Shown here: positions 1-64,000 of the stretch, piece by piece
Numbering within the stretch: position 1 is the stretch's first letter
How the letters are laid out: every line of letters starts with the position of its first letter
Source of the DNA: an uncultured Methanosarcinales archaeon
GTDB taxonomy: Archaea > Nanobdellota > Nanobdellia > Woesearchaeales > ARS49
Assembly (NCBI GenBank): GCA_964358315.1
Contig: CAYHOF010000002.1
Span: 10,738 to 74,737, forward strand
Reading direction: 5' to 3'
Length of the DNA stretch: 64,000 nucleotides
The notes under the pieces: model-generated
The model's input: only the letters and a program-made list of their open reading frames with translations
What the model was told of the DNA's origin: nothing
Databases searched by the model: none
Program-made: the position numbers and the translations under genes

Positions 1-41
1 GCGTTTCCCAAGAAAATCCGGATGGTTTCCGACGGGAAACA

Positions 42-656
42 CTATTCTTTCGAGAAGCGCGGAAGACGTCCGGGCGGCGCGCTCGGATCGCTGTTATATG
101 CGTTGTAGGCGAAAAAGCGTGCGTTGCGCGTCTTGAACGGAATGTATTCTCCCGGTTCTGGAATGTAGTGCGAAGCGATGCCTGGATTGTCGGACAATGA
201 CAACAGTCCTGCGACGTCAGGGACGATCACGAAGCGTGGTTCTTGTTGGAGATGATAGGGATGGTGTTTCGCTAGTGCCGCATAACGTTCTGCGGGCGTG
301 GCGCCTGCCACAGGGTCGTCATGGATGACGTACGTGAAAGGAAGAGCGTTATCTGCGGTCAGGAGTTTTACGAGGCCTCGCACTGCATCAAGCGGTGACG
401 TGTGATTACCATGCAACGTCGTCAGGACGATGCCACAAGGACGACGCGTCTGTCTCAACCGCGCCATCGCGTTCAGATCATATGCGATGTCGACCAACGA
501 AATCTCCTGACGACAGAATATACGGTACGGCAACAACAGCTCCGATGGCACAGGTTTCTCAACAACATCTGACACAGGACGCCTGTCAAGGATCGGTAGA
601 GAACGGGATGTCGAGGTCACACTTGATCGTGGTTGCGCCTCACGCAGTACTTCCAT
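42..656 (-). CDS. Hypothetical protein with a weak metallophosphoesterase-like GNH motif. The ORF is trimmed to the internal ATG at 656, because the upstream part of the 42..893 ORF overlaps a better plus-strand gene.
   Basis: ORF track 42..893. The N-terminal 80 codons are low-complexity and overlap CDS 784..1239. An ATG at 656..654 sits about 27 nt below a minus-strand TATA (ATTAAATAGG, revcomp of 690-699). The LHGNHT motif is only weakly diagnostic. Confidence 0.35.
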   Translation of the reverse strand: MEVLREAQPRSSVTSTSRSLPILDRRPVSDVVEKPVPSELLLPYRIFCRQEISLVDIAYDLNAMARLRQTRRPCGIVLTTLHGNHTSPLDAVRGLVKLLTADNALPFTYVIHDDPVAGATPAERYAALAKHHPYHLQQEPRFVIVPDVAGLLSLSDNPGIASHYIPEPGEYIPFKTRNARFFAYNAYNSDPSAPPGRLPRFSKE

Positions 657-783
657 CCTAGAAGATATGAACGCGGGCCACGACCTATTTAATCCTTGTG
701 AATCCGCATTGTCGTCACCATCGGCAAAGAGTGATAAAAGTTTATAAGAACGGTTTAAAGAGAATGAGCAGGGGGAAACCATC

Positions 784-1239
784 ATGGGATTCATGGACTT
801 GTTCAAGAAGAAGGAGAAACAGCAAGCAGAATCGCTCACGCTGCCTCCACCGCCGGCGCCTGAAGCGCCCATGCCCAGTTCTGAGGTGCGCATCGTCAGC
901 GAATTGCCTGAGATGAGCGAGATGCAAGCGCCGCAAATGCCTCAAGAACCGATGCATGAAGAAATGCTGATGCGCGAAGAAGCGCCTGCGCCCGAACCGA
1001 TGACGATGCCGACAACGCCCGAGAGGGAACCGCTCTTCGTCAGCGTGCAGGACTACCAGGAAGTGCTTGGCAGCATCGGTTATGTGCGCAACAAGCTCGG
1101 CGAAGCGGACGAACTCGTCAAGAAACTCAACAGTCTCAAGGTTTCAGAAGAGAAGGAATTCGAGGCATGGCGCGCCCAACTCGAAGATTTGCAACGCAAG
1201 CTCGCATACGTTGAAGACGTGATCTTCAGCGCGGGCTGA
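784..1239 (+). CDS. Small coiled-coil protein, paralog 1 of a tandem triplet. It has a Pro/Met/Glu-rich N-terminal region and a C-terminal EFEAW motif.
   Basis: The ORF has GC-rich codon usage. A TATA (TTTATAAG) sits around 741-752 and an SD-like GGGGGAAACC precedes the ATG. The C-terminus shows the same conserved pattern as the next two ORFs: VxV.DY.EVL ... EFEAW ... L..V. Confidence 0.55.
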   Translation: MGFMDLFKKKEKQQAESLTLPPPPAPEAPMPSSEVRIVSELPEMSEMQAPQMPQEPMHEEMLMREEAPAPEPMTMPTTPEREPLFVSVQDYQEVLGSIGYVRNKLGEADELVKKLNSLKVSEEKEFEAWRAQLEDLQRKLAYVEDVIFSAG

Positions 1240-1248
1240 GGTGTACTC

Positions 1249-1485
1249 ATGGACAAGAAGATGCAAGTGTTCATCAAGATCGACGATTTCAAGGACATCA
1301 GCGAGATACTCTCGCTCGCCCACCAGCGCCTCCAGCAAGCGAAGGCAGTCATGAACCGCATCGCGGACCTCAAGGCGCAGGAAGACGCGGAGTTCGAGGC
1401 ATGGACCACCGAGCTCGCCGAGATCGAGCACCGCATCGACAGCGTGGACCGCACGCTGCTCGCGCGCGGCGAGGACGGCCAATGA
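1249..1485 (+). CDS. Small coiled-coil protein, paralog 2 (motif DAEFEAWTTELAEIEH).
   Basis: It has the same architecture as 784..1239 (VFIKIDDFKDISEIL ... EFEAW) and is spaced 10 nt from the upstream gene. Confidence 0.5.
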   Translation: MDKKMQVFIKIDDFKDISEILSLAHQRLQQAKAVMNRIADLKAQEDAEFEAWTTELAEIEHRIDSVDRTLLARGEDGQ

Positions 1486-1868
1486 GCCTGTTCGTCCCTG
1501 TCAACGAGCCGGCCGAGATCCGACGCGAACTGCTCACGAGCAGCAAACAGGTCCTCGGCGCGCTCCGACGGTACGAACACTACAGACAACTCCGCAAAGC
1601 AAAGCTCGAAGCATTCCACGAACTCGTCACCATCTGGCAAGACATGGAACGCATGCAACGCAAGCTGCGCGGCGCGCTGCCAAAGACCGACGTCAAGGCG
1701 CCACCCATCCCGAAGACCGCACCGCTCCACCACATCCCTGCAAAAGTCGCGCCCATGGGGACACGCGCACAACCACCACAAAAGCCCGTGCGCGAACAGA
1801 AATCCAAACTCCAACTCCTCGAAGAACAACTCAACAAGATCGAGAACAAGCTCTCGACGATCAAGTAG
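1482..1868 (+). CDS. Small coiled-coil protein, paralog 3 (motif LFVPVNEPAEIRREL ... LEAFHELVTIW).
   Basis: The ATG at 1482 overlaps the stop of the upstream gene (ATGA), which points to translational coupling. It is a divergent copy of the same motif set, and a coiled-coil tail follows the first helical region. Confidence 0.5.
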   Translation: MSLFVPVNEPAEIRRELLTSSKQVLGALRRYEHYRQLRKAKLEAFHELVTIWQDMERMQRKLRGALPKTDVKAPPIPKTAPLHHIPAKVAPMGTRAQPPQKPVREQKSKLQLLEEQLNKIENKLSTIK

Positions 1869-1883
1869 TTCTGGCGGACGAAC

Positions 1884-1892
1884 TTTTATATA
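1884..1892 (+). promoter_or_regulatory. TATA box (TTTTATATA), candidate promoter for tRNA-Leu with a leader of about 55 nt.
   Basis: It is the only AT-rich element upstream of the tRNA. An extended hairpin at 1930-1968 lies between it and the mature 5' end at 1976. Confidence 0.4.
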
Positions 1893-1975
1893 GCATTCCG
1901 TTGCATCGCGAATACAATACACACGCGACGGTGCCGGCACGACGAACTACGGTTCGTGGGTCGGCACCACCTCAC

Positions 1976-2059
1976 GCGGCGGTGCCGGAGTGGTCAAACG
2001 GGGCGGACTCAAAATCCGCTGGCCTAGCGCCTACGCAGGTTCGAATCCTGTCCGCCGCA
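1976..2059 (+). tRNA. tRNA-Leu (anticodon CAA), class II with a long variable arm. CCA is not encoded.
   Basis: Folded by hand. The acceptor GCGGCGG pairs with CCGCCGC, and the discriminator is A. The anticodon stem CGGAC/GUCCG (corrected: GCGGA/UCCGC) encloses the loop CUCAAAA, giving anticodon CAA. The T-arm is GCAGG-UUCGAAU-CCUGU. A long variable arm and a T-run follow. Confidence 0.85.
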
Positions 2060-2061
2060 GC

Positions 2062-2085
2062 TTTTTTGTCCTCCCGGACAAAAAA
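2062..2085 (+). terminator. A perfect 10 bp hairpin (TTTTTTGTCC-TCCC-GGACAAAAAA) with a T-run immediately 3' of tRNA-Leu, a probable terminator or processing structure.
   Basis: The palindrome was read directly from the sequence. Archaeal terminators are oligo-T tracts. Confidence 0.45.
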
Positions 2086-2388
2086 CCTGGGAAAACTTCT
2101 GCGGTGCTTGTTGGCGCTGCGCGCCTGTTTGCACAGACAACTGTTTTCCCCAGGCTCAACAAAGCGAAGCTTTGTGAGCATGAGGCCGTGGCCTCATTGC
2201 TTTTTCGAGCGGGAGCGAGAAAAAGGCTGTACGCGTACGACAAAAAGGATGCAAAGAATAATATACTAGGCACCATTTACAGGTCAAAACAATACATACA
2301 ATCAAACATTTTCCATTCTCGTTCTCTAGCGACGGTTTTATAAGCCTCCTTGTGTTCAACGACGACTGGAAAGAGGTTAGAACATACA

Positions 2389-3738
2389 ATGACAATAGAA
2401 ATAATGGCCGTGGGCGGTTACGGCGAAGTAGGAAAGAACATGACCGCGATCAAAGTCGATGACGACGTCGTCGTCATCGACATGGGCTTTCACATGCCCA
2501 ATTACATCAAGTACACCGAAGGCGAGGAGGAGAAGGATTTCTACCGCGCCGAGGACCTCATCAAGGTCAACGCGATCCCTGACACTGCGCTCATGGAAGA
2601 CTGGATCCCGAACGTGCGCGCGGTCGTTATCTCGCACGCACACCTCGACCATATCGGAGCAGTGCCGTATCTCGCGCCGAAATTCAAGGCGCCCGTGCTT
2701 GGCTCACCATACACCATGGCAGTCATCAAGGCCATCCTGCGCGACAACAAGATGCGCGTGCCCAACCAGTTGCGCACGGTGGCGCTCAACAGCACGTACC
2801 GCGTCAACAAGAACCTGTCGATCGAGTTCATCGGCGTCACGCACAGCATCCCGCACCAGTGTTTCATCGCACTCCACACCAAGTACGGTGTCATCCTGTA
2901 CGCGCTTGATTTCAAGTACGACAACAACCCGGTCGTCGGCGACCGTCCCAATTACGCGGCGATGAAGCGCATCGGCGACAAGGGAGTCATCGTCGCCATG
3001 GTGGACTCGCTCTACTCGCACGAGGAGAAGAAGACACCGTCGGAGAGCGTGGTCAAGGAGATGCTGCGCGACGTCATGATGGGCACGAGCAGCAAAGGCA
3101 ACGCGGTGATCGTCACCACGTTCGCGAGCCACATCGCGCGTCTCAAGACCATCATGGACTTCGGCAAGCAGCTCAACCGCAAGATCGTCTTCTTGGGCCG
3201 TAGCCTCGCCAAGTACGTGGACGCTGCCGAAAGCATCAAGATGGTCAATTTCAGCAAAGGCATGGCTGGCTTTGGCAAGTACGGCAAGCAGACGCGTTCG
3301 CTCCTCAACAGGATCGAGCGCGAAGGCGCGCACAAGTACCTGCTCGTCGTCACAGGCCACCAGGGCGAGCCCAGAAGCACGCTCAGCAAGATGGCGACAG
3401 GCCTCTTGCCCTTCAAGTTCAAGCCAGGGGACCACGTGATTTTCTCGTCGAACATCATCCCGCACCCGACCAACGTGCTGGACAGGCAACGCCTCGAGGC
3501 GGAATTGCGCTCGCATGGCGTACGCATCTTCAAGGACCTCCATGTCTCAGGCCACCCGTGCAGGGAGGACCTGTACGAGTTCTTCCGCCTGATCAAACCC
3601 AAGCACGTCATCCCGGCGCACTCGGAGCACGACCGCATCGAGAAGTTCATCGAGTTCGCCGAGACCCTCGGGTACAAGCGCGGCCACACCGTGCACGAGA
3701 TCTGGACCGGCCAGAAGTTCTCCGTTAAACACGAGTAG
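2389..3738 (+). CDS. rnj: Archaeal RNase J, a beta-CASP metallo-beta-lactamase ribonuclease.
   Basis: It has the HAHLDHIG motif, an MBL fold and a beta-CASP region, and is about 450 aa. The start is taken at ATG 2389, in frame with ORF 2350. A TATA (TTTATAAG) lies at 2337-2344 and an SD-like GAAAGAGGTT is present. Confidence 0.85.
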   Translation: MTIEIMAVGGYGEVGKNMTAIKVDDDVVVIDMGFHMPNYIKYTEGEEEKDFYRAEDLIKVNAIPDTALMEDWIPNVRAVVISHAHLDHIGAVPYLAPKFKAPVLGSPYTMAVIKAILRDNKMRVPNQLRTVALNSTYRVNKNLSIEFIGVTHSIPHQCFIALHTKYGVILYALDFKYDNNPVVGDRPNYAAMKRIGDKGVIVAMVDSLYSHEEKKTPSESVVKEMLRDVMMGTSSKGNAVIVTTFASHIARLKTIMDFGKQLNRKIVFLGRSLAKYVDAAESIKMVNFSKGMAGFGKYGKQTRSLLNRIEREGAHKYLLVVTGHQGEPRSTLSKMATGLLPFKFKPGDHVIFSSNIIPHPTNVLDRQRLEAELRSHGVRIFKDLHVSGHPCREDLYEFFRLIKPKHVIPAHSEHDRIEKFIEFAETLGYKRGHTVHEIWTGQKFSVKHE

Positions 3739-3792
3739 CAAAATACATAAATACCCGGTCGGAGCCCGCGATATCACTAAGGGGGAGTAGAA

Positions 3793-4539
3793 ATGAAACT
3801 TGTCATAGCCGATGCATCGTATCTCAAGGACAGCATCAGCGTCATCGCCGACCTCGTGAACGAGGCACGCTTCAAGCTCACGCGGGACGGCATCGAGGTC
3901 ATCGCGATGGACCCGGCCAACGTGGCGATGGTCATCTTCAAGCTGCTCTCGAGCGGCTTCACCGAGTACGACATCGACAAGGACGTCGACATCGGCATCA
4001 ACCTGCAATCACTCAAGCAGATCCTGCGGCGCTCGTCGCCCCAAGACACACTGACCCTTGAGGCAGGCGCGGACAACAAGCTCAAGATCCAGCTGCGCGG
4101 CCAGAGCATACGCACGTTCTCGCTGCCCATCATCGAGCTCGAGGAGCGCGAACAGCGCGTCCCGAACCTGTCGTTCCCGACCATGATCACGATGCCTTCC
4201 GGCGCGTTGCAGGACGCGATCGCCGACGCCGACATCGTGGCGGAGAGCGTCACGTTCGAGAGCGAACCTGAGCGCTTCATCATCGCAGCGCACGGCGACC
4301 ACTCGAACGCGCACATCGAGATGAAGGCGTCCGAGAGCACGCGCATCAAGCAGTCCGTCAACGCAGGCGTCAAGGCCAAGTACTCGATCGAATACCTCAA
4401 GAAGATGATCACGGGCGGCAAGCTCGCCGACACTGTTGACATCCAGTTCAACCAGGACTACCCGTTGCGCCTCGACTACAAGAAGGTCGACCGGCTCTCG
4501 CTCAGCTTCATCCTCGCGCCGCGCGTCGAGAACGACTGA
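3793..4539 (+). CDS. pcna: PCNA (DNA polymerase sliding clamp).
   Basis: The 248 aa protein shows the typical archaeal PCNA pattern (MKLVIADASYLKDSISVIADLVNEARF...). Confidence 0.9.
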   Translation: MKLVIADASYLKDSISVIADLVNEARFKLTRDGIEVIAMDPANVAMVIFKLLSSGFTEYDIDKDVDIGINLQSLKQILRRSSPQDTLTLEAGADNKLKIQLRGQSIRTFSLPIIELEEREQRVPNLSFPTMITMPSGALQDAIADADIVAESVTFESEPERFIIAAHGDHSNAHIEMKASESTRIKQSVNAGVKAKYSIEYLKKMITGGKLADTVDIQFNQDYPLRLDYKKVDRLSLSFILAPRVEND

Positions 4540-4582
4540 TTTGTCGTAAAGGTTTAAAACCCGTCAGGCGCAGCGCTGACGT

Positions 4583-5494
4583 ATGGACAGCGTCGTCATC
4601 AAGGATCTCGTCAAGACGTACGGCACGACCGAGGCGGTGAGGGAGATCTCGTTCTCGATCCACAAAGGCGAGATCTTCGGTTTTCTCGGACCGAATGGCG
4701 CGGGCAAGACGACGACCCTCAGTTGCATCTGCCAGCTCGCCACGAAGACGACAGGCACGATCGTGGTCGAAGGCCACGACATCGACAAAGACTACCGCGA
4801 CGCGAAACGGCGCATCGGTCTCAGCCCGCAGGAGCCGAGCTTCGACTTATACTTCTCCGTGATCGACACGCTCGTCGCGCAAGGAGGATATTTTGGCATG
4901 CGACAAAAAGACGCGCAAGCGCGCGCATTGCAGCTCCTCACACAGTTCGGCCTGCTCGAAAAGAAGGACGCGCTCTTCCGCGAACTTTCAGGCGGCATGA
5001 AGCGCAAGGTCTCCATCATCAAGGCGCTCATGCACAATCCGAGCGTGCTGATCCTGGACGAGCCCACCGCAGGCATCGACGTGGATTCCCGCTACGAACT
5101 GTGGGAACTCATCCGCCAGCTCAACAAGGACGGCATGACGATCATCCTGACCACGCACTACATCGAGGAAGCGCATCGCCTCTGCGACCGCATCGGCATC
5201 ATCGCCAAAGGATCGCTCATCAAGTTGGATAAGACTAAGACCATCGTGGACGAGCTCTCGCGCAACGTCATACGGTTCTATCTCGAGACCGACAAGCGCC
5301 CGCTCGCACTCGAAGGCTTCGAGCACACGCATCGCGACGGCCAGCTCGAGATCTATGTCGCGAAGAAGGAGCAGGCAGACGTGCTCAAGAAAGTACTGCA
5401 TATATTCGAGAAAGAAAAAGTGCCATACGCCAACTTCGCAGTCGAGGAAGACACGCTTGAGAACATCTTCCGGAGGCTTGTCCGTGAGCACTGA
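4583..5494 (+). CDS. ABC transporter ATP-binding protein.
   Basis: It carries Walker A (GPNGAGKTT), the signature LSGGMKRK and Walker B (ILDEPTAG). Confidence 0.85.
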   Translation: MDSVVIKDLVKTYGTTEAVREISFSIHKGEIFGFLGPNGAGKTTTLSCICQLATKTTGTIVVEGHDIDKDYRDAKRRIGLSPQEPSFDLYFSVIDTLVAQGGYFGMRQKDAQARALQLLTQFGLLEKKDALFRELSGGMKRKVSIIKALMHNPSVLILDEPTAGIDVDSRYELWELIRQLNKDGMTIILTTHYIEEAHRLCDRIGIIAKGSLIKLDKTKTIVDELSRNVIRFYLETDKRPLALEGFEHTHRDGQLEIYVAKKEQADVLKKVLHIFEKEKVPYANFAVEEDTLENIFRRLVREH

Positions 5495-6254
5495 TTGTAT
5501 TGGCTTCTGGACGCTGTTGCGCAGAGAATTCCTGCGCTTCTTCAAGGTGCCAAACAACACCATCGTGCCGCAGATGGTCACCGTGCTGTTCTATTTCCTG
5601 ATCTTCGGCGTCGCGATCGGTAGCCGCATCGAGACCATCGGCGGCGTGCCGTACCTGCTTTTCATCCTGCCAGGGCTGTTCGTGCAGAACCTCATCAACG
5701 GCAGCTACAGCAACGCCTCAGGGTCGCTGTTCGTGAGCCGCATCGTGGGTAACAGCATCCAGGACGTGCTACTCTCCCCCATCTCCTACGTGCAGTTCAC
5801 GCTGGCGTACGTGATCGCCAGCATGCTGCGCGGTGCCTTCTTAGCAGTCGGCACCGTCGCCGTGTTCTTGCTCTTCATGCGCTTCTCCATCGCGCACTGG
5901 GGCATCTTCCTCGCGTACAGCCTGCTGACCGCGTTCGCGTTCTCGTGCTGCGGCATCATCATCGGGTTGTGGTCCAAGAACTGGGACCAGCTCAACATCT
6001 TCATCAACTTCGTCGTCACACCGCTCACCTTCCTCGGCGGCGTGTTCTACACGCTGAGCATGGTGCCGCCCCTCATGTCGACGATCACGCGACTCAACCC
6101 GATCTATTACATGATCAACGGCACGCGCTACGGCATGATCGGCGTCTCGGACGGCAACGTGTACATCGGCCTCGTCTTCTTGAGCGTGCTGTGCGTCGCC
6201 ATGTTCATGTTCGTGCACACGCTCGTGCGACGCGGCTACCATCTGCGGACCTAG
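5484..6254 (+). CDS. ABC-2 type transporter permease.
   Basis: It is a multi-TM protein immediately downstream of the ATPase. The GTG/TTG start at 5478-5484 overlaps the ATPase stop. The upstream part of ORF 5355 is an in-frame overlap artefact. Confidence 0.7.
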   Translation: MSTDCIGFWTLLRREFLRFFKVPNNTIVPQMVTVLFYFLIFGVAIGSRIETIGGVPYLLFILPGLFVQNLINGSYSNASGSLFVSRIVGNSIQDVLLSPISYVQFTLAYVIASMLRGAFLAVGTVAVFLLFMRFSIAHWGIFLAYSLLTAFAFSCCGIIIGLWSKNWDQLNIFINFVVTPLTFLGGVFYTLSMVPPLMSTITRLNPIYYMINGTRYGMIGVSDGNVYIGLVFLSVLCVAMFMFVHTLVRRGYHLRT

Positions 6255-6334
6255 TCACGTACCAGTGATTCTTTTCTGCGCACAAGATTGAAATAGCACC
6301 ACGACAGGCCCGGCCACAGTACGGAGGGAGTGGT

Positions 6335-7132
6335 ATGAGCACAGGTCTTGAAGCGATCGCGGACAAAGAATATATTGGGCGCGTCATCATCATAGGACAA
6401 GTCAACGGTCATGAAGTGATCGCGTACGCGGTCACAGGCCGCAGCGAGAGCAGCAGGGCGCGCGTCCTGAAGGAAGACCGAAATGTCATCCGAACCATGC
6501 CAATCGATAGTGAAACTATCAAAAAAGGCAATCCTACATTATTGCTATACGATTGCATACGCCATTGTGGTACAACATTTATCGTTAGCAACGGTGCGCA
6601 GACAAGTGAGATTACACGTGAAACAGCAGAACACCACATTAATCATACGTACACGATGCCGCGTGCTGTGCTCAATGACGTCTTTAGACGACCCATTATT
6701 CTCAACGGTATCGACGTCACGACGTACGAACCTGACGCACCTAACTTTACGCCGCGAATCAGCGGCATCATCACGCCACAAGGCGCGGGTATGTCCCTGA
6801 TAGAGAAATTTGGCGAAGGCGTCGCACAACATTATTTTGACATTCCTCTTGTTGATGGAAAAGGATTCATGCTGGCAACGTACGCCGGCAAGAACGTGCC
6901 TTCCGGCGAGCGGATCCCCCAACACCAAGGACGACCACTGGATATTGGCATCGCAGGGACGACGCCCCAAGAAGTTGCATGTGCACTTTACAATGCACTC
7001 GGACCCAAAGAAGGCACAGGAATTCTAAGTCCGGGCCAGGACTTCCGCGTCGGCGTCGCTGCTGTGTTCTACAACAGGAAGACGAACACGATGAGCAACC
7101 ACATAATCAACCGCCATGAGGTATCACAATGA
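6335..7132 (+). CDS. purO: IMP cyclohydrolase, archaeal PurO type.
   Basis: The N-terminus resembles PurO (GRVIIIGQVNGHEVIAYAVTGRS). It is the first gene of a purine biosynthesis cluster, and its GC is lower than the neighbouring genes. Confidence 0.55.
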   Translation: MSTGLEAIADKEYIGRVIIIGQVNGHEVIAYAVTGRSESSRARVLKEDRNVIRTMPIDSETIKKGNPTLLLYDCIRHCGTTFIVSNGAQTSEITRETAEHHINHTYTMPRAVLNDVFRRPIILNGIDVTTYEPDAPNFTPRISGIITPQGAGMSLIEKFGEGVAQHYFDIPLVDGKGFMLATYAGKNVPSGERIPQHQGRPLDIGIAGTTPQEVACALYNALGPKEGTGILSPGQDFRVGVAAVFYNRKTNTMSNHIINRHEVSQ

Positions 7133-8574
7133 ACAAGGAACAGGAATACAAGGAACGCATTCACGCATCGCTGGATCAGACGCTCGATTCAGGATTCGTC
7201 CCCGAGCTTGGGGAGTACAAGAAGGGCAAGGTGCGTGACGTCCATTTCTCGGGCGACAAGGTCGTGATGGTTGCGTCCGATCGCGTGAGCTGTTTTGATC
7301 ATGTGCTTTCGCGCCGCATTCCGTTCAAAGGCGCGGTCCTCAATGCGTTCAATGCATGGGCGATGGCGAACACCGCCGACATCATCGAGAACGCGGCTGT
7401 GGCGAGCCCTGACCCGAACGTCGTCGTTCAACGGCGGATGAAGAACGCCGGATTCGAATTCATCGTCCGTGGCTACGTCTGGGGCAGCATAGCTGCCGAT
7501 TATGAAGCGGGTAAGCGCGTGAAGAGCGGCGTCGCACTTCCTGACAACTTGCTGCGCTATCAGCGTTTGGAAACACCCCTTTTCACGCCGACGGACAAGG
7601 CCGAGAAAGGGCACGACGTTGACGTGACGCTCGACGACATCGCTAAAGTCCACGGGCCGGAGATGGCGCAACTCATGAATGGTGTCTCCATCGCACTGTA
7701 CAACCGCGGGGTCAGTATTGCCCAAAGTGCTCGTAAACTGTTGCTGGACACGAAGTTCGAGTTCGGCTTTGACGAGAATGGCGTGCTCTACCTGATTGAT
7801 GAATCTCTCACGCCAGACTCGTCGCGGTATGCTGACGCGCAGGAATACGCACAGAAATGGTCAGTGATAGCGCATGAGATGGACACGGGTGCTTACAAGA
7901 ACGTCAGCGACTTGCTCAAGAAAAAGCCTGAGCTGAAGATCACGGAGGAATCAAAACAATTCGTGCGTGACGTGCTCATCGAGAATGGTTACAAGGATGG
8001 ACAGAAGATCCCTGACCTCACGGACGAACAAGTCGTCGAGACCGCGTGGCGCTACATCAGCTCGTACGAGGCGCTCACGGGCAAGACGTTCGACTTCCAA
8101 CGCACCGACCTGCCCAACGCGAAAGCGCGCATCCTCAACAATCTCAAGAAAGCAGGCATGATCAAGGGAATGTGTGTCGTGCCGATCGTCGCGAGCAACC
8201 GCGGGACGGATCTCGAGTACTGGAGCAAGCTCGAGGAAGCGCTCAAGGAAAACGGCGTTCCATACGTCGCGCCCTTCTTTGGTTCGGCACACAAAGAAAC
8301 AGAAAAGGTCCTTGGCTACGTGGAGAAGATGGACACAAGCCTTGAACCGATCGTGTACATCACGATGGCGGGCCGCAGCAACGGCCTGGGTCCTGTCGTC
8401 GCAGGCAACACCAAGAACCCTGTGATCACGTGTCCTGTCTTCAAGGACGGCGTTGACTACCAAACAAACATCCACTCAAGTTTGCAGATGCCAAGCAAGT
8501 TGCCTATGGCGACGATCATCGATCCAGGCAACGCGGCACTGTACGCGAAGCGCATCATGGACACGCAGAGGTAA
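7129..8574 (+). CDS. purCE: Bifunctional SAICAR synthetase (PurC, long eukaryote-like form) fused to N5-CAIR mutase/AIR carboxylase (PurE), a PAICS-like protein.
   Basis: The N-terminal roughly 330 aa carry SAICAR synthetase motifs (KGKVRDVH, SDRVSCFD). The C-terminal roughly 150 aa carry PurE motifs (VVPIVASNRG, GSAHKE, AGRSNGLGPVVAGNT). The ATG overlaps the purO stop. Confidence 0.75.
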   Translation: MNKEQEYKERIHASLDQTLDSGFVPELGEYKKGKVRDVHFSGDKVVMVASDRVSCFDHVLSRRIPFKGAVLNAFNAWAMANTADIIENAAVASPDPNVVVQRRMKNAGFEFIVRGYVWGSIAADYEAGKRVKSGVALPDNLLRYQRLETPLFTPTDKAEKGHDVDVTLDDIAKVHGPEMAQLMNGVSIALYNRGVSIAQSARKLLLDTKFEFGFDENGVLYLIDESLTPDSSRYADAQEYAQKWSVIAHEMDTGAYKNVSDLLKKKPELKITEESKQFVRDVLIENGYKDGQKIPDLTDEQVVETAWRYISSYEALTGKTFDFQRTDLPNAKARILNNLKKAGMIKGMCVVPIVASNRGTDLEYWSKLEEALKENGVPYVAPFFGSAHKETEKVLGYVEKMDTSLEPIVYITMAGRSNGLGPVVAGNTKNPVITCPVFKDGVDYQTNIHSSLQMPSKLPMATIIDPGNAALYAKRIMDTQR

Positions 8575-8579
8575 CAACA

Positions 8580-10028
8580 ATGGCTGACGATCAAATTGTG
8601 CAGGCGAATCCTAATGTCTTGTCGGAGAGGTATGTGCCGTCTGAAACCAATGAAGTTTTCTCTGAGCGTGGCAAGAACATCGCCGAACGCGAGCTGTGGA
8701 TCGCGGTCATGAAGGGACAAAAAGAACTTGGTGTTCCGATCCCTGGCGAGGATATTGTGAAGTTCGAGAATGCCAAAGACAATGTTGACCTCGCCATGAT
8801 CAAGGAGATCGAACGTAAGACGCGTCACGATATCAAGGCAAAGATCGAAACGTTCGTCAAGACAGCAGGTGCAGGCGAATATTTGCACAAAGCCATGACG
8901 AGCCGGGACCTGACTGATAACGTGGAACAGATGCAGAACTTACGGGCATCAAAGATCATACTAGGTCGTTATGTCGGCGTGGCACGCCACATGATCGACA
9001 AGGTCGAGGAGTACAGAGACATCCTGCTGACCGCGCGCACGCATCACCAAGCAGCCCAACCAACGCTCTTCGGTAGACGGATGGCGATGTGGGCTGATGA
9101 GTTGCTATTCCACATCGGGGAGATGGAACACTTCATCGATGTGTACCCGCTACGCGGCATCAGGGGCCCTGTTGGCACGCAGTTCGACATGCTTTCGCTG
9201 CTCGGCAGCGCTGAAAAAGTAGACCGGCTCGAAATACTCGTCGCAAAACATCTAGGGTTCGCAAAGACGCTTGATGCGACAGGACAAGTGTATCCACGAT
9301 CGCTTGATTATGCACTCGCCGCACGACTGGTCGGTCTCGCGGCGGCGTGCGAAAACTTCGGCATCGGCGTACGCTTGATGTCTGGCTACGAATTGTGTGA
9401 AGAGGGCTTCCAGGAAGGCCAAGTCGGCTCCAGCATCATGCCGCACAAGATGAACACGCGGAGTTCAGAGCGTATTTGCGGCGCAGGCAAGCTTGTCAAA
9501 ATGTACAGTGTCGGCGCGATGTTGCTCTCCGGCGACCAATGGGAGGAAGGCGATGTCTCTTGTTCGATCACGCGACGCGTGGTGCAGCCAGACCAGTTCT
9601 ACGCATCGGAAGCGGTGACCGAGACTACCATGACCGTGCTCAACGAGATGGGCGTCTACCCGGAAATGATCAAGGCAGAATTCAAGAAATACCTGCCGTT
9701 CTTGGCATCGACGGAAATGCTGACGATCGCCACAAAAGCAGGCATCGGTAGGGAGCAGGCGCATAAGATCATCAAACAGCATGCGGTGGGCGAAGCGATT
9801 CGTATGCGCAAGACAGGAGAACTCCCGTATCTTGCAAACCGCCTAGCGCAAGACCCAGTGTTCCAACAACACGGCATCACCGAGAAACAATTGCAGTCTG
9901 TGCTTGATGATACGACGCACTTCATTGGCAATGCGAACAAGCAAATGGACGCGGTGAAGACGAAAGCGCAAGTCTTCATCGACAAGTACAAGGACGCCGC
10001 GGCATACGAGCCACGACCGATCCTCTGA
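8580..10028 (+). CDS. purB: Adenylosuccinate lyase.
   Basis: The 482 aa protein has the fumarate-lyase family signature (MTSRDLTDN, GSSIMPHKMN). Confidence 0.85.
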   Translation: MADDQIVQANPNVLSERYVPSETNEVFSERGKNIAERELWIAVMKGQKELGVPIPGEDIVKFENAKDNVDLAMIKEIERKTRHDIKAKIETFVKTAGAGEYLHKAMTSRDLTDNVEQMQNLRASKIILGRYVGVARHMIDKVEEYRDILLTARTHHQAAQPTLFGRRMAMWADELLFHIGEMEHFIDVYPLRGIRGPVGTQFDMLSLLGSAEKVDRLEILVAKHLGFAKTLDATGQVYPRSLDYALAARLVGLAAACENFGIGVRLMSGYELCEEGFQEGQVGSSIMPHKMNTRSSERICGAGKLVKMYSVGAMLLSGDQWEEGDVSCSITRRVVQPDQFYASEAVTETTMTVLNEMGVYPEMIKAEFKKYLPFLASTEMLTIATKAGIGREQAHKIIKQHAVGEAIRMRKTGELPYLANRLAQDPVFQQHGITEKQLQSVLDDTTHFIGNANKQMDAVKTKAQVFIDKYKDAAAYEPRPIL

Positions 10029-10096
10029 ACCCATCACCTACCAGTGATTTCGTTTTTCGGGCAAGATTTTAATAGACGGAGACAAGGGAGCACATC

Positions 10097-10591
10097 ATGG
10101 CGAAGAAGATCAAGAACACCGCGAAGAAATCCGCAAAGCCAGTCGTCATCAAGGAAGCTGCTGTCGAGAAGAAGGACGCCGTCAAGCATGACGTGAAGCC
10201 ATCGCTCTTCAAGGCAGGCATCGTGGCGTTCGTGGTCATCGCAGTCATCAATTTCGTCGTGAACGGCATCTTGCTCGCACCGGTGTGGAGCGCGATGGAA
10301 GTCGCGGGCGTGGTGCGCGAAGGCCAGGGCGGCCAGATTGCGCTCGCAGGCATCTTCGGCCTCATGCTCGTCATGGGCTTCGTCCTTGCGTGGCTTGTCA
10401 AGCGTGCGCAGCTCAAGGGCGCAGGCGCTGCATTGGGCTTTGGCGTCGTGATCGGCATCTTCATAGCGGTTCCTGACGTCGCAGGATTCCTGTTCTATCG
10501 CGTGCCTGCCATCGTGCCGATCGTGGGGCTTGTGGCCAACATCGTGGGGTTCGCGCTCGCGAGCATGGCTGCCTGGTTCGTCAACAACTAG
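10097..10591 (+). CDS. Membrane protein with a Lys-rich N-terminus followed by 4 TM helices.
   Basis: The hydrophobic segments were read directly from the sequence. No family was recognised. Confidence 0.45.
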   Translation: MAKKIKNTAKKSAKPVVIKEAAVEKKDAVKHDVKPSLFKAGIVAFVVIAVINFVVNGILLAPVWSAMEVAGVVREGQGGQIALAGIFGLMLVMGFVLAWLVKRAQLKGAGAALGFGVVIGIFIAVPDVAGFLFYRVPAIVPIVGLVANIVGFALASMAAWFVNN

Positions 10592-10633
10592 GCGTCCATA
10601 AGTCTTTTAAGCGGCCAGAAGGGTTGTTCTGGC

Positions 10634-11341
10634 ATGCATGACATACATAGTGCCATCCTTCTCGCTGGAGGCCTTGGGACGCGCTTGCGGCCGCTCACGC
10701 TCACGACACCAAAGCCATTGGTGCCGGTGCAGGGCAGGACGCTGATCGAGATGAATTTCGACATCCTGCGTAAGTTCGGCATCACGGACGTGACGTTGTG
10801 CGTCGGCTATCTTGCGGACACGATCAAGGCGTACATTGGAGATGGTTCTCGTTTTGGGCTCCGTGTTTCGTACTGTGTCGAACACGAGCCATTGGGGACT
10901 GGAGGCGCAATCGCGCAGGTGCGCAGGCCTCAAGGCACGACGCTCGTGATGAACAGCGATAACCTCTACGATATCGATCTCAATGACGTCTACAACAAGC
11001 ACAAGGCATCTGGTGCGCTCGTGACAGACATGCTCACGCAAATCGAGGACCCGACCAAATCAGGCGTCGTGCGGCTCGAAGGAGAAAAAATCATTGAGTT
11101 CGTGGAGAAACCGAAGCTCGAAGACGCGCCTTCACGACTCATCAATGCCGGTTATTACTTGTTCGAGCCCAGCGTGTGGGACCACCTGCCCAAAGGCAAG
11201 TGTTCGCTCGAAAAAGACGTGTTCCCTCTGCTCGCGAGAGACCGGAAGATGAACGCCTTCATCGGCACCGGGCAGTGGTTCCCGACCGACACACCAGAAC
11301 TTCTTGCGCAGGTCAACAATAAATGGGTCCCTGTGCGTTGA
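10634..11341 (+). CDS. Sugar-phosphate nucleotidyltransferase (NDP-sugar pyrophosphorylase family).
   Basis: It has the G-rich loop LLAGGLGTRLRPLT and KPLVPV. Confidence 0.7.
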   Translation: MHDIHSAILLAGGLGTRLRPLTLTTPKPLVPVQGRTLIEMNFDILRKFGITDVTLCVGYLADTIKAYIGDGSRFGLRVSYCVEHEPLGTGGAIAQVRRPQGTTLVMNSDNLYDIDLNDVYNKHKASGALVTDMLTQIEDPTKSGVVRLEGEKIIEFVEKPKLEDAPSRLINAGYYLFEPSVWDHLPKGKCSLEKDVFPLLARDRKMNAFIGTGQWFPTDTPELLAQVNNKWVPVR

Positions 11342-11367
11342 ACGCAAGGTTCTAATACCATCATTGC

Positions 11368-11997
11368 GTGTCAAATGGCGTGGTAAAGACGTCGTGGGAT
11401 GCTGAGGTCAAGAGACACCGTTTGCCGGATCACGATATCGAATTCATTTTCTTGAAGCGTTGGTCGCCGCGTTCGATGACGGGAGAATCTATCGATAAGG
11501 AAGAGCTCATGTCGCTCTTCGAAGCGGCGCGCTGGGCGCCCTCATCGTACAACGGACAGCCCTGGCGTTTCGTCTACGCGATGCGTGGCACGACGCAGTT
11601 CGAGACGTTCTTCAAGTTGCTCACGCCAGGCAACCAAGAATGGTGCAAGGACGCCGCTGTGCTCGTCGTGACGGCGTCGCGTGACACCTTCGAATATAAT
11701 AGCAAACCAGAACGCACGCACACCTTCGACACGGGCGCTGCGTGGGAGAACATTGCGTTGCAGGCAGCGGCGCGCGAGCTCGTGGTGCACGCCATGGAAG
11801 GCTTCGATTACGACAAGGCCGCGAAGGTCTGCAAGATACCCAAAGGCCACACTATCGAGATGATGTTCGCCGTGGGCAAGCGCGGCTCAAAGGACAGGCT
11901 GCCCGAGCGTGTGCGCGAGTGGGAGGCACCAAACGCACGCAAGAAGGTGGAAGAGTTCGCCTTCGAGGGCGTGTTCAAGGAAACGAAGAAAAAATGA
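11368..11997 (+). CDS. Nitroreductase family protein.
   Basis: It has the pattern RWAPSSYNGQPWRFV, a GTG start and a length of about 209 aa. Confidence 0.65.
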   Translation: MSNGVVKTSWDAEVKRHRLPDHDIEFIFLKRWSPRSMTGESIDKEELMSLFEAARWAPSSYNGQPWRFVYAMRGTTQFETFFKLLTPGNQEWCKDAAVLVVTASRDTFEYNSKPERTHTFDTGAAWENIALQAAARELVVHAMEGFDYDKAAKVCKIPKGHTIEMMFAVGKRGSKDRLPERVREWEAPNARKKVEEFAFEGVFKETKKK

Positions 11998-12004
11998 CGG
12001 AAGA

Positions 12005-12319
12005 TTATTTGTGTCCGAAGTAGAACATCTTCTTGATGTCGACGTCTTCGGGCGTGTAGTTGCCCTGGCGCGGGTGGGACGCCGGCTTGTCATCGGAAGG
12101 CAGCACTTTCTGTGCTGGTTCTGATCGCTGCTGCCGTGGCGCGGCCGCCATCTGCGCTTTGAGCTGTTGCATGTCCGACACTTGGGCCTTGATACTCTGG
12201 AACTCCATCGCGAGCGCTTGTATGGTGTCCTTGAGCAGCGTGACCTGCTTGTCGTATTTCTTCATCTGTTGCTCGAAGAGCATCTTGTACCGCTCTTCTA
12301 TCAACGCACTGCCATCCAT
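12005..12319 (-). CDS. Coiled-coil hypothetical protein, the last gene of a 3-gene minus-strand operon.
   Basis: The ORF is 104 aa with heptad-like repeats. It is tightly spaced behind the zinc-ribbon gene. Confidence 0.4.
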   Translation of the reverse strand: MDGSALIEERYKMLFEQQMKKYDKQVTLLKDTIQALAMEFQSIKAQVSDMQQLKAQMAAAPRQQRSEPAQKVLPSDDKPASHPRQGNYTPEDVDIKKMFYFGHK

Positions 12320-12337
12320 GATGATTCCTCCTCTTTT

Positions 12338-12574
12338 TCAGTAGTATGGTTCGAACTTCGGTGTGGTCTGGGGCTCGTTCACGGCCGGTTTTGATTGTTG
12401 TGGCGCCGGGATCTTTGCGCGCTGCACTGTTGAAAGCTGGCCGCTGCACTTGTCGCAGTAGACCTTGTTTCCGTTGCGTTGCGAGATGCACATCTCGCAC
12501 ACGCGCACGCCGCACCAGTTGCAGACGCCGATGATATCCTTGCGGTGCTTGATGCACCGGTCAGCACTACCCAT
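12338..12574 (-). CDS. Zinc-ribbon / B-box-like zinc-finger protein.
   Basis: Cys pairs CIKH...CNWC...CEMC...CDKC fall within 50 aa, consistent with a B-box or treble-clef pattern. Confidence 0.5.
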   Translation of the reverse strand: MGSADRCIKHRKDIIGVCNWCGVRVCEMCISQRNGNKVYCDKCSGQLSTVQRAKIPAPQQSKPAVNEPQTTPKFEPYY

Positions 12575-13315
12575 TCATGCACCCTGGAAGTTCTCCTTGA
12601 TGAACTCGAGCATCATGGTGTTGCCTGCCTTTTCGTAGGCGTCGTGCGCCATGCGCAGCACGCCTTGGCGCAGGCACGTGTCGCCGAGCAGGTTAAGCTT
12701 GTCCTTGTCTTCCGCGCCCGAGTATGACTTGAACGCGTACGCGAGCTGGTTGTCCGCGAGGCAGCGGTCGCCCACCTCGACGAGTTTGGGCTTGCTCTTG
12801 ATGGCGCTGAACACTTCGATGGCGAAGTCCCACTTGGACTTGTTCATGCAGAATTCGCCGACCTTGATGAGCTTCTCGTTGTTGCCGAGCAGCCGGTACG
12901 CCTTGATGGCGTCGCCGAGCCTGCCGTCCGTGAGGCACTTGTCGCCGATGCGCATGAGTTCGTCGCGGTTGTCCGCGAGGCGGAACGCGTCGATGGCGTG
13001 CGAGAACAGCGCGACTTTCTCGTAGTCGTGCCCGATCTCGGTGAGCTTCGAGCGGTTGCCGCTGAGGATGAACGCCTTGATCGCCTGGTCGAGCGAGCCT
13101 TTGCGTTGGTATTCCTCGCCAAGCGCGTTGAGGATGCCGAGGCGTGTCTCCTCGTTGAACATCGTCAGGTTGATGTTGTCCAGGCCTTTCTCGATGAGGC
13201 TTGGGACGATGCGTCGGAAATTGTCCATTTCAGGCTTCTTGTTCAAGACGGCCTGGCTTGCCTGCGCCATGTTGTCGACCATCTTCCTCATAATGACTGA
13301 ATCTTCGGCTGCCAC
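12575..13315 (-). CDS. Tandem-repeat protein with six 29-aa repeats (L..hG..C[LM]..G.L..AI.A[FY]...G), a TPR/HEAT-like solenoid.
   Basis: The repeats were aligned by eye, for example LMRIGDKCLTDGRLGDAIKAYRLLGNNEK and LVEVGDRCLADNQLAYAFKSYSGAEDKDK. Its stop abuts the start of the zinc-ribbon gene. Confidence 0.6.
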   Translation of the reverse strand: MAAEDSVIMRKMVDNMAQASQAVLNKKPEMDNFRRIVPSLIEKGLDNINLTMFNEETRLGILNALGEEYQRKGSLDQAIKAFILSGNRSKLTEIGHDYEKVALFSHAIDAFRLADNRDELMRIGDKCLTDGRLGDAIKAYRLLGNNEKLIKVGEFCMNKSKWDFAIEVFSAIKSKPKLVEVGDRCLADNQLAYAFKSYSGAEDKDKLNLLGDTCLRQGVLRMAHDAYEKAGNTMMLEFIKENFQGA

Positions 13316-13451
13316 GTGTTCACCTGCACTTCCTTTTTCTGTGTCCCTCTTTTACTATTCCGCAATAAAAACTGGAGACATATTTAAATTTTATTAGACT
13401 GCAGATGGGCGGGCGCAAAGCTTTTTATCCATTGCAGGGTGCGGCGCTGAC

Positions 13452-13889
13452 ATGGCTGAGGACATCATGACCACGCTGCGTGAGTGGGCGCTGCAGTACC
13501 TGCAGAACCGCGACCTGCTCATGCGGGCCATCACCGGGATCCAGAAGAACACGGACGGGTGGGACATCGTGCTCACGACGACCACGGAGTCCCGTTACGT
13601 GACCGTCCTGCCCGACCTTGGCGCCATCACAGGCATTCTTGAGAAGGCGAGCGGCAAGAATGTGCTTGTCGTCACGACCAACGTGCGCACGAACGTCGAC
13701 GCCGTCATCGCGGCATGGCCGGAACTCATCAAGCACCCTAAACTCTCGATCCTGTTCGTCAACCCGTACTCGGGCACGGACAAGCGCTGGACCATCAACC
13801 CGCACGTGCACGAGAAGGTCACCGAGCGCAAGGCGCTCAAGCTTGGCCTCTATAGTCTTTTCTCGACGGTCGAAGAATACGCGGGCTAA
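13452..13889 (+). CDS. Hypothetical protein (145 aa).
   Basis: The ORF has good GC3 codon usage. A divergent AT-rich promoter (TTTAAATTTTA) lies at about 13380-13395. Confidence 0.45.
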   Translation: MAEDIMTTLREWALQYLQNRDLLMRAITGIQKNTDGWDIVLTTTTESRYVTVLPDLGAITGILEKASGKNVLVVTTNVRTNVDAVIAAWPELIKHPKLSILFVNPYSGTDKRWTINPHVHEKVTERKALKLGLYSLFSTVEEYAG

Positions 13890-14224
13890 CGCGCGGCAAG
13901 GACGATCGTGGCGATGCCGATGAGCGTGCCGGCCACTACTTGCCAGGGCGTGTGGCGCTTGATGTTGTGGTGCCCGAACGCGTCGTACATGACGATGAGC
14001 GCGAACACGAGCGTCACGATAAAGAGCGTGCTCTCGAGGCCTTCAGTGAAGCCGACTGCTGTCACGAGCGAGGACACGAGCGCGGAATGGGAGCTCGGCA
14101 TGCCTCCCGGCTGGAAGAAGCTGCGCCACAAGAAGCGCTTGGCGTGCACGCTATCAATGGTCGTCTTGAGCGATTGCGTGATGAGCCACGCGAGCGGCAC
14201 GTACCAGTAGAGCGTCGACACCAT
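13886..14224 (-). CDS. YuiD/PAP2-like membrane protein (acid phosphatase/vanadium haloperoxidase-related, DUF212).
   Basis: It has the GGMPSSHSA motif and a hydrophobic profile typical of the family. Its ATG lies 2 nt downstream of the tRNA-Gly 3' end. Confidence 0.65.
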   Translation of the reverse strand: MVSTLYWYVPLAWLITQSLKTTIDSVHAKRFLWRSFFQPGGMPSSHSALVSSLVTAVGFTEGLESTLFIVTLVFALIVMYDAFGHHNIKRHTPWQVVAGTLIGIATIVLAAR

Positions 14225-14225
14225 A

Positions 14226-14296
14226 TGCGGCTGGCGGGAATCGAACCCGCATCCGAAGCTTGGGAAGCTCCTATTCTACCACTAAACTACAGCCGC
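14226..14296 (-). tRNA. tRNA-Gly (anticodon CCC). CCA is not encoded.
   Basis: Folded by hand from the reverse complement GCGGCTGTAGTTTAGTGGTAGAATAGGAGCTTCCCAAGCTTCGGATGCGGGTTCGATTCCCGCCAGCCGCA. The 7 bp acceptor stem, the anticodon loop UUCCCAA, the T-arm GCGGG-UUCGAUU-CCCGC and discriminator A are all consistent. Confidence 0.85.
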
Positions 14297-14320
14297 GTAT
14301 GACTGCGGCGATAATGGCAG

Positions 14321-14330
14321 GATAAAAAAC
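14321..14330 (-). promoter_or_regulatory. TATA box (GTTTTTTATC on the minus strand) 25-34 nt upstream of the tRNA-Gly 5' end.
   Basis: The position relative to the tRNA was read directly. The element overlaps the stop of the PRC-barrel gene. Confidence 0.5.
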
Positions 14331-14629
14331 TACTCTTCTGCCTCGGACTCCTCGCCCGAGTAGCTCGGCACCGCGGCCTTGGATATAATCATGACGTCGC
14401 CGATGCTCTTGACGAGCGTGTGCGGCACGACGACTCCTTTTGCCGAGCCGAGCACCTTGCTCAAGAACGAGTTCTTGGTCGCGCGGACGCGCCAGCCATG
14501 CACTTTGGTCGGTGTGAGCACCGCTTCTTCCACGTCACCGAAATAGTCACCGGTATCCGTGAAGACCTTCATATCGTACGCTTCAGAAACCTTCTTGAGC
14601 TTCAACATCACCATTCCCTCCTTACACAA
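14330..14629 (-). CDS. PRC-barrel domain protein.
   Basis: It matches the small archaeal PRC-barrel pattern (VFTDTGDYFGDVEEAVL...VVVPHTLVKSIGDVMII). The exact start among several N-terminal Met codons is uncertain. Confidence 0.55.
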   Translation of the reverse strand: MCKEGMVMLKLKKVSEAYDMKVFTDTGDYFGDVEEAVLTPTKVHGWRVRATKNSFLSKVLGSAKGVVVPHTLVKSIGDVMIISKAAVPSYSGEESEAEE

Positions 14630-14729
14630 CGATTGTTTATACCATTACGTAATGGTCATAGTATTTAAATTTTGTCGGGCTAGAGGATGCACCCATAGGC
14701 ATAAATACGTTCGTTCTGGACGATATCGC

Positions 14730-15401
14730 ATGATTGTGGGCAATCTCGTGATCATCGGCACCAGCCATATCGCCAAGCAGAGCGTGAAGGAGATCGACGC
14801 CGCCTTCGAGGACCACACGCCTGCTGTCGTCGCCATCGAACTCGACAGTGGCCGCCTCGAAGGATTGCTGCATCCGCAGCCGCACAAGGTGCGCTTGCGC
14901 GACATCAGGCAGTTGGGGGTCACGGGGTTCTTGTTCTCCGTCATCGGCGCATGGGCGGAGAAGGCGCTTGGCGGCCAGGTGGGGACAAAACCCGGCGCGG
15001 ACATGCTGCACGCGATCAAGCTCGCGCAGCGACGCAAGATTCCCATAGCGCTCGTCGACCAGGACATCCGCATCACGCTCAAGCGCCTCTCAAAAGGCGT
15101 CACCTGGCGTGAGAAGGGAAGGTTCATCCTGGATGTCGTCAAAGGCGCGCTTGGCGGCAAGAAACAGCTGCCCTTCGACCTCAGCACGGTGCCGAGCCAG
15201 GAGGTCATCGACACGCTCATCAAGGACGTGCGCAAGCGTTATCCGAACGTGTACCGCGTGCTCGTGCACGAACGCAATCACGTCATGGCACGACGGCTCG
15301 CCGACCTTTCCAGGCGCACGACGAACGGACGCGTGGTCGCGATCGTGGGCGCCGGCCACACGCGCGAGATCGCCGGGATCGTGCGGCACCACCTCGGATA
15401 G
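14730..15401 (+). CDS. TraB/GumN family protein.
   Basis: It has IIGTSHIAKQSVKEI ... VVAIELD ... IALVDQDI. The start is taken at ATG 14730, in frame with ORF 14559. Confidence 0.7.
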   Translation: MIVGNLVIIGTSHIAKQSVKEIDAAFEDHTPAVVAIELDSGRLEGLLHPQPHKVRLRDIRQLGVTGFLFSVIGAWAEKALGGQVGTKPGADMLHAIKLAQRRKIPIALVDQDIRITLKRLSKGVTWREKGRFILDVVKGALGGKKQLPFDLSTVPSQEVIDTLIKDVRKRYPNVYRVLVHERNHVMARRLADLSRRTTNGRVVAIVGAGHTREIAGIVRHHLG

Positions 15402-15432
15402 GTTTATAAATCGCTTCTGCGTCGATTTCCTC

Positions 15433-16179
15433 ATGTCGCTGCATAACGAGTGGGCGAAGATAACAAGGTATTTCCCCCCGACGCGCCAGGAATGGCTCGA
15501 GTTCCTGCTCGTCGCGCTCATATTCGGCTTCGTCATCTCGTTCAATGAATGGGGTGCAGGCGCGTTCGACGCGCTCGAAGGCCTGCGCAACCTCTTGCTC
15601 GCCACCCTCCTGTGCGCGCTCGCGCTGGCAGTGCATCACGGCGCGCAACGCTTGGTGGGACTGCGGTTCGATAGCCGCGTGCAGCACCACGTATGGTGGA
15701 CCGGCCTGATGCTCTCGTTGCTCTTCGCATTCATCTCGCGCGGCGCACTGCCCTTCCTCGCCGCGACAGGCACAACTGTCGAGGACATGCCGTTGCACCG
15801 CCTGGGCCACTTCCGCTACAAACTTGGCGCGCTTGCGCAGATGTGGATACAGCTGGCAGGACCGATCGCGAACGTCATCGTGGCGTTCGTGCTGTGGCTG
15901 CTGATCCGCACGACCGTGCTCGCCGGCGGCATCGCGTCGACGTTCGTCGGCATCAACGTCATGATGGCCGTGCTCAACCTTCTGCCCATTCCGCCGCTGG
16001 ACGGGACGCGCGTGTTCTTCGTCTCGCGCCTGTTCTATGCCGTCGCGTTCGGTGCAGTGCTCGCGGGTGGATTGACGTACGTCCTTTCACCGGCAGTGAC
16101 TCCGCTGCTCTTGATCATCATCACCATGGCAGGCGCGATCGTCGCCGGCGTTGGTTGGCATTACGCGTTCGAGAAATGA
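15433..16179 (+). CDS. Site-2 protease (peptidase M50)-like membrane protein with a degenerate zinc-binding motif (HHGAQ in place of HExxH).
   Basis: The LNLLPIPPLDG motif and the TM topology are typical of M50. The HExxH position reads LAVHHGAQRLVG. The start is taken at ATG 15433, in frame with ORF 15109. Confidence 0.6.
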   Translation: MSLHNEWAKITRYFPPTRQEWLEFLLVALIFGFVISFNEWGAGAFDALEGLRNLLLATLLCALALAVHHGAQRLVGLRFDSRVQHHVWWTGLMLSLLFAFISRGALPFLAATGTTVEDMPLHRLGHFRYKLGALAQMWIQLAGPIANVIVAFVLWLLIRTTVLAGGIASTFVGINVMMAVLNLLPIPPLDGTRVFFVSRLFYAVAFGAVLAGGLTYVLSPAVTPLLLIIITMAGAIVAGVGWHYAFEK

Positions 16180-16180
16180 C

Positions 16181-16513
16181 ATGGGAAACTACTTCAACTT
16201 CGCAAAGGACTGGGGCGAGATGCTCGGCGCGATCGCGTTCATCATCGGCATAGTGCTGGCGCTCGCGACAGTCCGCCCTGATATCACGTACGCGGTCGCG
16301 CTCGTGTGCGGCCTCATGTTCGGACGCCAGTGGCATCGCGCGAGGCGCGGCCCGAAACTGCACTGGTACATCATCATCCTCGGGTTCGTCGTCGGCTACA
16401 CCCTGGGTTCCGTGTTCTATGTGCCGTTCGTCGGCATTGTCGTGGCGTTCGTGCTCGGGCTCGTCGGTGGCTATGTGGTGCGCAAATACGTCTTCCACAC
16501 GCTACGCTACTAA
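16181..16513 (+). CDS. Small membrane protein (3-4 TM helices).
   Basis: Hydrophobic ORF. The internal ATG lies just after the upstream stop. Confidence 0.4.
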   Translation: MGNYFNFAKDWGEMLGAIAFIIGIVLALATVRPDITYAVALVCGLMFGRQWHRARRGPKLHWYIIILGFVVGYTLGSVFYVPFVGIVVAFVLGLVGGYVVRKYVFHTLRY

Positions 16514-16798
16514 GCGCAAAATGGTATCGTGCACGTGTGCGAGATTCTGCGGCGTGGTCTGCAAGAACCACAACCCCTGCGGATAGATGACGACGTTGAC
16601 ACCCACGTCGTTGCAGAAGCCCAAGCATCCTGTGCGCGTCACCCACACGCTGCGTGCCAACCCGCGCTCCATCACCCACTGCTTGAGCGCACGATAGATG
16701 TCGATGCCGCCGACCGCGGAACAACAACTGCCCGACGCCCGCTCGTTGCAGCACACAAGCACGTGCACCGCATAACCGAGTTCTTGCTGCGTCTTCAT
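16502..16798 (-). CDS. Thioredoxin-like [2Fe-2S] ferredoxin.
   Basis: The Cys pattern VLVCCNERASGSCC ... GCLGFCNDVGVNVVIYPQGLWF is present. The start is taken at the internal ATG 16798 (MKTQQ). Confidence 0.6.
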   Translation of the reverse strand: MKTQQELGYAVHVLVCCNERASGSCCSAVGGIDIYRALKQWVMERGLARSVWVTRTGCLGFCNDVGVNVVIYPQGLWFLQTTPQNLAHVHDTILRLVA

Positions 16799-16849
16799 GT
16801 GCTGCAGGCAAAAAGACATTCTTATAAAGATTGATGCTACGGCACGACC

Positions 16850-17227
16850 ATGCGTCTGCCCAAACGGTATGGGGAATCGAAAGAAACGAAGTGCCCGTTC
16901 TGCTCGAAACCCGCGATGTCGATCAGCGTGCAGCAAGTGCCGGTGTGCAAGAACCACGTCGACACCAAGCTCCCTGACATACGGTGCGCGTGCGGCAGCT
17001 GGCTCGAGATGCGGGAAGGCAAGTGGGGCCCGTTCTTCTTGTGCGACCGTTGCGGCCCTGTCTCGTTCAAGAAAGGCATCGAGATGCTCGGCTTCATGAA
17101 ACCGAAAGACGCGATACAGACCACGTCCCCATCATCGACCAAGCAGGCCACGACGACCAAGCCCGCGCCTGCGCGCCAACCCGTCACCCAAGTCGTGCGG
17201 AGCGACGACCCGCGGTTCTTTGATTGA
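16850..17227 (+). CDS. Zinc-ribbon protein of the topoisomerase-type C4 finger family.
   Basis: It has the CPFCSK...C...H and CACGSW...GPFFLCDRCG patterns. Confidence 0.5.
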   Translation: MRLPKRYGESKETKCPFCSKPAMSISVQQVPVCKNHVDTKLPDIRCACGSWLEMREGKWGPFFLCDRCGPVSFKKGIEMLGFMKPKDAIQTTSPSSTKQATTTKPAPARQPVTQVVRSDDPRFFD

Positions 17228-17229
17228 AG

Positions 17230-18219
17230 TTAGCGTGGAAGAACGCCGTAGCGTTGTCCATAGCGTCGCGGCAATGAATCACATGCCTCACTATACAACT
17301 CTTTATCGACCTGTCTCAGCCACAGCAGCATTGCACCAACACATTCCGGCACAACAGGCAAGTTCCCTGTGATAACATCACACATATCCTGTGGTCTTGC
17401 AAGTGTCAGAACGCCATCATGGCAGCTTCCATCGCTCGCGGAGAACATTGAGTCATGAATCACGCTTGCGGGCAACAATATTTGAGACTGATAGTACGCT
17501 GCGACACCTGTTGTCCCTTCGACAAAGCCAAGAAGCGATGGGCTCAGGACAGGGATACCAAGTTCCTCATTGAGCTCACATGCGAGTGTCCTCGTTGATA
17601 GGGCAAGGAAATCGTTGGCGCGTGATTCACGCTCCGATCTGAACAACGCTGCAGGATCACCATCGACGAACCCACCGACGGCATGATAGCAACCCGCATA
17701 GGATGCCGTAGCGCTGCGACGAAACAGCAACAAGGAGCCAGAACTATCAAAGAGAAGAATGCCCACGCCAAACGGCCTGCTGAAGAAGGCAAGTGGATCG
17801 GCATACTGCTGCTCACCCGCATGGATAAGGCGATCATACAGAGCGTCATCCGTGTGAGCAGGTAATCCTGTCGCCGCCCGCTCGTGGTATATTGTGGGAC
17901 CGAACCTCAGGACAAGGTGGTGCTTCCCGCCCGCGCCATCAGAACAATCCCAGAATGAACGATGACCGTCAAAGCGAAGCTTCCGATCGTCATACCCGCC
18001 TTTGTTGATGAGCCCCGCACAGAGAGGAGCATGAACGCGCTCCTCCAAGGCGAGATCGAAATCGCGGGAAAGAGTCGGCGCTGCTGAAGGTGAAACAAAA
18101 GGCAAACATGATGCAACTTCAGGTAACACTGCCATAGCATTGCCCTTGACGACGTGGAGCGCATCGTAGTCTGCCATGGCTGCAATCATGTAAAGATGTT
18201 CCATACAGCATGACCTCAA
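17230..18219 (-). CDS. Nudix hydrolase-like protein with an uncharacterised N-terminal domain.
   Basis: It has a Nudix-box-like segment GGFVDG...RTLACELNEELGI. It lies immediately downstream of the Ski2-like helicase on the same strand. Confidence 0.5.
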   Translation of the reverse strand: MRSCCMEHLYMIAAMADYDALHVVKGNAMAVLPEVASCLPFVSPSAAPTLSRDFDLALEERVHAPLCAGLINKGGYDDRKLRFDGHRSFWDCSDGAGGKHHLVLRFGPTIYHERAATGLPAHTDDALYDRLIHAGEQQYADPLAFFSRPFGVGILLFDSSGSLLLFRRSATASYAGCYHAVGGFVDGDPAALFRSERESRANDFLALSTRTLACELNEELGIPVLSPSLLGFVEGTTGVAAYYQSQILLPASVIHDSMFSASDGSCHDGVLTLARPQDMCDVITGNLPVVPECVGAMLLWLRQVDKELYSEACDSLPRRYGQRYGVLPR

Positions 18220-18243
18220 AAAACCCTTAAAAAGCGTTCCGGA

Positions 18244-20154
18244 CTACAGGTTCACTTTGACGATGTCGCGATCCACGCGTTCCATTGCGCGGAAGATCCT
18301 TTCACGGAGATCCTCGCTGTGCGTGGCGTGGCGGATCTGGCGCAGCAGGTCGATCATGCGGCGGAAGAGGTGGACGATGTCGCCTTCCTGCACGTCGGTG
18401 AGGGCGAGCAGTTCGTCAAAGGTTGCGCCATTGCTCCAGCGCGACACGATGCCGGCGAGCTTGCGCAGCGCCATCTTGTCGAGTTCTTTGAGCACGATCG
18501 GGTTGCGGTCGAGGTTTGCGAGGATGGGCTTGACGATCGCGTCCGATCCTTTGAGCGAGTACTTGTCCTGCCTGCGTTCTTCGTAGATGATGGCTGCCGC
18601 GACGACGAGGATCTGCTCTTCGGTGAGTTCTTGCCACAGGTCGGTCGAGAAGATCTCGCCGACCAGGATCTCGTAGGAGTAGATGCTGAGCAGGAAGTGG
18701 CCGCGTTCGGTGATGCTGTTGTCCTCGTTGAGATAGCCGAGCTTCTTGAGCATTCTGAGCTTGTTGTTGTAGGCTGCCATGATGCGGATGTGGCCTTTCT
18801 CCTGTTTGCGGATGAAGTAGTCGAAGTTGCTCTTGAGGATGACCTCGACCTCTTCGGAGTTGTGCTGGCTGACGAGGTGCAGTGCCGTGTTGTAGGACAT
18901 GCGGAACTGGGAGATGATGGGCTCGGTGTCTGCGGACGTGAAGCGTTTGATGCGCTCAAGGTCCGCGGACTGGCGGTCGATGACGCCGATCGCGAACCCT
19001 TCCTTGTCGATGCCACGACGCCCTGCGCGACCTGCAAGTTGGAAGTATTCCTTGCTGTTGAGGTAGCGGAAGTTCATGCCGTCGTACTTCTCGAGCGAAT
19101 TGAACACTGTGGCGCGCGCAGGCAGGTTGAGGCCGACCGCGAACGTCTCTGTCGTGAAGAGCACATAGATCAGGCCGTCGGCAAAGAGCAGCTCGACCGC
19201 TTCCTTGATCGAGGGCAAGAGGCCTGCATGATGCACACCGATGCCTTTGGAGCACCACTCGCGCACTTTGCGGACGCTATCAAGCGATTTCTGATCCTCC
19301 GGGATGACGTCACGGAACCTGTTCTGCACCTTGATGCGCTGTTCTGCGCTGAGGAAGTTGAAACTCTTGGCGAGATAGCCTGCCTGGCGTTCGCAGTCCA
19401 TGCGGCTGAAGATGAAGTACAGGCACGGCAGCCAGCTGCGCGCCTTGAGGTCGCCCACGATCTGCTCAGGCCGGGGTTTCTGCACGCGTTCCTGCCTGCG
19501 ATTGTAGATGTTGCCGCCATGACGGTGGTGTTTCATCGACGTGGCGAGCTCATCAAGCGTCGTGATGCCTTCCTCCGCGTCATAGACAAGATGCGTGAGC
19601 GGCACCGCGCGCTTGTCGAAACGCACGACGTCGACAGGATGGTCCTTGATGCTGCTGATCCATGCCGCGAACTGCACCGCGTTCGGGATGGTCGCACTCA
19701 GGCACAAGAAACGCACGAATTTGGGCGAGAAGATGACGCTCTCCTCCCAGATCGTGCCGCGCTCGATGTCCGAGATGAAGTGGATCTCGTCGAAGATGAC
19801 GTGTGAGACCGTGCCGATGAGCTCGTCGCGCGCGAGCAGCATGTTGCGGTAGATCTCGGTCGTCATGATCAGGATCTGCGCGCTCGTGTTGACCTGCACG
19901 TCGCCCGTGATCAGGCCGATCGCGTCCTTGCCATAGCGTCCTGTGAAGTCGCGGTACTTCTGGTTGCTGAGCGCCTTGATGGGCGCGGTGTAGATGACGC
20001 GCTTGCCCAGCTTGATGTTCTTGTCGATCACGTAATCGGCGATGAGCGTCTTGCCAGTGCCTGTCGCGGCAGAGACCACGACGCTGTTGCCTTTCTCGAT
20101 GCTCGCGATCGCCTCGACCTGGAACGGGTCGAGCGTGAACCCTTGGAATTGCAT
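18244..20154 (-). CDS. Ski2/Mtr4-like superfamily 2 RNA helicase with a C-terminal DSHCT domain. It has no arch insertion.
   Basis: Motifs are AATGTGKT (I), DEIH (II), SAT (III) and LAGRAGRRG (VI). The C-terminus (RWSNGATFDELLALTDVQEGDIVHLFRRMIDLLRQI ... RDIVKVNL) closely parallels the Mtr4/Ski2 DSHCT. Confidence 0.8.
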   Translation of the reverse strand: MQFQGFTLDPFQVEAIASIEKGNSVVVSAATGTGKTLIADYVIDKNIKLGKRVIYTAPIKALSNQKYRDFTGRYGKDAIGLITGDVQVNTSAQILIMTTEIYRNMLLARDELIGTVSHVIFDEIHFISDIERGTIWEESVIFSPKFVRFLCLSATIPNAVQFAAWISSIKDHPVDVVRFDKRAVPLTHLVYDAEEGITTLDELATSMKHHRHGGNIYNRRQERVQKPRPEQIVGDLKARSWLPCLYFIFSRMDCERQAGYLAKSFNFLSAEQRIKVQNRFRDVIPEDQKSLDSVRKVREWCSKGIGVHHAGLLPSIKEAVELLFADGLIYVLFTTETFAVGLNLPARATVFNSLEKYDGMNFRYLNSKEYFQLAGRAGRRGIDKEGFAIGVIDRQSADLERIKRFTSADTEPIISQFRMSYNTALHLVSQHNSEEVEVILKSNFDYFIRKQEKGHIRIMAAYNNKLRMLKKLGYLNEDNSITERGHFLLSIYSYEILVGEIFSTDLWQELTEEQILVVAAAIIYEERRQDKYSLKGSDAIVKPILANLDRNPIVLKELDKMALRKLAGIVSRWSNGATFDELLALTDVQEGDIVHLFRRMIDLLRQIRHATHSEDLRERIFRAMERVDRDIVKVNL

Positions 20155-20274
20155 GGCGGGAACAACTATGATGGGCTTTAATAATGTTCAGACAATGCTA
20201 TTTGGAAATAATGGCTACTTAATAGTGACAGTAATACATAATGTTTATATATGTAGAGAAGGCAAAACGAGATC

Positions 20275-21024
20275 ATGGAACAGAGCTTGGAACGAACAGT
20301 ACAACGCGCCCAAGAATCACACGTTGCGCCAGACCAACGCACATTCACAGTAGAACAAGCGATCAGCATCATCAACGAAGCAGAAGCGCTCCAACGTTTC
20401 GATAAGGATGTACAGGATGAGCATCGACTGCATCTTGAGGGCACGCTGGCGACAACGCCGATGTCGCGCGACGATCTCACGACGCTGGCGCAAAAAGCGG
20501 GCGTTGCCGCACACTACACCGATCGCGTGCTTGACAAGCGATATCCATCATTCGAAGAACAGATGAATGATCTTCGTATGCTTGGCTCAAACCTGAACAG
20601 TGATGTTCGCATGAAGACGTATTTAGATGCGGTCCGAACTATGTTCGGACAAGTCCACCAGCAAGCCTTCCCTCAAGGGCAAGAAACGTTAGAGGTAACA
20701 CGTGATTACGGTAATGGACGAGAGTTTTCACGATGCATACAAACAAGTGTCGAACGTGTTATCCGGCCAGGCATGATTGCGCGCTGGTGCGGCGCAAAGC
20801 TAACAAAAGTCAATGAAGTCCACAAGAAGTACATAGAAGCTGCAACAGTAGCAGTGTTTAGTACGCCTAATATGTGCCAAATAACACTACACGACCCTGT
20901 GTTCACCAAGCTCATCGCAGCACCACTTGCCGAACTTAATCGCGATGTGGCGAAATATTTTTCTGCCATCAACGTGACGCATAAATACGTACCCGGTAAC
21001 AGTCTCGAAGGCTTGAAACTCTAG
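20275..21024 (+). CDS. Hypothetical protein (249 aa) with GC lower than its surroundings.
   Basis: ORF with a leaderless-type promoter (TTTATATATG at about 20244-20253). Confidence 0.45.
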   Translation: MEQSLERTVQRAQESHVAPDQRTFTVEQAISIINEAEALQRFDKDVQDEHRLHLEGTLATTPMSRDDLTTLAQKAGVAAHYTDRVLDKRYPSFEEQMNDLRMLGSNLNSDVRMKTYLDAVRTMFGQVHQQAFPQGQETLEVTRDYGNGREFSRCIQTSVERVIRPGMIARWCGAKLTKVNEVHKKYIEAATVAVFSTPNMCQITLHDPVFTKLIAAPLAELNRDVAKYFSAINVTHKYVPGNSLEGLKL

Positions 21025-21026
21025 TC

Positions 21027-21497
21027 TCAATACAGAATCCCGACGACAACGCCACTGATCGTCTCAAAGCGGACAGGGTCCGTGTCTGGTTCTTGGTTGT
21101 TGTCGCCTTTGGTGGTCGCGTACCATCCTTGTGCGTCCTCGCCTACTGCAATGACCCTGTGGATGATGACAATGCCGCCTCTCCTGTAGGAGATGATGTC
21201 GCCCGCGTTGATGTCGTCTATGCTTGCGGGCGGCAGTTCGAGCGAGACCGTGTTCTTGTTGAGGGTGGGCTCCATCGAGTGTGTGTCTTGCACGCGTGCG
21301 AAGACAAGGCCGCTGCGGTTGATGACGGCACGGTCTGAGAACACCTTGATGTCCGCCATGCTAAGATGGTCTGCTGGCGTGTCGAGCGCAATTGCTGCGT
21401 CCGCGAAAGGAAAACGGCTCTCGTCCGGCTGCAGCGTGAAGGGCACAAGGCCTACGCACAACAGTGCCACTGCTAGATACCCCTTTTTCATACCCAC
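21027..21497 (-). CDS. Signal peptidase I (archaeal/ER type, S26B).
   Basis: It has an N-terminal TM anchor, the SMEPTL motif and the GDNN region. Confidence 0.7.
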   Translation of the reverse strand: MGMKKGYLAVALLCVGLVPFTLQPDESRFPFADAAIALDTPADHLSMADIKVFSDRAVINRSGLVFARVQDTHSMEPTLNKNTVSLELPPASIDDINAGDIISYRRGGIVIIHRVIAVGEDAQGWYATTKGDNNQEPDTDPVRFETISGVVVGILY

Positions 21498-21638
21498 TAA
21501 CCCCAGGAATGGAAACGTATCCTCTCCTTATATGGCTTGTGTTCGTTGTCGACACAAAACAACAACGAGAATTAAGAGCGACCACACCAGTATACGTTTT
21601 ACTAACATTTATATACTGAATATGTCTCAAGAAAAAGC

Positions 21639-24077
21639 ATGCGTCGGGTTGTCGTCGTCCTGTCTTTGCTGCTCGCACTAGCATCGTCTGTCCTTGCCGC
21701 GCCTGCGACAGTCACTATCTCTCCTGTGTCGCTGTATGAGACCACGCAACGGCCCTTCACGCTCACCATCGACAACGACAACATCGGTGCGCAGGCGATC
21801 ACTGCAGTGGACATCACGACGCCCAACATGACCATCGATGCCGTGCGTCCGCTCAGTGGCTGGAGCGAGAACCACACGACGACCACGATCCGCTGGTCTG
21901 ATGGCGTTGTCGCAGAAGGCGCACTGCAGCGGCTGTACTACAACGCGAGTGCGGCCATCGTCACGGCAGACCAGACCATCACGATTCCGGTCATCGCAAC
22001 CACAGCTGGCGGCACGCAGAACACCGATGTCCAGATCACGATCCTCAACGATCCAAGCACGCCGAGCGTGACGTCGAACTTCCCGCAAGACGGCTCCTAC
22101 ATCCGCGAAGGCAAGACCGACCAGCGCGTCTTCGTCGACGCGCAGGACCCGCAGACCGGTGTCAAGAACGCGGACTTCTCCTACTGGGATTGCGCGAGCA
22201 ACACCAGCCACACGAACGTGGCGCTCACGTGCACCGCAGGCGTGTGCGAAACGATTCTCGACGTCTCGTCGTTCGATGAAGGCGACCGGATGTGCTTCGA
22301 ATTCCTCGTCTACAACAACGCGCTCGACGCGACCAACCTCTCCGGCAGCGCGGGCTTTGATGGCACCGCGCCCGCAATCGACGTCATCGCGCCCGCCGAC
22401 GGAGCGTATGGCGCCAACAACACTATCTTCACGTACAATGCGAGCGACAACCTCGCACCTACACTCTCCTGCGACCTGCTGCTGGATGGCACGATCATCG
22501 ATTCGGTGACGGCGACAAACGCCGCCATCACCACGACCACCTACGATATGTCATCGGCATCTGAAGGCACGCACGCGTGGAACCTGCAGTGCACTGACTG
22601 GGTCGGCTGGCTCACGGCGTCAGGCACGCGCAGCATCATCGTGGACAAGACGCCGCCGACCATCACGCTCAATAGTCCTGCGAACGGATCGACCATCCCC
22701 GACGGCATGATTATCGATATCTCGGTGATGGATAACTACGAAGTTGACACCGTGACCTATAGTGCCAGCCGCAATGCGTCCGACTTGCCTGAAGGCCTCA
22801 ACACGCTCACCGTGACCGCGACAGACAAAGCAGGCAACGTTGCGACAATCGGTTACGCATTCACTGTCGATCGGACCGCGCCGACCGTCACGCTCATCGC
22901 GCCGGCAGACAACAGCACGGTGGATGTCGCGCTGGGCTTCGAGTTCAGCGCCACTGACGCATTCGACACGTCACCGACCTGCACGCTCAGCGCTGATGGC
23001 AGCGCGCTCGCGACACAGGATGTCACGAACGGCACGCCGACCAACATCACGCAGACGCTCCCTATCGCGATCCACACATGGCAGGTGTCGTGCACAGACG
23101 ATGCAGGCAATGTCGGGACGAGTACATCCTGGACCGTCAACGTCACCGACCTCAGAGGGCCGACCATCATCTCTGACGTGGTCTACGTGGCACGCACCGA
23201 GGAATTCCCCTTCAGCGCAACGATCACCGACCCGAGTGGCGTGGCGAGCGCTGGTGCCGCGGTCGACGGATCGGCCATCACGTTCAGTGGCGTGAGCCCG
23301 ACTTACAGCGGCTCGATCCTGATGGATATCGGCACGCCGCTTGGCAGCCACGACCTCACGCTCGACGCGACAGACACGTACGGCAACCCGGGCGTGCTTG
23401 TCGATGCGTTCACGCTCATCCAAGGCTACACCATCACACTCAGCGCCAGTCCTGCTTCTGTCCTGCCAGGCGAGAGCGTCACGGTCGCTGGCACGGTCGT
23501 GCTTGACGATGGCGCTGCGGCGCCAGAACAGTCCCTCCTGCTCTTCCTGCCGGGCGAGACGGTGAACATCTCCATCGTCAACGGCACGTTCAGCACGTCG
23601 TTGAGCGCGCCAGGCGCAGGCACGTACACGATCGTTGCGTCCATCATCTCGTCCGAAGGCTTCGCACACAACAAGACGACGACGCTCACTGTCAACAACC
23701 CGCCTGCGCCAAGCGGTGGTGGCGGAGGCGGCGGTGGCCGTCGCAACAGCGGGTCGTCTGGTGTTGTGCAACCTCCTGCGCCGCAGGAGACTCCGCGCGT
23801 CAACCCTGCGCCGCTCTTGCCAGACGAGGATGAAGACAAGCCAGAGGAAGATGACGACAGCGGCAAGACTGAAGATACTGATGCAGGCGAAGTGATTCCT
23901 GAGGACGAGCCGCGCGTGCCCCTCGGCGTGGGTGCGTCCACGTCCTGGTTCGACAACGTGGTCGGCAATGTCTGGGCATGGCTCCTGCTCATCATCATCG
24001 CGATAGCGCTGGGCATCGCGGCCTTCAAGCGCAAGAAGAAGGACAACATCGACTGGGACGGCTATTTCGAGAAGTAG
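21639..24077 (+). CDS. Large secreted surface (S-layer-like) protein with tandem Ig-like beta domains. It has a Gly8/Pro-rich and acidic stalk and a C-terminal TM anchor with a KRKKKD tail.
   Basis: It has a signal peptide (MRRVVVVLSLLLALASSVLAAPA), repeated Thr/Asn-rich beta-rich modules, GGGGGGGG, and a DEDEDKPEEDDD stalk. The C-terminus reads WAWLLLIIIAIALGIAAFKRKKKD. Confidence 0.65.
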   Translation: MRRVVVVLSLLLALASSVLAAPATVTISPVSLYETTQRPFTLTIDNDNIGAQAITAVDITTPNMTIDAVRPLSGWSENHTTTTIRWSDGVVAEGALQRLYYNASAAIVTADQTITIPVIATTAGGTQNTDVQITILNDPSTPSVTSNFPQDGSYIREGKTDQRVFVDAQDPQTGVKNADFSYWDCASNTSHTNVALTCTAGVCETILDVSSFDEGDRMCFEFLVYNNALDATNLSGSAGFDGTAPAIDVIAPADGAYGANNTIFTYNASDNLAPTLSCDLLLDGTIIDSVTATNAAITTTTYDMSSASEGTHAWNLQCTDWVGWLTASGTRSIIVDKTPPTITLNSPANGSTIPDGMIIDISVMDNYEVDTVTYSASRNASDLPEGLNTLTVTATDKAGNVATIGYAFTVDRTAPTVTLIAPADNSTVDVALGFEFSATDAFDTSPTCTLSADGSALATQDVTNGTPTNITQTLPIAIHTWQVSCTDDAGNVGTSTSWTVNVTDLRGPTIISDVVYVARTEEFPFSATITDPSGVASAGAAVDGSAITFSGVSPTYSGSILMDIGTPLGSHDLTLDATDTYGNPGVLVDAFTLIQGYTITLSASPASVLPGESVTVAGTVVLDDGAAAPEQSLLLFLPGETVNISIVNGTFSTSLSAPGAGTYTIVASIISSEGFAHNKTTTLTVNNPPAPSGGGGGGGGRRNSGSSGVVQPPAPQETPRVNPAPLLPDEDEDKPEEDDDSGKTEDTDAGEVIPEDEPRVPLGVGASTSWFDNVVGNVWAWLLLIIIAIALGIAAFKRKKKDNIDWDGYFEK

Positions 24078-24893
24078 ATGGTATTCGAACAATTCCTCGA
24101 GGTCGACCGCGTCAAGCGGCACGTGCTCTCGATAGCAGGCCTTGGCGTGCTGTACGTGGGCGTGAGCTTCCTTGTGGCAGCGTACTTCTTCGGTCGTGAC
24201 GTGTCTGTGGCCATGCTCTTCTCGATCACCATCCTGCTCCTGCCCTCTGCGCACGCGCTCGTCGCGTCCGAGGAGAAGATCGAGCGGCGCACAGGCACGC
24301 GGCACTTCTTGCGCAACCACAAGGACATCTTCCGCACCTACCTCCTCTTGTTCGTCGGCATCCTGGTCGCGTACATCGCGCTGGGCCTCGTGTTCGGTGA
24401 CGGCATCTTCACCTACCAGCTCGGTTTCCTGGGCGCACGCGGTGACATAACAGGCGACATTGCGGCAAATGCGCGCGGACACGTGCCCACGCCGGGCTCC
24501 GTGCTTGGCGTGGCGACGCAGAACGCCATCGTGATCATCATCGGCTTCGTCCTTTCGTTGTTCTTCGGCGCAGGCGCGCTGTTCCTCATCACCCTCAACG
24601 CCTCGGTCTTCGCCGCATTCGTGGTGCACGTGAGCAGGCAGGTCGCGAACCCTGCAGGCATCATAGGATTGTTCCTCATCCACACGATCCCTGAGATGGC
24701 AGGGTTCCTTGTCGCATCCATCGCAGGCGGCGTCGTCTCGCGCGCCATCATGAAGGAACGTCTTGGGAGCGATAAGTTCCGCAACGTGATGAAGGACGCG
24801 CTCGTGCTCCTCGCCATCGCCGTGGGCATCATCATCATCGCCGCAGTGCTCGAACAGTATGGCACCGCCCCCCTCGTCAAGTACGTGGTCTGA
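24078..24893 (+). CDS. SpoIIM/DUF95 family membrane protein.
   Basis: It has 6 TM helices and the pattern typical of DUF95. A paralog lies at 51459..52292. Confidence 0.55.
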   Translation: MVFEQFLEVDRVKRHVLSIAGLGVLYVGVSFLVAAYFFGRDVSVAMLFSITILLLPSAHALVASEEKIERRTGTRHFLRNHKDIFRTYLLLFVGILVAYIALGLVFGDGIFTYQLGFLGARGDITGDIAANARGHVPTPGSVLGVATQNAIVIIIGFVLSLFFGAGALFLITLNASVFAAFVVHVSRQVANPAGIIGLFLIHTIPEMAGFLVASIAGGVVSRAIMKERLGSDKFRNVMKDALVLLAIAVGIIIIAAVLEQYGTAPLVKYVV

Positions 24894-24923
24894 GCACTCC
24901 CCACTCGACATCTCACCGCGACG

Positions 24924-24931
24924 TTTTTAAG
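24924..24931 (+). promoter_or_regulatory. TATA box (TTTTTAAG) about 26 nt upstream of the leaderless ATG of hef.
   Basis: Position read directly from the sequence. Confidence 0.45.
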
Positions 24932-24953
24932 CAGGATTTAGCACCCTTGCTGC

Positions 24954-27200
24954 ATGACCACCGTGACGTTCGCGGCTGTGAGGGACATCACGCCGCGGCT
25001 CTATCAGGAGATCATCCTTGCCACGTGTGTCAAGAAGAACACGCTCGTGGTGCTACCCACAGGCATGGGCAAGACCGCGATCGCGCTCCTGCTCGCGCTG
25101 CACCGCATGCAAACACATCCTGGCTCGAAGGTGCTGTTCCTCGCGCCGACAAAGCCGCTCTGTGAGCAGCACATCAGCACGTTCCGCAGGCATCTGGACG
25201 CGCCCGATGACATGTTCTCGCTCTTCACCGGCAGCGTGCCGCCGGCCAAGCGCGCAGCGCAATGGAAAACAGCACAATTCATCTTTTCCACGCCACAAGG
25301 ACTCGAGAACGACATCATGGGCAGCAGCATCAGTCTCGAGGACTGCTCGCTGATCATCTTCGACGAGGCGCATCGTGCGACCGGCGACTACAGCTATGTC
25401 TTTCTCGCGCAACAGTACAACACGCGCGCGAAATTCCCGCACATCCTCGCGTTGACAGCGTCGCCAGGTAGCGAGGTGGAGAAAGTCATGGAGGTGTGCA
25501 CCAACCTCAAGATCGAACAAGTGGAGGTGCGCACGCCCGACGATCCTGACGTGCAGCCCTACGTACAGGAAGTGGACATCCGACCCATCCGCGTGCAGCT
25601 CACGCCAGACATGGAAGCCATACGGAAACTGCTCATCGCGTGCATGCGTTCCAAAGTGGAGGAGTTGCGTAAGGCAGGCCTCACCAAGCTCTCGTTGAAC
25701 CTCTCGAAGCGCGAACTGCTGGGCATGCAAGCAGAATTGCGTGCCAAGATGACGTCAGGCGAGCATGATTATGACACGATGCGCGCGATCTCGGTCGGCG
25801 CGGAAGCGATGAAGGTGCAGCACGCGCTCGAACTGCTCGAATCGCAAGGGCTCTCGCCGCTCATGGAATATTTCGCGAAGCTGCGCGCCGAAGCCGCCGC
25901 CGGACAGAGCAAGGCCGTCAAGAATCTCATGGTCGACGAACACTGGAAGGGCGCGGACATCAAGACGCAACATCTCGCCGACACTGGCGTCGAACACCCT
26001 AAGGTCGAGAAGGTGCAGGAGATCTGCAAGGCCATGGTCGCGGCCAACCCGAAGGCGAAGATCATCGTGTTCACGCAGTACCGCGACACCGCATCCAAAC
26101 TCAAACAAGTGCTTAGTAGCGCGCCAGGCGTGCTTCCCGAAGTGTTCGTCGGCCAGCAAAAAAAGAAAGGCATCGGTTTGTCACAGAAACAGCAGGTCGA
26201 GTTGTTGCAACAGTTCGGCGACGGCCTCTTCAACGTGCTGCTTGCCACGTGCGTCGCCGAAGAAGGCCTTGACATCCCCACCGTCGACTTGGTGCTCTTC
26301 TACGAGCCTGTGCCAAGCGCTATCAGAACAATCCAGCGCCGCGGCCGGACCGGACGACACGAGGCAGGCAAGGTCATGACGCTCATCACGCAAGGCACGC
26401 GCGACGAAGCGTTCGCTGCAAGCGCGAAATACAAGGAACGCAATATGAACGTCATCCTGCAGGACTTGCGCGCCACGCTCAACAAGAAGTTGCTCCAGCA
26501 ACCACAAGCCACGCTCGCGCGCTACGAGAACACGCAACCCCGGATGACCAAGACCGGTCCGAAGATCTACATCGACTACCGTGAGAAAGCCAGCGGCACG
26601 GCCAAAGAGCTGCTTGAGCGCGGCGCACAGATCACGCTCGAGATGCTGCACGTGGGCGACTATATCGTGAGCGAACGATGCGGCATCGAGTTCAAGACGC
26701 AGGACGACTTCCTTGGCAGTATGATCGACGGACGTTTGCTCGAACAGCTCAAGCACCTGCGCAAAGGGTACGAGCGACCGCTCATCATCGTCGAGGGGGA
26801 CAAGGACTTGTACACATTGCGCAACATCCATCCCAACGCCATCCGCGGCATGCTGGCAGCCATCACCGTCACGTACGGCATACCTATGCTGTGGAGCAAG
26901 ACGCCCATCGAGACCGCGCAGCTCATCATGACGATCGCAGAACGCGAACAGAACGAAACGACGAACAGTTTCTCGCCGCACGCGAACCGCAAACCACTTA
27001 CACTTGCACAGCAACAAGAGTACATCGTCAGTGCATTGCCACAAGTGGGCTTGCAACTCGCGCAGGAACTGCTCAAGAAGTTCGGCAGCGTGCAAGCAGT
27101 GCTGAACGCAAGCATCGACGACCTCAAAGCGGTGGAAGGCGTTGGCGACAAGAAAGCGTCGGTGATAATCGATATCGCGAGGAGCAAGTATGGCAATTGA
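24954..27200 (+). CDS. hef: Hef helicase-nuclease (XPF/FANCM family). It has an SF2 helicase domain, an ERCC4 nuclease domain and a C-terminal (HhH)2.
   Basis: Motifs are PTGMGKT, DEAHRATG and QRRGRTGR. The ERCC4 motif is YIDYREK...GDY...ERK...D. A C-terminal HhH pair is also present. Confidence 0.85.
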   Translation: MTTVTFAAVRDITPRLYQEIILATCVKKNTLVVLPTGMGKTAIALLLALHRMQTHPGSKVLFLAPTKPLCEQHISTFRRHLDAPDDMFSLFTGSVPPAKRAAQWKTAQFIFSTPQGLENDIMGSSISLEDCSLIIFDEAHRATGDYSYVFLAQQYNTRAKFPHILALTASPGSEVEKVMEVCTNLKIEQVEVRTPDDPDVQPYVQEVDIRPIRVQLTPDMEAIRKLLIACMRSKVEELRKAGLTKLSLNLSKRELLGMQAELRAKMTSGEHDYDTMRAISVGAEAMKVQHALELLESQGLSPLMEYFAKLRAEAAAGQSKAVKNLMVDEHWKGADIKTQHLADTGVEHPKVEKVQEICKAMVAANPKAKIIVFTQYRDTASKLKQVLSSAPGVLPEVFVGQQKKKGIGLSQKQQVELLQQFGDGLFNVLLATCVAEEGLDIPTVDLVLFYEPVPSAIRTIQRRGRTGRHEAGKVMTLITQGTRDEAFAASAKYKERNMNVILQDLRATLNKKLLQQPQATLARYENTQPRMTKTGPKIYIDYREKASGTAKELLERGAQITLEMLHVGDYIVSERCGIEFKTQDDFLGSMIDGRLLEQLKHLRKGYERPLIIVEGDKDLYTLRNIHPNAIRGMLAAITVTYGIPMLWSKTPIETAQLIMTIAEREQNETTNSFSPHANRKPLTLAQQQEYIVSALPQVGLQLAQELLKKFGSVQAVLNASIDDLKAVEGVGDKKASVIIDIARSKYGN

Positions 27201-27663
27201 TTGGACAGGCACACTGGAAACAGTCAAGACCATTGGAGCACTTCTTGCCTTCGTTGTGCTTTTCTTCCAGTTAAGAGACTACTGGAAAAACCGAGTGGAC
27301 GTGATAATTCTTGTCAAACAACGAACGTTTGAAACTTACAACATGAAGGGATTTGATTCTGAACCGACTACGCGACTCATGATCGAAGCAGACATACGTA
27401 ACATTGGATTACAACCAACAACAATTGCTGAAGTAAAAATGTACTCCAAGGAAAAATCTTTAGACAATAAAAGACTCGATGTCAATGGCCACCAACAAGG
27501 AATTAGATTAGAGCCGAACGACAGAAGAATGGTGACTCTTAGCTATTCTTGGAGTCATGAAATGCCAAACAGTCTAAAGAAAATAGGCGTGAGGCTGCTA
27601 TTCAAAACAACTCACGAAAACAAGAAGAAAACTCTCAAATTAAAAAGAGATATAATATCTTAG
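27190..27663 (+). CDS. Hypothetical protein (157 aa, one N-terminal TM helix) encoded in a sharply low-GC (about 38%) segment.
   Basis: It has AT-rich codons, in contrast to the flanking genes at about 62% GC. It overlaps the hef stop by 11 nt. Confidence 0.5.
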   Translation: MAIDWTGTLETVKTIGALLAFVVLFFQLRDYWKNRVDVIILVKQRTFETYNMKGFDSEPTTRLMIEADIRNIGLQPTTIAEVKMYSKEKSLDNKRLDVNGHQQGIRLEPNDRRMVTLSYSWSHEMPNSLKKIGVRLLFKTTHENKKKTLKLKRDIIS

Positions 27664-28511
27664 AACGTCATCTTCTTCAGTCGGCTGATGCGTTCCTGCA
27701 TGGGCGGGTGCGTGCTGAGCAATGACTGAATCCCGTGGAGCGTGAAGGGGTTGACGATGAACATGCTCGACGTGGCGGGATTGCCGCGCATGGGATTGTG
27801 GCGTACGCCGTTCTCGATTTTATGTAACGCGTCGGCGAGCGAGTGGCCGTCCTTGATGAATGACGCGCCGCTCTGGTCGGCGAGGTATTCGCGGCTGCGT
27901 GAGATGGCCATCTGCAGCAGGAGCGCGATGATGGGCGTGATGATGCCGATGGCGAGGAGCGAGAGGATGTTCCCGCCGTCGCGGTCATCGCTGCCACCGC
28001 CGAAGAGCGCGCCAAAGCGTGCCATCATGGCGACGTAGGAGATGACGGCGGCCATGACGCTTGCGATCGTGGTGATGAGGATGTCGCGGTTCTTGATGTG
28101 TGCCATCTCGTGCGCGATGACGCCGCGCAATTCCTTCTCGGAGAGCAGCGCAAGGATACCTTCCGTGCATGCCACGACGCCGTTTTTCGGGTTACGGCCT
28201 GTCGCGAACGCGTTGGGCGTGGCATTGGGAACGATGTAGACCTTGGGGGTTGGTATGCCGGCGCTCGACGCGACGTCGCTGACGATGGCGTGGAGCCGTG
28301 CGTACTGTTTTTTGTCCGCTTCTTTGGCGCCGTACATGAACAGCACGATCTTCGCGGAGAAGAAGTAGGTGATGACGTTCATGAGCAGCGCGAACACGAG
28401 CGCGATGGTGAGGCCGGTCGAGCCGCCAAAGAATTGTCCGACGACAAGAGCAAGACCGGTGAGCAGGCCAAGCAGCAGTAATGTCTTGATATGATTCTCG
28501 ATCATGGACAA
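27660..28511 (-). CDS. htpX: Zinc metalloprotease HtpX (peptidase M48).
   Basis: It has HEMAHIKNRD and TM segments. Confidence 0.85.
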   Translation of the reverse strand: MSMIENHIKTLLLLGLLTGLALVVGQFFGGSTGLTIALVFALLMNVITYFFSAKIVLFMYGAKEADKKQYARLHAIVSDVASSAGIPTPKVYIVPNATPNAFATGRNPKNGVVACTEGILALLSEKELRGVIAHEMAHIKNRDILITTIASVMAAVISYVAMMARFGALFGGGSDDRDGGNILSLLAIGIITPIIALLLQMAISRSREYLADQSGASFIKDGHSLADALHKIENGVRHNPMRGNPATSSMFIVNPFTLHGIQSLLSTHPPMQERISRLKKMTF

Positions 28512-28531
28512 ACGAGTGTGAAAATGCGTTT

Positions 28532-28885
28532 TTATGCTTTGCGCATCACAAATGTGGAAAGCCCTTCGATGTGCCGCACGGGCGTCGTGAAGAGGAACTC
28601 ACGGAACGTGTTGTCCACGTGCACGCCATGGCGCATGAGGTGCGTGGCGAGTTCGTGGTAGAGCTTGCGGCCTTCCTCGTCGAGGTCGGTGAGCACCATG
28701 CAGTCCTTCGTGAGCGCGGCGACGCGCTCCACCACCTCGAAGAGCGCGCCTTCAAGAGGGATGACGTTCATGATCCCAAGGTCGGCAAGGGAACGCACGT
28801 CCTTCTTGCCTTCGACGATGATGAGTCCTTTGTACTGGCGCAAGCGTTCGAGGTGCGCCTGCAGTTCTTTCTCGTCTACTCTCAT
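28532..28885 (-). CDS. Small Toprim-domain protein (COG1658-like, RNase M5-like fold).
   Basis: The catalytic Toprim residues are present in LIIVEGKKD and VLTDLDEEG. The start is taken at ATG 28885..28883, with a TATA about 25 nt upstream. The longer TTG-start ORF is discounted. Confidence 0.6.
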   Translation of the reverse strand: MRVDEKELQAHLERLRQYKGLIIVEGKKDVRSLADLGIMNVIPLEGALFEVVERVAALTKDCMVLTDLDEEGRKLYHELATHLMRHGVHVDNTFREFLFTTPVRHIEGLSTFVMRKA

Positions 28886-28908
28886 CCACCTGACACCTCC
28901 GCACAAGC

Positions 28909-28916
28909 TATTTAAA
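28909..28916. promoter_or_regulatory. Palindromic TATA element (TATTTAAA) placed to drive both the Toprim gene on the minus strand and the primase gene on the plus strand.
   Basis: It lies 24-31 nt from the minus-strand start at 28885 and 34 nt from the plus-strand ATG at 28950. Confidence 0.45.
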
Positions 28917-28949
28917 GTTACGCGCAACACCATTTCTCGACGGGGGAAT

Positions 28950-30353
28950 ATGGTCATCCACATCAGCACATTGCTCAAGCACTACAAGCGTCCGGAAGTG
29001 CAGCGCGCGCTGGTCGACGCCTCGCAAGACAGGGAAGTGGGCGTGTTCTACGCAGGGAACAACACCTACGGCAAGCGTCCGGACGTGCTCAATTATCCGC
29101 GCGACGTCATGGAGTTCGTGACTAAAGGCGCGACGAGTTTCCACATCAGCGAGGAGCGCTGGAGCAATCCGCTTGGCATCGTGACTGGCGCGTCCCGTCG
29201 GGACCAGGACGACCTGCGCATCGGCTGGGACTTGATCATCGACATCGACTGTCCGTGGCTCGACTACAGCAAGGTCGCTGCGCACGTGATCGCGCAGAAA
29301 TTCCGCAGCATGGGGATCGGTTGTTTCACGATGAAGTTCTCAGGTAACCATGGCTTCCACATCGCAATACCATTCGAGGCGTTTCCTCCGACAGCGACGG
29401 TCGAGGGCAAGGAGCGTGACGTCAAGGACCTCTTCCCCGAGGGACCAAGAAAGATCGCGGCATACCTGCAAGATGAGATCCGCACACCGCTTGGCAGATT
29501 GCTCGTCGAGAAGTTCACGCTCGATGGCATCAAGAACACGACGGGAAAGACGCACGTCGAGCTTGTCAAGCAAGGACCGAAGGGCCCGTACGTCGATCCG
29601 TTCTCGCTGCTCGCCATCGACACTGTGCTCATCGCGTCACGCCATCTCGTGCGCGCGCCCTACAGCATGCACGACAAATCCGGCCTTGTGAGCATCCCGA
29701 TCGACCCGGACACGGTCATCGATTTTGACAAGAAGACGGCCGCGCCGGACGTGATAACGTTCGAGAGGAAATTCCTTGACAGATCGCGCGCGAAACCCAA
29801 TGAAGCACGTCTGATCTTCGACAACGCGTTCGCGCACAAGCTTCCTTCATCACCGTTGCGTGTGCTCAACGAGGACATCGAGAAGGCGATGAAACACCAA
29901 GAGGACACGATACCGACGGAGGCGCTCGCAGAAAGCATGTTCCCGCCCTGTATGCACAACATCAAGAAAGGCCTCAAGGATGGCAAGAAGCGCGCCATGT
30001 TCGCCGCCGTGAATTTTCTCGTGCTCGCAGGCTGGGAGTATGACAAGATCGAGGAATGGCTGCTGCAGTGGAACAAGAACAACCAGGAGGCGTTGCGCGA
30101 GGTGCACATCAAGGGCCACATCCGGTATCACAAGGCGAACAAGAAGAAAATGCCGCCGCCACGCTGCCGGCAGTACTATAAGGACCTCGGCGTGTGCCAA
30201 CCAGACAGCCTCTGTGACCGCATCAAGAACCCGATCCAGTACGCCAAGCGACGGGCGTTCATGGCCAGCATGGACCAGAAGCCGAAAAGGAAGAAGTCCA
30301 CCGACGAGAACGTGAAAGGCGAAGTGGAGATAGGGACGATGAAAGGCGACTAG
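28950..30353 (+). CDS. priS: DNA primase: a catalytic small subunit PriS fused to the Fe-S C-terminal domain of the large subunit (PriL-CTD).
   Basis: The PriS motifs are LIIDIDCPW and FSGNHGFHI. The C-terminal roughly 130 aa have the PriL-CTD signature FPPCM...LAGW...PPPRCRQYY...GVC...SLCDRIKNPIQY. The start is taken at ATG 28950, in frame with ORF 28665. Confidence 0.8.
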   Translation: MVIHISTLLKHYKRPEVQRALVDASQDREVGVFYAGNNTYGKRPDVLNYPRDVMEFVTKGATSFHISEERWSNPLGIVTGASRRDQDDLRIGWDLIIDIDCPWLDYSKVAAHVIAQKFRSMGIGCFTMKFSGNHGFHIAIPFEAFPPTATVEGKERDVKDLFPEGPRKIAAYLQDEIRTPLGRLLVEKFTLDGIKNTTGKTHVELVKQGPKGPYVDPFSLLAIDTVLIASRHLVRAPYSMHDKSGLVSIPIDPDTVIDFDKKTAAPDVITFERKFLDRSRAKPNEARLIFDNAFAHKLPSSPLRVLNEDIEKAMKHQEDTIPTEALAESMFPPCMHNIKKGLKDGKKRAMFAAVNFLVLAGWEYDKIEEWLLQWNKNNQEALREVHIKGHIRYHKANKKKMPPPRCRQYYKDLGVCQPDSLCDRIKNPIQYAKRRAFMASMDQKPKRKKSTDENVKGEVEIGTMKGD

Positions 30354-30436
30354 GGAATATATTTTATATAGAAATTATCAAACTCCTCGTGAATAGGCGT
30401 GTTATTCCCGTCATGTGATGCCTGCCACAACAAGAT

Positions 30437-30444
30437 TTATAAAG
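30437..30444 (+). promoter_or_regulatory. TATA box (TTTATAAA) of the r-protein operon, about 175 nt upstream of the uL3 start codon.
   Basis: A second TATA-like element lies at 30362-30370. This implies a long 5' leader. Confidence 0.4.
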
Positions 30445-30621
30445 GGGCGGCTTTCTCCTCGAAAGTATCGGTACGTATCGACGATATGTGCCTCAAATAC
30501 GCGACAAGCCTGAGAAGGGACATTCTCAGTACAGTCTGTTTAATCACATTCTGTTTCTACGAAAACGTCCCGCGAAAGGCAGACTTGCACTGGCCGAGCC
30601 CACCATAACGGGCAAACCAAT

Positions 30622-31590
30622 ATGCCAACAAGACGAAACCCACGAAAATCGAGTATGCAGTTCTGGCATAGGCGCCGCTCTCCTCGCATGACCGCAAGGA
30701 TCCGCACGTGGGTCGGCACCAAAGACGCGAAACTCCTGGGTTTCTGCGGCTACAAGGTCGGCATGACCCACATCATCCAGATTGACAACCGTTCCACATC
30801 GCTTTCTAAGGGCGAAGAAATCGCCACTCCTGTGACAATCATCGAAACCCCGCCTATGAGAATCATCGGCTTCAAAACGCTCAAGAACACGTACGGCGGC
30901 AAACAAGTCGCGCAGTTCAAGTGGGTCGACAAGACCGAGAAATACCTCGCACGCGCCATCAACGTGCCAAAGCAAGCAAAAGCAGTCGATATCAACGCGC
31001 AAGGCGTCGTCGCCGTGCGCGTGCTCGTCCAGACCCAGCCACACCTCATCAATCTCAAGAAAACCCCTGACATCGTCGAACTCGGCGTCGGCGGCACCGT
31101 CGAGCAGCAGCTCGCCTACGCGAACAGCATGCTCGGCAAGGAAATCAAGCCGACCGACGTGTTCGTCGAAGGCCAACAAGTCGACGCGCACAGCGTCACC
31201 AAAGGCCACGGCCTGCAAGGTCCTGTCGCACGTCACGGCATCATGATCCGCTCGCACAAGGCAGAGAAGACCAAGCGTGGTCCTGCAACGCTCGGTCCGT
31301 GGGACGGCAACCGTTCCTACCGTGTCGCCCACCAGGGCCAGACCGGCTTCCACCGCCGCACCGAGCTCAACAAGTGGATCGTCAAGATCGAAGCAAAACC
31401 TGAGGAAGTCAACCCCAAGGGCGGCTTTGTCCACTACGGCAACGCGAACGTCGCGTGCATGATGCTCAAGGGCAGCATCGGCGGCGCAAGCAAACGACTT
31501 ATCACACTCACACACGCGCACAGACCGCGCGCGAACATCCCGAACAAGGCACCGGAGGTCACGCATATCAGCGTGGCATCAAAACAATGA
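30622..31590 (+). CDS. rpl3: Ribosomal protein uL3.
   Basis: Diagnostic L3 sequence. Confidence 0.9.
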   Translation: MPTRRNPRKSSMQFWHRRRSPRMTARIRTWVGTKDAKLLGFCGYKVGMTHIIQIDNRSTSLSKGEEIATPVTIIETPPMRIIGFKTLKNTYGGKQVAQFKWVDKTEKYLARAINVPKQAKAVDINAQGVVAVRVLVQTQPHLINLKKTPDIVELGVGGTVEQQLAYANSMLGKEIKPTDVFVEGQQVDAHSVTKGHGLQGPVARHGIMIRSHKAEKTKRGPATLGPWDGNRSYRVAHQGQTGFHRRTELNKWIVKIEAKPEEVNPKGGFVHYGNANVACMMLKGSIGGASKRLITLTHAHRPRANIPNKAPEVTHISVASKQ

Positions 31591-32393
31591 ACCTCAAGAT
31601 CATGACGATGGCAAAGACGGAGAAAGGCACCAAGAAGATGCCAGTCCAGTTCGACGAGCCAGTGCGCGTCGACCTCATCCGCCGCGCGGTCGAATCCGTC
31701 TTGTGCAACATGCGCCAGGCATACGGCGCAGACCCCATGGCAGGCAAGCGCCAGGCCGCTAAGATCTCGCGCCGACGCCGCGACTACAAAGGCGCGTACG
31801 GCCAAGGTATCTCCCGTGTCCCGCGGAAGATCATGAGCCGCAACGGCACGCAGATGAACTGGCAGGGCGCATTCGCGCCAGGTACGAAGGGCGGTCGTCG
31901 CGCGCACCCGGCAAAGGCAGAACGCACGCTCTCCAAGGGCATCAATATCAAGGAACGACGCAAGGCGATCCGCAGCGCGCTCGCAGCCACGCTCGACAAG
32001 GATGTCGTGACGTTGCGCGGCCACAAGATCCCGGCAAGTTATCCATTCATCATCGATGCCGATTTCGAGAACCTCGACAAAACCGTCAAGGTCATCGAAG
32101 CACTCACGACGCTGGAACTCGGCGCCGACCTCGAACGCGCCGGCATCCGCAACATCCGCGCAGGCAAGGGCAAGAACCGAGGCCGCCCCTACAAGGGACG
32201 CAAGGGTCCGCTCATCGTCGTCTCGAAATCCTGCCCCCTCGCGAAGGCGGCAAGCAACATCCCGGGCGTGGATGTCGTCGAGGTCAGCAGGCTCAACGCC
32301 GCGCTCCTCGCGCCAGGCACGCACGCAGGACGCCTCACACTCTACACTGAAGCAGCGATCGAGCGCATGGACAAGGAGGGACTGTTCCGATGA
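31587..32393 (+). CDS. rpl4: Ribosomal protein uL4.
   Basis: L4 pattern. The ATG overlaps the uL3 stop (ATGA). Confidence 0.85.
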   Translation: MNLKIMTMAKTEKGTKKMPVQFDEPVRVDLIRRAVESVLCNMRQAYGADPMAGKRQAAKISRRRRDYKGAYGQGISRVPRKIMSRNGTQMNWQGAFAPGTKGGRRAHPAKAERTLSKGINIKERRKAIRSALAATLDKDVVTLRGHKIPASYPFIIDADFENLDKTVKVIEALTTLELGADLERAGIRNIRAGKGKNRGRPYKGRKGPLIVVSKSCPLAKAASNIPGVDVVEVSRLNAALLAPGTHAGRLTLYTEAAIERMDKEGLFR

Positions 32394-32641
32394 ACGTCAT
32401 CCACTTCCCTGTCTCGACGGAAAAGGCGCTGCGCATGATGGAAAGCGAGAACAAGCTCGTCTTCCAGGTAGATGATCGCGCGACCAAGCAGGACATCCGC
32501 ATCGCGATCGAGAAAGAACTCAAGGCAAAGGTCGTGTCCGTCAACGTCGTGCGCACCATCAGGGGCCACAAGCGCGCCTACGTGCGCTTCGCGCCCGAGA
32601 CGCCCGCGATCGACATCGCGACCAACCTGGGGTTGATGTAG
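32390..32641 (+). CDS. rpl23: Ribosomal protein uL23.
   Basis: L23 pattern. Confidence 0.85.
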   Translation: MNVIHFPVSTEKALRMMESENKLVFQVDDRATKQDIRIAIEKELKAKVVSVNVVRTIRGHKRAYVRFAPETPAIDIATNLGLM

Positions 32642-32642
32642 T

Positions 32643-33359
32643 ATGGGTAAATCCCTCATCCAACAGGCACGTGGCAAAGGTGGCCCGCGTTATCGCGCGC
32701 CTAGCTTCCGCTACGAAGGCGAAGCCAAGCATCGCACAATCATCACTGGCACGATGGAAGCCAGAATCATCGACTTCGTCAAATGTCAAGGCCACCTCGC
32801 ACCGCTCGCCAAGCTCAAGTACGACGACGGCGTCGAATCGCTTATCCAGGCAGCCGAAGGTTTGCGTGTCGGCGACAAAGTCACCTACGGTCCGGGCGCT
32901 GATGTGAAAGCAAGCGGCAACACACTCGCGCTCAAAGACATCCCTGACGGCGCTGCCATCTTCAACATCGAAAGCCAGCCGGGCGATGGCGGCAAGTTCT
33001 GCCGCACGAGCGGCACGTTCGCGAAGATCGTCGGTCGCACAGAAGACGGCGTCAACATCATCCTGCCAAGCAAAGTGGAGAGGCTCTTCAACATCAACTG
33101 CCGCGCGATCATCGGTGTCGTCGCAGGATCGGGCCGCACCGAAAAACCGTTCCTCAAGGCAGGCAACATGCACTATCACATGAAGGCGCGCAACAAGCGC
33201 TATCCAAGCATCAGGGCAGCGGCGCAGAACGCCGTCGACCACCCCTACGGTAACAAGCGTACGTCGAGAAAGGCCAAGAACAAGCCTGTCGGCCACGACG
33301 CTCCGCCAGGCAGGAAGGTCGGTACGCTCTGGTCACGCAGGACGGGGAGGAAGAAGTAA
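32643..33359 (+). CDS. rpl2: Ribosomal protein uL2.
   Basis: L2 pattern (GGGKF...HHM). Confidence 0.9.
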   Translation: MGKSLIQQARGKGGPRYRAPSFRYEGEAKHRTIITGTMEARIIDFVKCQGHLAPLAKLKYDDGVESLIQAAEGLRVGDKVTYGPGADVKASGNTLALKDIPDGAAIFNIESQPGDGGKFCRTSGTFAKIVGRTEDGVNIILPSKVERLFNINCRAIIGVVAGSGRTEKPFLKAGNMHYHMKARNKRYPSIRAAAQNAVDHPYGNKRTSRKAKNKPVGHDAPPGRKVGTLWSRRTGRKK

Positions 33360-33429
33360 GATGACGATCACAAACAACGTTTTGGTCGAGCTTTTCGCGC
33401 AGGCGAAAAGGTCGGGAGCGCAGAAGTAA

Positions 33430-33810
33430 ATGGCAAAGGAATTCGTCTGGTACGGGCTGACGTGGGACAAGGTCGAGAAGCTCAGCATGGACGAGTTCGC
33501 GACCTACCTCCCGGCGCGTGCGCGACGCACGCTCAAGCGCGGGATGCGCGAGCCCGAGAAGAAACTGCTCAAGGAAGTCGAGCTTGGCGCACCCAACATC
33601 AAGACCCACTGCAGGGACATGATCATCACGCCTGTGTTCGCAGGCAAGCAGATCAAGATCCACAACGGCAAGGAATTCTTCCTTGTCATGATCGAGAAGG
33701 ACATGATCGGCCACCGGCTCGGCGAGTTCTCGCAGACGCGCAAGCGTGTCGAGCACAGCGCACCCGGTATCGGCGCGACGCGCAGTTCAGCGTCGATGAG
33801 CGTGAAGTAA
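33430..33810 (+). CDS. rps19: Ribosomal protein uS19.
   Basis: S19 pattern. Confidence 0.9.
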   Translation: MAKEFVWYGLTWDKVEKLSMDEFATYLPARARRTLKRGMREPEKKLLKEVELGAPNIKTHCRDMIITPVFAGKQIKIHNGKEFFLVMIEKDMIGHRLGEFSQTRKRVEHSAPGIGATRSSASMSVK

Positions 33811-33812
33811 AC

Positions 33813-34295
33813 ATGACAGAGTACGGCTACGGATACAAGGCAGGACAGAACGAGGCCAAGGCGGTCGGCGTGGGCCTGCCCATATCCTACAAGCACGGCA
33901 GCGAAGTGGCCAGGTTCATCCGCGGGATGAAGGTCAGCAGGGCCAAGACCGTGCTCGACAACGTCATGCGCTTCAAGGAAGCAGTGCCCTACACGCGCTA
34001 CTTTGAGGAGATCGCCCACCAGAAGAACGTGGGCCCTGGGCGCTTCCCTATCAAGACGTGCAAGAACATCCTTGCCATCCTCGAGAGCGCCGAGGCAAAC
34101 GCGCAGTTCAAGGGGCTCAACACAGGCAACCTCATCATCAAGCATATCGCAGCGCAAGGCGGCGGCAAGGTACACCACTACGGTCGCAACGGCCGCAAAG
34201 CCAAACGCGCGCACATCGAGATCGTCCTCGCGGAATCCGCGCAAACGGCGAAACCCACCAAGAAGGAGGGCAGCAAAGCTGCACCCAAGAAATGA
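33813..34295 (+). CDS. rpl22: Ribosomal protein uL22.
   Basis: L22 pattern. The start is an internal ATG, in frame with ORF 33462. Confidence 0.85.
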   Translation: MTEYGYGYKAGQNEAKAVGVGLPISYKHGSEVARFIRGMKVSRAKTVLDNVMRFKEAVPYTRYFEEIAHQKNVGPGRFPIKTCKNILAILESAEANAQFKGLNTGNLIIKHIAAQGGGKVHHYGRNGRKAKRAHIEIVLAESAQTAKPTKKEGSKAAPKK

Positions 34296-35110
34296 TCGAG
34301 AGGAAATTCGTCAAGGAACAAGTACGCGGCCTTCTCCTCGAGGAGTTCGTCAGCGAGACGCTCAAGAACGTGGGCCTCAGCCACGTCAAGATGTCGCGCA
34401 CGCCGCTCGGCGAGAAGATCACCATCTTCGCCTCGCGCCCCGGCCTCGTGGTCGGACGCAAGGGCGAGAACATCAAGAAGCTCACGCAGACGCTCAAGAA
34501 GAAGTTCGAGCTCGAGAACCCGCAGATCGAGATCGCGGAAGTGTCCGACCCGAACCTGGACGCGCGCATCGTCGGTGAACGCATCGCGAGCACGATCGAA
34601 CGCTTCGGCATCCAGAAGTTCAAGGCCGTGGGCCACAAGACCATGACAGATGTCATGCACTCTGGCGCGCTCGGTGTCCAGATCACGATTTCGGGCAAGA
34701 TCCCGGGCGCACGTGCGAAGACGTGGCGCTTCTACAACGGCTACCTCAAGAAGAGCGGCCAGATCGCCATGGATGGCGTGCGGCACGCGAGCACGGTGGC
34801 CAACATGAAATCCGGCTGCATCGGCATCCAGGTATGGATCATGCCGGCCGACGTGCACCGCCCTGACGACATCCACGTCATCATGGAGCACACGGCGCCT
34901 GCCGTCGTGGCAAAGACAGAGGAGCCCAAGAAGGAAGAGAAGAAGAAGCGCGCGCCCCGCAAGAAAGCGGCCAAGAAACAACGGGAAGAGACATCCCACG
35001 CTCAAGGAAGCGATGCTTCCGTTGAAAAGACCGAAGAAAGCGTCGAAGCCGCCGAAACGGCACCCGTGGAAGCGAAAGAAGAGACCAAGGAGGAGACCGA
35101 TGAAGCGTAA
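34292..35110 (+). CDS. rps3: Ribosomal protein uS3, which carries a KH domain and a Lys/Glu-rich tail.
   Basis: S3 pattern. The start is an ATGA overlap. Confidence 0.9.
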   Translation: MIERKFVKEQVRGLLLEEFVSETLKNVGLSHVKMSRTPLGEKITIFASRPGLVVGRKGENIKKLTQTLKKKFELENPQIEIAEVSDPNLDARIVGERIASTIERFGIQKFKAVGHKTMTDVMHSGALGVQITISGKIPGARAKTWRFYNGYLKKSGQIAMDGVRHASTVANMKSGCIGIQVWIMPADVHRPDDIHVIMEHTAPAVVAKTEEPKKEEKKKRAPRKKAAKKQREETSHAQGSDASVEKTEESVEAAETAPVEAKEETKEETDEA

Positions 35111-35300
35111 GGACGTGCTCGGTCTCGCGCCCGCGGAGAGGGCAGGCAAGCTTGCCGAGCTGCGCTCCGAGCTCATGAAGTTACGATCACAAGCGTCGAC
35201 GGGCACTGCCCAGAAGGCGTCGGGCCGCATCCGTGCGGCACGGCGCGCGATCGCGAGGATACTGACACTACAACGACAAGGAGGGACGAACAAGGAATGA
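35100..35300 (+). CDS. rpl29: Ribosomal protein uL29.
   Basis: L29 pattern (MKRKDV...LRSELMKLR). Confidence 0.8.
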   Translation: MKRKDVLGLAPAERAGKLAELRSELMKLRSQASTGTAQKASGRIRAARRAIARILTLQRQGGTNKE

Positions 35301-35608
35301 GTGACGTGTGCGAAACGTGTGGCCTGCCCGAGGAACTCTGCGTGTGCGAAAGCATAGCGAAAGAGAGCCAGAAGATCGAGATCAGGACCACCGAAAAGAA
35401 ATTCCACAAGAGCTACACTGTCATCAGCGGCATCGACCCAAAGGAAGTCGACATCAAGGACTTGGCCAAGACCCTCAAGAACAAATTGGCGTGCGGGGGC
35501 ACGGTCAAGGACAATGTCATCGAACTCCAAGGCAACCACCTCAAGGATGCGAAGGGCATCCTGGTCGCGGCGGGGTTCGCTCCCGAAATGATCATCGTCA
35601 AAGGATAA
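35297..35608 (+). CDS. Translation initiation factor SUI1 (aIF1).
   Basis: SUI1 pattern (IRTTEKKFHKSYTVISGI...LACGGTV). Confidence 0.85.
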   Translation: MSDVCETCGLPEELCVCESIAKESQKIEIRTTEKKFHKSYTVISGIDPKEVDIKDLAKTLKNKLACGGTVKDNVIELQGNHLKDAKGILVAAGFAPEMIIVKG

Positions 35609-35610
35609 CC

Positions 35611-35976
35611 ATGGCAACTGAAAAAACAATCGGAACACGCGGACGCGAATTCGTCGGCACTGTCGTCAATGCGAAGATGCAGAAGACGGTCACGGTCGAA
35701 TGGCCACGACAGGTATTCATCCCAAAGTTCGAGAGGTTCCTCACCAAGCGCACGCGCGTCAAGGCCCATAACCCGGCAGAGATCGACGCGAAGGTAGGCG
35801 ACCGTGTGCGGATCCAGGAGTGCAGGCCGATCAGCAAGACCAAGTCATTCAAGATCATGGAGAAGCTCGGTGTCGACTTCAAGTACGTCGCACGCGAGGA
35901 GCACCTCAAGGAAGGCGTCGTCGCGCGCGCCGAGAAAGCACGCGAACACCCCAAGGGAGAGGTCAAGGAAGCATGA
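35611..35976 (+). CDS. rps17: Ribosomal protein uS17.
   Basis: S17 pattern. No rpp29 ORF lies between sui1 and rps17. Confidence 0.85.
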   Translation: MATEKTIGTRGREFVGTVVNAKMQKTVTVEWPRQVFIPKFERFLTKRTRVKAHNPAEIDAKVGDRVRIQECRPISKTKSFKIMEKLGVDFKYVAREEHLKEGVVARAEKAREHPKGEVKEA

Positions 35977-36374
35977 AGGCAGTCACGAGCCGCATGACGC
36001 GGGCACTCAACCACGGGACGTGGGTCGAGACCTGTGACAACAGCGGCGCCAAGATCCTCAAGATCATGACGGTCAACCGTCACAAGACGGTCAAGGGACG
36101 CGTGCCGCAGGCCGCGGTCGCCGACCTCGTCATGTGCTCGGTCAAGAGCGGCAAGCCCGACATGCGTAAGCAGGTCGTGTACGCCATCATCGTCCGGCAG
36201 AAGAAGGCGTGGCGCCGCAAGGACGGCACGCGCATCTGTTTCGAGGACAACGCGGCTGTCGTCGTCAAGGACAAGGACGGCAACCCCAAGGGCACGGTCA
36301 TCAAGGGACCGATCGCGAAGGAAGTGGCGGACCGATGGCCGCTGCTCGCAAAGAACGCATCATTGATAGTATGA
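35973..36374 (+). CDS. rpl14: Ribosomal protein uL14.
   Basis: L14 pattern. The start is an ATGA overlap. Confidence 0.9.
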   Translation: MKAVTSRMTRALNHGTWVETCDNSGAKILKIMTVNRHKTVKGRVPQAAVADLVMCSVKSGKPDMRKQVVYAIIVRQKKAWRRKDGTRICFEDNAAVVVKDKDGNPKGTVIKGPIAKEVADRWPLLAKNASLIV

Positions 36375-36384
36375 TACCAATACC

Positions 36385-36837
36385 ATGAAACAATTCACAT
36401 CAAGCTGGAAGGCAAGCAACAAGCCGAACAAGCAGCGCCTGTACGTGTACAGCGCGCCCTTGCACGTCAAGAGCGCGATGCTCGCCGCCCACCTCTCGAA
36501 GGAGCTGCGCGAGAAGCTCAAGAAGCGCTCGATGCGCGTGCGTGTCGGTGACAAGGTCGTCGTCATGAACGGCGAGCACCACAAGAAGAACGGCAAGATC
36601 GAGAGCGTCGATTTGCAGGCGCAGCGCGTGTACATCGCCGGTATCGAACAGGTGCGCAAGGACGGCGGCAAGTCGCTCATCCCCTTCCACCCGAGCAATC
36701 TCGTCATCACCGAGATGGTGAGCGACAAGATGCGCACGAAATCCCGATCACAAAAAGCGCCGGCCGCCAAGGAGACGAAGGCGCCCAAGGCCAAACCAGC
36801 ACTGAAGGAAACCAAGAAAGGGAAGGAATCACAATGA
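36385..36837 (+). CDS. rpl24: Ribosomal protein uL24 (KOW domain).
   Basis: L24 pattern. Confidence 0.85.
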   Translation: MKQFTSSWKASNKPNKQRLYVYSAPLHVKSAMLAAHLSKELREKLKKRSMRVRVGDKVVVMNGEHHKKNGKIESVDLQAQRVYIAGIEQVRKDGGKSLIPFHPSNLVITEMVSDKMRTKSRSQKAPAAKETKAPKAKPALKETKKGKESQ

Positions 36838-37508
36838 GCAGTTACCTCAAGAGATACGCGGCACCGCGCAGCTGGACGCTGCTGCGCAAGGAGACCAAGT
36901 ACGTCATGAAGTCCTCGCCTGGCGCGCACGCGATGGAACACAGCATGCCGATTGGCATGCTGCTCAAGTCGCTGGGCCATGCGTCCACGACCAAGGAAGC
37001 AGGACTCATCATGCGCAACAGCAACGTGCTCATCGACGGTCGCCGCATCAAGGACCACAAGTTCGCGCTCGGCCTCATGGACACCGTCACGCTCAAGGAA
37101 TCAGGCGAGCACTACCGCGTCGTCATCGACGACAAGGCGCGCATCATGCTCGCGAAGATCAGCGGCAAGGACGCCGCGAGCAAGGCATGCCGCGTGCTCG
37201 GCAAGACAGTCATCAAGGGCGGCAAGCTGCAGCTCAACCTCAGCGGCGGTCGCTGCGTCATCACGGATAAGAAAGATTTGTCAGTCGGCGACACCGTCAT
37301 GCTCTCGCTGCCTGACCAGAAGATCACCAGCACGCTCAAACTCGAGAAAGACGCCACCATCCTGCTCACCGCAGGGCGCCATGCCGGCACGATCGGCACC
37401 GTCGAGGACATCACGGAGGAGCGCATCCGCTACGCCACCAAGGACGGCAGCGAGCAGACGCTCACGGACTACGCGTTCGTCATTCCGGAAGGCATGATCA
37501 CACAATGA
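36834..37508 (+). CDS. rps4e: Ribosomal protein eS4.
   Basis: S4e pattern. Confidence 0.9.
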   Translation: MSSYLKRYAAPRSWTLLRKETKYVMKSSPGAHAMEHSMPIGMLLKSLGHASTTKEAGLIMRNSNVLIDGRRIKDHKFALGLMDTVTLKESGEHYRVVIDDKARIMLAKISGKDAASKACRVLGKTVIKGGKLQLNLSGGRCVITDKKDLSVGDTVMLSLPDQKITSTLKLEKDATILLTAGRHAGTIGTVEDITEERIRYATKDGSEQTLTDYAFVIPEGMITQ

Positions 37509-38026
37509 ACCCGATGCAACAGTTGCGGATCGAGAAGCTCACGCTGAACATCGGCGCGGGCAAGGACCAGGCAGTGCTCGAGAAAGGCATGACTGTCATC
37601 AAGAGCATCACCGGCATCGAGCCGCAGAAGAGGATCACACAGAAACGCATCCCGTCATGGGGACTGCGCCCGGGCCTCCCTGTCGGCGTGCGCCTCACCC
37701 TGCGCGGCAAGAAAGCGGAGGAGATGCTGCGCCGCACGCTCAAGGCAAAAGAATTCAAGCTCCGTCCGACGCACTTCGACAACGCAGGCAGCGTGTCGTT
37801 CGGCGTGCCGGAACACATCGAGATCGAGGGCGCCAAGTACGACCCGAAGATCGGCGTCATGGGACTGCAAGTGTGCGTCACGCTCGAGAAGCCCGGCTTC
37901 CACGTCAAGCGCAGGCGCGTCCGCGCGTCGCCCGTGGGCAAAGCACACAGGATCTCGCGCGACCAGAGCATGGCGTTCATGAAGGAGAAGTTCGGCGTCA
38001 ATGTCGCTGAAGGTGAGGAAGCATGA
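37505..38026 (+). CDS. rpl5: Ribosomal protein uL5.
   Basis: L5 pattern. Confidence 0.9.
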   Translation: MNPMQQLRIEKLTLNIGAGKDQAVLEKGMTVIKSITGIEPQKRITQKRIPSWGLRPGLPVGVRLTLRGKKAEEMLRRTLKAKEFKLRPTHFDNAGSVSFGVPEHIEIEGAKYDPKIGVMGLQVCVTLEKPGFHVKRRRVRASPVGKAHRISRDQSMAFMKEKFGVNVAEGEEA

Positions 38027-38253
38027 CGAGCAAGGACTGGCGCAAGACGCTCAAACAACTCAAGGCAAAACCGACCGTGAGGCAGAAGTACATCAAGCAC
38101 AACTCACCGAACGAGCGCACGACCGGCACTGCGTTGCAGAAATGCCGCCGCTGCGGACAGACACGGGCCCACATCAGCAAGTACGGGCTGCACCTGTGCC
38201 GCCTGTGCTTCAAGGACATAGCACTGAGCATCGGTTTCAAGAAATACAATTAG
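38023..38253 (+). CDS. rps14: Ribosomal protein uS14 (zinc-binding type).
   Basis: It has CRRCGQTRAHISKYGLHLCRLCF. Confidence 0.85.
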   Translation: MTSKDWRKTLKQLKAKPTVRQKYIKHNSPNERTTGTALQKCRRCGQTRAHISKYGLHLCRLCFKDIALSIGFKKYN

Positions 38254-38262
38254 GAGAACACA

Positions 38263-38652
38263 ATGAACAACGACCCACTCGCGAACGCGATGTCAAAGAT
38301 CGTCAACTACGAGAAGATCGGACGCAACAGCGTCCAGGTCTACCCTGTCGGCGACCTTGCGAAGGGCGTCCTCGCGATCCTCAACAAGCACGGGTATGTC
38401 GGCACGCTCGAGGAACTGAAGACCACGCGCGGCACGGTCTGCACGCTCGCCTTGCTTGGCACGATCAACAGCGCAGGCGTCATCAAGCCGCGTTTCGCGG
38501 TCGGCACGGACAAGTTCGAGAGGTTCGAAAAGCGTTTCCTGCCTGCACAAGGCGTCGGCGTCATCATCATATCCACGTCCAAGGGCCTCATGACCCTGGA
38601 CGAGGCGCGCAAGGAGAATGTCGGAGGCAGGCTGATCGCCTACTGCTACTGA
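38263..38652 (+). CDS. rps8: Ribosomal protein uS8.
   Basis: S8 pattern. Confidence 0.9.
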   Translation: MNNDPLANAMSKIVNYEKIGRNSVQVYPVGDLAKGVLAILNKHGYVGTLEELKTTRGTVCTLALLGTINSAGVIKPRFAVGTDKFERFEKRFLPAQGVGVIIISTSKGLMTLDEARKENVGGRLIAYCY

Positions 38653-39194
38653 TGAAACAGACTCTCACGTACAACGTTGCCGTGCCTGAAGGCATCGACG
38701 TAGCCGTCAAGGGACGTGACGTCACGGTCAAGGGCAAGAACGGCGCCATCACGCGCCGCCTGCTCGAGCCCCGTGTCACGATCAACGTCGATGGCAAACA
38801 AGTCGTCATCCAGGCGCACAAGTCGACCAAGCGCGAGAAGATGTACATGGGCACGATCCAGGCCCACATCACCAACATGATCAAGGGCGTGCAGGAACCG
38901 TACCTGTACAGGCTCAAGGTGTGCGCAAGCCACTTCCCGATGAACGTCACCGTGGTCGGCAACGAGCTCGTGGTCAAGAACTTCCTCGGCGAGAAAGTGC
39001 CGCGCAAGATCGGCTTCGACGCCGACGTCAAGGTCAAGATCGCGGGCGACGTGATCGAGGTCACGGCGGCCGACATCGAACTCGCAGGACGCACCGCGTC
39101 CAAGTTCGAGGGGATCACGTTCATCAACAAGCGCGACCGCCGCATCTTCCAGGACGGCATCTATATCACGCACAAACCAGGAGTCGATGTATAA
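38652..39194 (+). CDS. rpl6: Ribosomal protein uL6.
   Basis: L6 pattern. The start is an internal ATG overlapping the rps8 stop. Confidence 0.85.
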   Translation: MKQTLTYNVAVPEGIDVAVKGRDVTVKGKNGAITRRLLEPRVTINVDGKQVVIQAHKSTKREKMYMGTIQAHITNMIKGVQEPYLYRLKVCASHFPMNVTVVGNELVVKNFLGEKVPRKIGFDADVKVKIAGDVIEVTAADIELAGRTASKFEGITFINKRDRRIFQDGIYITHKPGVDV

Positions 39195-39768
39195 TACCAT
39201 GGCAGACATGATCAAGCTCAGGAAGGAGATCAAGGACCGTAAGCCTACGTTCCGCCGCCAGATCTACAACCACAGGCCGAACTTGGCCACGACCGGCTGG
39301 CGCAAGCCCAAGGGCTTGCACAGCAAGATGCGGCACAAGAGCGCAGGCCATCAGGCATGCGTGAGCGTGGGTTGGGGCTCGCCTGTCGATGTCGAAGGCA
39401 TGCACCCGAGCGGGCTGTGGCCCATCATCGTCAACAACATGGCGCAGGTCGCGACCCTTGATGCCAAGACGCAGGGCGCGCTCATCGCAGCAGGCGTGGG
39501 CACCCGCGCACGCCTCGGCATCGTCGACGCGCTTGTCAAGAAGAACATCACCATCCTCAACATGAAGGAGCCCAAGAGCTTCGCCGCGACCGTCGCTGCC
39601 GGCATGAAGGCGCGCAAGGACGCAAAGGCGAAGAAAACGGCGCCCAAGGAAGAGAAGAAGCCGTCAAGCAAACCCGCCGCAAAACCCGAACCTGCCATGT
39701 CCGAGGAGGACAAGAAAGAGACGCAGCGCAGGGAAGCGGAGAAAGTCATGATCCAGAAGGAGCGATGA
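39187..39768 (+). CDS. rpl32e: Ribosomal protein eL32 with a Lys/Ala-rich C-terminal extension.
   Basis: L32e pattern. Confidence 0.8.
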   Translation: MYNTMADMIKLRKEIKDRKPTFRRQIYNHRPNLATTGWRKPKGLHSKMRHKSAGHQACVSVGWGSPVDVEGMHPSGLWPIIVNNMAQVATLDAKTQGALIAAGVGTRARLGIVDALVKKNITILNMKEPKSFAATVAAGMKARKDAKAKKTAPKEEKKPSSKPAAKPEPAMSEEDKKETQRREAEKVMIQKER

Positions 39769-39769
39769 A

Positions 39770-40210
39770 ATGATACAACGCAGACTCGCCGCAACCATCT
39801 TCAAGTGCTCGCCGCAGCGCGTGCGCTTCGATGAGACGCGCCTCGCGGACATCAAGGAAGCGATCACCAAGGCCGACGTGCGCGGCCTCATCAAGGAAGG
39901 AATCATCACACGCCTGCCGGTTCACGGCAACGCGAACACGCGCAAGAACGTGCGTGCCAAGCAGAACGCAAAGGGCCGCCGACGTGGCGCAGGCAGTCGT
40001 AAGGGCAAGGCCAACGCACGCATGCCGGAGAAGCAGGTGTGGATGGCACGCATCCGCGTCCAACGCGCGCTGCTCAACCGTCTCCGCGACCGTCAGAAGA
40101 TCGCGGACGACACCTTCCGTGACCTGTACATGAAGGCCAAGGGCGGCTTTTTCCGTAGCGAGAGGCACATCAAAGTCTATCTGGAGGAACAGAACCTGTT
40201 CACGAAGTGA
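39770..40210 (+). CDS. rpl19e: Ribosomal protein eL19.
   Basis: L19e pattern. Confidence 0.85.
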   Translation: MIQRRLAATIFKCSPQRVRFDETRLADIKEAITKADVRGLIKEGIITRLPVHGNANTRKNVRAKQNAKGRRRGAGSRKGKANARMPEKQVWMARIRVQRALLNRLRDRQKIADDTFRDLYMKAKGGFFRSERHIKVYLEEQNLFTK

Positions 40211-40791
40211 TCATCATGGCAACCAATCAACGTTACGTCGTCCCCTTCCGCCGCAAGCGCGAAGGACGCACAGACTACCACAAGCGGCTCAAGCTGCTCA
40301 GCGGCGACGCGCCCAGGTTCGTGATCCGCAAGTCATTGCACCACATGCGCGTGCAGCTCGTCGTGTACGAACCGATGGGCGACAAGGTCCTTGTGAGTGC
40401 GACGACCGAAGAGCTCGTCAAGAAGGGATACAAGGGCGCGACATGCAACGTTCCTGCCGCCTACTTGTGCGGCATGCTGCTCGCAATCAAGGCAAAGGAC
40501 AAGAAGATCGAGCGCGCAGTCGCTGACATCGGCCTCTCGACGCCGGTGCGCGGCTCGGTGCTCTTCGCCGCGGTCGCGGGCGCGCGCGCAGGCGGGCTTG
40601 ACGTGCCCACGGACGAGAAAGCGCTGCCTTCCGAGGACCGCCTCAAGGGCATGCACGTCGCGGCGTACGCGAAACTGCTCAAGAAAGACGATGCCCTGTA
40701 CAAGCGCACGTTCAGCGCGTACCTCAAGAACGGGCTGGCTCCTGAAGAGCTGCCCAAACATGTAGAAGAGATACAGAAAAAACTCAAGTGA
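40207..40791 (+). CDS. rpl18: Ribosomal protein uL18.
   Basis: L18 pattern. Confidence 0.85.
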   Translation: MIIMATNQRYVVPFRRKREGRTDYHKRLKLLSGDAPRFVIRKSLHHMRVQLVVYEPMGDKVLVSATTEELVKKGYKGATCNVPAAYLCGMLLAIKAKDKKIERAVADIGLSTPVRGSVLFAAVAGARAGGLDVPTDEKALPSEDRLKGMHVAAYAKLLKKDDALYKRTFSAYLKNGLAPEELPKHVEEIQKKLK

Positions 40792-41633
40792 TGACCATGA
40801 CTGAAGAAGAAATCACAACACCAATCGACGTGGAAGAGAAGCCGGTGCTCGAAGTGGTCAAGGACACGCTCACCGCGCTCCCTGACATCGAAGCGGCGCC
40901 CACGCCAGCAGAACTCAAGCCCAATTTCGACGTCGCGGCATGGACGCCAAAGACCGAGCTCGGCAGGAAGGTCAAGAGCGGCGAGATCACCACGATCGTG
41001 CAGGCGCTGCGCACAGGCGAGCGTATCATGGAAGCGCAGATCACGGACATCCTGTTGCCCAACATGGAGAGCGACATGCTCTGGATCGGCCAGTCCCGCG
41101 GTAAGTTCGGCGGCGGCGCACGCAGGCTCTTCAAGCAGACGCAGAAGAAGACGCCCGAAGGCAACAAGCCCTCGTTCGGCACGCTGGCCGTCATCGGCAA
41201 CCGTGACGGCATCGTCGGCCTCGGTTATGGCAAGAGCAAGGACACCGTGCCCTCACGCGAGAAGGCGTTGCGCAACGCGAAACTCAACGTGTTCATGATC
41301 AGGCGCGGCTCAGGCAGTTGGGAATCCAACACGACAGAACCGCACAGCATCCCCTTCACCATCGAAGGCAAGTGCGGATCGGTGCGCATCAAACTCATGC
41401 CCGCGCCCAAGGGCAAAGGCCTTGTCATCGAGCCCAACTGCGCGAAAGTGCTCGAGCTCGCAGGCATCAAGGACGTGTGGTCCAAGGCAAGCGGCCAGAC
41501 GCGCCGCACGCGCAACCTCGTCATGGCGCTCGAAGACGCGTTGCGCAAGCTCGCCGTTTTCAAAGTCTCACAGAAGTCACGTGACGCGACAGGCGTCATC
41601 GAAGGGCCCATCATCAAGGAGGCCGGACAATGA
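40788..41633 (+). CDS. rps5: Ribosomal protein uS5 with an N-terminal extension.
   Basis: S5 pattern. Confidence 0.85.
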   Translation: MMTMTEEEITTPIDVEEKPVLEVVKDTLTALPDIEAAPTPAELKPNFDVAAWTPKTELGRKVKSGEITTIVQALRTGERIMEAQITDILLPNMESDMLWIGQSRGKFGGGARRLFKQTQKKTPEGNKPSFGTLAVIGNRDGIVGLGYGKSKDTVPSREKALRNAKLNVFMIRRGSGSWESNTTEPHSIPFTIEGKCGSVRIKLMPAPKGKGLVIEPNCAKVLELAGIKDVWSKASGQTRRTRNLVMALEDALRKLAVFKVSQKSRDATGVIEGPIIKEAGQ

Positions 41634-41992
41634 GCGACAACATCGCGATCGTGCGCGTCCGCGCGCAGGTCCGCATGAGCGGCATGAACGAGGAGACGCT
41701 GCACTTGCTCAACGTGCCTGTGCCAAACTCCTGCGCCGTCATCAAGAACACGCCTGAGAAGATGAACATGGTCACGCGTGTCGCAGGCGTCCTCACCTGG
41801 GGCGAGCTCTCGGACGAGTCGCTCGCGCTGCTGCGCAAGAAGGCGAAGGACCCCAAGGCCACGCATTTCAGGCTCAACCCGCCCCGCAAGGGCTACAGCA
41901 AGAAGGGCTCGAAACTGCCCTTCGTCGTCGGCGGCGCGCTCGGATACCGCGGCGACAAGATCAACGATTTGATTCAACGCATGGTGGACTAA
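41630..41992 (+). CDS. rpl30: Ribosomal protein uL30.
   Basis: L30 pattern. Confidence 0.8.
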   Translation: MSDNIAIVRVRAQVRMSGMNEETLHLLNVPVPNSCAVIKNTPEKMNMVTRVAGVLTWGELSDESLALLRKKAKDPKATHFRLNPPRKGYSKKGSKLPFVVGGALGYRGDKINDLIQRMVD

Positions 41993-42424
41993 ATGGTCGT
42001 CAAGAAACAACGCAAGGTCATCCGCAAGCGCGGCTCGCGCCGTCACGGCTACGGTCGCGCGCACCGCGGTTCAGGCAACAAGGGAGGCTACGGTAACGCG
42101 AGTGGCGGCAAAAAGTCCGACACCAAGAAGCGCAGCTTCCCCGCAGGCTATTTCGGCAAGGAAGGATTCATCTCACACCAGAAAGTGGTGCACACCATCC
42201 TCAACTGCCGCGACCTTGACAGCCGCATCGAGCACTGGACGGTCCAGAAGCTCGCCAAAAAAGAAGGGGACACGTACCACATCGACCTCGGCACGCTTGG
42301 CTACGACAAACTCGTGGGCAGCGGGCAGATCACGCACAAGATCAAGGTCACTGTCGCCTTCGCGGCGAAGTCCGTCGCCGACAAGCTTAAGAATGCCGGC
42401 GGCGAACTCGTGGTACAGCAATAA
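41993..42424 (+). CDS. rpl15: Ribosomal protein uL15.
   Basis: L15 pattern. Confidence 0.85.
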   Translation: MVVKKQRKVIRKRGSRRHGYGRAHRGSGNKGGYGNASGGKKSDTKKRSFPAGYFGKEGFISHQKVVHTILNCRDLDSRIEHWTVQKLAKKEGDTYHIDLGTLGYDKLVGSGQITHKIKVTVAFAAKSVADKLKNAGGELVVQQ

Positions 42425-42427
42425 ACC

Positions 42428-43822
42428 ATGGGACTCTACGACACGATTCTCGCCAACCTGCCTGAAGTGGCGGGCCCGAGCCAGAAACGGCTGTCCTTCA
42501 GCGAAAAACTGAAGTGGACGATCATCACGCTGGTCCTCTTCTTCGTGCTCGGTCTCATCCCGCTCTTCGGCCTTGGCCAGAACGCGCTGCAACGCTTTGA
42601 GTTCCTCTCCATCATCCTGGGCGCGAGCTTCGGCAGCATCATCAGCCTCGGCATCGGGCCGCTCGTCACGTCCAGCATCGTGCTGCAACTGCTCAACGGC
42701 GCAGGCATCATCAAGTTCGATCTCACTACTTCAGAGGGCAAGCGCCGCTTCCAGGGCACGCAGAAGCTGCTGTCCGTGTTCTTCATCGTCTTCGAGGCGG
42801 CGATCTACGTGTTTATGTCCGGCCTCGCGCCAGACCCTGCGCTGCTCGCCGTGCCAGGACTCTATCGTCAGCTCGAACTGCTGCTCGTCTTCCAACTCTT
42901 CTGTGGCGGCATCCTCATCATGTTCATGGACGAAGTCATCTCCAAGTGGGGCTTCGGTTCCGGCATCTCGCTCTTCATCGCGGCAGGCGTGTCGCAGAGC
43001 GTCTTCATACGGGCGTTCTCACCCCTGCCCTCGCCGACCAATCCCGCGATAGCGACAGGCGCCATTCCTGCGCTCGTGCAAAGCCTTGGTGCAGGCGACC
43101 CGCAGACAGCGCTGCTCGAGTTCGCCGCGGTCGCTGCCACCGTCATCATCTTCGTCATCGCGGTCTACATCCAGGCCATGAAGGTCGAGATCCCGCTCTC
43201 GTTCGGCAGGGTGCGCGGGCATGGCATCCGCTGGCCGCTCCACTTCGTCTACACGTCCAACATCCCGGTCATCCTGGTCGCCGCGCTCATGGCCAACATC
43301 CAGCTCTGGGCGCAGCTGATGCAGAACTGGGGTTTTCCGCTCCTTGGCACGTTCAGCGGCGGCTCACCGACATCCGGCCTTGTCGCATGGCTCACGCCGC
43401 CGCCCGTCGTCGGCAACGCCATCCGTGGCAGTCTGCAGCTCTCGGACGTCGGCATCGCCGCAGTGTATCTTTTCGTGCTCGTCGTTGGCGCCGTCATCTT
43501 CTCGTGGTTCTGGGTGCAGACCGCGGGCATGGACGCGCGCAGCCAGGCCAAACAGATCATGGCAAGCGGCTTGCAGATCCCGGGCTTCCGACGCGATGAG
43601 CGCGTGCTCGAACGCCTGCTCGACCGTTACATCGGGCCGTTGACGGTCATGGGCGCCATCACTGTCGGCATCATCGCCGGGCTTGCCGACGTCTCAGGCG
43701 CGCTCACCAACGGCACAGGCCTCCTACTCACCGTCATGATCATCTACAAGCTCTATGAGGACATCGCACGCCAGCACCTCATGGACATGAACCCCATGAT
43801 GCGCAAATTCATGGGTGGCTGA
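42428..43822 (+). CDS. secY: Preprotein translocase SecY.
   Basis: It has 10 TM helices and the SecY signature. Confidence 0.9.
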   Translation: MGLYDTILANLPEVAGPSQKRLSFSEKLKWTIITLVLFFVLGLIPLFGLGQNALQRFEFLSIILGASFGSIISLGIGPLVTSSIVLQLLNGAGIIKFDLTTSEGKRRFQGTQKLLSVFFIVFEAAIYVFMSGLAPDPALLAVPGLYRQLELLLVFQLFCGGILIMFMDEVISKWGFGSGISLFIAAGVSQSVFIRAFSPLPSPTNPAIATGAIPALVQSLGAGDPQTALLEFAAVAATVIIFVIAVYIQAMKVEIPLSFGRVRGHGIRWPLHFVYTSNIPVILVAALMANIQLWAQLMQNWGFPLLGTFSGGSPTSGLVAWLTPPPVVGNAIRGSLQLSDVGIAAVYLFVLVVGAVIFSWFWVQTAGMDARSQAKQIMASGLQIPGFRRDERVLERLLDRYIGPLTVMGAITVGIIAGLADVSGALTNGTGLLLTVMIIYKLYEDIARQHLMDMNPMMRKFMGG

Positions 43823-43824
43823 GG

Positions 43825-44586
43825 ATGGCGTTTTTCGACTTCCTCAATCCCGCGCTCGACTTCTTGCTCGGCTGGTCGTTGTTGTTGCCGCCGTTCTGGG
43901 GCGTTTTGTTGTTGTCGTTCCTCATCTCGCTCATGATTGTGGTGGTCTACAAGTACACCACAGACCAGAACCTGATGAAGCAGCTCAAGGACGAGATGCA
44001 GGCGTTCCAGAAGCAGATGAAGGAACTGCGCGAGCATCCGGACCAGGCTATGGGGGTCCAGAAGCAGGCGATGGAGACCAACATGAAGTACATGATGCAA
44101 TCCTTCAAGAGCACCCTGTACACGCTCATTCCCATCCTGCTCATTTTCGGCTGGCTCAACACGCACTGGGCGTTCGCCGCCATCGCGCCAGGCCAGGAAT
44201 TCAGCGTCGAGCTCAAGTTCGACGAGAAAGCGCTTGGCACAATCACGACGTCCGCGCCAGAGGGGCTTGACGTGCTCAACGATCCCTCGCGCAACATCAC
44301 TGACGGCAGCGCCATCTTCACGTACAAAGGCGTGGACGGGACGTACATCATCGACTACGACTTCAACGGCAAGCCCTACACGGCCCGCGCGCTCGTCACA
44401 GACAGCAAGCGTTATGAGAACCCCATTCAGGTGTTCAAGGACGGCCCGGTACAGAGCATCAGCGTGGGCCTCAAGAAGCTCATCGTGCTCGACCTCTTCG
44501 GCTGGCAGCTCGGGTGGCTAGGCACCTACATCATCTGCTCGATCGTGTTCTCCATGGGCCTGCGCAAACTGTTCAAAGTCTACTGA
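43825..44586 (+). CDS. DUF106 / archaeal YidC-Oxa1-EMC3-like membrane insertase homolog with a C-terminal beta-rich extension.
   Basis: It has the typical 3-TM coiled-coil DUF106 core immediately after secY. No adk or cmk genes are present here. Confidence 0.65.
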   Translation: MAFFDFLNPALDFLLGWSLLLPPFWGVLLLSFLISLMIVVVYKYTTDQNLMKQLKDEMQAFQKQMKELREHPDQAMGVQKQAMETNMKYMMQSFKSTLYTLIPILLIFGWLNTHWAFAAIAPGQEFSVELKFDEKALGTITTSAPEGLDVLNDPSRNITDGSAIFTYKGVDGTYIIDYDFNGKPYTARALVTDSKRYENPIQVFKDGPVQSISVGLKKLIVLDLFGWQLGWLGTYIICSIVFSMGLRKLFKVY

Positions 44587-44707
44587 CGCTCCGTCGATAT
44601 CTTTTCCCTATTTATATACTGGAGTATCGAGGTGTTTATAAACGAAGTTGTTTAAAAGGGCTTTAAATTAGGTGAGATAGTACATCGACGGTAGGGGGTT
44701 AGTGGGA

Positions 44708-45286
44708 ATGGCTACCAAGCAGAGTACGAAGAGTGCAGTCACGGGTAGAAATATCCGGATCGTCAATATCGTGGTGAGCGCCTCGCTCGACCATGACATC
44801 CCGCTGGAGAAGATGGCCGCCACGCTCAGCAATACCGAGTACAACCCTGAACAATTCCCGGGCCTCGTCATCCGCATCAAGGAGCCCAAGACCAGCGCAC
44901 TCATCTTCTCGTCAGGCAAGATCGTCTGCACCGGCGCGCGCACGCTCGAAGAAGTCCGCGCCAGCATCCGCAAGATAATGAAGAGCCTTGAGAAGATCAA
45001 CGTCAAGATCAAGGCAGAGCCTGAGATCCACGTGCAGAACATCGTCGCAAGCGGCGCCGTTGGCATGGACCTCAACCTGAACTTCCTCGCCATGAAGCTG
45101 GACAACACGGAATACGAGCCCGAACAGTTCCCGGGCCTCGTGTACAAGATGCCCGAAGCCAAGGCGACGTTCCTGCTCTTCAGCAACGGCAAGGTCGTGT
45201 GCACAGGCACCAAGAGCGAAGAGCAGCTGCACCAGGTGCTCGACAAGCTCCAGGACACGCTCGTGAACGTGATGAAGAAGAAATAA
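44708..45286 (+). CDS. tbp: TATA-box binding protein.
   Basis: It has the two TBP direct repeats (QNIVASGAVGMDLNL). An AT-rich promoter region carries several TATA-like elements at 44611-44670, and an SD GGGGGT precedes the ATG. Confidence 0.9.
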   Translation: MATKQSTKSAVTGRNIRIVNIVVSASLDHDIPLEKMAATLSNTEYNPEQFPGLVIRIKEPKTSALIFSSGKIVCTGARTLEEVRASIRKIMKSLEKINVKIKAEPEIHVQNIVASGAVGMDLNLNFLAMKLDNTEYEPEQFPGLVYKMPEAKATFLLFSNGKVVCTGTKSEEQLHQVLDKLQDTLVNVMKKK

Positions 45287-45375
45287 TCCAATTCTTTTTT
45301 CTATCATTCCAGTCGATATAAGGTTTTTAATCGCGCCTGTCGTGCGGCACCCATCGCCCACAGCAACAAGACAGT

Positions 45376-48300
45376 GTGACGAACAGACCATACTCGCCCA
45401 TGACCGACCCTGACCAGCTGGATGACGCGCCCGCCACCGAACAGACCGCAGAGGTGTTGCCCGCGCTCCCGATGGACGCCGCGGACATGATCCGCAAGTT
45501 CAAGGAATTCTTCGAACAATACTATTATGGCGAGCTGCTCGAGGCGTTGCGCAAGGGCGAGCGCCACATGGGCATCGACTTCCAGAAGCTCGTGCGCTTC
45601 GACCCGCAGCTTGGCGACCTCGTGCTCGACCAGCCCCAAGACGCGCTCAAGGCAGGCGAGCTTGCCGTGCGCGAGTTCGACGCGAAGGTCAAGCAGTTCA
45701 CCATTCGTCTGAGCAACCTACCTGGCAGCAGCTTCCTCATGTTGCGTCACGTGCGCAGCAGGCACTTGGGCAAGATCATGTTCACCGAAGGGATTGTGCG
45801 CCAGAAAAGCGACGTGCGACCGCAGGTCACGGAGGCGACGTTCGAGTGCCCGAGCTGCGGCAACCGCCTCAGCGTGCTGCAGCTCGACACCACGTTCAAG
45901 GAGCCCACGCGCTGCAGTTGCGGACGCAAGGGGAAGTTCAAGCTCACCGGCAAAGAGCTCGTGGACGCGCAAGGCATCGTGCTCGAGGAGGCCGCGGAAC
46001 AGCTCGAGGGCGGCGAGCAGCCAAAGCGCATGAACATCTTTCTCAAGAACGACCTCGTGAGCCCGATCACCGAAAAAAGAACGAACCCCGGCTCGAAGAT
46101 CCGCATCACCGGCGTCATCAAGGAAGTGCCGATCACGACCAAGTCCGGCGGGACGAGCACGCGTTTCGACCTGCTCATCGAGGCCAACCACGTGCTGCCG
46201 GTCGAGGAGGACTTCTCCGAGATCACGATCAGCAAGGAGGAGATGCAGAAGATCCTCGACCTCAAGAACGACCCACATATCGAGAAAAAGCTCATCGACA
46301 GCGTGGCGCCCAACATCTACGGCCACGAAAAGATCAAAGAAGCGCTCGTCCTCCAGCTCATGGGCGGCGTGCGCAAGACCCGTGACCAGGGCGCGGGCGC
46401 GACGACAAGAGGCGACATCCACATCCTGCTCATCGGCGACCCTGGTTCGGGCAAGTCGCAGATGCTCAAACGCATCAGCAAAGTGGCGTTGCGCGGCCGT
46501 TTCATCTCGGGCAAAGGCGTCTCGGGCGCGGGATTGACCGCGAGCGTCGTCAAGGACGAATTCCTCTCGGGCTGGAGCCTTGAGGCAGGCGCGCTCGTGC
46601 TCTCCAACAAAGGCATCTGTTGCATCGACGAACTCGACAAGATGACGGACGAAGACCGCGCGGCTATGCATGAGGCACTGGAAGGTCAAAGCTATCATCC
46701 TGACACTGAACTGCTGCTCGCGGATGGCAGTCGGACAACGATTGGAAGTTTTGTCGACGACGTGATGCGACAATGCACTGTCGTACAAGGGACCGATTGT
46801 GAATTCGCGTTCCCAAAAGACACCACGATCCTCACCACTGACTTCCAGCGCGTTGCACCTGCACGCATCGCACGCGTGAGCCGTCATCCGGCGCCCACGA
46901 CATTTTTCCGCATCACGTTCTCGAATGGACGCGCCATCACCGTCACGCCCGAACATCCTCTGTTCGTGTACACGCACGGAGAGGTCAGCGTGACGCCCGC
47001 ATGCATGGCCACGGTCGGCACCATGGTGCCGGCGCCCAGACGACTGCCCATCGAAGGACGGGCGGTCGCACTCACGCAACCCGCCAAACAGTATCATCAT
47101 GCCAAACCGCACGTGTTACCGACGCACCTGAACGCCGACCTTGCACGCTTGCTCGGCTACGTCGTCACTGAAGGTCATTGTTATGCGAACCCGACCAACC
47201 GCACGTACGAGATCGGCGTGAGCAATACTGACACGAGAATAATCAATGAGGTCGCCGCTCTGTTCAGGAACATTTTCGCGACCGACGTCATCGTCACAAC
47301 GCAAGCAGCGGACAAGCGAGAAAAAGCGACGCGCGATTTATACACCGTCAGGTGCTGCTCACGTCCTATCCATGATTTTTTCGCGCTGAATTTCCCGGAA
47401 CTCATGACGAAAGCGCCGCGTAAACGCGCTCCCTCCGGCATCATGCGGGCGACGGAGGATTGTGTCCGTGCGTTCTTGCAGGGAGCCTTCCGTGGAGATG
47501 GCACGGTCAGCAGTGATGACGTGGGGTTTGCGACAGCCTCACGAAAACTGGCGGAAGACTACCAGGACCTGATGCTGCGGCTGGGAACGCCATCCATCAT
47601 CCGCACCGAACACCGCAACGCCGCGACGTACCATAAGACCATCGTCACAGGCACGGTGGCCGAAAAAACGCACTGGGCCGATTCCATCGTCGTTGAGGAT
47701 GATCCGCGACATCATCGCATCCGCGCCCTTCTTCGACGTGCTGCGCAGAAGAACAACCAACGCGATCCGGTTCCTTCCGAGATCGCCGCGCTCACGCATA
47801 AGGCGCTTCTCGCGCTGAAAATGGCGGATGGCAATATCTCGAGCACGCTCGCCCGCGGCCACGCGCCCTCACGTCAGACCATCACGACCTACGTCGACAA
47901 GATAGATGGCCGACTCGATCTGATTGCAAGATCAGAAGGACGCACTGCCCGCAGACTCGCCAACGTGCAGGTCAGCTCGCTTGCGGAGGGAATGGGACGA
48001 TCGAGCGGTCACGTCTATAACGCCGAACTGGACCACCATCAGGAACACGCGACATACACCACCGTGCTCGACCGACAGGTCGCCCGGAAGATCGGCACTG
48101 TCCAAGAATTGATGGCTCCTGTCAAGCGTTTCCTCGATGCGGATCTCAGAGTGCACACCATCACGAATGTCGAGAGGATCGACAACCCGGGGATCGCGTT
48201 GGTCTATGACGTCACGGTAGAGCCGCACCACAGCTTCATCAGTCAAGGGATGGTCTTGCACAACACGGTGACGATCAGCAAGGCCAACATCCAGGCGACG

Positions 48301-49068
48301 TTGCGTTGCGAGACCACCGTGCTCGCTGCCGCGAACCCGAAGCTGGGGCGTTTCGACCCGTATGAGATCATCGCGAAACAGATCGACCTGCCGCCGACGC
48401 TCATCAACCGTTTCGACCTCATCTTCCCGATCAAGGACCTGCCTGACCCTGTCAAGGACAACAACATGGCGAGCTTCATCCTCGAGATGCACCGCACCGA
48501 GGCAGGCATGAACGCGACCATCGACACTCCGCTGTTCCGCAAGTTCGTCGCGTACGCGAAACTCCACATCAGGCCGCACCTGAGCGAGGAGGCGATCGCC
48601 GAACTCAAGGACTACTACATCCGCATGCGCGGCAGCAGCTCGAGGGAGAGCGGCGTCGTCAAGAGCATCCCGATCTCGGCGCGTCAGCTTGAAGGTCTCG
48701 TGCGTCTGAGCGAGGCGCACGCACGCATGCGCCTCTCCGAGATCGTCGAGCGCAAGGACGCGCGCAAGGCCATAGAACTCCTCGATTACTGCCTGCGCCA
48801 GATCGCGCTCGACGAGGAGACCGGACAGATCGACATCGACCGCATCGGTTCGGACACGTCGTCGAGCCAACGCAACAAGATCCTCCAGGTCAAGGAGATC
48901 ATCAAGACGCTCGAGAACAAGGTCGGCAAGGTCATCCCGATCGACGACGTCGAGCAGGAAGCCGCCCAGAAGGGAGTCACGGACGCGGAGCTCGACGAGA
49001 TCATCCAGAAGCTCAAGAAGAGCGGCGACGTCTTCGAGCCAAAGAGCGGCTACATCTCACGGATCTGA
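45376..49068 (+). CDS. mcm: MCM replicative helicase interrupted by an in-frame intein. The extein is about 705 aa.
   Basis: The N-terminal OB/Zn domain has CPSCGN...CSCG. Walker A is GDPGSGKSQ. Walker B is CIDELDKM followed by the intein, and the TVTISKANIQATL motif resumes after it. The start is GTG 45376 or ATG 45400. Confidence 0.9.
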   Translation: MTNRPYSPMTDPDQLDDAPATEQTAEVLPALPMDAADMIRKFKEFFEQYYYGELLEALRKGERHMGIDFQKLVRFDPQLGDLVLDQPQDALKAGELAVREFDAKVKQFTIRLSNLPGSSFLMLRHVRSRHLGKIMFTEGIVRQKSDVRPQVTEATFECPSCGNRLSVLQLDTTFKEPTRCSCGRKGKFKLTGKELVDAQGIVLEEAAEQLEGGEQPKRMNIFLKNDLVSPITEKRTNPGSKIRITGVIKEVPITTKSGGTSTRFDLLIEANHVLPVEEDFSEITISKEEMQKILDLKNDPHIEKKLIDSVAPNIYGHEKIKEALVLQLMGGVRKTRDQGAGATTRGDIHILLIGDPGSGKSQMLKRISKVALRGRFISGKGVSGAGLTASVVKDEFLSGWSLEAGALVLSNKGICCIDELDKMTDEDRAAMHEALEGQSYHPDTELLLADGSRTTIGSFVDDVMRQCTVVQGTDCEFAFPKDTTILTTDFQRVAPARIARVSRHPAPTTFFRITFSNGRAITVTPEHPLFVYTHGEVSVTPACMATVGTMVPAPRRLPIEGRAVALTQPAKQYHHAKPHVLPTHLNADLARLLGYVVTEGHCYANPTNRTYEIGVSNTDTRIINEVAALFRNIFATDVIVTTQAADKREKATRDLYTVRCCSRPIHDFFALNFPELMTKAPRKRAPSGIMRATEDCVRAFLQGAFRGDGTVSSDDVGFATASRKLAEDYQDLMLRLGTPSIIRTEHRNAATYHKTIVTGTVAEKTHWADSIVVEDDPRHHRIRALLRRAAQKNNQRDPVPSEIAALTHKALLALKMADGNISSTLARGHAPSRQTITTYVDKIDGRLDLIARSEGRTARRLANVQVSSLAEGMGRSSGHVYNAELDHHQEHATYTTVLDRQVARKIGTVQELMAPVKRFLDADLRVHTITNVERIDNPGIALVYDVTVEPHHSFISQGMVLHNTVTISKANIQATLRCETTVLAAANPKLGRFDPYEIIAKQIDLPPTLINRFDLIFPIKDLPDPVKDNNMASFILEMHRTEAGMNATIDTPLFRKFVAYAKLHIRPHLSEEAIAELKDYYIRMRGSSSRESGVVKSIPISARQLEGLVRLSEAHARMRLSEIVERKDARKAIELLDYCLRQIALDEETGQIDIDRIGSDTSSSQRNKILQVKEIIKTLENKVGKVIPIDDVEQEAAQKGVTDAELDEIIQKLKKSGDVFEPKSGYISRI
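46690..48264 (+). mobile_element. Intein (525 aa) with a LAGLIDADG homing-endonuclease domain, inserted in the MCM Walker B/sensor-1 region.
   Basis: It begins with Ser after ...HEALEGQ and ends in HN, followed by Thr at +1. Block A is SYHPDTELLLADG, and the LAGLIDADG-like motifs are LLGYVVTEG and FLQGAFRGDG. The flanking extein matches the MCM consensus. Confidence 0.8.
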
Positions 49069-49109
49069 GCGAAGCATTTTAATCAGCGTCCACGACCCTT
49101 CAGCGCAGC

Positions 49110-49409
49110 ATGGTGCTGAAGGTTCTCAACGAGTTAGGAAACAAGACCGTTCGTCTTGCGGGCATCCTGCACGGCATCGAGCCCGGTCGCAAAGGGCGCT
49201 GCACGCCGGACCTGTGCGCCACACTCGATGGGCGTCAAGGGGCGGCGTGCTGCAAGATCGGCTATGCGTGTCCGTGCGTCAAGAGCGACCATGCGTGCGG
49301 CGTGTACAGCGTGCGCCCGCCGAACTGCCGGGTGTTTCCGCGCACGCGCGGCGATCTGAAGCACGTCAAGAATTGCGGTTATTGTTGGGATGAGCCCGCA
49401 CAGCGATGA
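49110..49409 (+). CDS. YkgJ/UPF0153-type Cys-rich putative Fe-S or Zn-binding protein.
   Basis: It has the CxxC...CC...C.C cluster (GRCTPDLCATLDGRQGAACCKIGYACPC). Confidence 0.5.
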   Translation: MVLKVLNELGNKTVRLAGILHGIEPGRKGRCTPDLCATLDGRQGAACCKIGYACPCVKSDHACGVYSVRPPNCRVFPRTRGDLKHVKNCGYCWDEPAQR

Positions 49410-49412
49410 TGC

Positions 49413-50804
49413 CTACGCGCACGCGCCTGCCAAGTAGGACGACACGCTGAGTGTCGAGCACGCGAAGCATGCGTTCTTGTACGTGAATTGGTTGTCGGCG
49501 CACACGGGATCGTTGTTGTCGGCGCAGCTGGACGGGCGGGGTTCTGCGCACAAGGTCGGTTGTGGTCCGCTTGGTTGCGGAGGCGCTTGCGCCGCTGCCG
49601 CGTCAAGGTATGCTTCGTCGACGGCGCGTTGCTGCTCGAGCTGGCGCAGGTTGCGCAACGAATTGCACGAGCCGCGCAAGTACCTGTTGCCGATCCTCTC
49701 GCACACGTCGAACTCGTTCTTGCTGAGCGCGAAATCGATGAGGCATTGATCGCGCGTGATGTCCTCGACGATCTGCGCGCACAGGTCGCTCTTGCCTGCG
49801 CTTGAGGCGACGACAGAGAAGCAGCCGTCGCGGTCGGTGGCTTTGGGCAACGAACCGCACAATGCGACCGCACGGTCCGCATCGTCCGGTGCGACCGTAC
49901 GCGCCTCCTCCACGACCTGGTCGGCATTCGGGCCTGAAGGACCCGCGCCGCAGTCCTGCGGGCAGGTCACGGACGTCTCGCCGGCGTTGCAGATGCCGTT
50001 CCCGCAGATGGCAGGCTTGTCGGTGTGCACACACTGGTTCTCGATGCAGGCGTCGTCCGTGTTGAAATCATAATCATTGCAGCCGCCCGGACATTCCGCG
50101 ATCGGCGGCGCGGTGGTGATGGGACCTGTGGGCTGCGTCGGCGGGACGCCCGGCGACACGACTTCAGGGCATGACGCGCACTGGCCCCCGCAATCCACGC
50201 CGGTCTCGGCCTGGTTCTGGATGCCATCCGAACATGACGCCTTGGCCGCGAGGACGCTGATCGAGAACGTGGTCGTGGCTTCCTTGCCTTTGGCGTCGAC
50301 CGCACTGACCTCCATGACATACGTGCCTGGCGGGAGTTTCTGGGGGATGTCAAGAGGCACGCTGCGTTCTTGCTTGCCTTTGCCTGGCAGGAGTTGCTGC
50401 ACAGGGAACGCGACAGGGTTGCCGGTCTGGTCTTTGAGCGTGTGCGTCACGGTGACCGTCCCGCTTGACGTCACCACGTCGTTGATCGTAACAGAATCGC
50501 CTGCACGGACCTCGACTTGTGCGGGCGCCGCGCGCAGTGTCAGTTGGGCGGTGGGTGCGGCGAAGAAGAAAGCGACAAGGATGCCGCCGATGCTCAGACC
50601 AAGCACTGCGCCCGCGATCCACAACCACGGAGGCGGACCTGCCGTTGACGCGGAGAGGACCGTCTGCTGGTGCAGTTGGCGGAATGCATCCTCGATGTCA
50701 TACGCGGTGTAGCCGCCGCGCAGAAGATATGCGCGGACCTGGTCTTCACGGTAGCCGTTGCGGAGCAGAGACTGTATATACGCGAGCAACTGCGGCGACG
50801 CCAT
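49413..50804 (-). CDS. Type II membrane protein with an Ig-like domain, several cysteine-rich modules and a C-terminal Kazal-type inhibitor domain.
   Basis: The start is taken at ATG 50804, with the TATA TTTATAAA 26 nt upstream. It has a TM helix (WLWIAGAVLGLSIGGILVAFFF). The Cys-rich repeats are CGGQCASCP and CGNGICNAGETSVTCPQDCG. The C-terminus (CAEPRPSSCADNNDPVCADNQFTYKNACFAC...GAC) fits the Kazal pattern. Confidence 0.6.
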   Translation of the reverse strand: MASPQLLAYIQSLLRNGYREDQVRAYLLRGGYTAYDIEDAFRQLHQQTVLSASTAGPPPWLWIAGAVLGLSIGGILVAFFFAAPTAQLTLRAAPAQVEVRAGDSVTINDVVTSSGTVTVTHTLKDQTGNPVAFPVQQLLPGKGKQERSVPLDIPQKLPPGTYVMEVSAVDAKGKEATTTFSISVLAAKASCSDGIQNQAETGVDCGGQCASCPEVVSPGVPPTQPTGPITTAPPIAECPGGCNDYDFNTDDACIENQCVHTDKPAICGNGICNAGETSVTCPQDCGAGPSGPNADQVVEEARTVAPDDADRAVALCGSLPKATDRDGCFSVVASSAGKSDLCAQIVEDITRDQCLIDFALSKNEFDVCERIGNRYLRGSCNSLRNLRQLEQQRAVDEAYLDAAAAQAPPQPSGPQPTLCAEPRPSSCADNNDPVCADNQFTYKNACFACSTLSVSSYLAGACA

Positions 50805-50826
50805 CGTCCTACCATCGGTCCGGGGA

Positions 50827-50834
50827 TTTATAAA
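50827..50834. promoter_or_regulatory. Palindromic TATA (TTTATAAA) between the divergent genes at 50804 (minus) and 50889 (plus).
   Basis: Spacing read directly from the sequence. Confidence 0.45.
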
Positions 50835-50888
50835 CTTGTCCACCCTTGTGGCTAAAAGCATAAATAGGAACCCGGGCGCATCCGTGGC

Positions 50889-51458
50889 ATGGTGGAAGGG
50901 GGACGTCTTGTAGCGCAAAAGGCGCGCGTAGCGGACATCGTTGCGGGCAATGTCCAGACCGCGGAAGGCGCCGCGCGCGTGAACATCATGGGATGTGTGG
51001 TCGCCGTGAACCCTGAAGAGCCGCCGTCGTTCATGATGGATGACACGAGCGCGCTCGTGCTCGTGCGCCAGTTCGACAAGCGCGCCGCGCCGCAAATAGG
51101 TTCTGTCGTGTGCGTTATCGGAAGGGTCCGCGACCATCAAGGCGAGCGCTACATCGCGAGCGAGATCGTCAGGCCGCTTGACACAGCATGGTTGGCGGTG
51201 CGGTCATTGGAGCTCGCGCGGGCATCGTCGTTCGTCACGCCGTCGCTTGTCTCTGCGGAGGAACGCGTCGAGGATGACGCGGAGGATGCCGACGCATCGA
51301 TGCTCGCCGTCATACGTGACCTGGATGAAGGCACAGGCGCTTCGCTTGATGATATCGTCTCGCACACGGGTCCGGACGCGGAGAAGACCGTCCAATTCCT
51401 GCTCAGGCGCGGCGACGTGTTCGAAGTCAGCCCTGGCAGGATCAAGATTCTCGAGTGA
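50889..51458 (+). CDS. OB-fold plus winged-helix protein, RPA32/Stn1-like. It is a putative ssDNA-binding or RPA-associated protein.
   Basis: It has the OB-like core VNIMGCVVAV...VVCVIGRVRDHQGERYIASEIV, an acidic linker and a C-terminal wH (ASLDDIVSHTG...VQFLLRRGDVFEV). Confidence 0.45.
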   Translation: MVEGGRLVAQKARVADIVAGNVQTAEGAARVNIMGCVVAVNPEEPPSFMMDDTSALVLVRQFDKRAAPQIGSVVCVIGRVRDHQGERYIASEIVRPLDTAWLAVRSLELARASSFVTPSLVSAEERVEDDAEDADASMLAVIRDLDEGTGASLDDIVSHTGPDAEKTVQFLLRRGDVFEVSPGRIKILE

Positions 51459-52292
51459 TCAGAAGAATATTGGCGTGATGAACGTCTCGATGAAGGCGGC
51501 GACGACCAGGATGACGGCTGCGATGATGATGAGGTCCGATGCGTCGAGCAGCACGCGGTCCATCTGTCGACGTTGCCAGTGGTGCTTGACGAGCGCGACG
51601 GAGAGCACGCCGCCTGCCAGGCCGCCGACGAAGTACGCGGTGATCTCAGGGATGCCGTGGATGAAGTACCGCACCATGCTCATGCCTGACGCGGTCGCAT
51701 ACGCAACGAGCATGTTGGTGGAACCCGCCGTCGTCACCCCTTGCTGCACGAAGTTGCCCAGCGCGACGCCGATGACGGACGCGTTCCACGCGAGGATGAA
51801 GATGGCGCCTGCGCCGTACAGGAACGAGAACAGGACGCAGAACATGAGGACTTTGAGGTTGTTGAGGAGGATGACGAGGAACATGCTGCCGTTCACTGCG
51901 TGGCCGGTGAGCCCTTGGCGGAGCGCCGCGATGGTCTGCGCTTGGACGCCGAAGACCTGCGGGCCTGATGGCAGCGTGATGTACCAGAACGCGTAGGCCG
52001 CACTGAGCCCCATGAAGAGCGCGACGAACGAGAGGATGACCTTCCCGTGCTGTTTGAGCACGGTGCGCTCGTCCGCCACCATGAGGTCGGCGAGTTCCTC
52101 GGATTCCATGAACTGCGCGAAGAGCGGGATGAGCGCGAACACCGTCAGGAAGACCATGACGAGGCTCGCGTAGTCGCGGAAGACCCACACGCTCAGAAGA
52201 AGCCCCACGCTCGCGGCGCAGAAACCGAGCACGGCCATGAGCCACGGACGGCTGACTGCGCTGCGGGTGGAGAGCAGGGACTCAAGGACCAT
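51459..52292 (-). CDS. SpoIIM/DUF95 family membrane protein (a second paralog).
   Basis: The start is taken at the internal ATG 52292 (MVLESLL). It has a multi-TM topology similar to 24078..24893. Confidence 0.55.
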   Translation of the reverse strand: MVLESLLSTRSAVSRPWLMAVLGFCAASVGLLLSVWVFRDYASLVMVFLTVFALIPLFAQFMESEELADLMVADERTVLKQHGKVILSFVALFMGLSAAYAFWYITLPSGPQVFGVQAQTIAALRQGLTGHAVNGSMFLVILLNNLKVLMFCVLFSFLYGAGAIFILAWNASVIGVALGNFVQQGVTTAGSTNMLVAYATASGMSMVRYFIHGIPEITAYFVGGLAGGVLSVALVKHHWQRRQMDRVLLDASDLIIIAAVILVVAAFIETFITPIFF

Positions 52293-52390
52293 GCACAAAC
52301 CATGCCGGACGCGCCTTATATACCTTGTGCTGCCACCCGACGATAGCGGAGATGAAACATTTATATACCGACACGATGGACGGCACGTCA

Positions 52391-52798
52391 ATGGACTACG
52401 ACGCGATGTTGCAACGGGCGCACCAGAACATGCCAAAGGCGGTGCTTGAGAAGGAACGCTTCGAGATACCGAAGGTGCGTGGCCGTATCGAAGGACACAA
52501 GACCGTCATCAGCAACTTTCCCGAGATAGCAAGCACGTTGCGACGCCCTATCGAACACATCCTGAAATTCATCCTCAAAGAGCTCGCGACGCCAGGCGAG
52601 ATGCGGCGTGCGAACCTCGTGTTCGGCTCCAAGATCCCGGCAGCGCGCATCAACCAGAAGATCCGCGAGTACTGCGAGGAGTTCGTCTTCTGCCAGTCCT
52701 GCGGCAAGCCAGACACGGACCTCAAACTGGAAGGCGTCATCACCGTCATGGTGTGCTCGGTGTGCGGCGCTCGCCAAGTGGTCAAGAGCAGGATATGA
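52391..52798 (+). CDS. Translation initiation factor aIF2 beta subunit.
   Basis: It has the aIF2-beta core and the C-terminal zinc ribbon CQSCGKPDT...CSVCGA. The start at ATG 52391 (MDYDAML) was chosen by its spacing to the TATA at about 52359, though earlier in-frame ATGs are possible. Confidence 0.75.
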   Translation: MDYDAMLQRAHQNMPKAVLEKERFEIPKVRGRIEGHKTVISNFPEIASTLRRPIEHILKFILKELATPGEMRRANLVFGSKIPAARINQKIREYCEEFVFCQSCGKPDTDLKLEGVITVMVCSVCGARQVVKSRI

Positions 52799-53091
52799 TT
52801 ATCAAGACACACACCCATAGCGACGGCAGGATTCTCGTGAGCGTGGTCGACAGCGACATCATCGGCAAGAAGTTCGAGGAAGGCCAAGCACAGCTGGACT
52901 TGACCGTCGATTTCTACAAGGGCAAGAAGTGCACGGCTGATGAAGCAGGCGACCTGGTGCGCAATGCAGACATGGTCAACCTGGTGGGTGAACACGCTGT
53001 CGCGCTCGGCGTCCAGGAACAGGTCATCGACCCACAGAACGTCAAGCGCATCAAAGGAATACCGTTCGCGTCAGGCGTCAACGCCCACTAG
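52795..53091 (+). CDS. DUF424 family protein, an archaeal protein often found near aIF2-beta.
   Basis: It has the pattern GRILVSVVDSDIIGKKFEEG...LDLTVDFYKG...NLVGEHAV. Confidence 0.6.
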   Translation: MIIKTHTHSDGRILVSVVDSDIIGKKFEEGQAQLDLTVDFYKGKKCTADEAGDLVRNADMVNLVGEHAVALGVQEQVIDPQNVKRIKGIPFASGVNAH

Positions 53092-53609
53092 TGAGCGTAC
53101 GGGCCTTGCGGGTTTCTGGTCGGCACAATAATGCATGATCGCTATGCGGTGGTCTTTTGGCATGATGATGCGATCTTGCTTGTTGTAGACGCGCAGCAAC
53201 GACGCGATCTGGGAGGGATCGTGCCATTCAGGCGCGCGATGGTCGCGGATCGGGAACTGTGCACCCTCGACTGGCATCGATGCGATGGAGAGCGCGACGT
53301 AACGCTTGGACGCGGCCAGGTCGATGAAGTGCGCCATCTCGAGCCCGGCAGGATGCACCGTGGTGTGTGGGCCCAGCAACCGCTCAAGCCACGCGTCAAG
53401 AGTGACGTCTTTGTCGGTCCGGATCGTCGGCAGTTCGAGGATGCCGCCCGAGCGTATCCTGTTCATGCGATACCGTGCCTCCGGTGTCGTGCAGACGAAG
53501 GGATCGTGATGATGCCATTCATAGCGCCGCACGAGCAAGACCTCGTGGTGCGGCACGCCCTCCCGCAGGCCGGTGTAGTTCGTGATGACGACGGGGATGC
53601 CGCTCACCC
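53071..53609 (-). CDS. Hypothetical protein (about 179 aa), apparently translationally coupled to the PolD large subunit.
   Basis: The GTG start overlaps the TGA stop of the upstream PolD gene in a GGTGAG arrangement. It has good GC3 usage and no recognised family. Only the part of ORF 53071..53808 downstream of the PolD stop was kept. Confidence 0.35.
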
Positions 53610-56600
53610 GAACCACCGTCCGAGCCCTTCCTGTTTCTCCTTGTCCTTGCCGAACACGCTTTCGACGTGACATTTGAGCAGATGGACGGTCTGTTTGAGA
53701 TACGGCGAAAGGTCGTACGCCTCGGCGAGGCTGATGGTGGGCTCGAGGTACTTTATCACGCTGCCTTCCGAGATGGTGAAGAGCAGCTTGCCTTTGCACT
53801 TGGTGCATTTGCCAAGCAACGGCGGCCTACGGAATTTCTCGTTGCAGTCGACGCAACGGAATTCCTGACTCGAGAATTTACGCAGGTTGCCGCGTGTGTC
53901 CTTGATGAAGTGTTTTTCTATCACGAGGCGCGCGACGTCCGATGTGTCCACCGCGCGGATCTTGAACGCGAGGTCCATCTGGCCCTTGAGCTTGTCCTCC
54001 ATGCTCGGGATCATCTTGTAGGCGCTGCACAGCACGCCGTTGTTGATATCGGTGGTGTCGTGCGTGAAGCCGAACCCTTCGTACTGTTCTGGTTTGTCGA
54101 GCACGTGCTTGATCTGCAGGATCTTGACTTCCTTTGGCATCTTGTACTCGAGCGCGGCCTCATAGAGCTCGAGCGGATAGCTCCATGCGATGTCCACGTC
54201 GAAGGCCATGTCGTCGACCTCGGAGGGCGTGAGCACGCTCGTGAGCACGAGCGGCGCGTCCATGGTGCCGCCACGGCTCGTGGGCAGGAACTCCTTGGAG
54301 AAATTCAGCATGCCATCGAGCAGCAACATGAAACCCATCTCGTCGCCGTCGCAGTCGCGACGGCATGCGCAGTGGAAGTACGGATGCGCGAGGAACCCTT
54401 GCGTGCGCGAGAACCCGATGATACGACCCACCATGCCCGCGCTCGTGTGCGGCGCGAGCCCGATGATGAGGTGGCCCACAAGATCGTAGGGCGTCTGCAG
54501 GTTGTAATAGCGGGGCAGGCCGTACATGAGTTCGAGCTGGTCGTCGATGAACTTGGTGACGCGATAGAGCACCGCATCGCTGGGCTCGTGCGGTTTGGCC
54601 TCGAGACAGCAGGGGATGACGATGTCCTGCGGCCGCAGCTCGATCACCTGGTCGTCGCGCTCGATCGGCGCGCCTTTGATGTCGTGCGTGTAGCCGAGTT
54701 CGAGCAGGCGCTCGACCGGCGTGCGGATCTCGCGCGGCCGGAAGTGCGTGAGCGCGACCTCGCTGCAATCATAACGGATGGTGCCATCCTTGTTGACATG
54801 CACGTCGTGCTTTGCGCGCAGGACGGACTTGAAGATGTGCTCCGGGACATGAGTGTCGTTCATCATGCCGCGCACGCCCTTGATCTGGTCCGGGAACGTC
54901 GCCATGTGCAGCCGCTTGACGGTGTTCTCGAACATGCGTTTGATGTCGATCTTTCGGCGTTTCGATGACTCGGTGTCAGGCGTCTTGGACTCGGCGTCCG
55001 CCTGGCGGGTGCGCGAGTAGTAGCGTTGACGGGTGCGGGCGCCGCATTGGTCGCACACGCGGTAGATGCAATCGAGCTTGCACACGTCGCAGTACATGAG
55101 CGGGAAGTCGCCGGTAACGCCTCCCTTCTCGAACGCGGCCTGTAACGAGCGGAGACGCCCGCCTTCGTCACCGACAGGACACAGTCCGTGCGGGCTGCCG
55201 GTCATCTTGCGCATCTTCGCTTTCTCAGGACGCCCCATGCGCGAACCGATATAGATGCCGCTCTTGTCGCGCAAGCGGACAGAGGAAAGCTTGTTCACGA
55301 GCACAAGGACGTTCTCCTGGGGGTTCGCCGAGACGAGCGCCGACCCCTTGAGCGCGTCAGGCGCCGCCATCGCGCCGAGCGAGAGCGCGAGCGCGCCTGC
55401 GACCGGCGCATCGATGACGACGAATTCGTTGTTGACGACGGTGTGCGGGACGCCGAGCAGTTCGAGCGCGCGCTTGGGTTCGGCGTCGATGGGCAGCACG
55501 ATCTTGTCGACGAGACCGTCGTGGTCTGTCCACGTGCCTTTCGAGAGCCAGTCACAGAGCAACGAGAACGCGCCTGGCTCGATGTCTGCCCAGTGGTATG
55601 TGTAGAACGGGTGTAATGGCGTGCTCGATCCTTTGGCGAGCGCGAGCGCCTCTGCGAGGGTGGGCTTCGCCAGCATCGGCTCCGCAAGCAGTTCCTTGAT
55701 GCGGGACGCGCCGAGCCCGCACACGTCCGCGGCCTTCTCCATGTCGAGTGAGCCTGTCGTCGTGACGATGCCTTTCTCGACCTCCTTGGCCCACCATTCT
55801 TCGCAGTAGCCTGCGGGCACGAGCGGGTGGGCGCGGTTGACGAAGTCGCCATACGGGATCAGCACGTCGCCGAGGAAGAGTATCTCGCGCACGCGTGGCG
55901 CCATCGCCTTCGCGAGCTTCTCGTTGTCGAGCAGCAGCACGGATCCGTCGTCGATCTTGACGATCGGCCCTTCGATCATGTCGCAGGGCGTGAATGCCGC
56001 GCCTTTGCCCGGCCTCTCGACCTTGAGCTGCGTGCCGGTCGCGATGTAATTGTTGAGGATGTGCATTGTCGCAGGATGGATGCTCTGGCCGCTCAGGCCC
56101 GATGCGCGCGATCTGCCGTAGCGCAAGCGCCATCCTCCTTTGCGCAAGGGGTGCCCGAGGACCGGACGACCTGCGACGAGATCCGCGATGTAGGTGAAGT
56201 CGGGAAGGATCTTGGGACCGCCTTCTTTTTTCGTCGCGCCTTGCGCCTTCATCTTCTTCTGGATGTTCAGGAATTCCTCCATGAAATCCCAGTGCTCCAT
56301 GCCGAAGTCCTTGCCCCACTTGCCGAGCTGGTTCCAGAGCTTGGGGCCTTTGAGCGGGATGCAGCTGCTGAGGATGAGGCAGTAACCGCTGCGGATCTTG
56401 TTGGTCGGGATGCGCGGCAGGTCCTTGTAATTGCTCACGTCCATCTTCTCGCTGGGCTCGCCCGCGACTTCGACAGGGAGGTTCTTCATGAGGAATTCGA
56501 CCTCCGGCTCGCTCGGGTGGTATTGGAGGTTCGTGACGCGGTCGTGGTAGTCCTGCATCTCGACCGACGCGCGCTTGATCTCCTCAGGGGTGGCATCGTA

Positions 56601-57146
56601 CGTGTCGATGCCCATCTTCTTGCGGACGTAGTCCGCGATGATGACGCTCACCGCGGCGGCCGTGCCCCCTGCGTTGCGGATCGGGCCAGCATAGCTGATG
56701 GAGAGGTAGTCGCCGCGGCCGTCGATGCGTTTCTTGAGTTCGATGGAGACGATGCCGTCCAATGGCGAGCTCACGACGCCCACCGTGACGTAGGCGAACC
56801 CTGTCCTGATGCCGATGTCGATGGCCTCCAGTTTCGTCTCGAACGTGCAGAACTTCTGGGCCGCGACCTCCTCGGCGATCTTGAGCGCGACGCGCCAGTC
56901 GAGCGCGCCGAACTGTCTCTCGAGCTCGATGATGCGCTGCACGACACCTGTGCCGACGATCTGCGGCGCGAGCACCGATATGAGACCCTCGACGCGCTCG
57001 GCCATGTTCTCGGCGAGCTTGATCTCGACGTCGTCGGACGGATCGAACCCTGCCGCGCGCGCACGCTTGCCGATGGCGACCATTGCCATCGAGGCCTTCT
57101 TGAGCGTCTCGAAATACCGCTGCATCATCGGGCTCGCGGCGGTCAT
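53604..57146 (-). CDS. dp2: DNA polymerase II (PolD) large catalytic subunit DP2.
   Basis: The 1180 aa protein has the DP2 pattern and a C-terminal zinc finger (CDVCKLDC...CDQCG). It contains no intein. Confidence 0.9.
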   Translation of the reverse strand: MTAASPMMQRYFETLKKASMAMVAIGKRARAAGFDPSDDVEIKLAENMAERVEGLISVLAPQIVGTGVVQRIIELERQFGALDWRVALKIAEEVAAQKFCTFETKLEAIDIGIRTGFAYVTVGVVSSPLDGIVSIELKKRIDGRGDYLSISYAGPIRNAGGTAAAVSVIIADYVRKKMGIDTYDATPEEIKRASVEMQDYHDRVTNLQYHPSEPEVEFLMKNLPVEVAGEPSEKMDVSNYKDLPRIPTNKIRSGYCLILSSCIPLKGPKLWNQLGKWGKDFGMEHWDFMEEFLNIQKKMKAQGATKKEGGPKILPDFTYIADLVAGRPVLGHPLRKGGWRLRYGRSRASGLSGQSIHPATMHILNNYIATGTQLKVERPGKGAAFTPCDMIEGPIVKIDDGSVLLLDNEKLAKAMAPRVREILFLGDVLIPYGDFVNRAHPLVPAGYCEEWWAKEVEKGIVTTTGSLDMEKAADVCGLGASRIKELLAEPMLAKPTLAEALALAKGSSTPLHPFYTYHWADIEPGAFSLLCDWLSKGTWTDHDGLVDKIVLPIDAEPKRALELLGVPHTVVNNEFVVIDAPVAGALALSLGAMAAPDALKGSALVSANPQENVLVLVNKLSSVRLRDKSGIYIGSRMGRPEKAKMRKMTGSPHGLCPVGDEGGRLRSLQAAFEKGGVTGDFPLMYCDVCKLDCIYRVCDQCGARTRQRYYSRTRQADAESKTPDTESSKRRKIDIKRMFENTVKRLHMATFPDQIKGVRGMMNDTHVPEHIFKSVLRAKHDVHVNKDGTIRYDCSEVALTHFRPREIRTPVERLLELGYTHDIKGAPIERDDQVIELRPQDIVIPCCLEAKPHEPSDAVLYRVTKFIDDQLELMYGLPRYYNLQTPYDLVGHLIIGLAPHTSAGMVGRIIGFSRTQGFLAHPYFHCACRRDCDGDEMGFMLLLDGMLNFSKEFLPTSRGGTMDAPLVLTSVLTPSEVDDMAFDVDIAWSYPLELYEAALEYKMPKEVKILQIKHVLDKPEQYEGFGFTHDTTDINNGVLCSAYKMIPSMEDKLKGQMDLAFKIRAVDTSDVARLVIEKHFIKDTRGNLRKFSSQEFRCVDCNEKFRRPPLLGKCTKCKGKLLFTISEGSVIKYLEPTISLAEAYDLSPYLKQTVHLLKCHVESVFGKDKEKQEGLGRWFG

Positions 57147-58612
57147 GCTGCATCACCGCTGCTGAAGTTGAGCACGCTGACCTCGCGAGTCTGGAGGTTG
57201 ACGATGGGCACGCGGCACGGGTCGGGGTTGTGCCCGACTTTCTCCTGGAATTTGGTGCGTGCCTGGAAACAGCTGCCGGAGATGATGGTCACGCCACGGT
57301 AATTGAGGAACGACGACTTGTGGATGTGGCCGGAGAAGAAGAAATCCGGGGCGGATTCGATGACGAGCGCGTCGCGCTGCGGGTCGACGATGAACTGCGT
57401 GCTGTCATAGCTTGGCGCGAGGTGTCGGCGCTGCAGGAGGAACCGCATGATGAGGCTGATGCGCGCCGAGACGTCCTTGCCGCTCTCGCGGATGGAGTCG
57501 ACGCGGTCGCCGTAATAATCGTAGCTGTAGCCGTGGTAGAGCAGCACGTCGAACCCCGGGAAGGTGTCCGTGCGCCCTACCACGACGACCGCAGGGTTGC
57601 TCACGAACGTGATGTTGGGCAGATCATGGAGCACGGGGAGGTACTCGCGCGGGATCTTCGGTTGCGGCTCGGCGAGCCTCACCGCGTCGTGGTTGCCCGG
57701 GCTGATGATGACGCGGATGTGCGCGGGGATCTCCTTGATGAAACGCTCGAACTCCTTGTACTGCTCGTTGATGTCGGGAAGGGTGAGTTCCTTGTTCTGC
57801 GCGGGATAGATGCCGACGCCATCCACCGCGTCGCCGACGATGACGACATACCTGACCTTGCGCGCCATCGCGCGCTGGCGTTCGGTGCCGGTCTCCCCCC
57901 TGAGCCACCGTATGCACTTGCCGAACTCCTCGGGAAGGAAGTTGTTCGACCCGACGTGCGGGTCGGAGAGCACCACAAGATAGTCCTCGGTCGGGGATTT
58001 CTTGAGTTCGTGGGTGAGCGGAACGTCCGGGTGGATGATGTCGCTCACGAAGATGGCGCCGCCCGCATTCTGGCCCAGCACGCCTATCACTTCGTCGAGC
58101 ACGAGGTCTTTGGCTTTCTTGAACATCTGCTCGCGGGACTTGGGGAAGATGAGTTTGACCGACCCGGTGAGGTCCTCGAGGACCACGATGAGGTTGCCGT
58201 TCTTGGTCTCTTGCTTGTCCGCGACAAAGCCGATGAGCGCGACCTTCTCGCGTTCGCCGTTCGGGGACAACCTGCTGATGGACGTCACGGCCGCGAGTTC
58301 TTGGCGTTCGCTCAGGATGCGGGCGAGCGCGCGGAAGCGCGCTTTGAAGTATGCGACGAAGTCGTCGACCGTGACCTTGCGGCCCGCCACGTCGTAGTCG
58401 CGGACGATAACGACGCCGGGCGCTTCGGTCCGCGGCACGCTGCCTATCATCTGGTGGATGTCCTGGCCTGGTTGCGGTGACGCGCTCATGTCATAGAGGG
58501 TGTCGAGGAATCGCGGATCGTTCATCCGTTGCAGGAGGTCGGACGTGACGAGCACGTTGTTCTGTAACAGGAACGTGACCACGTTCTTCTTCTTGTCGAG
58601 TGCGTCAGCCAT
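57143..58612 (-). CDS. dp1: DNA polymerase II (PolD) small subunit DP1, a metallophosphoesterase-fold exonuclease.
   Basis: It has a calcineurin-like phosphoesterase domain (GDAVDG...GNHD) and an N-terminal OB. The start was chosen at the ATG overlapping the orc1 stop. Confidence 0.9.
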   Translation of the reverse strand: MADALDKKKNVVTFLLQNNVLVTSDLLQRMNDPRFLDTLYDMSASPQPGQDIHQMIGSVPRTEAPGVVIVRDYDVAGRKVTVDDFVAYFKARFRALARILSERQELAAVTSISRLSPNGEREKVALIGFVADKQETKNGNLIVVLEDLTGSVKLIFPKSREQMFKKAKDLVLDEVIGVLGQNAGGAIFVSDIIHPDVPLTHELKKSPTEDYLVVLSDPHVGSNNFLPEEFGKCIRWLRGETGTERQRAMARKVRYVVIVGDAVDGVGIYPAQNKELTLPDINEQYKEFERFIKEIPAHIRVIISPGNHDAVRLAEPQPKIPREYLPVLHDLPNITFVSNPAVVVVGRTDTFPGFDVLLYHGYSYDYYGDRVDSIRESGKDVSARISLIMRFLLQRRHLAPSYDSTQFIVDPQRDALVIESAPDFFFSGHIHKSSFLNYRGVTIISGSCFQARTKFQEKVGHNPDPCRVPIVNLQTREVSVLNFSSGDAA

Positions 58613-59819
58613 GGATCGAGAGCGCCTCCATGACGATGGCATGCACTTGGGCGAGTGTGGCCGCCGGCAGCGCGATGCCTATCTCCCGCGTCCGTCCGTA
58701 CCTGCCCTTGCTGATGACCTTGCTTTGGATGAGGCCGAGCATGTCGAATTCCTGGATGATATCCGACACCCGCCGTTGGGTCAGCGGACGCAGGCTGGCC
58801 TTGCCGCACAATGCCTGGTACTTTTCGTAGATCTCGCCGGTGAAGACCGCTTGTTGGCGTTCGGCGCACGCGGTGAGGACCGCGCACAAGGTGGCCTGAT
58901 GTTGTTTTGGTTGCGTGCGGACGCAGTCGAGAACGCGTTCGTTCTCCATCGAGGACTCCGCCACGTCGAGGTATGCCATGCCCACTGTCTCGTTATGTTC
59001 GCGTTCGCAGAGTTCGGCGGCGGTGCGCAACAGCATAATGGCCCGTCGGGCGTCGCCGTGGTCTTGCGCCGCGAGCGCCGCGCATTTCTGGACCACGCCG
59101 TCCTCGAGGACGCCCGGCGCGAACGCGAGCGAGGCACGCTGTTTGAGTATGTCGAGCAGTTGCACGGCGTTGTAGCGCGGGAACAACAACTCCTCCTCGG
59201 AGAGCGAACTGCGCACGCGCGGGTCAAGCGTGTCCTTGAACGTGAGGTTGTTCGAGACGCCGACGAGCGTGATACGACTATTGTGCAGGTGTTCGTTGAT
59301 GCGCAGAAGGTTGTAGAGGAGTTGGTCGTCCGCTTTTTCGACCAGTGCGTCGATCTCGTCGAGCACGAGGAGCATGGTGCACTTCTTGGCGTCGAGTTCC
59401 TCGTAGAACGTCTTGTAGACTTCGTCGGTGGGAAGGCCTGTCGCAGGCAGTGGCCGGCCGAGTTCTTTGGCGAGCTGGGCGACGAGGCGGTACTCTGTGT
59501 CCGCGGTGCGTTTGAGCTTGCAGTTGATGTACGTGACGATGACAGGAAGGGCGAGTTTCTCCGCGGCTTGTTTGATCTGCCGTGTCGTGAACAGCGTGAC
59601 GAGCGTCTTGCCCGTGCCAGGATAACCGTAGATGAAGAGGTTGTTGGATTTTTGGCCGCGGAGGATCGGCGCGAGGACGTTCGCCACCTGTGTGATCTGC
59701 TCGTCGCGATGGAGGATGTCCTCTGGCTGGAAATCCGTCTGCAATGCTTGTTTGTTGGCGAACAGCGATTTATGTGATAGGTACTGCTCGAAAAAATTTG
59801 CTAGTTTCCTCTCTTCCAC
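58605..59819 (-). CDS. orc1: Orc1/Cdc6 replication initiator.
   Basis: It has AAA+ Walker A (GYPGTGKT), Walker B (LVLDEID) and a C-terminal wH. It lies directly adjacent to the AT-rich oriC. Confidence 0.9.
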   Translation of the reverse strand: MEERKLANFFEQYLSHKSLFANKQALQTDFQPEDILHRDEQITQVANVLAPILRGQKSNNLFIYGYPGTGKTLVTLFTTRQIKQAAEKLALPVIVTYINCKLKRTADTEYRLVAQLAKELGRPLPATGLPTDEVYKTFYEELDAKKCTMLLVLDEIDALVEKADDQLLYNLLRINEHLHNSRITLVGVSNNLTFKDTLDPRVRSSLSEEELLFPRYNAVQLLDILKQRASLAFAPGVLEDGVVQKCAALAAQDHGDARRAIMLLRTAAELCEREHNETVGMAYLDVAESSMENERVLDCVRTQPKQHQATLCAVLTACAERQQAVFTGEIYEKYQALCGKASLRPLTQRRVSDIIQEFDMLGLIQSKVISKGRYGRTREIGIALPAATLAQVHAIVMEALSIHG

Positions 59820-59917
59820 CGTGACGTCCCCTTTTGTGTGGTTCCATCTGCAATGCAGGTTATTTAAGTTTTTGCAGACTGTATTTGTTGTATCGAAGGA
59901 TCAGTAATGATAATACT

Positions 59918-59947
59918 CCACAGTCACCCCTTGATTTCCTCTGGAAC
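59918..59947 (-). promoter_or_regulatory. Origin recognition box ORB1, a dyad plus G-string.
   Basis: The reverse complement reads ATTGTTCCAGAGGAAATCAAGGGGTGACTGTGG, which resembles the archaeal ORB consensus (TTCCAnnGGAAA plus GGGG). Confidence 0.5.
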
Positions 59948-59949
59948 AA

Positions 59950-60225
59950 TATGATGATAGTTCAAAATTCGTGTTTTATGTTATTTTCTAAAATATATTA
60001 ACAAATACATTATTTATATTATATATTTTGAATCACAACTATTTCGTGTTTTTTCATAGTGTAATATTATATTTTTATATAAAAAATAATAATATATATA
60101 ATATAATATATATAATATAAAATAATAAAAACAAAATAATGTTTGAATAATATAATTAAACAAAAATTTCATACGTACACGAAAAACAAAGGACAAAAAT
60201 CATTCACAACTTCATCAATACTATT
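59950..60225. other. AT-rich duplex unwinding element of the predicted oriC, containing A/T simple repeats.
   Basis: The region is about 15-20% GC within a roughly 60% GC genome. It is flanked by inverted ORB elements and lies next to orc1. Confidence 0.55.
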
Positions 60226-60226
60226 T

Positions 60227-60250
60227 TTCCATACGAAATCAAGGGGTGGG
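60227..60250 (+). promoter_or_regulatory. Origin recognition box ORB2, inverted relative to ORB1.
   Basis: TTCCATACGAAATCAAGGGGTGGG shares the core GAAATCAAGGGGTG with ORB1. Confidence 0.5.
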
Positions 60251-60343
60251 AAGGATTCACGTCGGAGTATATTTGTTGCTACTTAATGAGGATGACATTA
60301 AAGGAAGATTTATATACTAGTTATATCTCTTCCGTAGTAACAA

Positions 60344-60359
60344 GTGGAGTTATCTCCAC
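60344..60359 (+). promoter_or_regulatory. Perfect palindrome GTGGAGTTATCTCCAC between the TATA at 60309-60316 and the trmB start codon, a candidate operator.
   Basis: The dyad was read directly. It overlaps the expected TSS. Confidence 0.35.
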
Positions 60360-60377
60360 ACATGAGGTCCACCCACA

Positions 60378-61157
60378 ATGCTCGTCCAAAACGATTTTTT
60401 GAACAAACTCAAGGATTTCGGTCTCAATAGCTACGAAGCCAAGCTCTGGACAGCGCTCCTCTCGCGCGGCGTCTCGACGGCAGGCGAGCTTTCTGACATT
60501 GCCAACGTCCCTCGTTCACGATCGTACGACGTGCTCGAGAGCCTCGAGAAGAAAGGGTTCATCATCATGAAGCTCGGCAAGCCCATCAAGTACATCGCCG
60601 TGCCTCCTGCAGAAGTCGTCGAGCGCATCAAGAAGAAGGTGCAGGAAGACGCCGTCAAGCACTCGAACGTCCTCGACGGACTCAAGGGCAGCGACGTGCT
60701 CGAGGAGCTCGACATGCTGCACAAGAACGGCATCCAGCTCGTCGACCCGGCCGACATGACAGGCGCCGTCAAAGGCCGCAGCAACCTCTACGACCACATC
60801 CATTCCATGATCAAGAACGCCAAGAAATCCGTCTCCATCATCACGACCGAAGCAGGCCTTGGCCGCAAGACGACCGCGCTCAAAGGCGCGCTCCAGAAGG
60901 CCAAGGAAAAAGGCGTCACGATCCGCATCCTCTCGCCCGGCAAGGCAAACGACCTCAAGGCGCTCGCGCAGATGCGCACGCTCGAGAACATCAACGCACG
61001 CATATGCCTCATCGACGAGACACACGTGATCATGATGCCTCTCGACGACGCGAACACGCACGCCAACTACGACTTCGGCATCTGGGTCAAGACCGACTTC
61101 ATGGCGAACGCCATGGAACGCGTCTTCGACGTGCTCTGGCAGAACGCGAAGAAATAG
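60378..61157 (+). CDS. TrmB-family transcriptional regulator.
   Basis: It has an N-terminal wHTH (LNSYEAKLWTALLSRGVSTAGELSDIANVPRSRSYDVLESLEKKGFI) and a C-terminal sensing domain. Confidence 0.8.
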   Translation: MLVQNDFLNKLKDFGLNSYEAKLWTALLSRGVSTAGELSDIANVPRSRSYDVLESLEKKGFIIMKLGKPIKYIAVPPAEVVERIKKKVQEDAVKHSNVLDGLKGSDVLEELDMLHKNGIQLVDPADMTGAVKGRSNLYDHIHSMIKNAKKSVSIITTEAGLGRKTTALKGALQKAKEKGVTIRILSPGKANDLKALAQMRTLENINARICLIDETHVIMMPLDDANTHANYDFGIWVKTDFMANAMERVFDVLWQNAKK

Positions 61158-61252
61158 TTCGTGGTCTGTCCTTCGTCTCAGACGTACGCACGCTGTAACA
61201 ACCTTTTTATACTGCCTTGTTCTTTGGATGATCAATCATAAGAGGTGATTAC

Positions 61253-61447
61253 ATGGCTGAAGAAGCCCTATTGAGGATTACGCTTGCAGTGATTGTCGGC
61301 ACGCTCGCCGCCATCGTTTATAGTCTGCGCATATTGGTGCTGATGGAGCGCCGCGTGGCGCGTATCGAGGAGCATATCGACACGGTCGCGCACAAGATTC
61401 TCAAGGAAGAACTGACCATCGAGAATCGCATGAAGAAAAAGCGCTGA
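61253..61447 (+). CDS. Small single-TM protein (64 aa).
   Basis: Short ORF with good codon usage. Confidence is weak. Confidence 0.3.
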   Translation: MAEEALLRITLAVIVGTLAAIVYSLRILVLMERRVARIEEHIDTVAHKILKEELTIENRMKKKR

Positions 61448-61448
61448 T

Positions 61449-62090
61449 TCACTCGAGCGCTTTGAGTTCTTTCTTTATTTGTTGTATTTCTTCTTCGATC
61501 TGTTTGATGCGTTGCGTGTTGTCTTCTTGTTCCAGCAACTGGCCGCTTTCCGGACATTTGAACTCGTAGTTCATCGCCTGGTCGAAGTCGAGGCGCATCG
61601 TGACAGGCCCGTTGATGAGGGTGCCATCAGGCAGGCGTTCTTTCTGGTAGCACACGTAGAACTGCGTCTTTTGTTCACGCTCGAGCCTCTCCTGTAGTTT
61701 TTCGAGCTTGCGCTTGCGTAGCGTGATGTAGATGTCCTTGATGCGCGGCGGGTTGAACGTCCAGTAATAGATGTACCAGCCCTTCTTCTTGTCCTTGCGA
61801 CGGATGAAGGTCACGAGGTTGTGTTCGTAGAGGCGATAGAGCATGTTGCGCGTGGCGTTGATCTCGCGCGTGAGGGCTTCGGCAAGCGTGAACTCGCTGA
61901 CGTTCTTCTTGTTGCGCAATATCTTCACGAGCGCGAGCACGTCTTTGCCCGCGACTTCGGTGATGACCTCATCCAGCATCGCCGCGGCCGCGCGTCCTGC
62001 GCCTGCCGGCGCTTTGGCTTTCGCAGGCTTTTTTGGCGTGGGTTGCTTCGCGGCAGGCTTTTTGGCCTTGGGCTTTGTCTTAGAAGGCAT
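61449..62090 (-). CDS. tfe: Transcription factor E alpha (TFE), with a Lys/Ala/Pro-rich N-terminal tail.
   Basis: It has a wH (LTREINATRNMLYRLYEHNLV), a zinc-ribbon region and a C-terminal coiled-coil. Confidence 0.75.
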   Translation of the reverse strand: MPSKTKPKAKKPAAKQPTPKKPAKAKAPAGAGRAAAAMLDEVITEVAGKDVLALVKILRNKKNVSEFTLAEALTREINATRNMLYRLYEHNLVTFIRRKDKKKGWYIYYWTFNPPRIKDIYITLRKRKLEKLQERLEREQKTQFYVCYQKERLPDGTLINGPVTMRLDFDQAMNYEFKCPESGQLLEQEDNTQRIKQIEEEIQQIKKELKALE

Positions 62091-62116
62091 GAAGTGCTTT
62101 TTTCGACGGCCCGTTC

Positions 62117-62518
62117 TTATAAATCTTTCGTCGTGGTGAATTCCTCGAACGTGAGGCCGACGCTTTTCGCGTAGTCATAGTCAAGCACGTAGGCGCCGCC
62201 TGTCTCGCGGAGTTCCTCGACGCTCACGAAGAACCAACCCCTGTTGTCGAAGCGCACAGCGATCCACGCTTCGGCGCCATAGCGCGCTGAGAACTCCCGC
62301 AACTGCCCGACCTGGTCTTTGGTGATGTATTGCGCTCTCTCCTTCGTCGCCTTGACCTCGATGGCAAGCCGGCGCAGGTTGTTCGCCGCGAGGATGTCAG
62401 GAGAAGGATACCTGTTGGACCCGCTGCCCGCGACCCTGCACGCTGCCCACGTGCCTGTCTTCCAGAACATGTGGATGATCTCGCGCTCCGCGCCGCTGCC
62501 TTTCGCTTTCCTGTTCAC
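62117..62518 (-). CDS. hjc: Holliday junction resolvase Hjc.
   Basis: It has KGSGAEREI...SPDILA...IEVKAT motifs. The start is trimmed to a GTG about 27 nt downstream of the minus-strand TATA. The upstream part of ORF 62117..62701 is discounted. Confidence 0.8.
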   Translation of the reverse strand: MNRKAKGSGAEREIIHMFWKTGTWAACRVAGSGSNRYPSPDILAANNLRRLAIEVKATKERAQYITKDQVGQLREFSARYGAEAWIAVRFDNRGWFFVSVEELRETGGAYVLDYDYAKSVGLTFEEFTTTKDL

Positions 62519-62543
62519 CACGACGTGCAGGAAGACCTGCCTC

Positions 62544-62553
62544 TTTTTATAGC
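62544..62553. promoter_or_regulatory. Bidirectional TATA (TTTTTATAGC) driving leaderless hjc on the minus strand and the histone gene on the plus strand.
   Basis: It lies about 25 nt from the histone ATG at 62574 and about 27 nt from the hjc GTG at 62518. Confidence 0.5.
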
Positions 62554-62573
62554 AATTGCACCATTGTCCGGCT

Positions 62574-62795
62574 ATGGTCCGACGTTCACAACGTGGTCTG
62601 CCGCTTGCGGCGATGGAAGAGCTTCTGCGCAAGGCGGGCGCCGAACGTGTCGCGGAGAGCGCGAAAGCCGGCCTCAAGCAAGCGCTCGAGGATGTAGGCA
62701 AGCGGCTCGCGGCAGAAGCGGTGACGTTCTCCCGTCATGCAGGCAGAAGGACGGTCATGCGTGATGACGTGCGGCTCTCGATCGAGAAAGCGTGA
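62574..62795 (+). CDS. Archaeal histone (HMf-like histone fold).
   Basis: LPLAAMEELLRKAGAERVAESAKAGLKQALEDVGKRLAAEAVTFSRHAGRRTVMRDDVRLSIEKA aligns with HMfB. Confidence 0.85.
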   Translation: MVRRSQRGLPLAAMEELLRKAGAERVAESAKAGLKQALEDVGKRLAAEAVTFSRHAGRRTVMRDDVRLSIEKA

Positions 62796-62801
62796 GCGCG
62801 C

Positions 62802-63701
62802 TTATTTTTTATCGAGCGACACTTTCATCAGGTCGTGCGCCGCGATGGTGTTCTGGAATGCTGTCTTTGCGTCCTCGAGCAGTTCGGTCGTGGTCCGGTA
62901 GCGCGCGCTGAAGTGGGTGATGAGGAGTTTCTTGACGCCGGCCTGGCTCGCGAGTTGTGCTGCCTGGCGTGCGGTCATGTGCGTGTATTCCTCCGCCTTC
63001 TCTTCGAGCGTGCTCGTGTAGCTCGCTTCGCAGACGAGCAGGTCCGCGTTCTCGGCGAGTTCGTGCGCTTCCTTGCAGGGTGACGTGTCCGTGACGAACG
63101 CCACGATCGTTCCTTTGACGATGGTCGTCGTGTCTTTCGGATGGACGGGCTTGCCTTTCCAGATGACTTCTTCGCCGCGCTGGAGCTTGCCGAGCAGCGG
63201 TCCTTCGGGGATGCCGAGTTTCTTGACCTTCGCGAGGTTGATGCGGCGCCGGTCCTTTTCCGCGATGCGATACCCGACGCACGGGATGCCGTGGTGCAGT
63301 GGCATCGCGCTGACGAGCAAGTCCTCTGTCTCGAACACCGCGCCTTTGTGCACTTCGCGCACGTCGAGATCGAGTTGTTGCTTGAACTCGAACGTGTCGA
63401 GCACGCTGCGCACGTGTTGTCGCGTGCCGCTTGGGCCATAGATGATGACGGTGCGTCCTGGCGTGCCTTGCGACATCGTCATCAGGAGGCCGGGCAGGCC
63501 CAGCACGTGGTCGCCGTGCCAGTGCGAGAGTAGGATACGGGTGACTTTGGAATGTGCGATGCCTGCATAACTGAGCTGGCGTTGCGTGCCTTCACCGCAA
63601 TCGAGCAGCATGCCTTCAGTGCGGTGCAGCAGTAGGTATGCGCTGTGGTTGCGGTCCTTGGTGGGCACCATCGCGCTCGTGCCCAAGACGACGAGTTCCA
63701 T
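62802..63701 (-). CDS. rnz: Ribonuclease Z (tRNA 3' endonuclease).
   Basis: It has the MBL motif HWHGDH and is about 300 aa from the internal ATG 63701 (MELVVLGTSA). A TATA about 25 nt upstream supports that start. Confidence 0.85.
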   Translation of the reverse strand: MELVVLGTSAMVPTKDRNHSAYLLLHRTEGMLLDCGEGTQRQLSYAGIAHSKVTRILLSHWHGDHVLGLPGLLMTMSQGTPGRTVIIYGPSGTRQHVRSVLDTFEFKQQLDLDVREVHKGAVFETEDLLVSAMPLHHGIPCVGYRIAEKDRRRINLAKVKKLGIPEGPLLGKLQRGEEVIWKGKPVHPKDTTTIVKGTIVAFVTDTSPCKEAHELAENADLLVCEASYTSTLEEKAEEYTHMTARQAAQLASQAGVKKLLITHFSARYRTTTELLEDAKTAFQNTIAAHDLMKVSLDKK

Positions 63702-63768
63702 GCTGTCGTCGAGCGGCGGGCGCTTTAAATAAGTAACCTTTTTAAGGCCGCAGGACGGCAGGACGTGC

Positions 63769-64000
63769 ATGACAGCGACCATCACGGCGGTGTTCGAGGG
63801 CGCGCGTTGCGTGACCGAGAACTCGGCAGAGGCGCAAGGCCTGTTTTCCAAGAACCGTTACGGCACGTTGCGGCCAGACGGCCGACTCGAGCTTGGCGGC
63901 TATGAAGCGCTGTTCTTGGCAGAGACAGGCAGGATCATCGTCCTCGACGGCCGCGGCAGGCAGGTGTCGCTCAAGACGCTGCGCGCGCGCATCATCGGCA
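63769..64000 (+). CDS. endA: tRNA-splicing endonuclease EndA, N-terminal part. It is truncated by the window end.
   Basis: MTATITAVFEGARCVTE...NRYGTL...LELGGYEALFLAETGRIIVLDG matches the EndA N-terminal domain. It is not in the ORF track because no stop codon falls within the window. Confidence 0.55.
   Translation, partial: MTATITAVFEGARCVTENSAEAQGLFSKNRYGTLRPDGRLELGGYEALFLAETGRIIVLDGRGRQVSLKTLRARIIG

Follow-up and report, generated by a model that had tools for sequence, protein, structure and literature searches.

Archaeal primases in which the PriS catalytic domain and the Fe–S domain of PriL are joined in a single chain have been described since 2005. Raymann 2014 described the form typified by Nanoarchaeum equitans, giving credit for it to Iyer et al. 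2005, and recorded it from Nanoarchaeota, Parvarchaeota and Nanohaloarchaea; in the same year, the fused primase was proposed as a synapomorphy of nanosized archaea (PMC3914693). The DPANN-wide picture followed in 2020, when Dombrowski 2020 reported the fused gene in all Undinarchaeota and in all lineages of DPANN Cluster 2, a group that includes the Woesearchaeota and Nanoarchaeota, with DPANN Cluster 1 retaining separate priS and priL genes (PMC7414124). More recently, a 2026 preprint has treated the fusion as a synapomorphy of a clade termed 'Nanostetteria' and suggested an ancient mobile-element origin for it (10.64898/2026.06.17.729505).

The biochemistry of such proteins was worked out in 2023 for NEQ395, the sole AEP encoded by the N. 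equitans genome, which was found to be a monomeric, brown, [4Fe-4S]-containing and highly active primase that is sequence-specific and whose primers are about 9 nt long (Schneider, Bergsch & Lipps 2023, PMC10250227). In the same study, mutation of D87/D89 abolished activity, the PriS domain alone catalyzed extension with no initiation, and R301, R303 and F306 of the C-terminal domain (CTD) were required for initiation, while the cysteine mutants were still active (PMC10250227). The two domains did not complement each other in trans and functioned only in cis, with the length of the linker between them governing the length of the primer (PMC10250227).

Here we examine a member of this family from a 64-kb window, i.e., the whole stretch of DNA that was analyzed. 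The gene (28950..30353, plus strand, as are all features described below within it) is an intact open reading frame that runs from an ATG to a TAG codon and codes for 467 aa. Its start codon matches the N-termini of its homologues (MxIHxSTLLK...) in the alignment, and the choice of start is further supported by the upstream presence of a TATA-like TTTAAA (28911..28916, no strand assigned) and a Shine-Dalgarno-like GGGGG run (28943-28947), both read from the sequence. The TTTAAA lies in the 64-bp region separating the primase gene from a divergently transcribed neighbor and is a candidate promoter element. The protein is 100% identical to AABY13_04675 of an NCBI metagenome-assembled genome (MAG) assigned to a Nanoarchaeota archaeon, where it is labelled a 'hypothetical protein'. 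At the DNA level, the 1,404-nt gene is found again, without a single mismatch, on another two contigs (L001 and L002), which come from separate ENA assemblies (ERZ1292635 and ERZ1292629) of Hainich groundwater samples. Taken with the comparisons below, this gene very probably provides a DPANN Cluster 2 archaeon with its replicative DNA primase, in the form of a single-chain PriS plus PriL-CTD. As the fused DPANN primase is already published, nothing in it is novel in kind.

The N-terminal region (residues 1-295; 28950..29834) is an AEP/PriS-type catalytic domain, as indicated by Pfam, the AlphaFold2 (AF2) model and Foldseek. The initial annotation had based its reading of a PriS domain on two catalytic motifs, both of which are present: DIDCPW spans residues 98-103 (29241-29258) and SGNHGFH spans residues 131-137. 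The former includes motif I (hhhDhD), with the metal ligands D98-I-D100 in the context LIIDID (29241..29249), which is invariant across the 26 aligned sequences (this primase and 25 homologues sharing 46-74% identity). The latter is motif II (sxH; 29340..29360), in which S131, G132, N133, G135, F136 and H137 are invariant. Motif III comprises D224 (AID) followed by the nucleotide-binding R231-H232-x2-R235 (29619..29654), with all four of these residues being invariant. The invariant catalytic-domain residues in these 26 sequences thus include H65, D98, D100, S131, G132, N133, H137, D224, R231, H232 and R235. A single-sequence search of the PDB matched the RHLxxxPxSxHxKSG stretch to the Pri1 subunits of human and other species.

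The Pfam DNA_primase_S profile (PF01896), the test suggested for this half of the protein, did match residues 108-252 (E=4.1e-5), but at 24.4 bits, just below its cut-off of 26.8, and the LigD_Prim-Pol profile matched residues 57-150 (E=3e-4) at 20.9 bits against a cut-off of 27.4. The catalytic domain is modelled by AF2 with pLDDT mostly above 90, and Foldseek searches against the PDB recovered Prim-PolC, LigD polymerase domains and human and yeast Pri1 with a probability of 1.00, a value also obtained for the archaeal PriS structures 1zt2, 1g71 and 9f28. The top matches are bacterial AEPs of the Prim-PolC/LigD type rather than PriS. Given these top structural matches and the sub-threshold score with the PriS profile, we consider the catalytic domain to be a divergent, compact AEP. 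No Cys/His-rich zinc motif was seen between motifs I and II, and residues 1-300 hold only two of the six cysteines in the protein, C101 and C125.

The catalytic domain is separated from the C-terminal module by a variable, flexible linker of only about 30 residues (296-327; 29835..29930), which differs among homologues in both length and sequence and whose residues 300-318 have AF2 pLDDT values below 50. This is followed by a predicted PriL C-terminal (4Fe-4S) domain of about 115 aa (residues 328-442; 29931..30275), which includes the K346-K-R348-x2-F351 element. The signature previously quoted for this region is borne out in full, with FPPCM at residues 331-335, PPPRCRQYY at 402-410, GVC at 414-416, SLC at 420-422 and NPIQY at 427-431, and the C-terminal third contains exactly four cysteines, namely 334, 406, 416 and 422. 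The Pfam DNA_primase_lrg profile (PF04104) matched residues 309-426 (E=4.9e-8) at 33.1 bits, above its cut-off of 22.4, thereby passing the profile comparison proposed for this half; the match spans positions 88-218 of the 266 in the profile. Likewise, the NCBIfam PriL equivalog models matched residues ~306-454 with E-values of about 1e-9 over model positions ~205-350 of ~358. As this match is confined to the C-terminal ~40% of the models, we conclude that the PriL N-terminal domain (NTD) is absent. Pfam, NCBIfam, Foldseek and the alignment thus agree on the domain composition proposed at the outset, an N-terminal AEP/PriS domain followed by a PriL Fe–S domain.

The correspondence to canonical PriL extends to the individual cysteines, each of which is predicted to be a cluster ligand. 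Cys334 of the FPPC motif (29949..29951) is invariant and aligns with LFPPC of the Pyrococcus abyssi PriL; Cys406 of PPxxC (30165..30167), also invariant, aligns with its PPNC; Cys416 of GVC (30195..30197) is shared by at least 90% of the sequences and aligns with LC-TPD; and the invariant Cys422 of SLC (30213..30215), followed by NPxxY, aligns with HC-KYVRNPLTY. Beyond the cysteines, R348 is invariant among the 26 sequences and F351 is present in at least 90% of them. A single-sequence PDB search matched residues 402-442 to the P. abyssi PriL, and a profile built from the 26 family members recovered the same protein (9f26_B) with E=5e-8 and all four Cys motifs aligned. The alignment of FPPC and PPNC...C.PD..C..NP..Y with the P. 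abyssi protein thus implies that the four Cys motifs correspond to those of canonical archaeal PriL. As modelled, the fold of this region is that of the PriL-CTD. A similarity of the PriL-CTD to photolyases has also been published (PMC2852410).

The chain ends in a Lys/Arg-rich tail (residues 443-467; 30276..30350) that is predicted to be disordered (pLDDT below 50) and is unconserved in sequence, though basic tails are present in the homologues too. In the full-length AF2 model (mean pLDDT 84.6, pTM 0.63), residues 300-318 and 450-467 fall below a pLDDT of 50, and the pLDDT profile as a whole suggests a pair of confidently modelled domains joined by a flexible linker, with a basic tail that is disordered. 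The orientation of the two domains in this model is unreliable given the pTM of 0.63 and the linker pLDDT, and docking of the CTD on the active site is accordingly not readable from it.

Compared with NEQ395, the protein shares the entire organization of a single chain with a compact AEP domain, a linker and a four-Cys PriL-CTD, without the PriL NTD. The residue correspondence, drawn from published spacing and motif context rather than from an alignment, is close: the D-x-D element is identical (D87/D89 in NEQ395, D98/D100 here); the spacing from S to H is 6 in both (S119/H125 and S131/H137); and the successive spacings from D to H to R are 8 and 3 in both (D194/H202/R205 and D224/H232/R235). 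In the CTD, the first cysteine is followed at 12, 14 and 17 residues by K/R, R and F in both proteins, such that R301/R303/F306 of NEQ395 would correspond to K346/R348/F351. The cysteine spacings are 72/10/6 here as against 75/12/8 in NEQ395. The segment just before the CTD is protease-sensitive in NEQ395 (PMC10250227) and of low pLDDT here. The differences are largely of length: our protein has 467 aa compared to 393 aa in NEQ395, its motifs II and III are separated by a larger helical insertion (87 versus 69 residues, counted from H to D), its interdomain segment is more extended (99 versus 84 residues) and it has a basic C-terminal tail. The hosts also differ, NEQ395 coming from a hyperthermophile and the present protein from a mesophilic groundwater archaeon with ~58% GC.

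Canonical PriS and PriL, as represented by the structures from P. abyssi (9f26/9f28), Sulfolobus solfataricus (1zt2/5of3) and human (4rr2), share with this protein the catalytic motifs I-III and, in PriL, the same CTD fold and FPPC ... PPNC ... C.PD..C..NP..Y cysteine pattern, albeit with only 12-17% identity in structural alignments. However, they are the products of two genes, as opposed to the one gene without the PriL NTD seen here; with its single ORF and missing NTD, the protein does not belong among the canonical heterodimeric PriS/PriL primases. A different contrast is offered by ORF904 of pRN1, RepB' of RSF1010, PolpTN2 of pTN2 and the Sulfolobus PriX, which have helical domains without a four-Cys Fe–S site. 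The first three are plasmid-encoded and PriX is an extra subunit, whereas the present gene is chromosomal, lies in a conserved housekeeping context and has kept the four cysteines. Nor does it group with the mobile-element AEP primase-polymerases of the pRN1/pTN2/RepB' kind, as it shows conserved synteny with Hef and a ribosomal operon, lacks a helicase domain and retains the four cysteines.

The family to which the protein belongs is widespread. BLASTP recovered more than 3,228 matches among 90%-identity clusters (E≤1e-3), with those named by source being from Woesearchaeota or Nanoarchaeota; the 120 matches listed span 92-100% of the query, and the 119 other proteins among them cover 92-99% of it in their best local alignment. 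In an exhaustive HMMER search of 1.84 billion cluster representatives, 661 clusters scored E≤1e-3, while 288 (50% identity) reached E≤1e-30, and relatives are encoded in at least 567 GTDB species genomes. In the best 80 genomic loci, each match is a single continuous tblastn alignment over approximately residues 1-450; the closest of these species-representative loci is 74% identical. Many homologues, with lengths of 500-550 aa, have extra sequence inserted after about residue 200 and align to the query in two separate stretches. At 41-74% identity, the nearest family relatives are fused proteins of full length, encoded in Woesearchaeota and Nanoarchaeota MAGs.

The phyletic pattern bears on both the host and the claims made earlier. 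Rfam and tRNA scans of the 64-kb window recovered just two tRNAs and no rRNA gene; hence, the placement of the host rests on its protein relatives. The nearest of these that bear a lineage name are mostly Woesearchaeota, Nanoarchaeota or Nanoarchaeia, which points to a host of the Woesearchaeota/Nanoarchaeota type within DPANN Cluster 2. As the window comes from a lineage with fused primases, the fusion is to be expected here. The initial annotation had rightly associated the fusion with Nanoarchaeum-like DPANN, but its restriction to a few lineages was too narrow, given that the fused gene is universal in Cluster 2 and Undinarchaeota (PMC7414124) and that relatives occur in the several hundred species genomes noted above. 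The protein has the same domain content as the fused primases of DPANN Cluster 2 and Undinarchaeota, making it a member of that family with no qualitative difference from it, and the 'hypothetical protein' label reflects a gap in annotation. We therefore suggest that this entry deserves the name DNA primase (fused PriS/PriL), and that the presence of the fused primase can serve as a quick marker of a Cluster 2 DPANN contig.

The genomic neighborhood is that of a chromosomal housekeeping gene. The gene order runs from Hef through an HtpX-like protease and a divergent gene for a small Toprim-domain protein to the primase, with the L3-L4-L23-L2 ribosomal operon directly downstream. Within 3-kb flanks of the best 80 loci, Hef recurs in 42, HtpX in 45, Toprim in 43 and L3 in 50. 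These recurrent neighbors across related loci indicate a stable chromosomal position rather than a mobile element. Pfam searches of 30 larger ORFs in the window identified further replication genes, namely those for MCM (with an intein), both subunits of PolD (DP1 and DP2) and Cdc6/Orc1. The earlier observation that the window has no separate priL holds up: neither the same Pfam searches of these 30 ORFs nor a search of the six-frame translation of the window with HMMs made from each half of the protein found a second PriS or PriL-CTD. The fused protein may be the sole primase of its host.

In weighing other explanations for the gene, we considered whether the fusion itself might be spurious, the product of adjacent short priS and priL genes having been run together through a frameshift, an error in sequencing or a join made during assembly. 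There is a precedent for the unfused arrangement in the nanohaloarchaeon Nanosalina J07AB43, where the two halves are separate adjacent genes (PMC3914693), and the linker at which such a join would lie is both poorly conserved and modelled with low confidence. Nevertheless, the gene is identical on the ERZ1292635 and ERZ1292629 contigs, which are independent of each other; all 25 aligned homologues continue colinearly through the PriS–PriL junction and its linker; the 119 listed proteins with near-complete coverage and the unbroken tblastn matches at all of the best 80 loci tell the same story. A junction error around 29850, which had been named as a finding that would overturn the fusion, is thus excluded, and an artefact is so improbable that we give it practically no weight.

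The remaining explanations accept the protein as it stands and question its role. One would have it be an integrated plasmid or virus primase-polymerase, akin to PolpTN2, pRN1 ORF904 or RepB', instead of the replicative primase of the host. This sits poorly with the housekeeping flanks (Hef/HtpX/Toprim on one side and L3-L4-L23-L2 on the other), whose arrangement is shared by dozens of related genomes, with the absence of any adjacent gene typical of mobile elements, such as an integrase or a helicase fusion, and with a GC content that is not atypical. In addition, the window contains no other primase, and no canonical priS/priL has been reported for Cluster 2 lineages (PMC7414124). We hence regard it as highly improbable; an ancient derivation of the whole family from a mobile element might nonetheless have occurred, and would leave its present-day role unchanged. 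The other would see in the protein a repair or translesion Prim-Pol, comparable to the NHEJ polymerases, that has a PriL-like domain, with replication priming left to, e.g., a DnaG/Toprim protein. The top Foldseek matches to Prim-PolC and LigD polymerase domains, the LigD_Prim-Pol match in Pfam and the Toprim protein encoded next door all lend this some color. Against it, the Toprim neighbor is only 117 aa in length, lacks the zinc-binding and helicase-interaction parts of DnaG and falls in a family (PRK04017) annotated as 'hypothetical protein'; de novo initiation has the PriL-CTD as its hallmark; NEQ395, the presumed orthologue, is a bona fide primase of high activity and has no other AEP beside it in the N. 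equitans genome (PMC10250227); and neither a Ku nor a ligase gene lies next to the primase gene. A dedicated repair role is thus, in our estimate, about as hard to credit as the plasmid or viral one, and we retain the reading of the gene as encoding the replicative primase.

If the replicative primase indeed operates in the manner of NEQ395, the following mechanism may be proposed by analogy. The PriL NTD, which normally docks PriL on PriS, has been lost, and the covalent link between the two domains would replace that interface. D98, D100 and D224 would support metal-dependent nucleotidyl transfer, as predicted from homology with NEQ395, while H65, S131, H137, H232 and R235 would hold the elongating NTP. 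The tethered CTD could then swing onto the active site in cis, such that its helix bearing K346/R348/F351 might bind the NTP that starts synthesis as well as the 5′ terminus of the growing primer, thereby enabling dinucleotide formation. The length of the linker would set the primer length at which synthesis ends. In all likelihood, the four cysteines ligate a [4Fe-4S] cluster, whose role would be structural or regulatory and which would be dispensable for catalysis itself. As a mesophilic and well-conserved member of the family, the protein could provide another minimal model for initiation by archaeo-eukaryotic primases.

The divergent neighbor (28532..28885, minus strand) codes for the small protein with a Toprim domain (Pfam, E=1e-8), which matches the NCBIfam family PRK04017 with E=2.5e-15. 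The gene is also called on both of the further contigs that carry the primase and is situated no more than 3 kb upstream of the primase in the 43 related loci counted above. It is conceivable, though we consider it unlikely, that this protein works specifically with the monomeric primase, for instance as a primer-processing nuclease or a DnaG-like accessory factor. The adjacency would look the same under simple inheritance of gene order, as Hef and HtpX are equally conserved neighbors. Were such a partnership real, the Toprim protein could compensate for the lost PriL NTD and its interaction surfaces, and the two genes would make up an 'AEP + Toprim' module for priming that is peculiar to this DPANN clade.

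The gene for the fused PriS-PriL(CTD) primase lies within a synteny block (24954–44000) comprising genes for a Hef helicase-nuclease (24954–27200, + strand), an HtpX-like protease (27660–28511, − strand), a Toprim-domain protein, the primase itself and a ribosomal-protein operon (L3, L4, L23, L2 and onward), of which the first gene, L3, occupies 30622–31590 on the + strand. This arrangement is retained in many Woesearchaeota-type genomes and, therefore, the replicative primase is situated immediately upstream of the main ribosomal operon. The Toprim protein (28532–28885, − strand; 117 aa; Pfam Toprim, E=1e-8) is a stand-alone version of the domain belonging to the NCBIfam family PRK04017, which bears only the name "hypothetical protein". 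It is divergently oriented with respect to the primase gene, with the two separated by a 64-bp spacer containing a palindromic TTTAAA box. Of 80 related loci, 43 have a Toprim homologue no more than 3 kb upstream of the gene for the fused primase, with the two often being immediate neighbors. This proximity may reflect a functional linkage or else an inherited gene order.

The HtpX-like gene is called at 324 aa (5270–6244) on L001, a contig from a separate assembly of Hainich groundwater, as compared to the 283-aa ORF in the window, and an ungapped comparison of L001 with the window loses register, which points to strain variation or an indel on the upstream side of the primase gene, despite the primase gene itself being identical in both. 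The fused-primase family itself also varies in length: the HMMER scan of cluster representatives recovered some far longer members (P0141, P0152, P0186 and P0247; 880–1,020 aa), in which the match to the primase either begins only at about residue 560–610 or falls into three stretches. Judging from these match patterns, we suggest that some lineages might possess inteins or additional N-terminal domains.

Another replication gene in the window, coding for the MCM helicase (45376–49068, + strand; 1,230 aa), contains an intein that splits the P-loop domain and itself bears a LAGLIDADG homing-endonuclease domain, as per the Pfam matches (Intein_splicing, residues 481–963; LAGLIDADG_3, residues 695–762). 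Further downstream, cdc6/orc1 (58605–59819, − strand) is immediately next to the genes for PolD DP1 and DP2 (53604–58642, − strand) and adjoins an intergenic region (59820–60378) whose GC content dips to 0.49 as against ~0.58. Here, ~270 bp of strongly AT-rich DNA is enclosed by a 27-nt inverted repeat (59925–59951 and 60222–60248) made up of CACCCCTTGATTTCCTCTGGAACAATA and a near-complement of it (89% complementarity). This arrangement resembles ORB elements around a duplex-unwinding element. Based on these features, the region is likely to be a replication origin.

A few genes of purine biosynthesis also form a small cluster in the window: an IMP cyclohydrolase-like gene (6335–7132), a PAICS-like fusion of PurC and PurE in a single ORF (7129–8574, + strand; SAICAR synthetase, residues 31–242; AIR carboxylase, residues 360–479) and adenylosuccinate lyase (8580–10028). 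DPANN archaea are commonly considered to lack nucleotide biosynthesis, and such a fusion within a purine cluster is an unusual sight in a DPANN genome.

Follow-up and report, generated by a model that had tools for sequence, protein, structure and literature searches.

A divergent copy of the MCM-c intein from a Woesearchaeota-like archaeal lineage

Described inteins closest to the mcm insert

Inteins at the CDC21/MCM-c site of archaeal MCM helicases, such as those of Halobellus, Natronomonas, Halorientalis, Methanoperedens, Thermoplasmata, Woesearchaeota and others, carry Ser1 in an N-terminus that reads SYHPD, end in VLHN, measure approximately 520-530 aa and occupy an identical site, HEA[LM]E.Q / [TS][IV][ST][IV][SA]KA. 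All of these features recur in an insert in the mcm gene of a 64,000-nucleotide stretch of archaeal DNA, referred to here as the window, and the comparators share with it a four-part layout consisting of HINT-N, a LAGLIDADG core, a helical accessory domain and HINT-C. They differ in being just 31-56% identical to the window copy, among the matches listed, and the window host, unlike theirs, belongs to a Woesearchaeota-like lineage of high GC (58.5%), the nearest sampled relatives of which are without the intein.

Inteins of solved structure provided a second set of comparisons. PhoCDC21-1 (6rpq) and PabCDC21-1 (6rpp) also reside in an MCM/Cdc21 host, and PhoCDC21-1 was the top solved-structure sequence match for the splicing domain (E=1.8e-10). 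Both, however, are mini-inteins devoid of an endonuclease, begin with Cys1 and sit at the P-loop site (MCM-a) rather than at MCM-c (PMC6801210). The endonuclease-bearing TliVMA (7qss) and PI-TkoII/PI-PkoII (2cw7) have the same domain order as the window intein, that is HINT-N, endonuclease, accessory domain and HINT-C, and Foldseek ranked TliVMA first (E=2.4e-22; TM 0.72 normalised to target). An accessory domain with a helix-turn-helix-like character has been described at the equivalent position in TliVMA and PI-TkoII (PMC8966425). These inteins differ from the window copy in their hosts (the P-loop of the V-ATPase A subunit and DNA polymerase B, respectively), in having Cys1 in place of Ser1, in their low identity to it (16-17%) and in their accessory region, which is shorter than the approximately 160 aa seen here. 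The free-standing archaeal two-motif LAGLIDADG endonuclease I-DmoI has a similar monomeric core fold (TM 0.70-0.75 normalised to I-DmoI), but is intron-encoded, lacks a splicing domain and is only about 16% identical.

Insertion point and splicing domain

The reading frame at 45376..49068 (+) runs for 1230 aa uninterrupted by stops and encodes an archaeal MCM helicase in which Pfam recognised the MCM_N, OB, P-loop, lid and winged-helix domains, with the P-loop domain cut in two by the insert. The motif HEALEGQ ends at aa 438 (nt 46689) and TVTISKANI begins at nt 48265; between them lie Ser439 to Asn963 (nt 46690..48264), exactly 525 aa and in frame, so that the coordinates given for the insertion in a first-pass annotation of this DNA proved exact to the base. 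When aa 439-963 were taken out, the remaining sequence read HEALEGQ/TVTISKANIQATLRCETTVLAAANPKLGRF, the same as in the intein-free orthologs P0007 and P0008. The junction named in that annotation is likewise borne out, since intein-free MCM orthologs, 82% identical to the extein, read straight across an uninterrupted HEALEGQ/TVTISKANI, and alignment to them confirmed the insertion point exactly. At the DNA level an empty site was present in the L001 locus, and the intein-less site reconstructed for the window was GCACTGGAAGGTCAA/ACGGTGACGATCAGC. Orthologous MCMs are 679-695 aa long. The coordinates of the features are collected in the table.

Table. Features of the intein-bearing mcm gene, in window coordinates
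Feature	Position	Strand	Basis or remark
Candidate mcm start codons: GTG, ATG, ATG	45376 (GTG); 45400 (ATG); 45472 (ATG)	+	choice uncertain
MCM N-extein (aa 1-438): N-terminal domain, OB fold, AAA+ through Walker B, ends HEALEGQ	45376..46689	+	Pfam MCM_N, MCM_OB, MCM P-loop 290-439; motif coordinates
Walker A, GDPGSGKS	46435-46458	+	motif coordinates
Walker B, IDELD	46624-46638	+	motif coordinates
Last 10 N-extein codons, GC3 4/10 against extein background of 0.87	46660..46689	+	ten-codon window scan
Whole intein, Ser1 to Asn525, 525 aa	46690..48264	+	exact junctions, Pfam/NCBIfam, ortholog alignment, family profile HMM
HINT-N splicing segment, intein aa 1-120	46690..47049	+	NCBIfam intein_Nterm aa 3-93; 6rpq sequence match; AF2 beta-rich
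LAGLIDADG homing-endonuclease core, intein aa ~145-322	47122..47655	+	Pfam LAGLIDADG_3, AF2, Foldseek, conserved acidic residues
Helical accessory domain (ACD) between endonuclease and HINT-C, intein aa ~323-484	47656..48141	+	AF2 helices 323-483
HINT-C splicing segment, intein aa 485-525	48142..48264	+	NCBIfam intein_Cterm; conserved residues
MCM C-extein: Thr+1 (TVTISKANIQATL, presensor-1 hairpin), sensor-1 AAANP, arginine-finger region, AAA-lid, winged helix, stop	48265..49068	+	Pfam MCM P-loop second stretch, MCM_lid, MCM_WH_arc

Motif coordinates place the insert after Walker B and before the presensor-1 hairpin and sensor-1 of the AAA+ core. The earlier assignment to the Walker-B/sensor region is thus correct in so far as the insert falls between Walker B and sensor-1, but Walker B itself is not interrupted. 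The +1 residue lies 18 residues past DELD, which corresponds to position 415 of Hfx. volcanii MCM, where DELD occupies 394-397. This is the known CDC21/MCM-c site, directly before the presensor-1 hairpin, with the letter 'c' assigned by elimination from the literature and not from InBase itself. Long antisense ORFs also occur within mcm, at 45718..47112 (-) and 47932..48870 (-); these were set aside as presumably spurious, as expected opposite a gene with a third-position GC of 0.7-0.9.

All four splicing blocks were found in the insert and match the family consensus. Block A (SYHPDTELLLADG) provides the nucleophile Ser1, block B (GRAITVTPEHPLFV) contains T86-P-E-H89 (a T-x-x-H motif), block F (ALVYDVTVEPHHSFIS) contains D507, and block G (QGMVLHN) ends in H524-N525 with Thr at +1, so that the termini originally described as canonical are indeed present. 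Intein models exceeded their cut-offs in both Pfam (Intein_splicing, E=1e-13, 51.8 bits against a cut-off of 35.8) and NCBIfam (intein_Nterm, 44.9 bits against 24.5; intein_Cterm, 18.9 bits against 15.6). Conservation was assessed in 85 sequences, consisting of 84 full-length relatives (490-548 aa) and the window intein, and a profile HMM built from this set, which therefore includes the window intein itself, matched it end to end with 563 bits. Residue 1 is Ser in 80 of the 85 sequences and Cys in five, H89, D507, L523, H524 and N525 are invariant, T86 is kept in 84/85, and the +1 residue is T in 62 relatives and S in 22. At S/C1, T86, H89, D507, H524, N525 and both LAGLIDADG acidic positions, the window copy agrees with the consensus.

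Solved structures matched by sequence were those of the MCM intein PhoCDC21-1 and of the endonuclease-bearing TliVMA and PI-PkoII. An AF2 model of the intein, built on 6 aligned sequences only, reached a pLDDT of 80.6, falling below 50 at residues 519-525, and was matched by Foldseek to the TliVMA intein 7qss, PI-PkoII, PI-PfuI, PI-SceI and I-DmoI.

Endonuclease, accessory domain and family

Two LAGLIDADG-like motifs had been noted at the outset, and both were found, the first as LARLLGYVVTEGH (151-163; LLGYVVTEG, with E161) and the second as FLQGAFRGDGTV (262-273; LQGAFRGDG, with D270), each with its glycines intact. Pfam LAGLIDADG_3 matched in two stretches, exceeding the gathering score (E=1.4e-20), and the acidic residue at each motif is kept in 81/85 family sequences. 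In the AF2 model, residues 149-319 follow the order alpha-beta-beta-alpha-beta-beta-alpha twice, in a fold like that of I-DmoI. The intein is full-length, as first proposed, with a whole endonuclease domain and both catalytic acidic residues.

The accessory domain contains a putative helix-turn-helix at approximately aa 418-447 (RRLANVQVSSLAEGMGRSSGHVYNAEL), modelled by AF2 as three short helices. At the homologous position the relatives P0002, P0128 and P0135 gave weak HTH_3, HTH_23 or CI-repressor matches, none clearly over the Pfam cut-offs, the strongest being HTH_3 in P0002, which scored 23.1 bits where the cut-off is 23. In the window copy itself, Pfam gave no significant domain match to the accessory region.

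A word-indexed protein search returned just 6 matches, the best at 36% identity, an outcome that might be taken to mean that the element is rare; exhaustive searching with HMMER and a genome scan revealed this to be an artefact of sensitivity and the family to be huge. Exhaustive HMMER against 1.84 billion cluster representatives gave 2107 matches at E<=0.001, of which 170 reached E<=1e-30. Almost every one of the top 150 was an MCM with an intein of approximately 520 aa at the same site, starting SYHP and ending LHN before Thr or Ser, and same-site inteins matched the window intein over its full length (1-525) with E-values between 1e-176 and 1e-39. A relative is encoded in at least 269 stretches of the GTDB species-genome collection, and the 80 of these that were listed come from Woesearchaeota, Methanosarcinales, Thermoplasmata, Halobacteria, Asgard, Nitrososphaeria and others. 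Relatives of the intein are spread across most archaeal phyla, and the MCM-c intein is among the commonest intein alleles in Archaea. The suggestion in the first-pass annotation that the insertion site is a hotspot was well founded, homologous inteins being present at CDC21/MCM-c in hundreds of archaeal genomes. The window intein is a divergent copy of this well-known family, real but ordinary.

Among the matches listed, the nearest inteins are 52-56% identical and reside in other Woesearchaeota, the closest (56%) being that of L003, a groundwater Woesearchaeota MAG. As the extein is in turn 62-66% identical to named Woesearchaeota MCMs, the host was placed as Woesearchaeota-like (DPANN). The nearest MCM orthologs, at 82% identity, are without the intein, which amounts to a presence/absence polymorphism. 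PolD DP2 is a frequent intein host. In the window it is intein-free, and the family HMM, run against all six-frame ORFs of at least 80 aa, found no further intein besides that in mcm.

Third-position GC (GC3) is 0.68 in the intein against 0.87 in the extein, with a sharp change at both junctions (Fisher p=2e-15). A low intein GC3 was considered as a sign of recent horizontal acquisition and dropped, since the intein GC3 is below that of the C-extein in 46/49 related loci (mean -0.105; 9 loci at -0.19 or lower). The dip is general to the family and thus cannot date the acquisition. The last ten codons before the intein have the lowest GC3 of 696 ten-codon extein windows, equalled only by an overlapping window one codon on across the junction, and the CAT-His and CAA-Gln codons found there recur at these positions in intein-bearing Woesearchaeota alleles. 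The codon pattern hints weakly at a short co-conversion tract in this stretch, or at a homing-site footprint.

It is possible, though on balance unlikely, that the intein has retained splicing while its endonuclease is inactive or out of targets, in which case it would be a resident that is inherited vertically and is turning into a mini-intein, rather than a mobile element. Decay of this kind is the expected end of the homing cycle, and the family includes reduced members at the same site (P0004, 247 aa; P0005, 170 aa). The low identity to relatives, at just 36% for the endonuclease core and 18% for the accessory domain, also favours it, and the intein GC3 follows host GC3 through the family from 0.2 to 0.9, indicating long residence in each lineage. 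Against this stand the intact E161, D270 and motif glycines, as well as the length of 525 aa, which is the modal length of the family. Moreover, the absence of the intein from the closest MCM orthologs means that empty targets exist in related populations.

Predicted splicing and homing

We consider it very probable that the insert, which lies at the CDC21/MCM-c site of mcm at the Gln438/Thr junction in a Woesearchaeota-like archaeon, is a class 1 intein that has a helical accessory domain as well as a nested LAGLIDADG homing endonuclease of the two-motif type, and there is no evidence that contradicts its assignment as an intein. Splicing, DNA cleavage and homing are predicted for it. Since the catalytic residues are intact and this MCM is the sole such gene seen in the window, we infer that the intein excises itself autocatalytically. 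Following translation of the 1230-aa precursor, Ser1 would undergo an N-O acyl shift aided by T86 and H89 of block B, and the resulting ester would be attacked by the hydroxyl of Thr+1 in a transesterification. Cyclisation of Asn525, with help from H524 and D507 of block F, would then release the intein, and an O-N shift would leave an MCM of approximately 705 aa joined by a normal peptide bond. Given that the insert stands between Walker B on one side and the presensor-1 hairpin and sensor-1 on the other, helicase activity should require prior splicing. Either the free intein or the precursor could act as a monomeric LAGLIDADG endonuclease, cutting across the sequence ...GAAGGxCAA/ACGGTGAC... 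in mcm alleles that lack the intein; repair of the cut allele by recombination would then copy the intein in.

By analogy with other inteins, this one could be envisaged as more than a parasite, co-opted as a conditional splicing switch that gates MCM activity, and hence replication, under a stress or redox signal; in this view the sole replicative helicase of a DPANN archaeon with a small genome would stay inactive until splicing was permitted by a signal from the cell or from its host. We regard this as highly improbable. Conditional splicing is reported for RadA and DnaB inteins (PMC4513877, PMC6195587, PMC7360933), and Novikova et al. argue that the concentration of inteins in ATPase motifs of the replisome points to a function (PMC4760082). 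However, no regulation-specific feature was seen in the window intein, its Ser1/Thr+1 chemistry lacks the cysteine pair of known redox traps, and its patchy presence among close relatives together with a retained endonuclease suits a selfish element. A more modest variant, in which the intein arrived recently by homing from another Woesearchaeon and left a co-conversion scar of approximately 10 codons at 46660-46689, is just as doubtful. That the insert is an ordinary lineage-specific MCM domain or an artefact of assembly or annotation, never excised, can practically be dismissed, as no point speaks for it and the presence of blocks A, B, F and G, the predicted and matched HINT and LAGLIDADG folds, its position splitting the AAA+ core after Walker B and before sensor-1, the absence of the insert from 82%-identical orthologs and the homologous inserts at the same site in distant phyla all speak against it.

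The assignment as an MCM-c intein has little importance beyond correct annotation: the gene should be annotated as an intein-containing precursor, giving a mature MCM of approximately 705 aa and a 525-aa intein, and not as a 1230-aa helicase or a 'LAGLIDADG endonuclease'. The endonuclease is an additional candidate meganuclease with a predictable target of approximately 20-30 bp. For the very large MCM-c family, the window copy is a divergent, high-GC DPANN addition, and together with its 82%-identical intein-free relatives it forms a natural occupied/empty pair for studies of homing in uncultured Woesearchaeota.

The interrupted mcm gene and its surroundings

A single long ORF encodes the intein-interrupted MCM helicase. 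The flanking strings HEALEGQ (aa 432-438) and TVTISKANI (from aa 964) were located in its translation, and the 525 residues between them correspond exactly to the coordinates proposed in the first-pass annotation. The insert opens with Ser, closes with His-Asn and is followed by Thr at +1, the canonical intein termini which that annotation had described. Pfam analysis of the ORF identified MCM_N, MCM_OB, the MCM P-loop domain, MCM_lid and the archaeal MCM winged helix, with the P-loop domain match broken into two stretches by the insert. When freed of the insert, the protein shared 82% identity with intein-free MCMs of 679-695 aa (P0007-P0009) and 62-66% with MCMs named Candidatus Woesearchaeota. 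The intein-free orthologs were all uninterrupted at ...AAMHEALEGQ/TVTISKANIQATLRCETTVLAAANPKLGRF... (slashes denote junctions), confirming the insertion point, and the empty site in the DNA of a related locus, L001, matched at 48 of 60 junction bases with the same translation. The earlier placement in the Walker-B/sensor region could be refined, since Walker B (IDELD, aa 417-421) lies 17 residues upstream of the insert and sensor-1 (AAANP) lies downstream; the intein thus sits after Walker B, immediately before the presensor-1 hairpin.

The neighbours of mcm in the window include SecY, TBP, PolD DP1 and DP2, Orc1/Cdc6, Hef and the primase large subunit, and the neighbourhood is that of an archaeal chromosome. 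The window MCM grouped with Woesearchaeota-like DPANN, and many window genes have a third-position GC (GC3) of 0.8-0.9 at an overall 58.5% GC, while intein GC3 in related loci of this group is 0.28-0.68. By homology we infer a Woesearchaeota-like DPANN host, whose genome is unusually GC-rich for the group. The window DP2 protein was absent from the protein collections searched, as were identical MCM and intein sequences.

DP2 is a frequent intein host in Archaea; the window DP2 (1179 aa) has no intein, and a family-HMM scan found no further inteins in the window. The intergenic region upstream of orc1/cdc6 contains a 27-nt inverted repeat, CACCCCTTGATTTCCTCTGGAACAATA, whose arms (89% complementary) flank approximately 270 nt of 13-25% GC. 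The region, which adjoins the orc1/cdc6 and PolD DP1-DP2 genes approximately 11 kb from mcm, looks like an archaeal replication origin, with an ORB-like pair around an unwinding element. No Pfam family matched the ORF directly downstream of mcm at E<=1e-5. The ORF contains a hydrophobic segment, its C-terminal half is rich in Cys, and it may encode a secreted or surface protein. Two antisense ORFs within mcm and the intein are probably spurious, of a kind to be expected on the strand facing a gene whose third positions are very GC-rich.

Coordinates of features in the window and motifs of the intein
Feature	Position (nt)	Strand	Details
mcm ORF	45376..49068	+	1230 aa
Intein	46690..48264	+	525 aa
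Block A			SYHPDTELLLADG; Ser1
Block B			GRAITVTPEHPLFV; T86, H89
LAGLIDADG motif 1			LLGYVVTEG; E161
LAGLIDADG motif 2			LQGAFRGDG; D270
Block F			ALVYDVTVEPHHSFIS; D507
Block G			QGMVLHN; H524, N525
Antisense ORF	45718..47112	-	464 aa
Antisense ORF	47932..48870	-	312 aa
ORF downstream of mcm	49413..51140	-	575 aa
orc1/cdc6	58605..59819	-	
Candidate origin	59820-60365		intergenic
Inverted-repeat arms	59925-59951, 60222-60248		
Replication/repair gene clusters	53604..59819; 24954..30353	-; +	Orc1/Cdc6, PolD small (DP1) and large (DP2) subunits, Hef-like helicase-ERCC4 nuclease, primase large subunit

Splicing motifs, profiles and predicted fold

The insert scored 51.8 bits against Pfam Intein_splicing (cut-off 35.8) and exceeded the cut-offs of both NCBIfam intein_Nterm and intein_Cterm. 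Splicing blocks A, B, F and G were all present, and the two LAGLIDADG-like motifs noted earlier were recovered, and LAGLIDADG_3 matched in two stretches (73.8 bits); the first-pass annotation was correct on every substantive point. By sequence, the insert matched solved structures such as those of the MCM intein PhoCDC21-1 and of TliVMA and PI-PkoII, both inteins with an endonuclease.

An AlphaFold2 model, built from only six aligned sequences (mean pLDDT 80.6), has four parts: a splicing segment rich in beta structure at the N terminus, a core in which alpha-beta-beta-alpha-beta-beta-alpha occurs twice, a helical region spanning approximately 323-483 and, at the C terminus, a short beta segment. 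In a Foldseek comparison with the PDB the TliVMA intein ranked highest (E=2.4e-22), ahead of PI-PkoII, PI-PfuI and PI-SceI, and the endonuclease core matched I-DmoI at a TM of 0.70-0.75. Endonuclease-bearing inteins have an 'accessory domain', helix-turn-helix-like (HTH) in TliVMA and PI-TkoII (PMC8966425), and the helical region sits where this domain would lie. Pfam found no HTH in this region of the window intein itself; in intein relatives the corresponding position matched HTH domains weakly, so an HTH-like character of the region is tentative.

Distribution and history of the intein

A word-indexed protein search with the intein returned only six relatives, all MCMs with a same-site intein starting SYHP. 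Exhaustive HMMER against 1.84 billion cluster representatives gave 2107 matches at E<=0.001 and 170 at E<=1e-30. When the best 150 were re-mapped, nearly all were MCMs in which the match began right after HEAxExQ-type flanks and ended ...LHN before T/S-[IV]-[ST]-[IV]-[AS]-K, bearing out the proposed hotspot; a few were P-loop (MCM-a) inteins instead. The four published haloarchaeal sites are at Hfx. volcanii positions 335, 362, 401 and 415 (MacNeill's survey, PMC3972481), with MCM-d at 401 (Gogarten/Gophna, PMC10643990). Because the +1 Thr, counted from Walker B, equals position 415, the site is by elimination CDC21/MCM-c.

Full-length relatives (n=84, 490-548 aa) conserve T86, H89, D507, H524 and N525; residue 1 is Ser in 80 and Cys in 5 of 85 sequences, and at each of the two LAGLIDADG motifs the acidic residue is kept in 81 of 85. 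The window intein has the consensus residue at all these positions. In the GTDB species-genome collection 269 stretches encode a relative, the best being a groundwater Woesearchaeota MAG (56% identity). Hosts among the 80 listed include Woesearchaeota, Nanoarchaeia, Altarchaeum, Iainarchaeum, Methanosarcinales/Methanoperedens, Methanocella, Thermoplasmata, many Halobacteria, Nitrososphaeria, Desulfurococcales/Pyrodictiaceae and Asgard archaea. The window intein adds a moderately divergent new member to an intein allele that ranks among the most widespread in Archaea. A contig labelled 'Bdellovibrionales bacterium' (L015, CAXPJQ010000052.1) carries an MCM-c intein and an MCM is named 'Candidatus Binatia bacterium' (P0034); both probably come from archaeal contigs that were wrongly binned with bacterial MAGs. 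Two Woesearchaeota-type MCMs from outside the window, P0100 and P0127, have a second-site intein right before Walker B (…GLC/C…HN/CIDE[LM]DKM), P0127 together with an MCM-c intein; this site is empty in the window MCM (…KGIC/CIDELDKM).

The closest MCM orthologs (82% identity) lack the intein, and the closest inteins (52-56% identity) belong to other Woesearchaeota, with exteins just approximately 60% identical, a pattern consistent with homing into this lineage or with loss from its relatives. GC3 changes abruptly at both junctions (intein 0.68, exteins 0.87). This dip was ruled out as evidence of timing by a control of 49 related loci (among L003-L082): intein GC3 was below that of the adjacent C-extein in 46 (mean difference -0.105), so the dip is family-wide and uninformative on acquisition. 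Absolute MCM-c intein GC3 in these loci tracks the host, from 0.20 to 0.92, and the offset is a codon-usage difference between a selfish insert and an essential host gene. No ten-codon stretch of the exteins has a lower GC3 than the last ten N-extein codons (4/10), whose CAT and CAA choices are common to other intein-bearing Woesearchaeota alleles. Co-conversion tracts have been described for MCM inteins (PMC10643990), and these codons may, on thin evidence, be a short one.

Proposed splicing and mobility

Following the standard pathway, splicing would begin with an N-O acyl shift at Ser1, followed by transesterification by Thr+1 and cyclisation of Asn525, with the peptide bond restored via an O-N shift. 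As the insert splits the AAA+ core, helicase function should require splicing. A regulatory role via conditional splicing is a remote possibility, argued only by analogy with other inteins, and an intein which splices and is immobile seems rather unlikely. Given its motifs, fold and homology, the insert cannot be a non-splicing, lineage-specific MCM domain. If the intein is mobile, its two-motif LAGLIDADG domain, probably aided by the accessory domain, would cut alleles lacking the intein across the junction sequence; the intein would then spread via recombinational repair of the cut alleles.

Follow-up and report, generated by a model that had tools for sequence, protein, structure and literature searches.

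Does the AT-rich intergenic region directly upstream of an orc1/cdc6 gene mark the chromosomal replication origin of an uncultured DPANN archaeon from groundwater, or do its inverted repeats have another explanation? The region lies within a 64 kb stretch of contig (the window, meaning the whole of the DNA analysed), from a host related to Woesearchaeota, Pacearchaeota and Nanoarchaeota. An earlier note on this DNA had predicted an oriC at this position. The prediction is upheld by the adjacent orc1, by an AT-rich duplex unwinding element (DUE) between inverted origin recognition boxes (ORBs), by a box motif that is unique in the window, and by a layout that is conserved in relatives. Judged by sequence comparison, the locus is very probably an Orc1-recognised, oriC1-type chromosomal origin.

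The initiator and its gene neighbourhood

The orc1/cdc6 gene (nt 58605–59819, minus strand) specifies a predicted ORB-binding protein of 404 aa with Pfam matches to AAA_22/AAA_16, Cdc6_lid and the Cdc6_C winged helix. Its nearest solved relatives are Orc1-1 of S. solfataricus (2qby_A, E 1.3e-98) and ORC1 of A. pernix (2v1u_A, E 1.6e-87), both of which are initiators crystallised on ORB/origin DNA, and the alignment to each is full-length. Residues G128/L129 of the initiator-specific motif (ISM), R348 of the helix-turn-helix and R372 of the wing align with G120/L121, R341 and R365 of the Sulfolobus protein, R348 lying within the recognition helix (TQRRVSDII) and R372 within the wing sequence GRYGRT. 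Mutations of the four Sulfolobus residues weaken origin binding (PMC3089459). With an AAA+ domain carrying the ISM, a lid and a C-terminal winged helix, the protein belongs to the Orc1-1/Cdc6-1 class of initiators.

Next to orc1, and on the same strand, are the genes for both subunits of DNA polymerase D. The small subunit, DP1, has its longest ORF at nt 57143–58642 (Pfam DNA_pol_E_B, Metallophos), and the gene calls for it on identical contigs begin at nt 58612, overlapping the orc1 stop. The large subunit, DP2, follows at nt 53604–57146 (Pfam PolC_DP2_N, central and catalytic domains). On the other side of the intergenic region, its right boundary is formed by a divergent gene that encodes a TrmB-like regulator whose C-terminal domain is PLD-like (nt 60378–61157, plus strand; Pfam TrmB, PLDc_2), beyond which are TFE and Hjc. 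L081, L082, L086 and L088 (see below) have the same TrmB-like neighbour.

The clustering of replisome genes around the origin, as claimed in the note, is tight for orc1 and PolD and looser for the rest. The intein-interrupted MCM helicase gene (nt 45376–49068, plus strand; Pfam MCM, MCM_OB, MCM_lid, Intein_splicing, LAGLIDADG_3) is ~11 kb from the origin, and its product acts in trans, outside the origin DNA. A fused PriS-PriL primase (nt 28665–30353) and Hef (nt 24954–27200) are ~30 kb away and can be counted only as a loose association. A ribosomal-protein operon and SecY are also carried by the contig, farther from the origin, and together with MCM they indicate that the contig is chromosomal. 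Scans for tRNAs and Rfam families across the window returned two tRNAs only, both far from the origin. GC skew does not add independent support for the origin: in a window that has only 4 kb to the right of it, the cumulative minimum lies at ~49 kb, not at 60 kb, and where the skew changes sign at 60 kb the gene orientation switches too (divergent transcription).

The AT-rich zone and its flanking boxes

The note had pointed to a segment of extreme AT richness directly upstream of orc1, and this is plainly present. The predicted DUE (nt 59947–60226, no strand assigned) is 280 nt long, has a G+C content of 15.4%, and contains the lowest 100-nt value of the entire window, 4% (nt 60061–60160). 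The window averages ~58% G+C, most other 1-kb windows fall between 53 and 65%, and the sole long stretch below 30% is nt 59901–60240. The DUE contains A/T simple repeats and AT-only palindromes, with a T-rich left half and an A-rich right half. A short motif, TTCGTGT, has three copies in the DUE and is not kept in the related locus L001.

Two boxes flank this zone, each recognised both by direct reading and as part of an inverted repeat. ORB-a, the orc1-distal box (nt 60227–60248, plus strand), reads TTCCATACGAAATCAAGGGGTG, while the orc1-proximal box, ORB-b (nt 59925–59946, minus strand), reads TTCCAGAGGAAATCAAGGGGTG and is separated by 106 nt from the orc1 start at nt 59819. In both, the dyad end is directed towards the AT-rich zone, and the G-run end of ORB-a faces outward. 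A repeat finder gives the pair arms of 27 nt with 89% complementarity and a spacing of 270 nt. The inverted copies described in the note are therefore real, with ranges (nt 59918–59947 and 60227–60250) that are slightly too wide, and the consensus it gave, TTCCAnAnGAAATCAAGGGGTG, is correct because the copies match at 20 of 22 positions.

The boxes had also been said to combine the dyad and the G-string of archaeal ORBs. The dyad is as described; the G-string is present but short, GGGG(T), and nearer to the dyad, starting only 3 nt past GAAAT (the wider clade has a consensus of GGtGT). The core shared by both boxes, TTCCA-N3-GAAAT, is that of P. furiosus ORB1 and ORB2, and the ORB-family core motifs 'TTCC' and 'GAA' are likewise present (sequences and motif names from PMC1904270). 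Within the 64 kb window the exact 14-mer GAAATCAAGGGGTG occurs at two sites only, ORB-a and ORB-b, and the pattern TTCCA-N3-GAAA-N4-GGGG, allowing zero mismatches, also finds these two boxes only.

Conservation, a third box and rival explanations

An Orc1 protein scan covering one genome per GTDB species gave 80 loci, all from DPANN MAGs labelled as Woesearchaeota, Pacearchaeota, Nanoarchaeota or Iainarchaeum. Their Orc1 proteins are 48–51% identical to that of the window, except for L001 (68%), and the AT-rich genomes among them have 24–42% G+C compared with ~58% for the window. The order orc1-DP1-DP2 is seen in 79 of the 80 loci, and nearly all of the 80 resemble the window in having an inverted ORB, an AT-rich zone and one or more further ORBs ahead of these genes. 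Where enough upstream DNA is available (59 loci), the arrangement, with strands given relative to orc1, is an ORB on the minus strand, an AT-rich zone, two ORBs on the plus strand, and then orc1. The distal ORB lies at –280 to –680, opposite in strand to orc1, the AT-rich zone between the boxes has a median length of 233 nt, and the tandem same-strand ORBs preceding orc1 are 96–100 nt apart. In all 59 of these loci, as in the window, the flanking boxes are turned with their dyad (TTCCA) ends towards the AT-rich zone.

Closer relatives (L085, L086, L087 and L088) were obtained via the protein database. Their genomes have 51–58% G+C, and Orc1 identity is 68% for L085 and L088 and 61% for L086 and L087. 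The L086 locus comes from the 969 kb contig CAZJXP010000001.1, with orc1 at ~547.4–548.6 kb. The two that retain the upstream flank, L086 and L088, show the gene order of the window: histone, Hjc, TFE, TrmB-like gene, origin, orc1, DP1, DP2. L001, L085, L086 and L088 have counterparts of ORB-b at –131 to –167 relative to the orc1 start. The full layout of three boxes (the third is described below) is found in L085, L086 and L088, and the truncated loci L001 and L087 show those parts that they retain.

Starting from ORB-like sequences in front of orc1, a 28-nt weight matrix was refined over successive rounds and converged, with 214 sites, on aaaTTTCCAtagGAAATcaaGGtGTg. In the relatives, the 1.5 kb upstream of orc1 contain 2.1 matches above 14 bits per kb, compared with 0.083 per kb elsewhere (721 kb of flanks), the latter being mostly a single conserved coding site; downstream of the orc1 start there is just one match across all loci. 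A circular argument was avoided by training the matrix anew on the 79 distant relatives, with the window and L001 left out, and by scoring against the base composition of the window as background. With this independent matrix ORB-a scores 38.8 bits and ORB-b 28.3 bits, and no other site in the 64 kb window (128 kb counting both strands) scores above 0 bits. A full-matrix search of the window for further ORBs or mini-ORBs, dp1 included, gave nothing above 3 bits. Of all the evidence, the matrix result speaks most strongly for a conserved functional element linked to orc1, as against a chance inverted repeat or mobile DNA.

The note had counted two ORB elements; both are upheld, but three ORB-like elements are present. 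The third, ORB-c (nt 59841–59859, plus strand; GTTCCATCTGCAATGCAGG), is degenerate and inverted relative to ORB-b, and it directly abuts a putative orc1 TATA box (nt 59860–59868, minus strand; CTTAAATAA), so that it sits between this probable promoter element and the start codon. Taken alone it is weak: its 13-nt core scores 8.2 bits, and six more core matches (13 nt) at this level are scattered across the window. The orc1-proximal intergenic DNA of the window was aligned with that of L001, L085, L086, L087 and L088, and the position and orientation of ORB-c are kept in all five of these same-synteny relatives. The counterparts read GTTCCATGAGAAATCAAGG in L001, GTTCCACGAGAAGTCAAGG in L085, GTTCCACGTGCAATGAAGG in L088, GTTTCCAAATGCAAAAGAGG in L086 and TTTCCAGACGAAATCAAGG in L087. 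The ACCT and TGGAA columns are invariant, and all six aligned genomes keep a block (A/T)TAAA(A/T) followed at once by ACCT...TGGAA(C), which on the opposite strand reads as an inverted ORB. Genuine flanking ORBs in L085 and L086 also carry the GCAAT variant seen in ORB-c. Since ORB-c is wedged between TATA box and start codon, its occupation would block the orc1 promoter, and it may be regarded as a putative operator for Orc1 autoregulation.

The conservation of ORB-c against the orc1 TATA box would also fit a different reading of the locus, namely that the boxes are Orc1 operators in a divergent promoter serving orc1 and/or the TrmB-like gene, or that the origin is dormant or dispensable, with replication normally beginning elsewhere or via recombination. 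Orc1 paralogues can be pure regulators (PMC9738581), and T. kodakarensis grows without Cdc6 or oriC, so a canonical oriC may be dispensable in vivo (PMC5663688). An operator role, however, leaves unexplained why a long, extremely AT-rich zone is kept across 80 species between inward-facing boxes, and the initiator is of the Orc1-1 type. Moreover, ORC1 is near-universal and single-copy in the phylum (206 of 208 complete genomes at a strict threshold; preprint 10.64898/2026.05.13.725050), and against a dormant origin it can be added that no second candidate origin was found in the 64 kb window. We consider this reading unlikely, although Orc1 binding probably affects transcription whichever reading holds, given that ORB-c is conserved and abuts the TATA box.

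Other explanations carry still less weight. Integration of extrachromosomal elements has given rise to additional orc1-origin pairs in haloarchaea and Sulfolobus (PMC4010727), and the present origin might similarly be a cassette of orc1 plus origin from an integrated plasmid or virus-derived replicon instead of the ancestral chromosomal one. This is very improbable, as the orc1-DP1-DP2 linkage and the ORB layout extend over 79–80 species, down to ~48% Orc1 identity, the Orc1 belongs to the conserved Orc1-1 type, the flanks consist of core housekeeping genes, and neither integrase nor mobile-element genes were seen in the vicinity. There is hardly any likelihood that the inverted repeats of 22–27 nt are the termini of a MITE or foldback element with an AT-rich interior: an ORB consensus at the orthologous site beside orc1 in 80 species is unlike a mobile element, the structure is present as a single copy in the 64 kb window, and no target-site duplication is visible at the repeat ends, even if inverted repeats lying ~280 nt apart around non-coding AT-rich DNA do have the form of one. 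AT-rich simple repeats are known to break assemblies, and the contigs of many relatives end in the AT-rich zone, so an assembly artefact or a low-complexity chimeric join also has to be weighed. Four more contigs (L081–L084), assembled independently from other groundwater samples of the Hainich (H43), code for an identical Orc1 protein. One of them (L084) itself ends inside the AT-rich zone, reaching only the orc1-proximal ORB, but each of the remaining three, all ENA assemblies, runs through the whole origin. Agreement with the window is 100% for L082 and L083, and a base-by-base comparison over nt 59800–60400 shows no difference from it in L081 or L083. The chance of an artefact is correspondingly negligible.

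The possibility that a fourth conserved 'ORB' of the AT-rich relatives, ~1.6 kb past the origin, is another Orc1 site or a small RNA was considered and rejected. The sequence is in a fixed reading frame in 54 of 54 loci, where it encodes the peptide ..GNEGVPTDRQTDRQTD.. of a protein with a coiled coil and a wHTH domain, and Rfam has no match at this position of the relatives. The window shows neither a homologue nor a (CAGA)n run.

Relation to described origins and predicted mechanism

The oriC of Pyrococcus and other Thermococcales was reportedly described by Myllykallio in 2000 and Matsunaga in 2001 and 2007 (the last being PMC1904270), and ORB1–3 of Sulfolobus oriC1, with Orc1-1, reportedly by Robinson in 2004. 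The polarity of Orc1 on ORB DNA is reportedly seen in crystal structures of 2007.

The architecture of the window agrees with archaeal origins as defined in the literature (PMC4010727, PMC5333045) and shares much with that of the Thermococcales. As here, the gene order in these organisms is origin, cdc6/orc1, dp1, dp2 (PMC1904270), two long ORBs are inverted around AT-rich DNA, and the ORB core TTCCAG-GGAAAT-AA is common to the boxes of the window. The P. furiosus boxes ORB1 and ORB2 have been found to bind Cdc6 by experiment, ORB1 in EMSA (PMC1904270). The reverse complement of the ORB1 oligonucleotide is TTCCAGTGGAAATGAAACTCTGGGGGG (PMC1904270), and over the first 16 nt, its core TTCCAGTGGAAATGAA, ORB-b agrees at 14 of 16 positions and ORB-a at 12 of 16. 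There are also differences. The G-run starts 3 nt past GAAAT in the window and 8 nt past it in P. furiosus (GAAAT-CAA-GGGG versus GAAAT-GAAACTCT-GGGGGG), and is shorter in the window. Thermococcales have a swarm of 13-bp mini-ORBs and a second ORB cluster inside dp1, neither of which is present in the window, where instead there is a single long DUE of 280 nt. The hosts are likewise dissimilar, a DPANN archaeon of ~58% G+C as against hyperthermophilic euryarchaea.

Sulfolobus oriC1 also has inverted ORBs around a DUE beside orc1-1, the product of which is the closest solved homologue of the present initiator, and three ORB elements in total, as in the window. Its ORB2 and ORB3, inverted around the DUE, are each essential, each bind one Orc1-1 monomer with defined polarity, and jointly direct MCM to the DUE (PMC12141716). 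The ORB-DUE-ORB unit is ~324 nt in the window and ~130 bp in S. islandicus, and the third box of the window differs from the arrangement in Sulfolobus in being inverted and overlapping the initiator promoter. The position of the G-run, the absence of a mini-ORB swarm and of a dp1 cluster, and a DUE longer than in the known origins are variations within a known kind.

The AT-rich relatives from Woesearchaeota, Pacearchaeota and Nanoarchaeota (L002–L080) have ORBs of the same family as the window (consensus TTTCCAtagGAAATcaaGGtGTg), again facing inward across an AT-rich zone and with orc1 followed by DP1 and DP2. They carry two tandem same-strand ORBs, the second ~98 nt downstream of the first, whereas the clade of the window has one such box plus the inverted, degenerate ORB at the promoter. 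The G-run reads GGGGTG in the window and GGTGT in the AT-rich relatives, and the genes lying across the origin from orc1 also differ.

A literature search found no description of ORBs for DPANN, Woesearchaeota or Nanoarchaeota/Nanoarchaeum, an absence that is in itself no proof. In a 2026 preprint (10.64898/2026.05.13.725050), ORC1 was taken as 'the replication origin' to which 208 complete Nanobdellota genomes were rotated, and the preprint contains none of the terms ORB, oriC and GC skew. With no prior ORB report in the literature searched, the present origin is an expected member of a well-known class that seems not to have been documented before, and the understanding of archaeal replication initiation is unchanged by it. 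It does provide a precise and comparatively validated predicted origin for an uncultured, unusually GC-rich DPANN archaeon, comprising boxes, unwinding zone and a probable autoregulatory site, and a clade-wide ORB consensus for a phylum without prior origin analysis. The consensus can be used for anchoring genome starts and for growth-rate estimates from metagenome coverage, and helps explain the frequent assembly breaks just upstream of orc1.

By analogy with model archaea, the origin would operate as follows. Orc1/Cdc6 monomers would dock on ORB-a and ORB-b in a set orientation, with the TTCCA-N3-GAAAT dyad contacted by the winged helix and the adjoining DNA by the ISM of the AAA+ domain; since the boxes are inverted, both complexes would face the 280-nt, 15% G+C unwinding element. 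General statements on Orc1-ORB polarity are given in PMC12141716, and the argument from polarity rests on these and on the 2007 structures. ATP-bound initiators would then be expected to recruit MCM hexamers to the DUE, the AT-rich DNA would melt, and bidirectional replication would proceed with the co-encoded PolD, primase and other replisome proteins, while ORB-c would most likely allow Orc1 to repress its own promoter. Orc1 binding, MCM loading, origin firing and autoregulation at this locus are all drawn from comparison with these better studied systems, and we infer them on that basis.

A further, distinctly tentative proposal, which we hold to be somewhat doubtful as a whole, is that the three boxes form a module through which Orc1 represses itself and that the relatives possess a rigid architecture not previously described, which could reflect a higher-order Orc1-DNA structure. 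The rigidity refers to the locked spacing of their tandem ORBs (96–100 nt) and to the in-frame ORB-like sequence of a conserved winged-helix gene ~1.6 kb away. If this were true, ORB-c would tie initiator dosage to origin occupancy, and the higher-order structure would be one not seen in model archaea.

Base composition of the lineage and of the origin

The window and those relatives that share its synteny (L001 and L085–L088, 61–68% Orc1 identity) have a G+C content of 51–58%, compared with 24–42% in the other Orc1 relatives (L002–L080), making this an unusually GC-rich lineage of groundwater DPANN archaea. Against this background the 4% G+C of the origin core is especially stark. Within the window, the only other place that falls below 30% G+C is nt 20161–20260, which lies between a Ski2-like helicase gene (nt 18244–20154, minus strand) and an ORF on the plus strand (nt 20275–21024). 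It has no matches to the origin recognition box (ORB), and resembles the usual promoter region between two divergent genes.

The duplex unwinding element (DUE, 280 nt; nt 59947–60226) between the two inverted ORBs of the window contains three copies of the heptamer TTCGTGT, half of the six found in the entire window. Two are in the left half on the plus strand (nt 59968 and 60043) and one is in the right half on the minus strand (nt 60177). A similar pair, TTCGTAT, is present in L085, but L001 has none. The heptamer may serve as an additional site for a protein, or its occurrence in the DUE may be due to chance.

ORBs and ORB-like elements in AT-rich relatives

Among the distant AT-rich relatives (L002–L080), every one of the 59 loci whose upstream region is complete carries a same-strand ORB pair before orc1, spaced 96–100 nt from start to start (mode 98). 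This spacing is unusually rigid for species sharing only about 50% Orc1 identity. The AT-rich zone, in contrast to the near-fixed spacing of the pair, varies in length from 73 to 662 nt.

A very conserved fourth ORB-like sequence, TTTCCACTGGAAATGAAGGGGTTCC, occurs in 54 of the AT-rich relatives (within L003–L080), at a median of 1610 nt past the distal origin ORB (e.g. L018, nt 3909–3936, and L012, nt ~4018–4045, both minus strand); after it comes a (CAGA)n run, roughly 35–45 nt long. In all 54 loci it is read in a single fixed open reading frame, giving the peptide ..IS(T)GNEGVPTDRQTDRQTD.. within a protein that has a coiled-coil and a C-terminal wHTH domain. Because the codons used there include TCC, GAC and CAG, which are rare in the genomes of these relatives, the sequence hints at a constraint on the DNA besides that on the peptide. 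The 64 kb window has no homologue.

Assembly breaks and neighbouring genes

Many metagenome-assembled contigs stop a few hundred nt or less upstream of orc1, within or beside the AT-rich zone (L001, L005–L008, L011, L015, L019, L025, L040, L047, L053, L054, L057, L060, L063 and L084). Assemblies of these organisms appear to break systematically at the origin.

In the clade of the window, the divergently oriented gene next to the origin is conserved and encodes an HTH protein of the TrmB family whose C-terminal domain is PLD-like (nt 60378–61157, plus strand; L086, nt 2510–3304; L088, nt 2430–3209). In L083, from an independent Hainich groundwater assembly, nt 1–136 do not match the window while the rest of the contig is identical; possible explanations are chimerism at the end of the contig and a strain-level rearrangement within the TrmB-like gene region.

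Elsewhere in the window, the MCM gene (nt 45376–49068, plus strand; 1230 aa in total) is interrupted inside the P-loop region by an intein carrying a LAGLIDADG homing-endonuclease domain. A single 562-aa ORF (nt 28665–30353, plus strand) joins the small-subunit (PriS) and large-subunit (PriL) primase domains, a fused type known from Nanoarchaeum.
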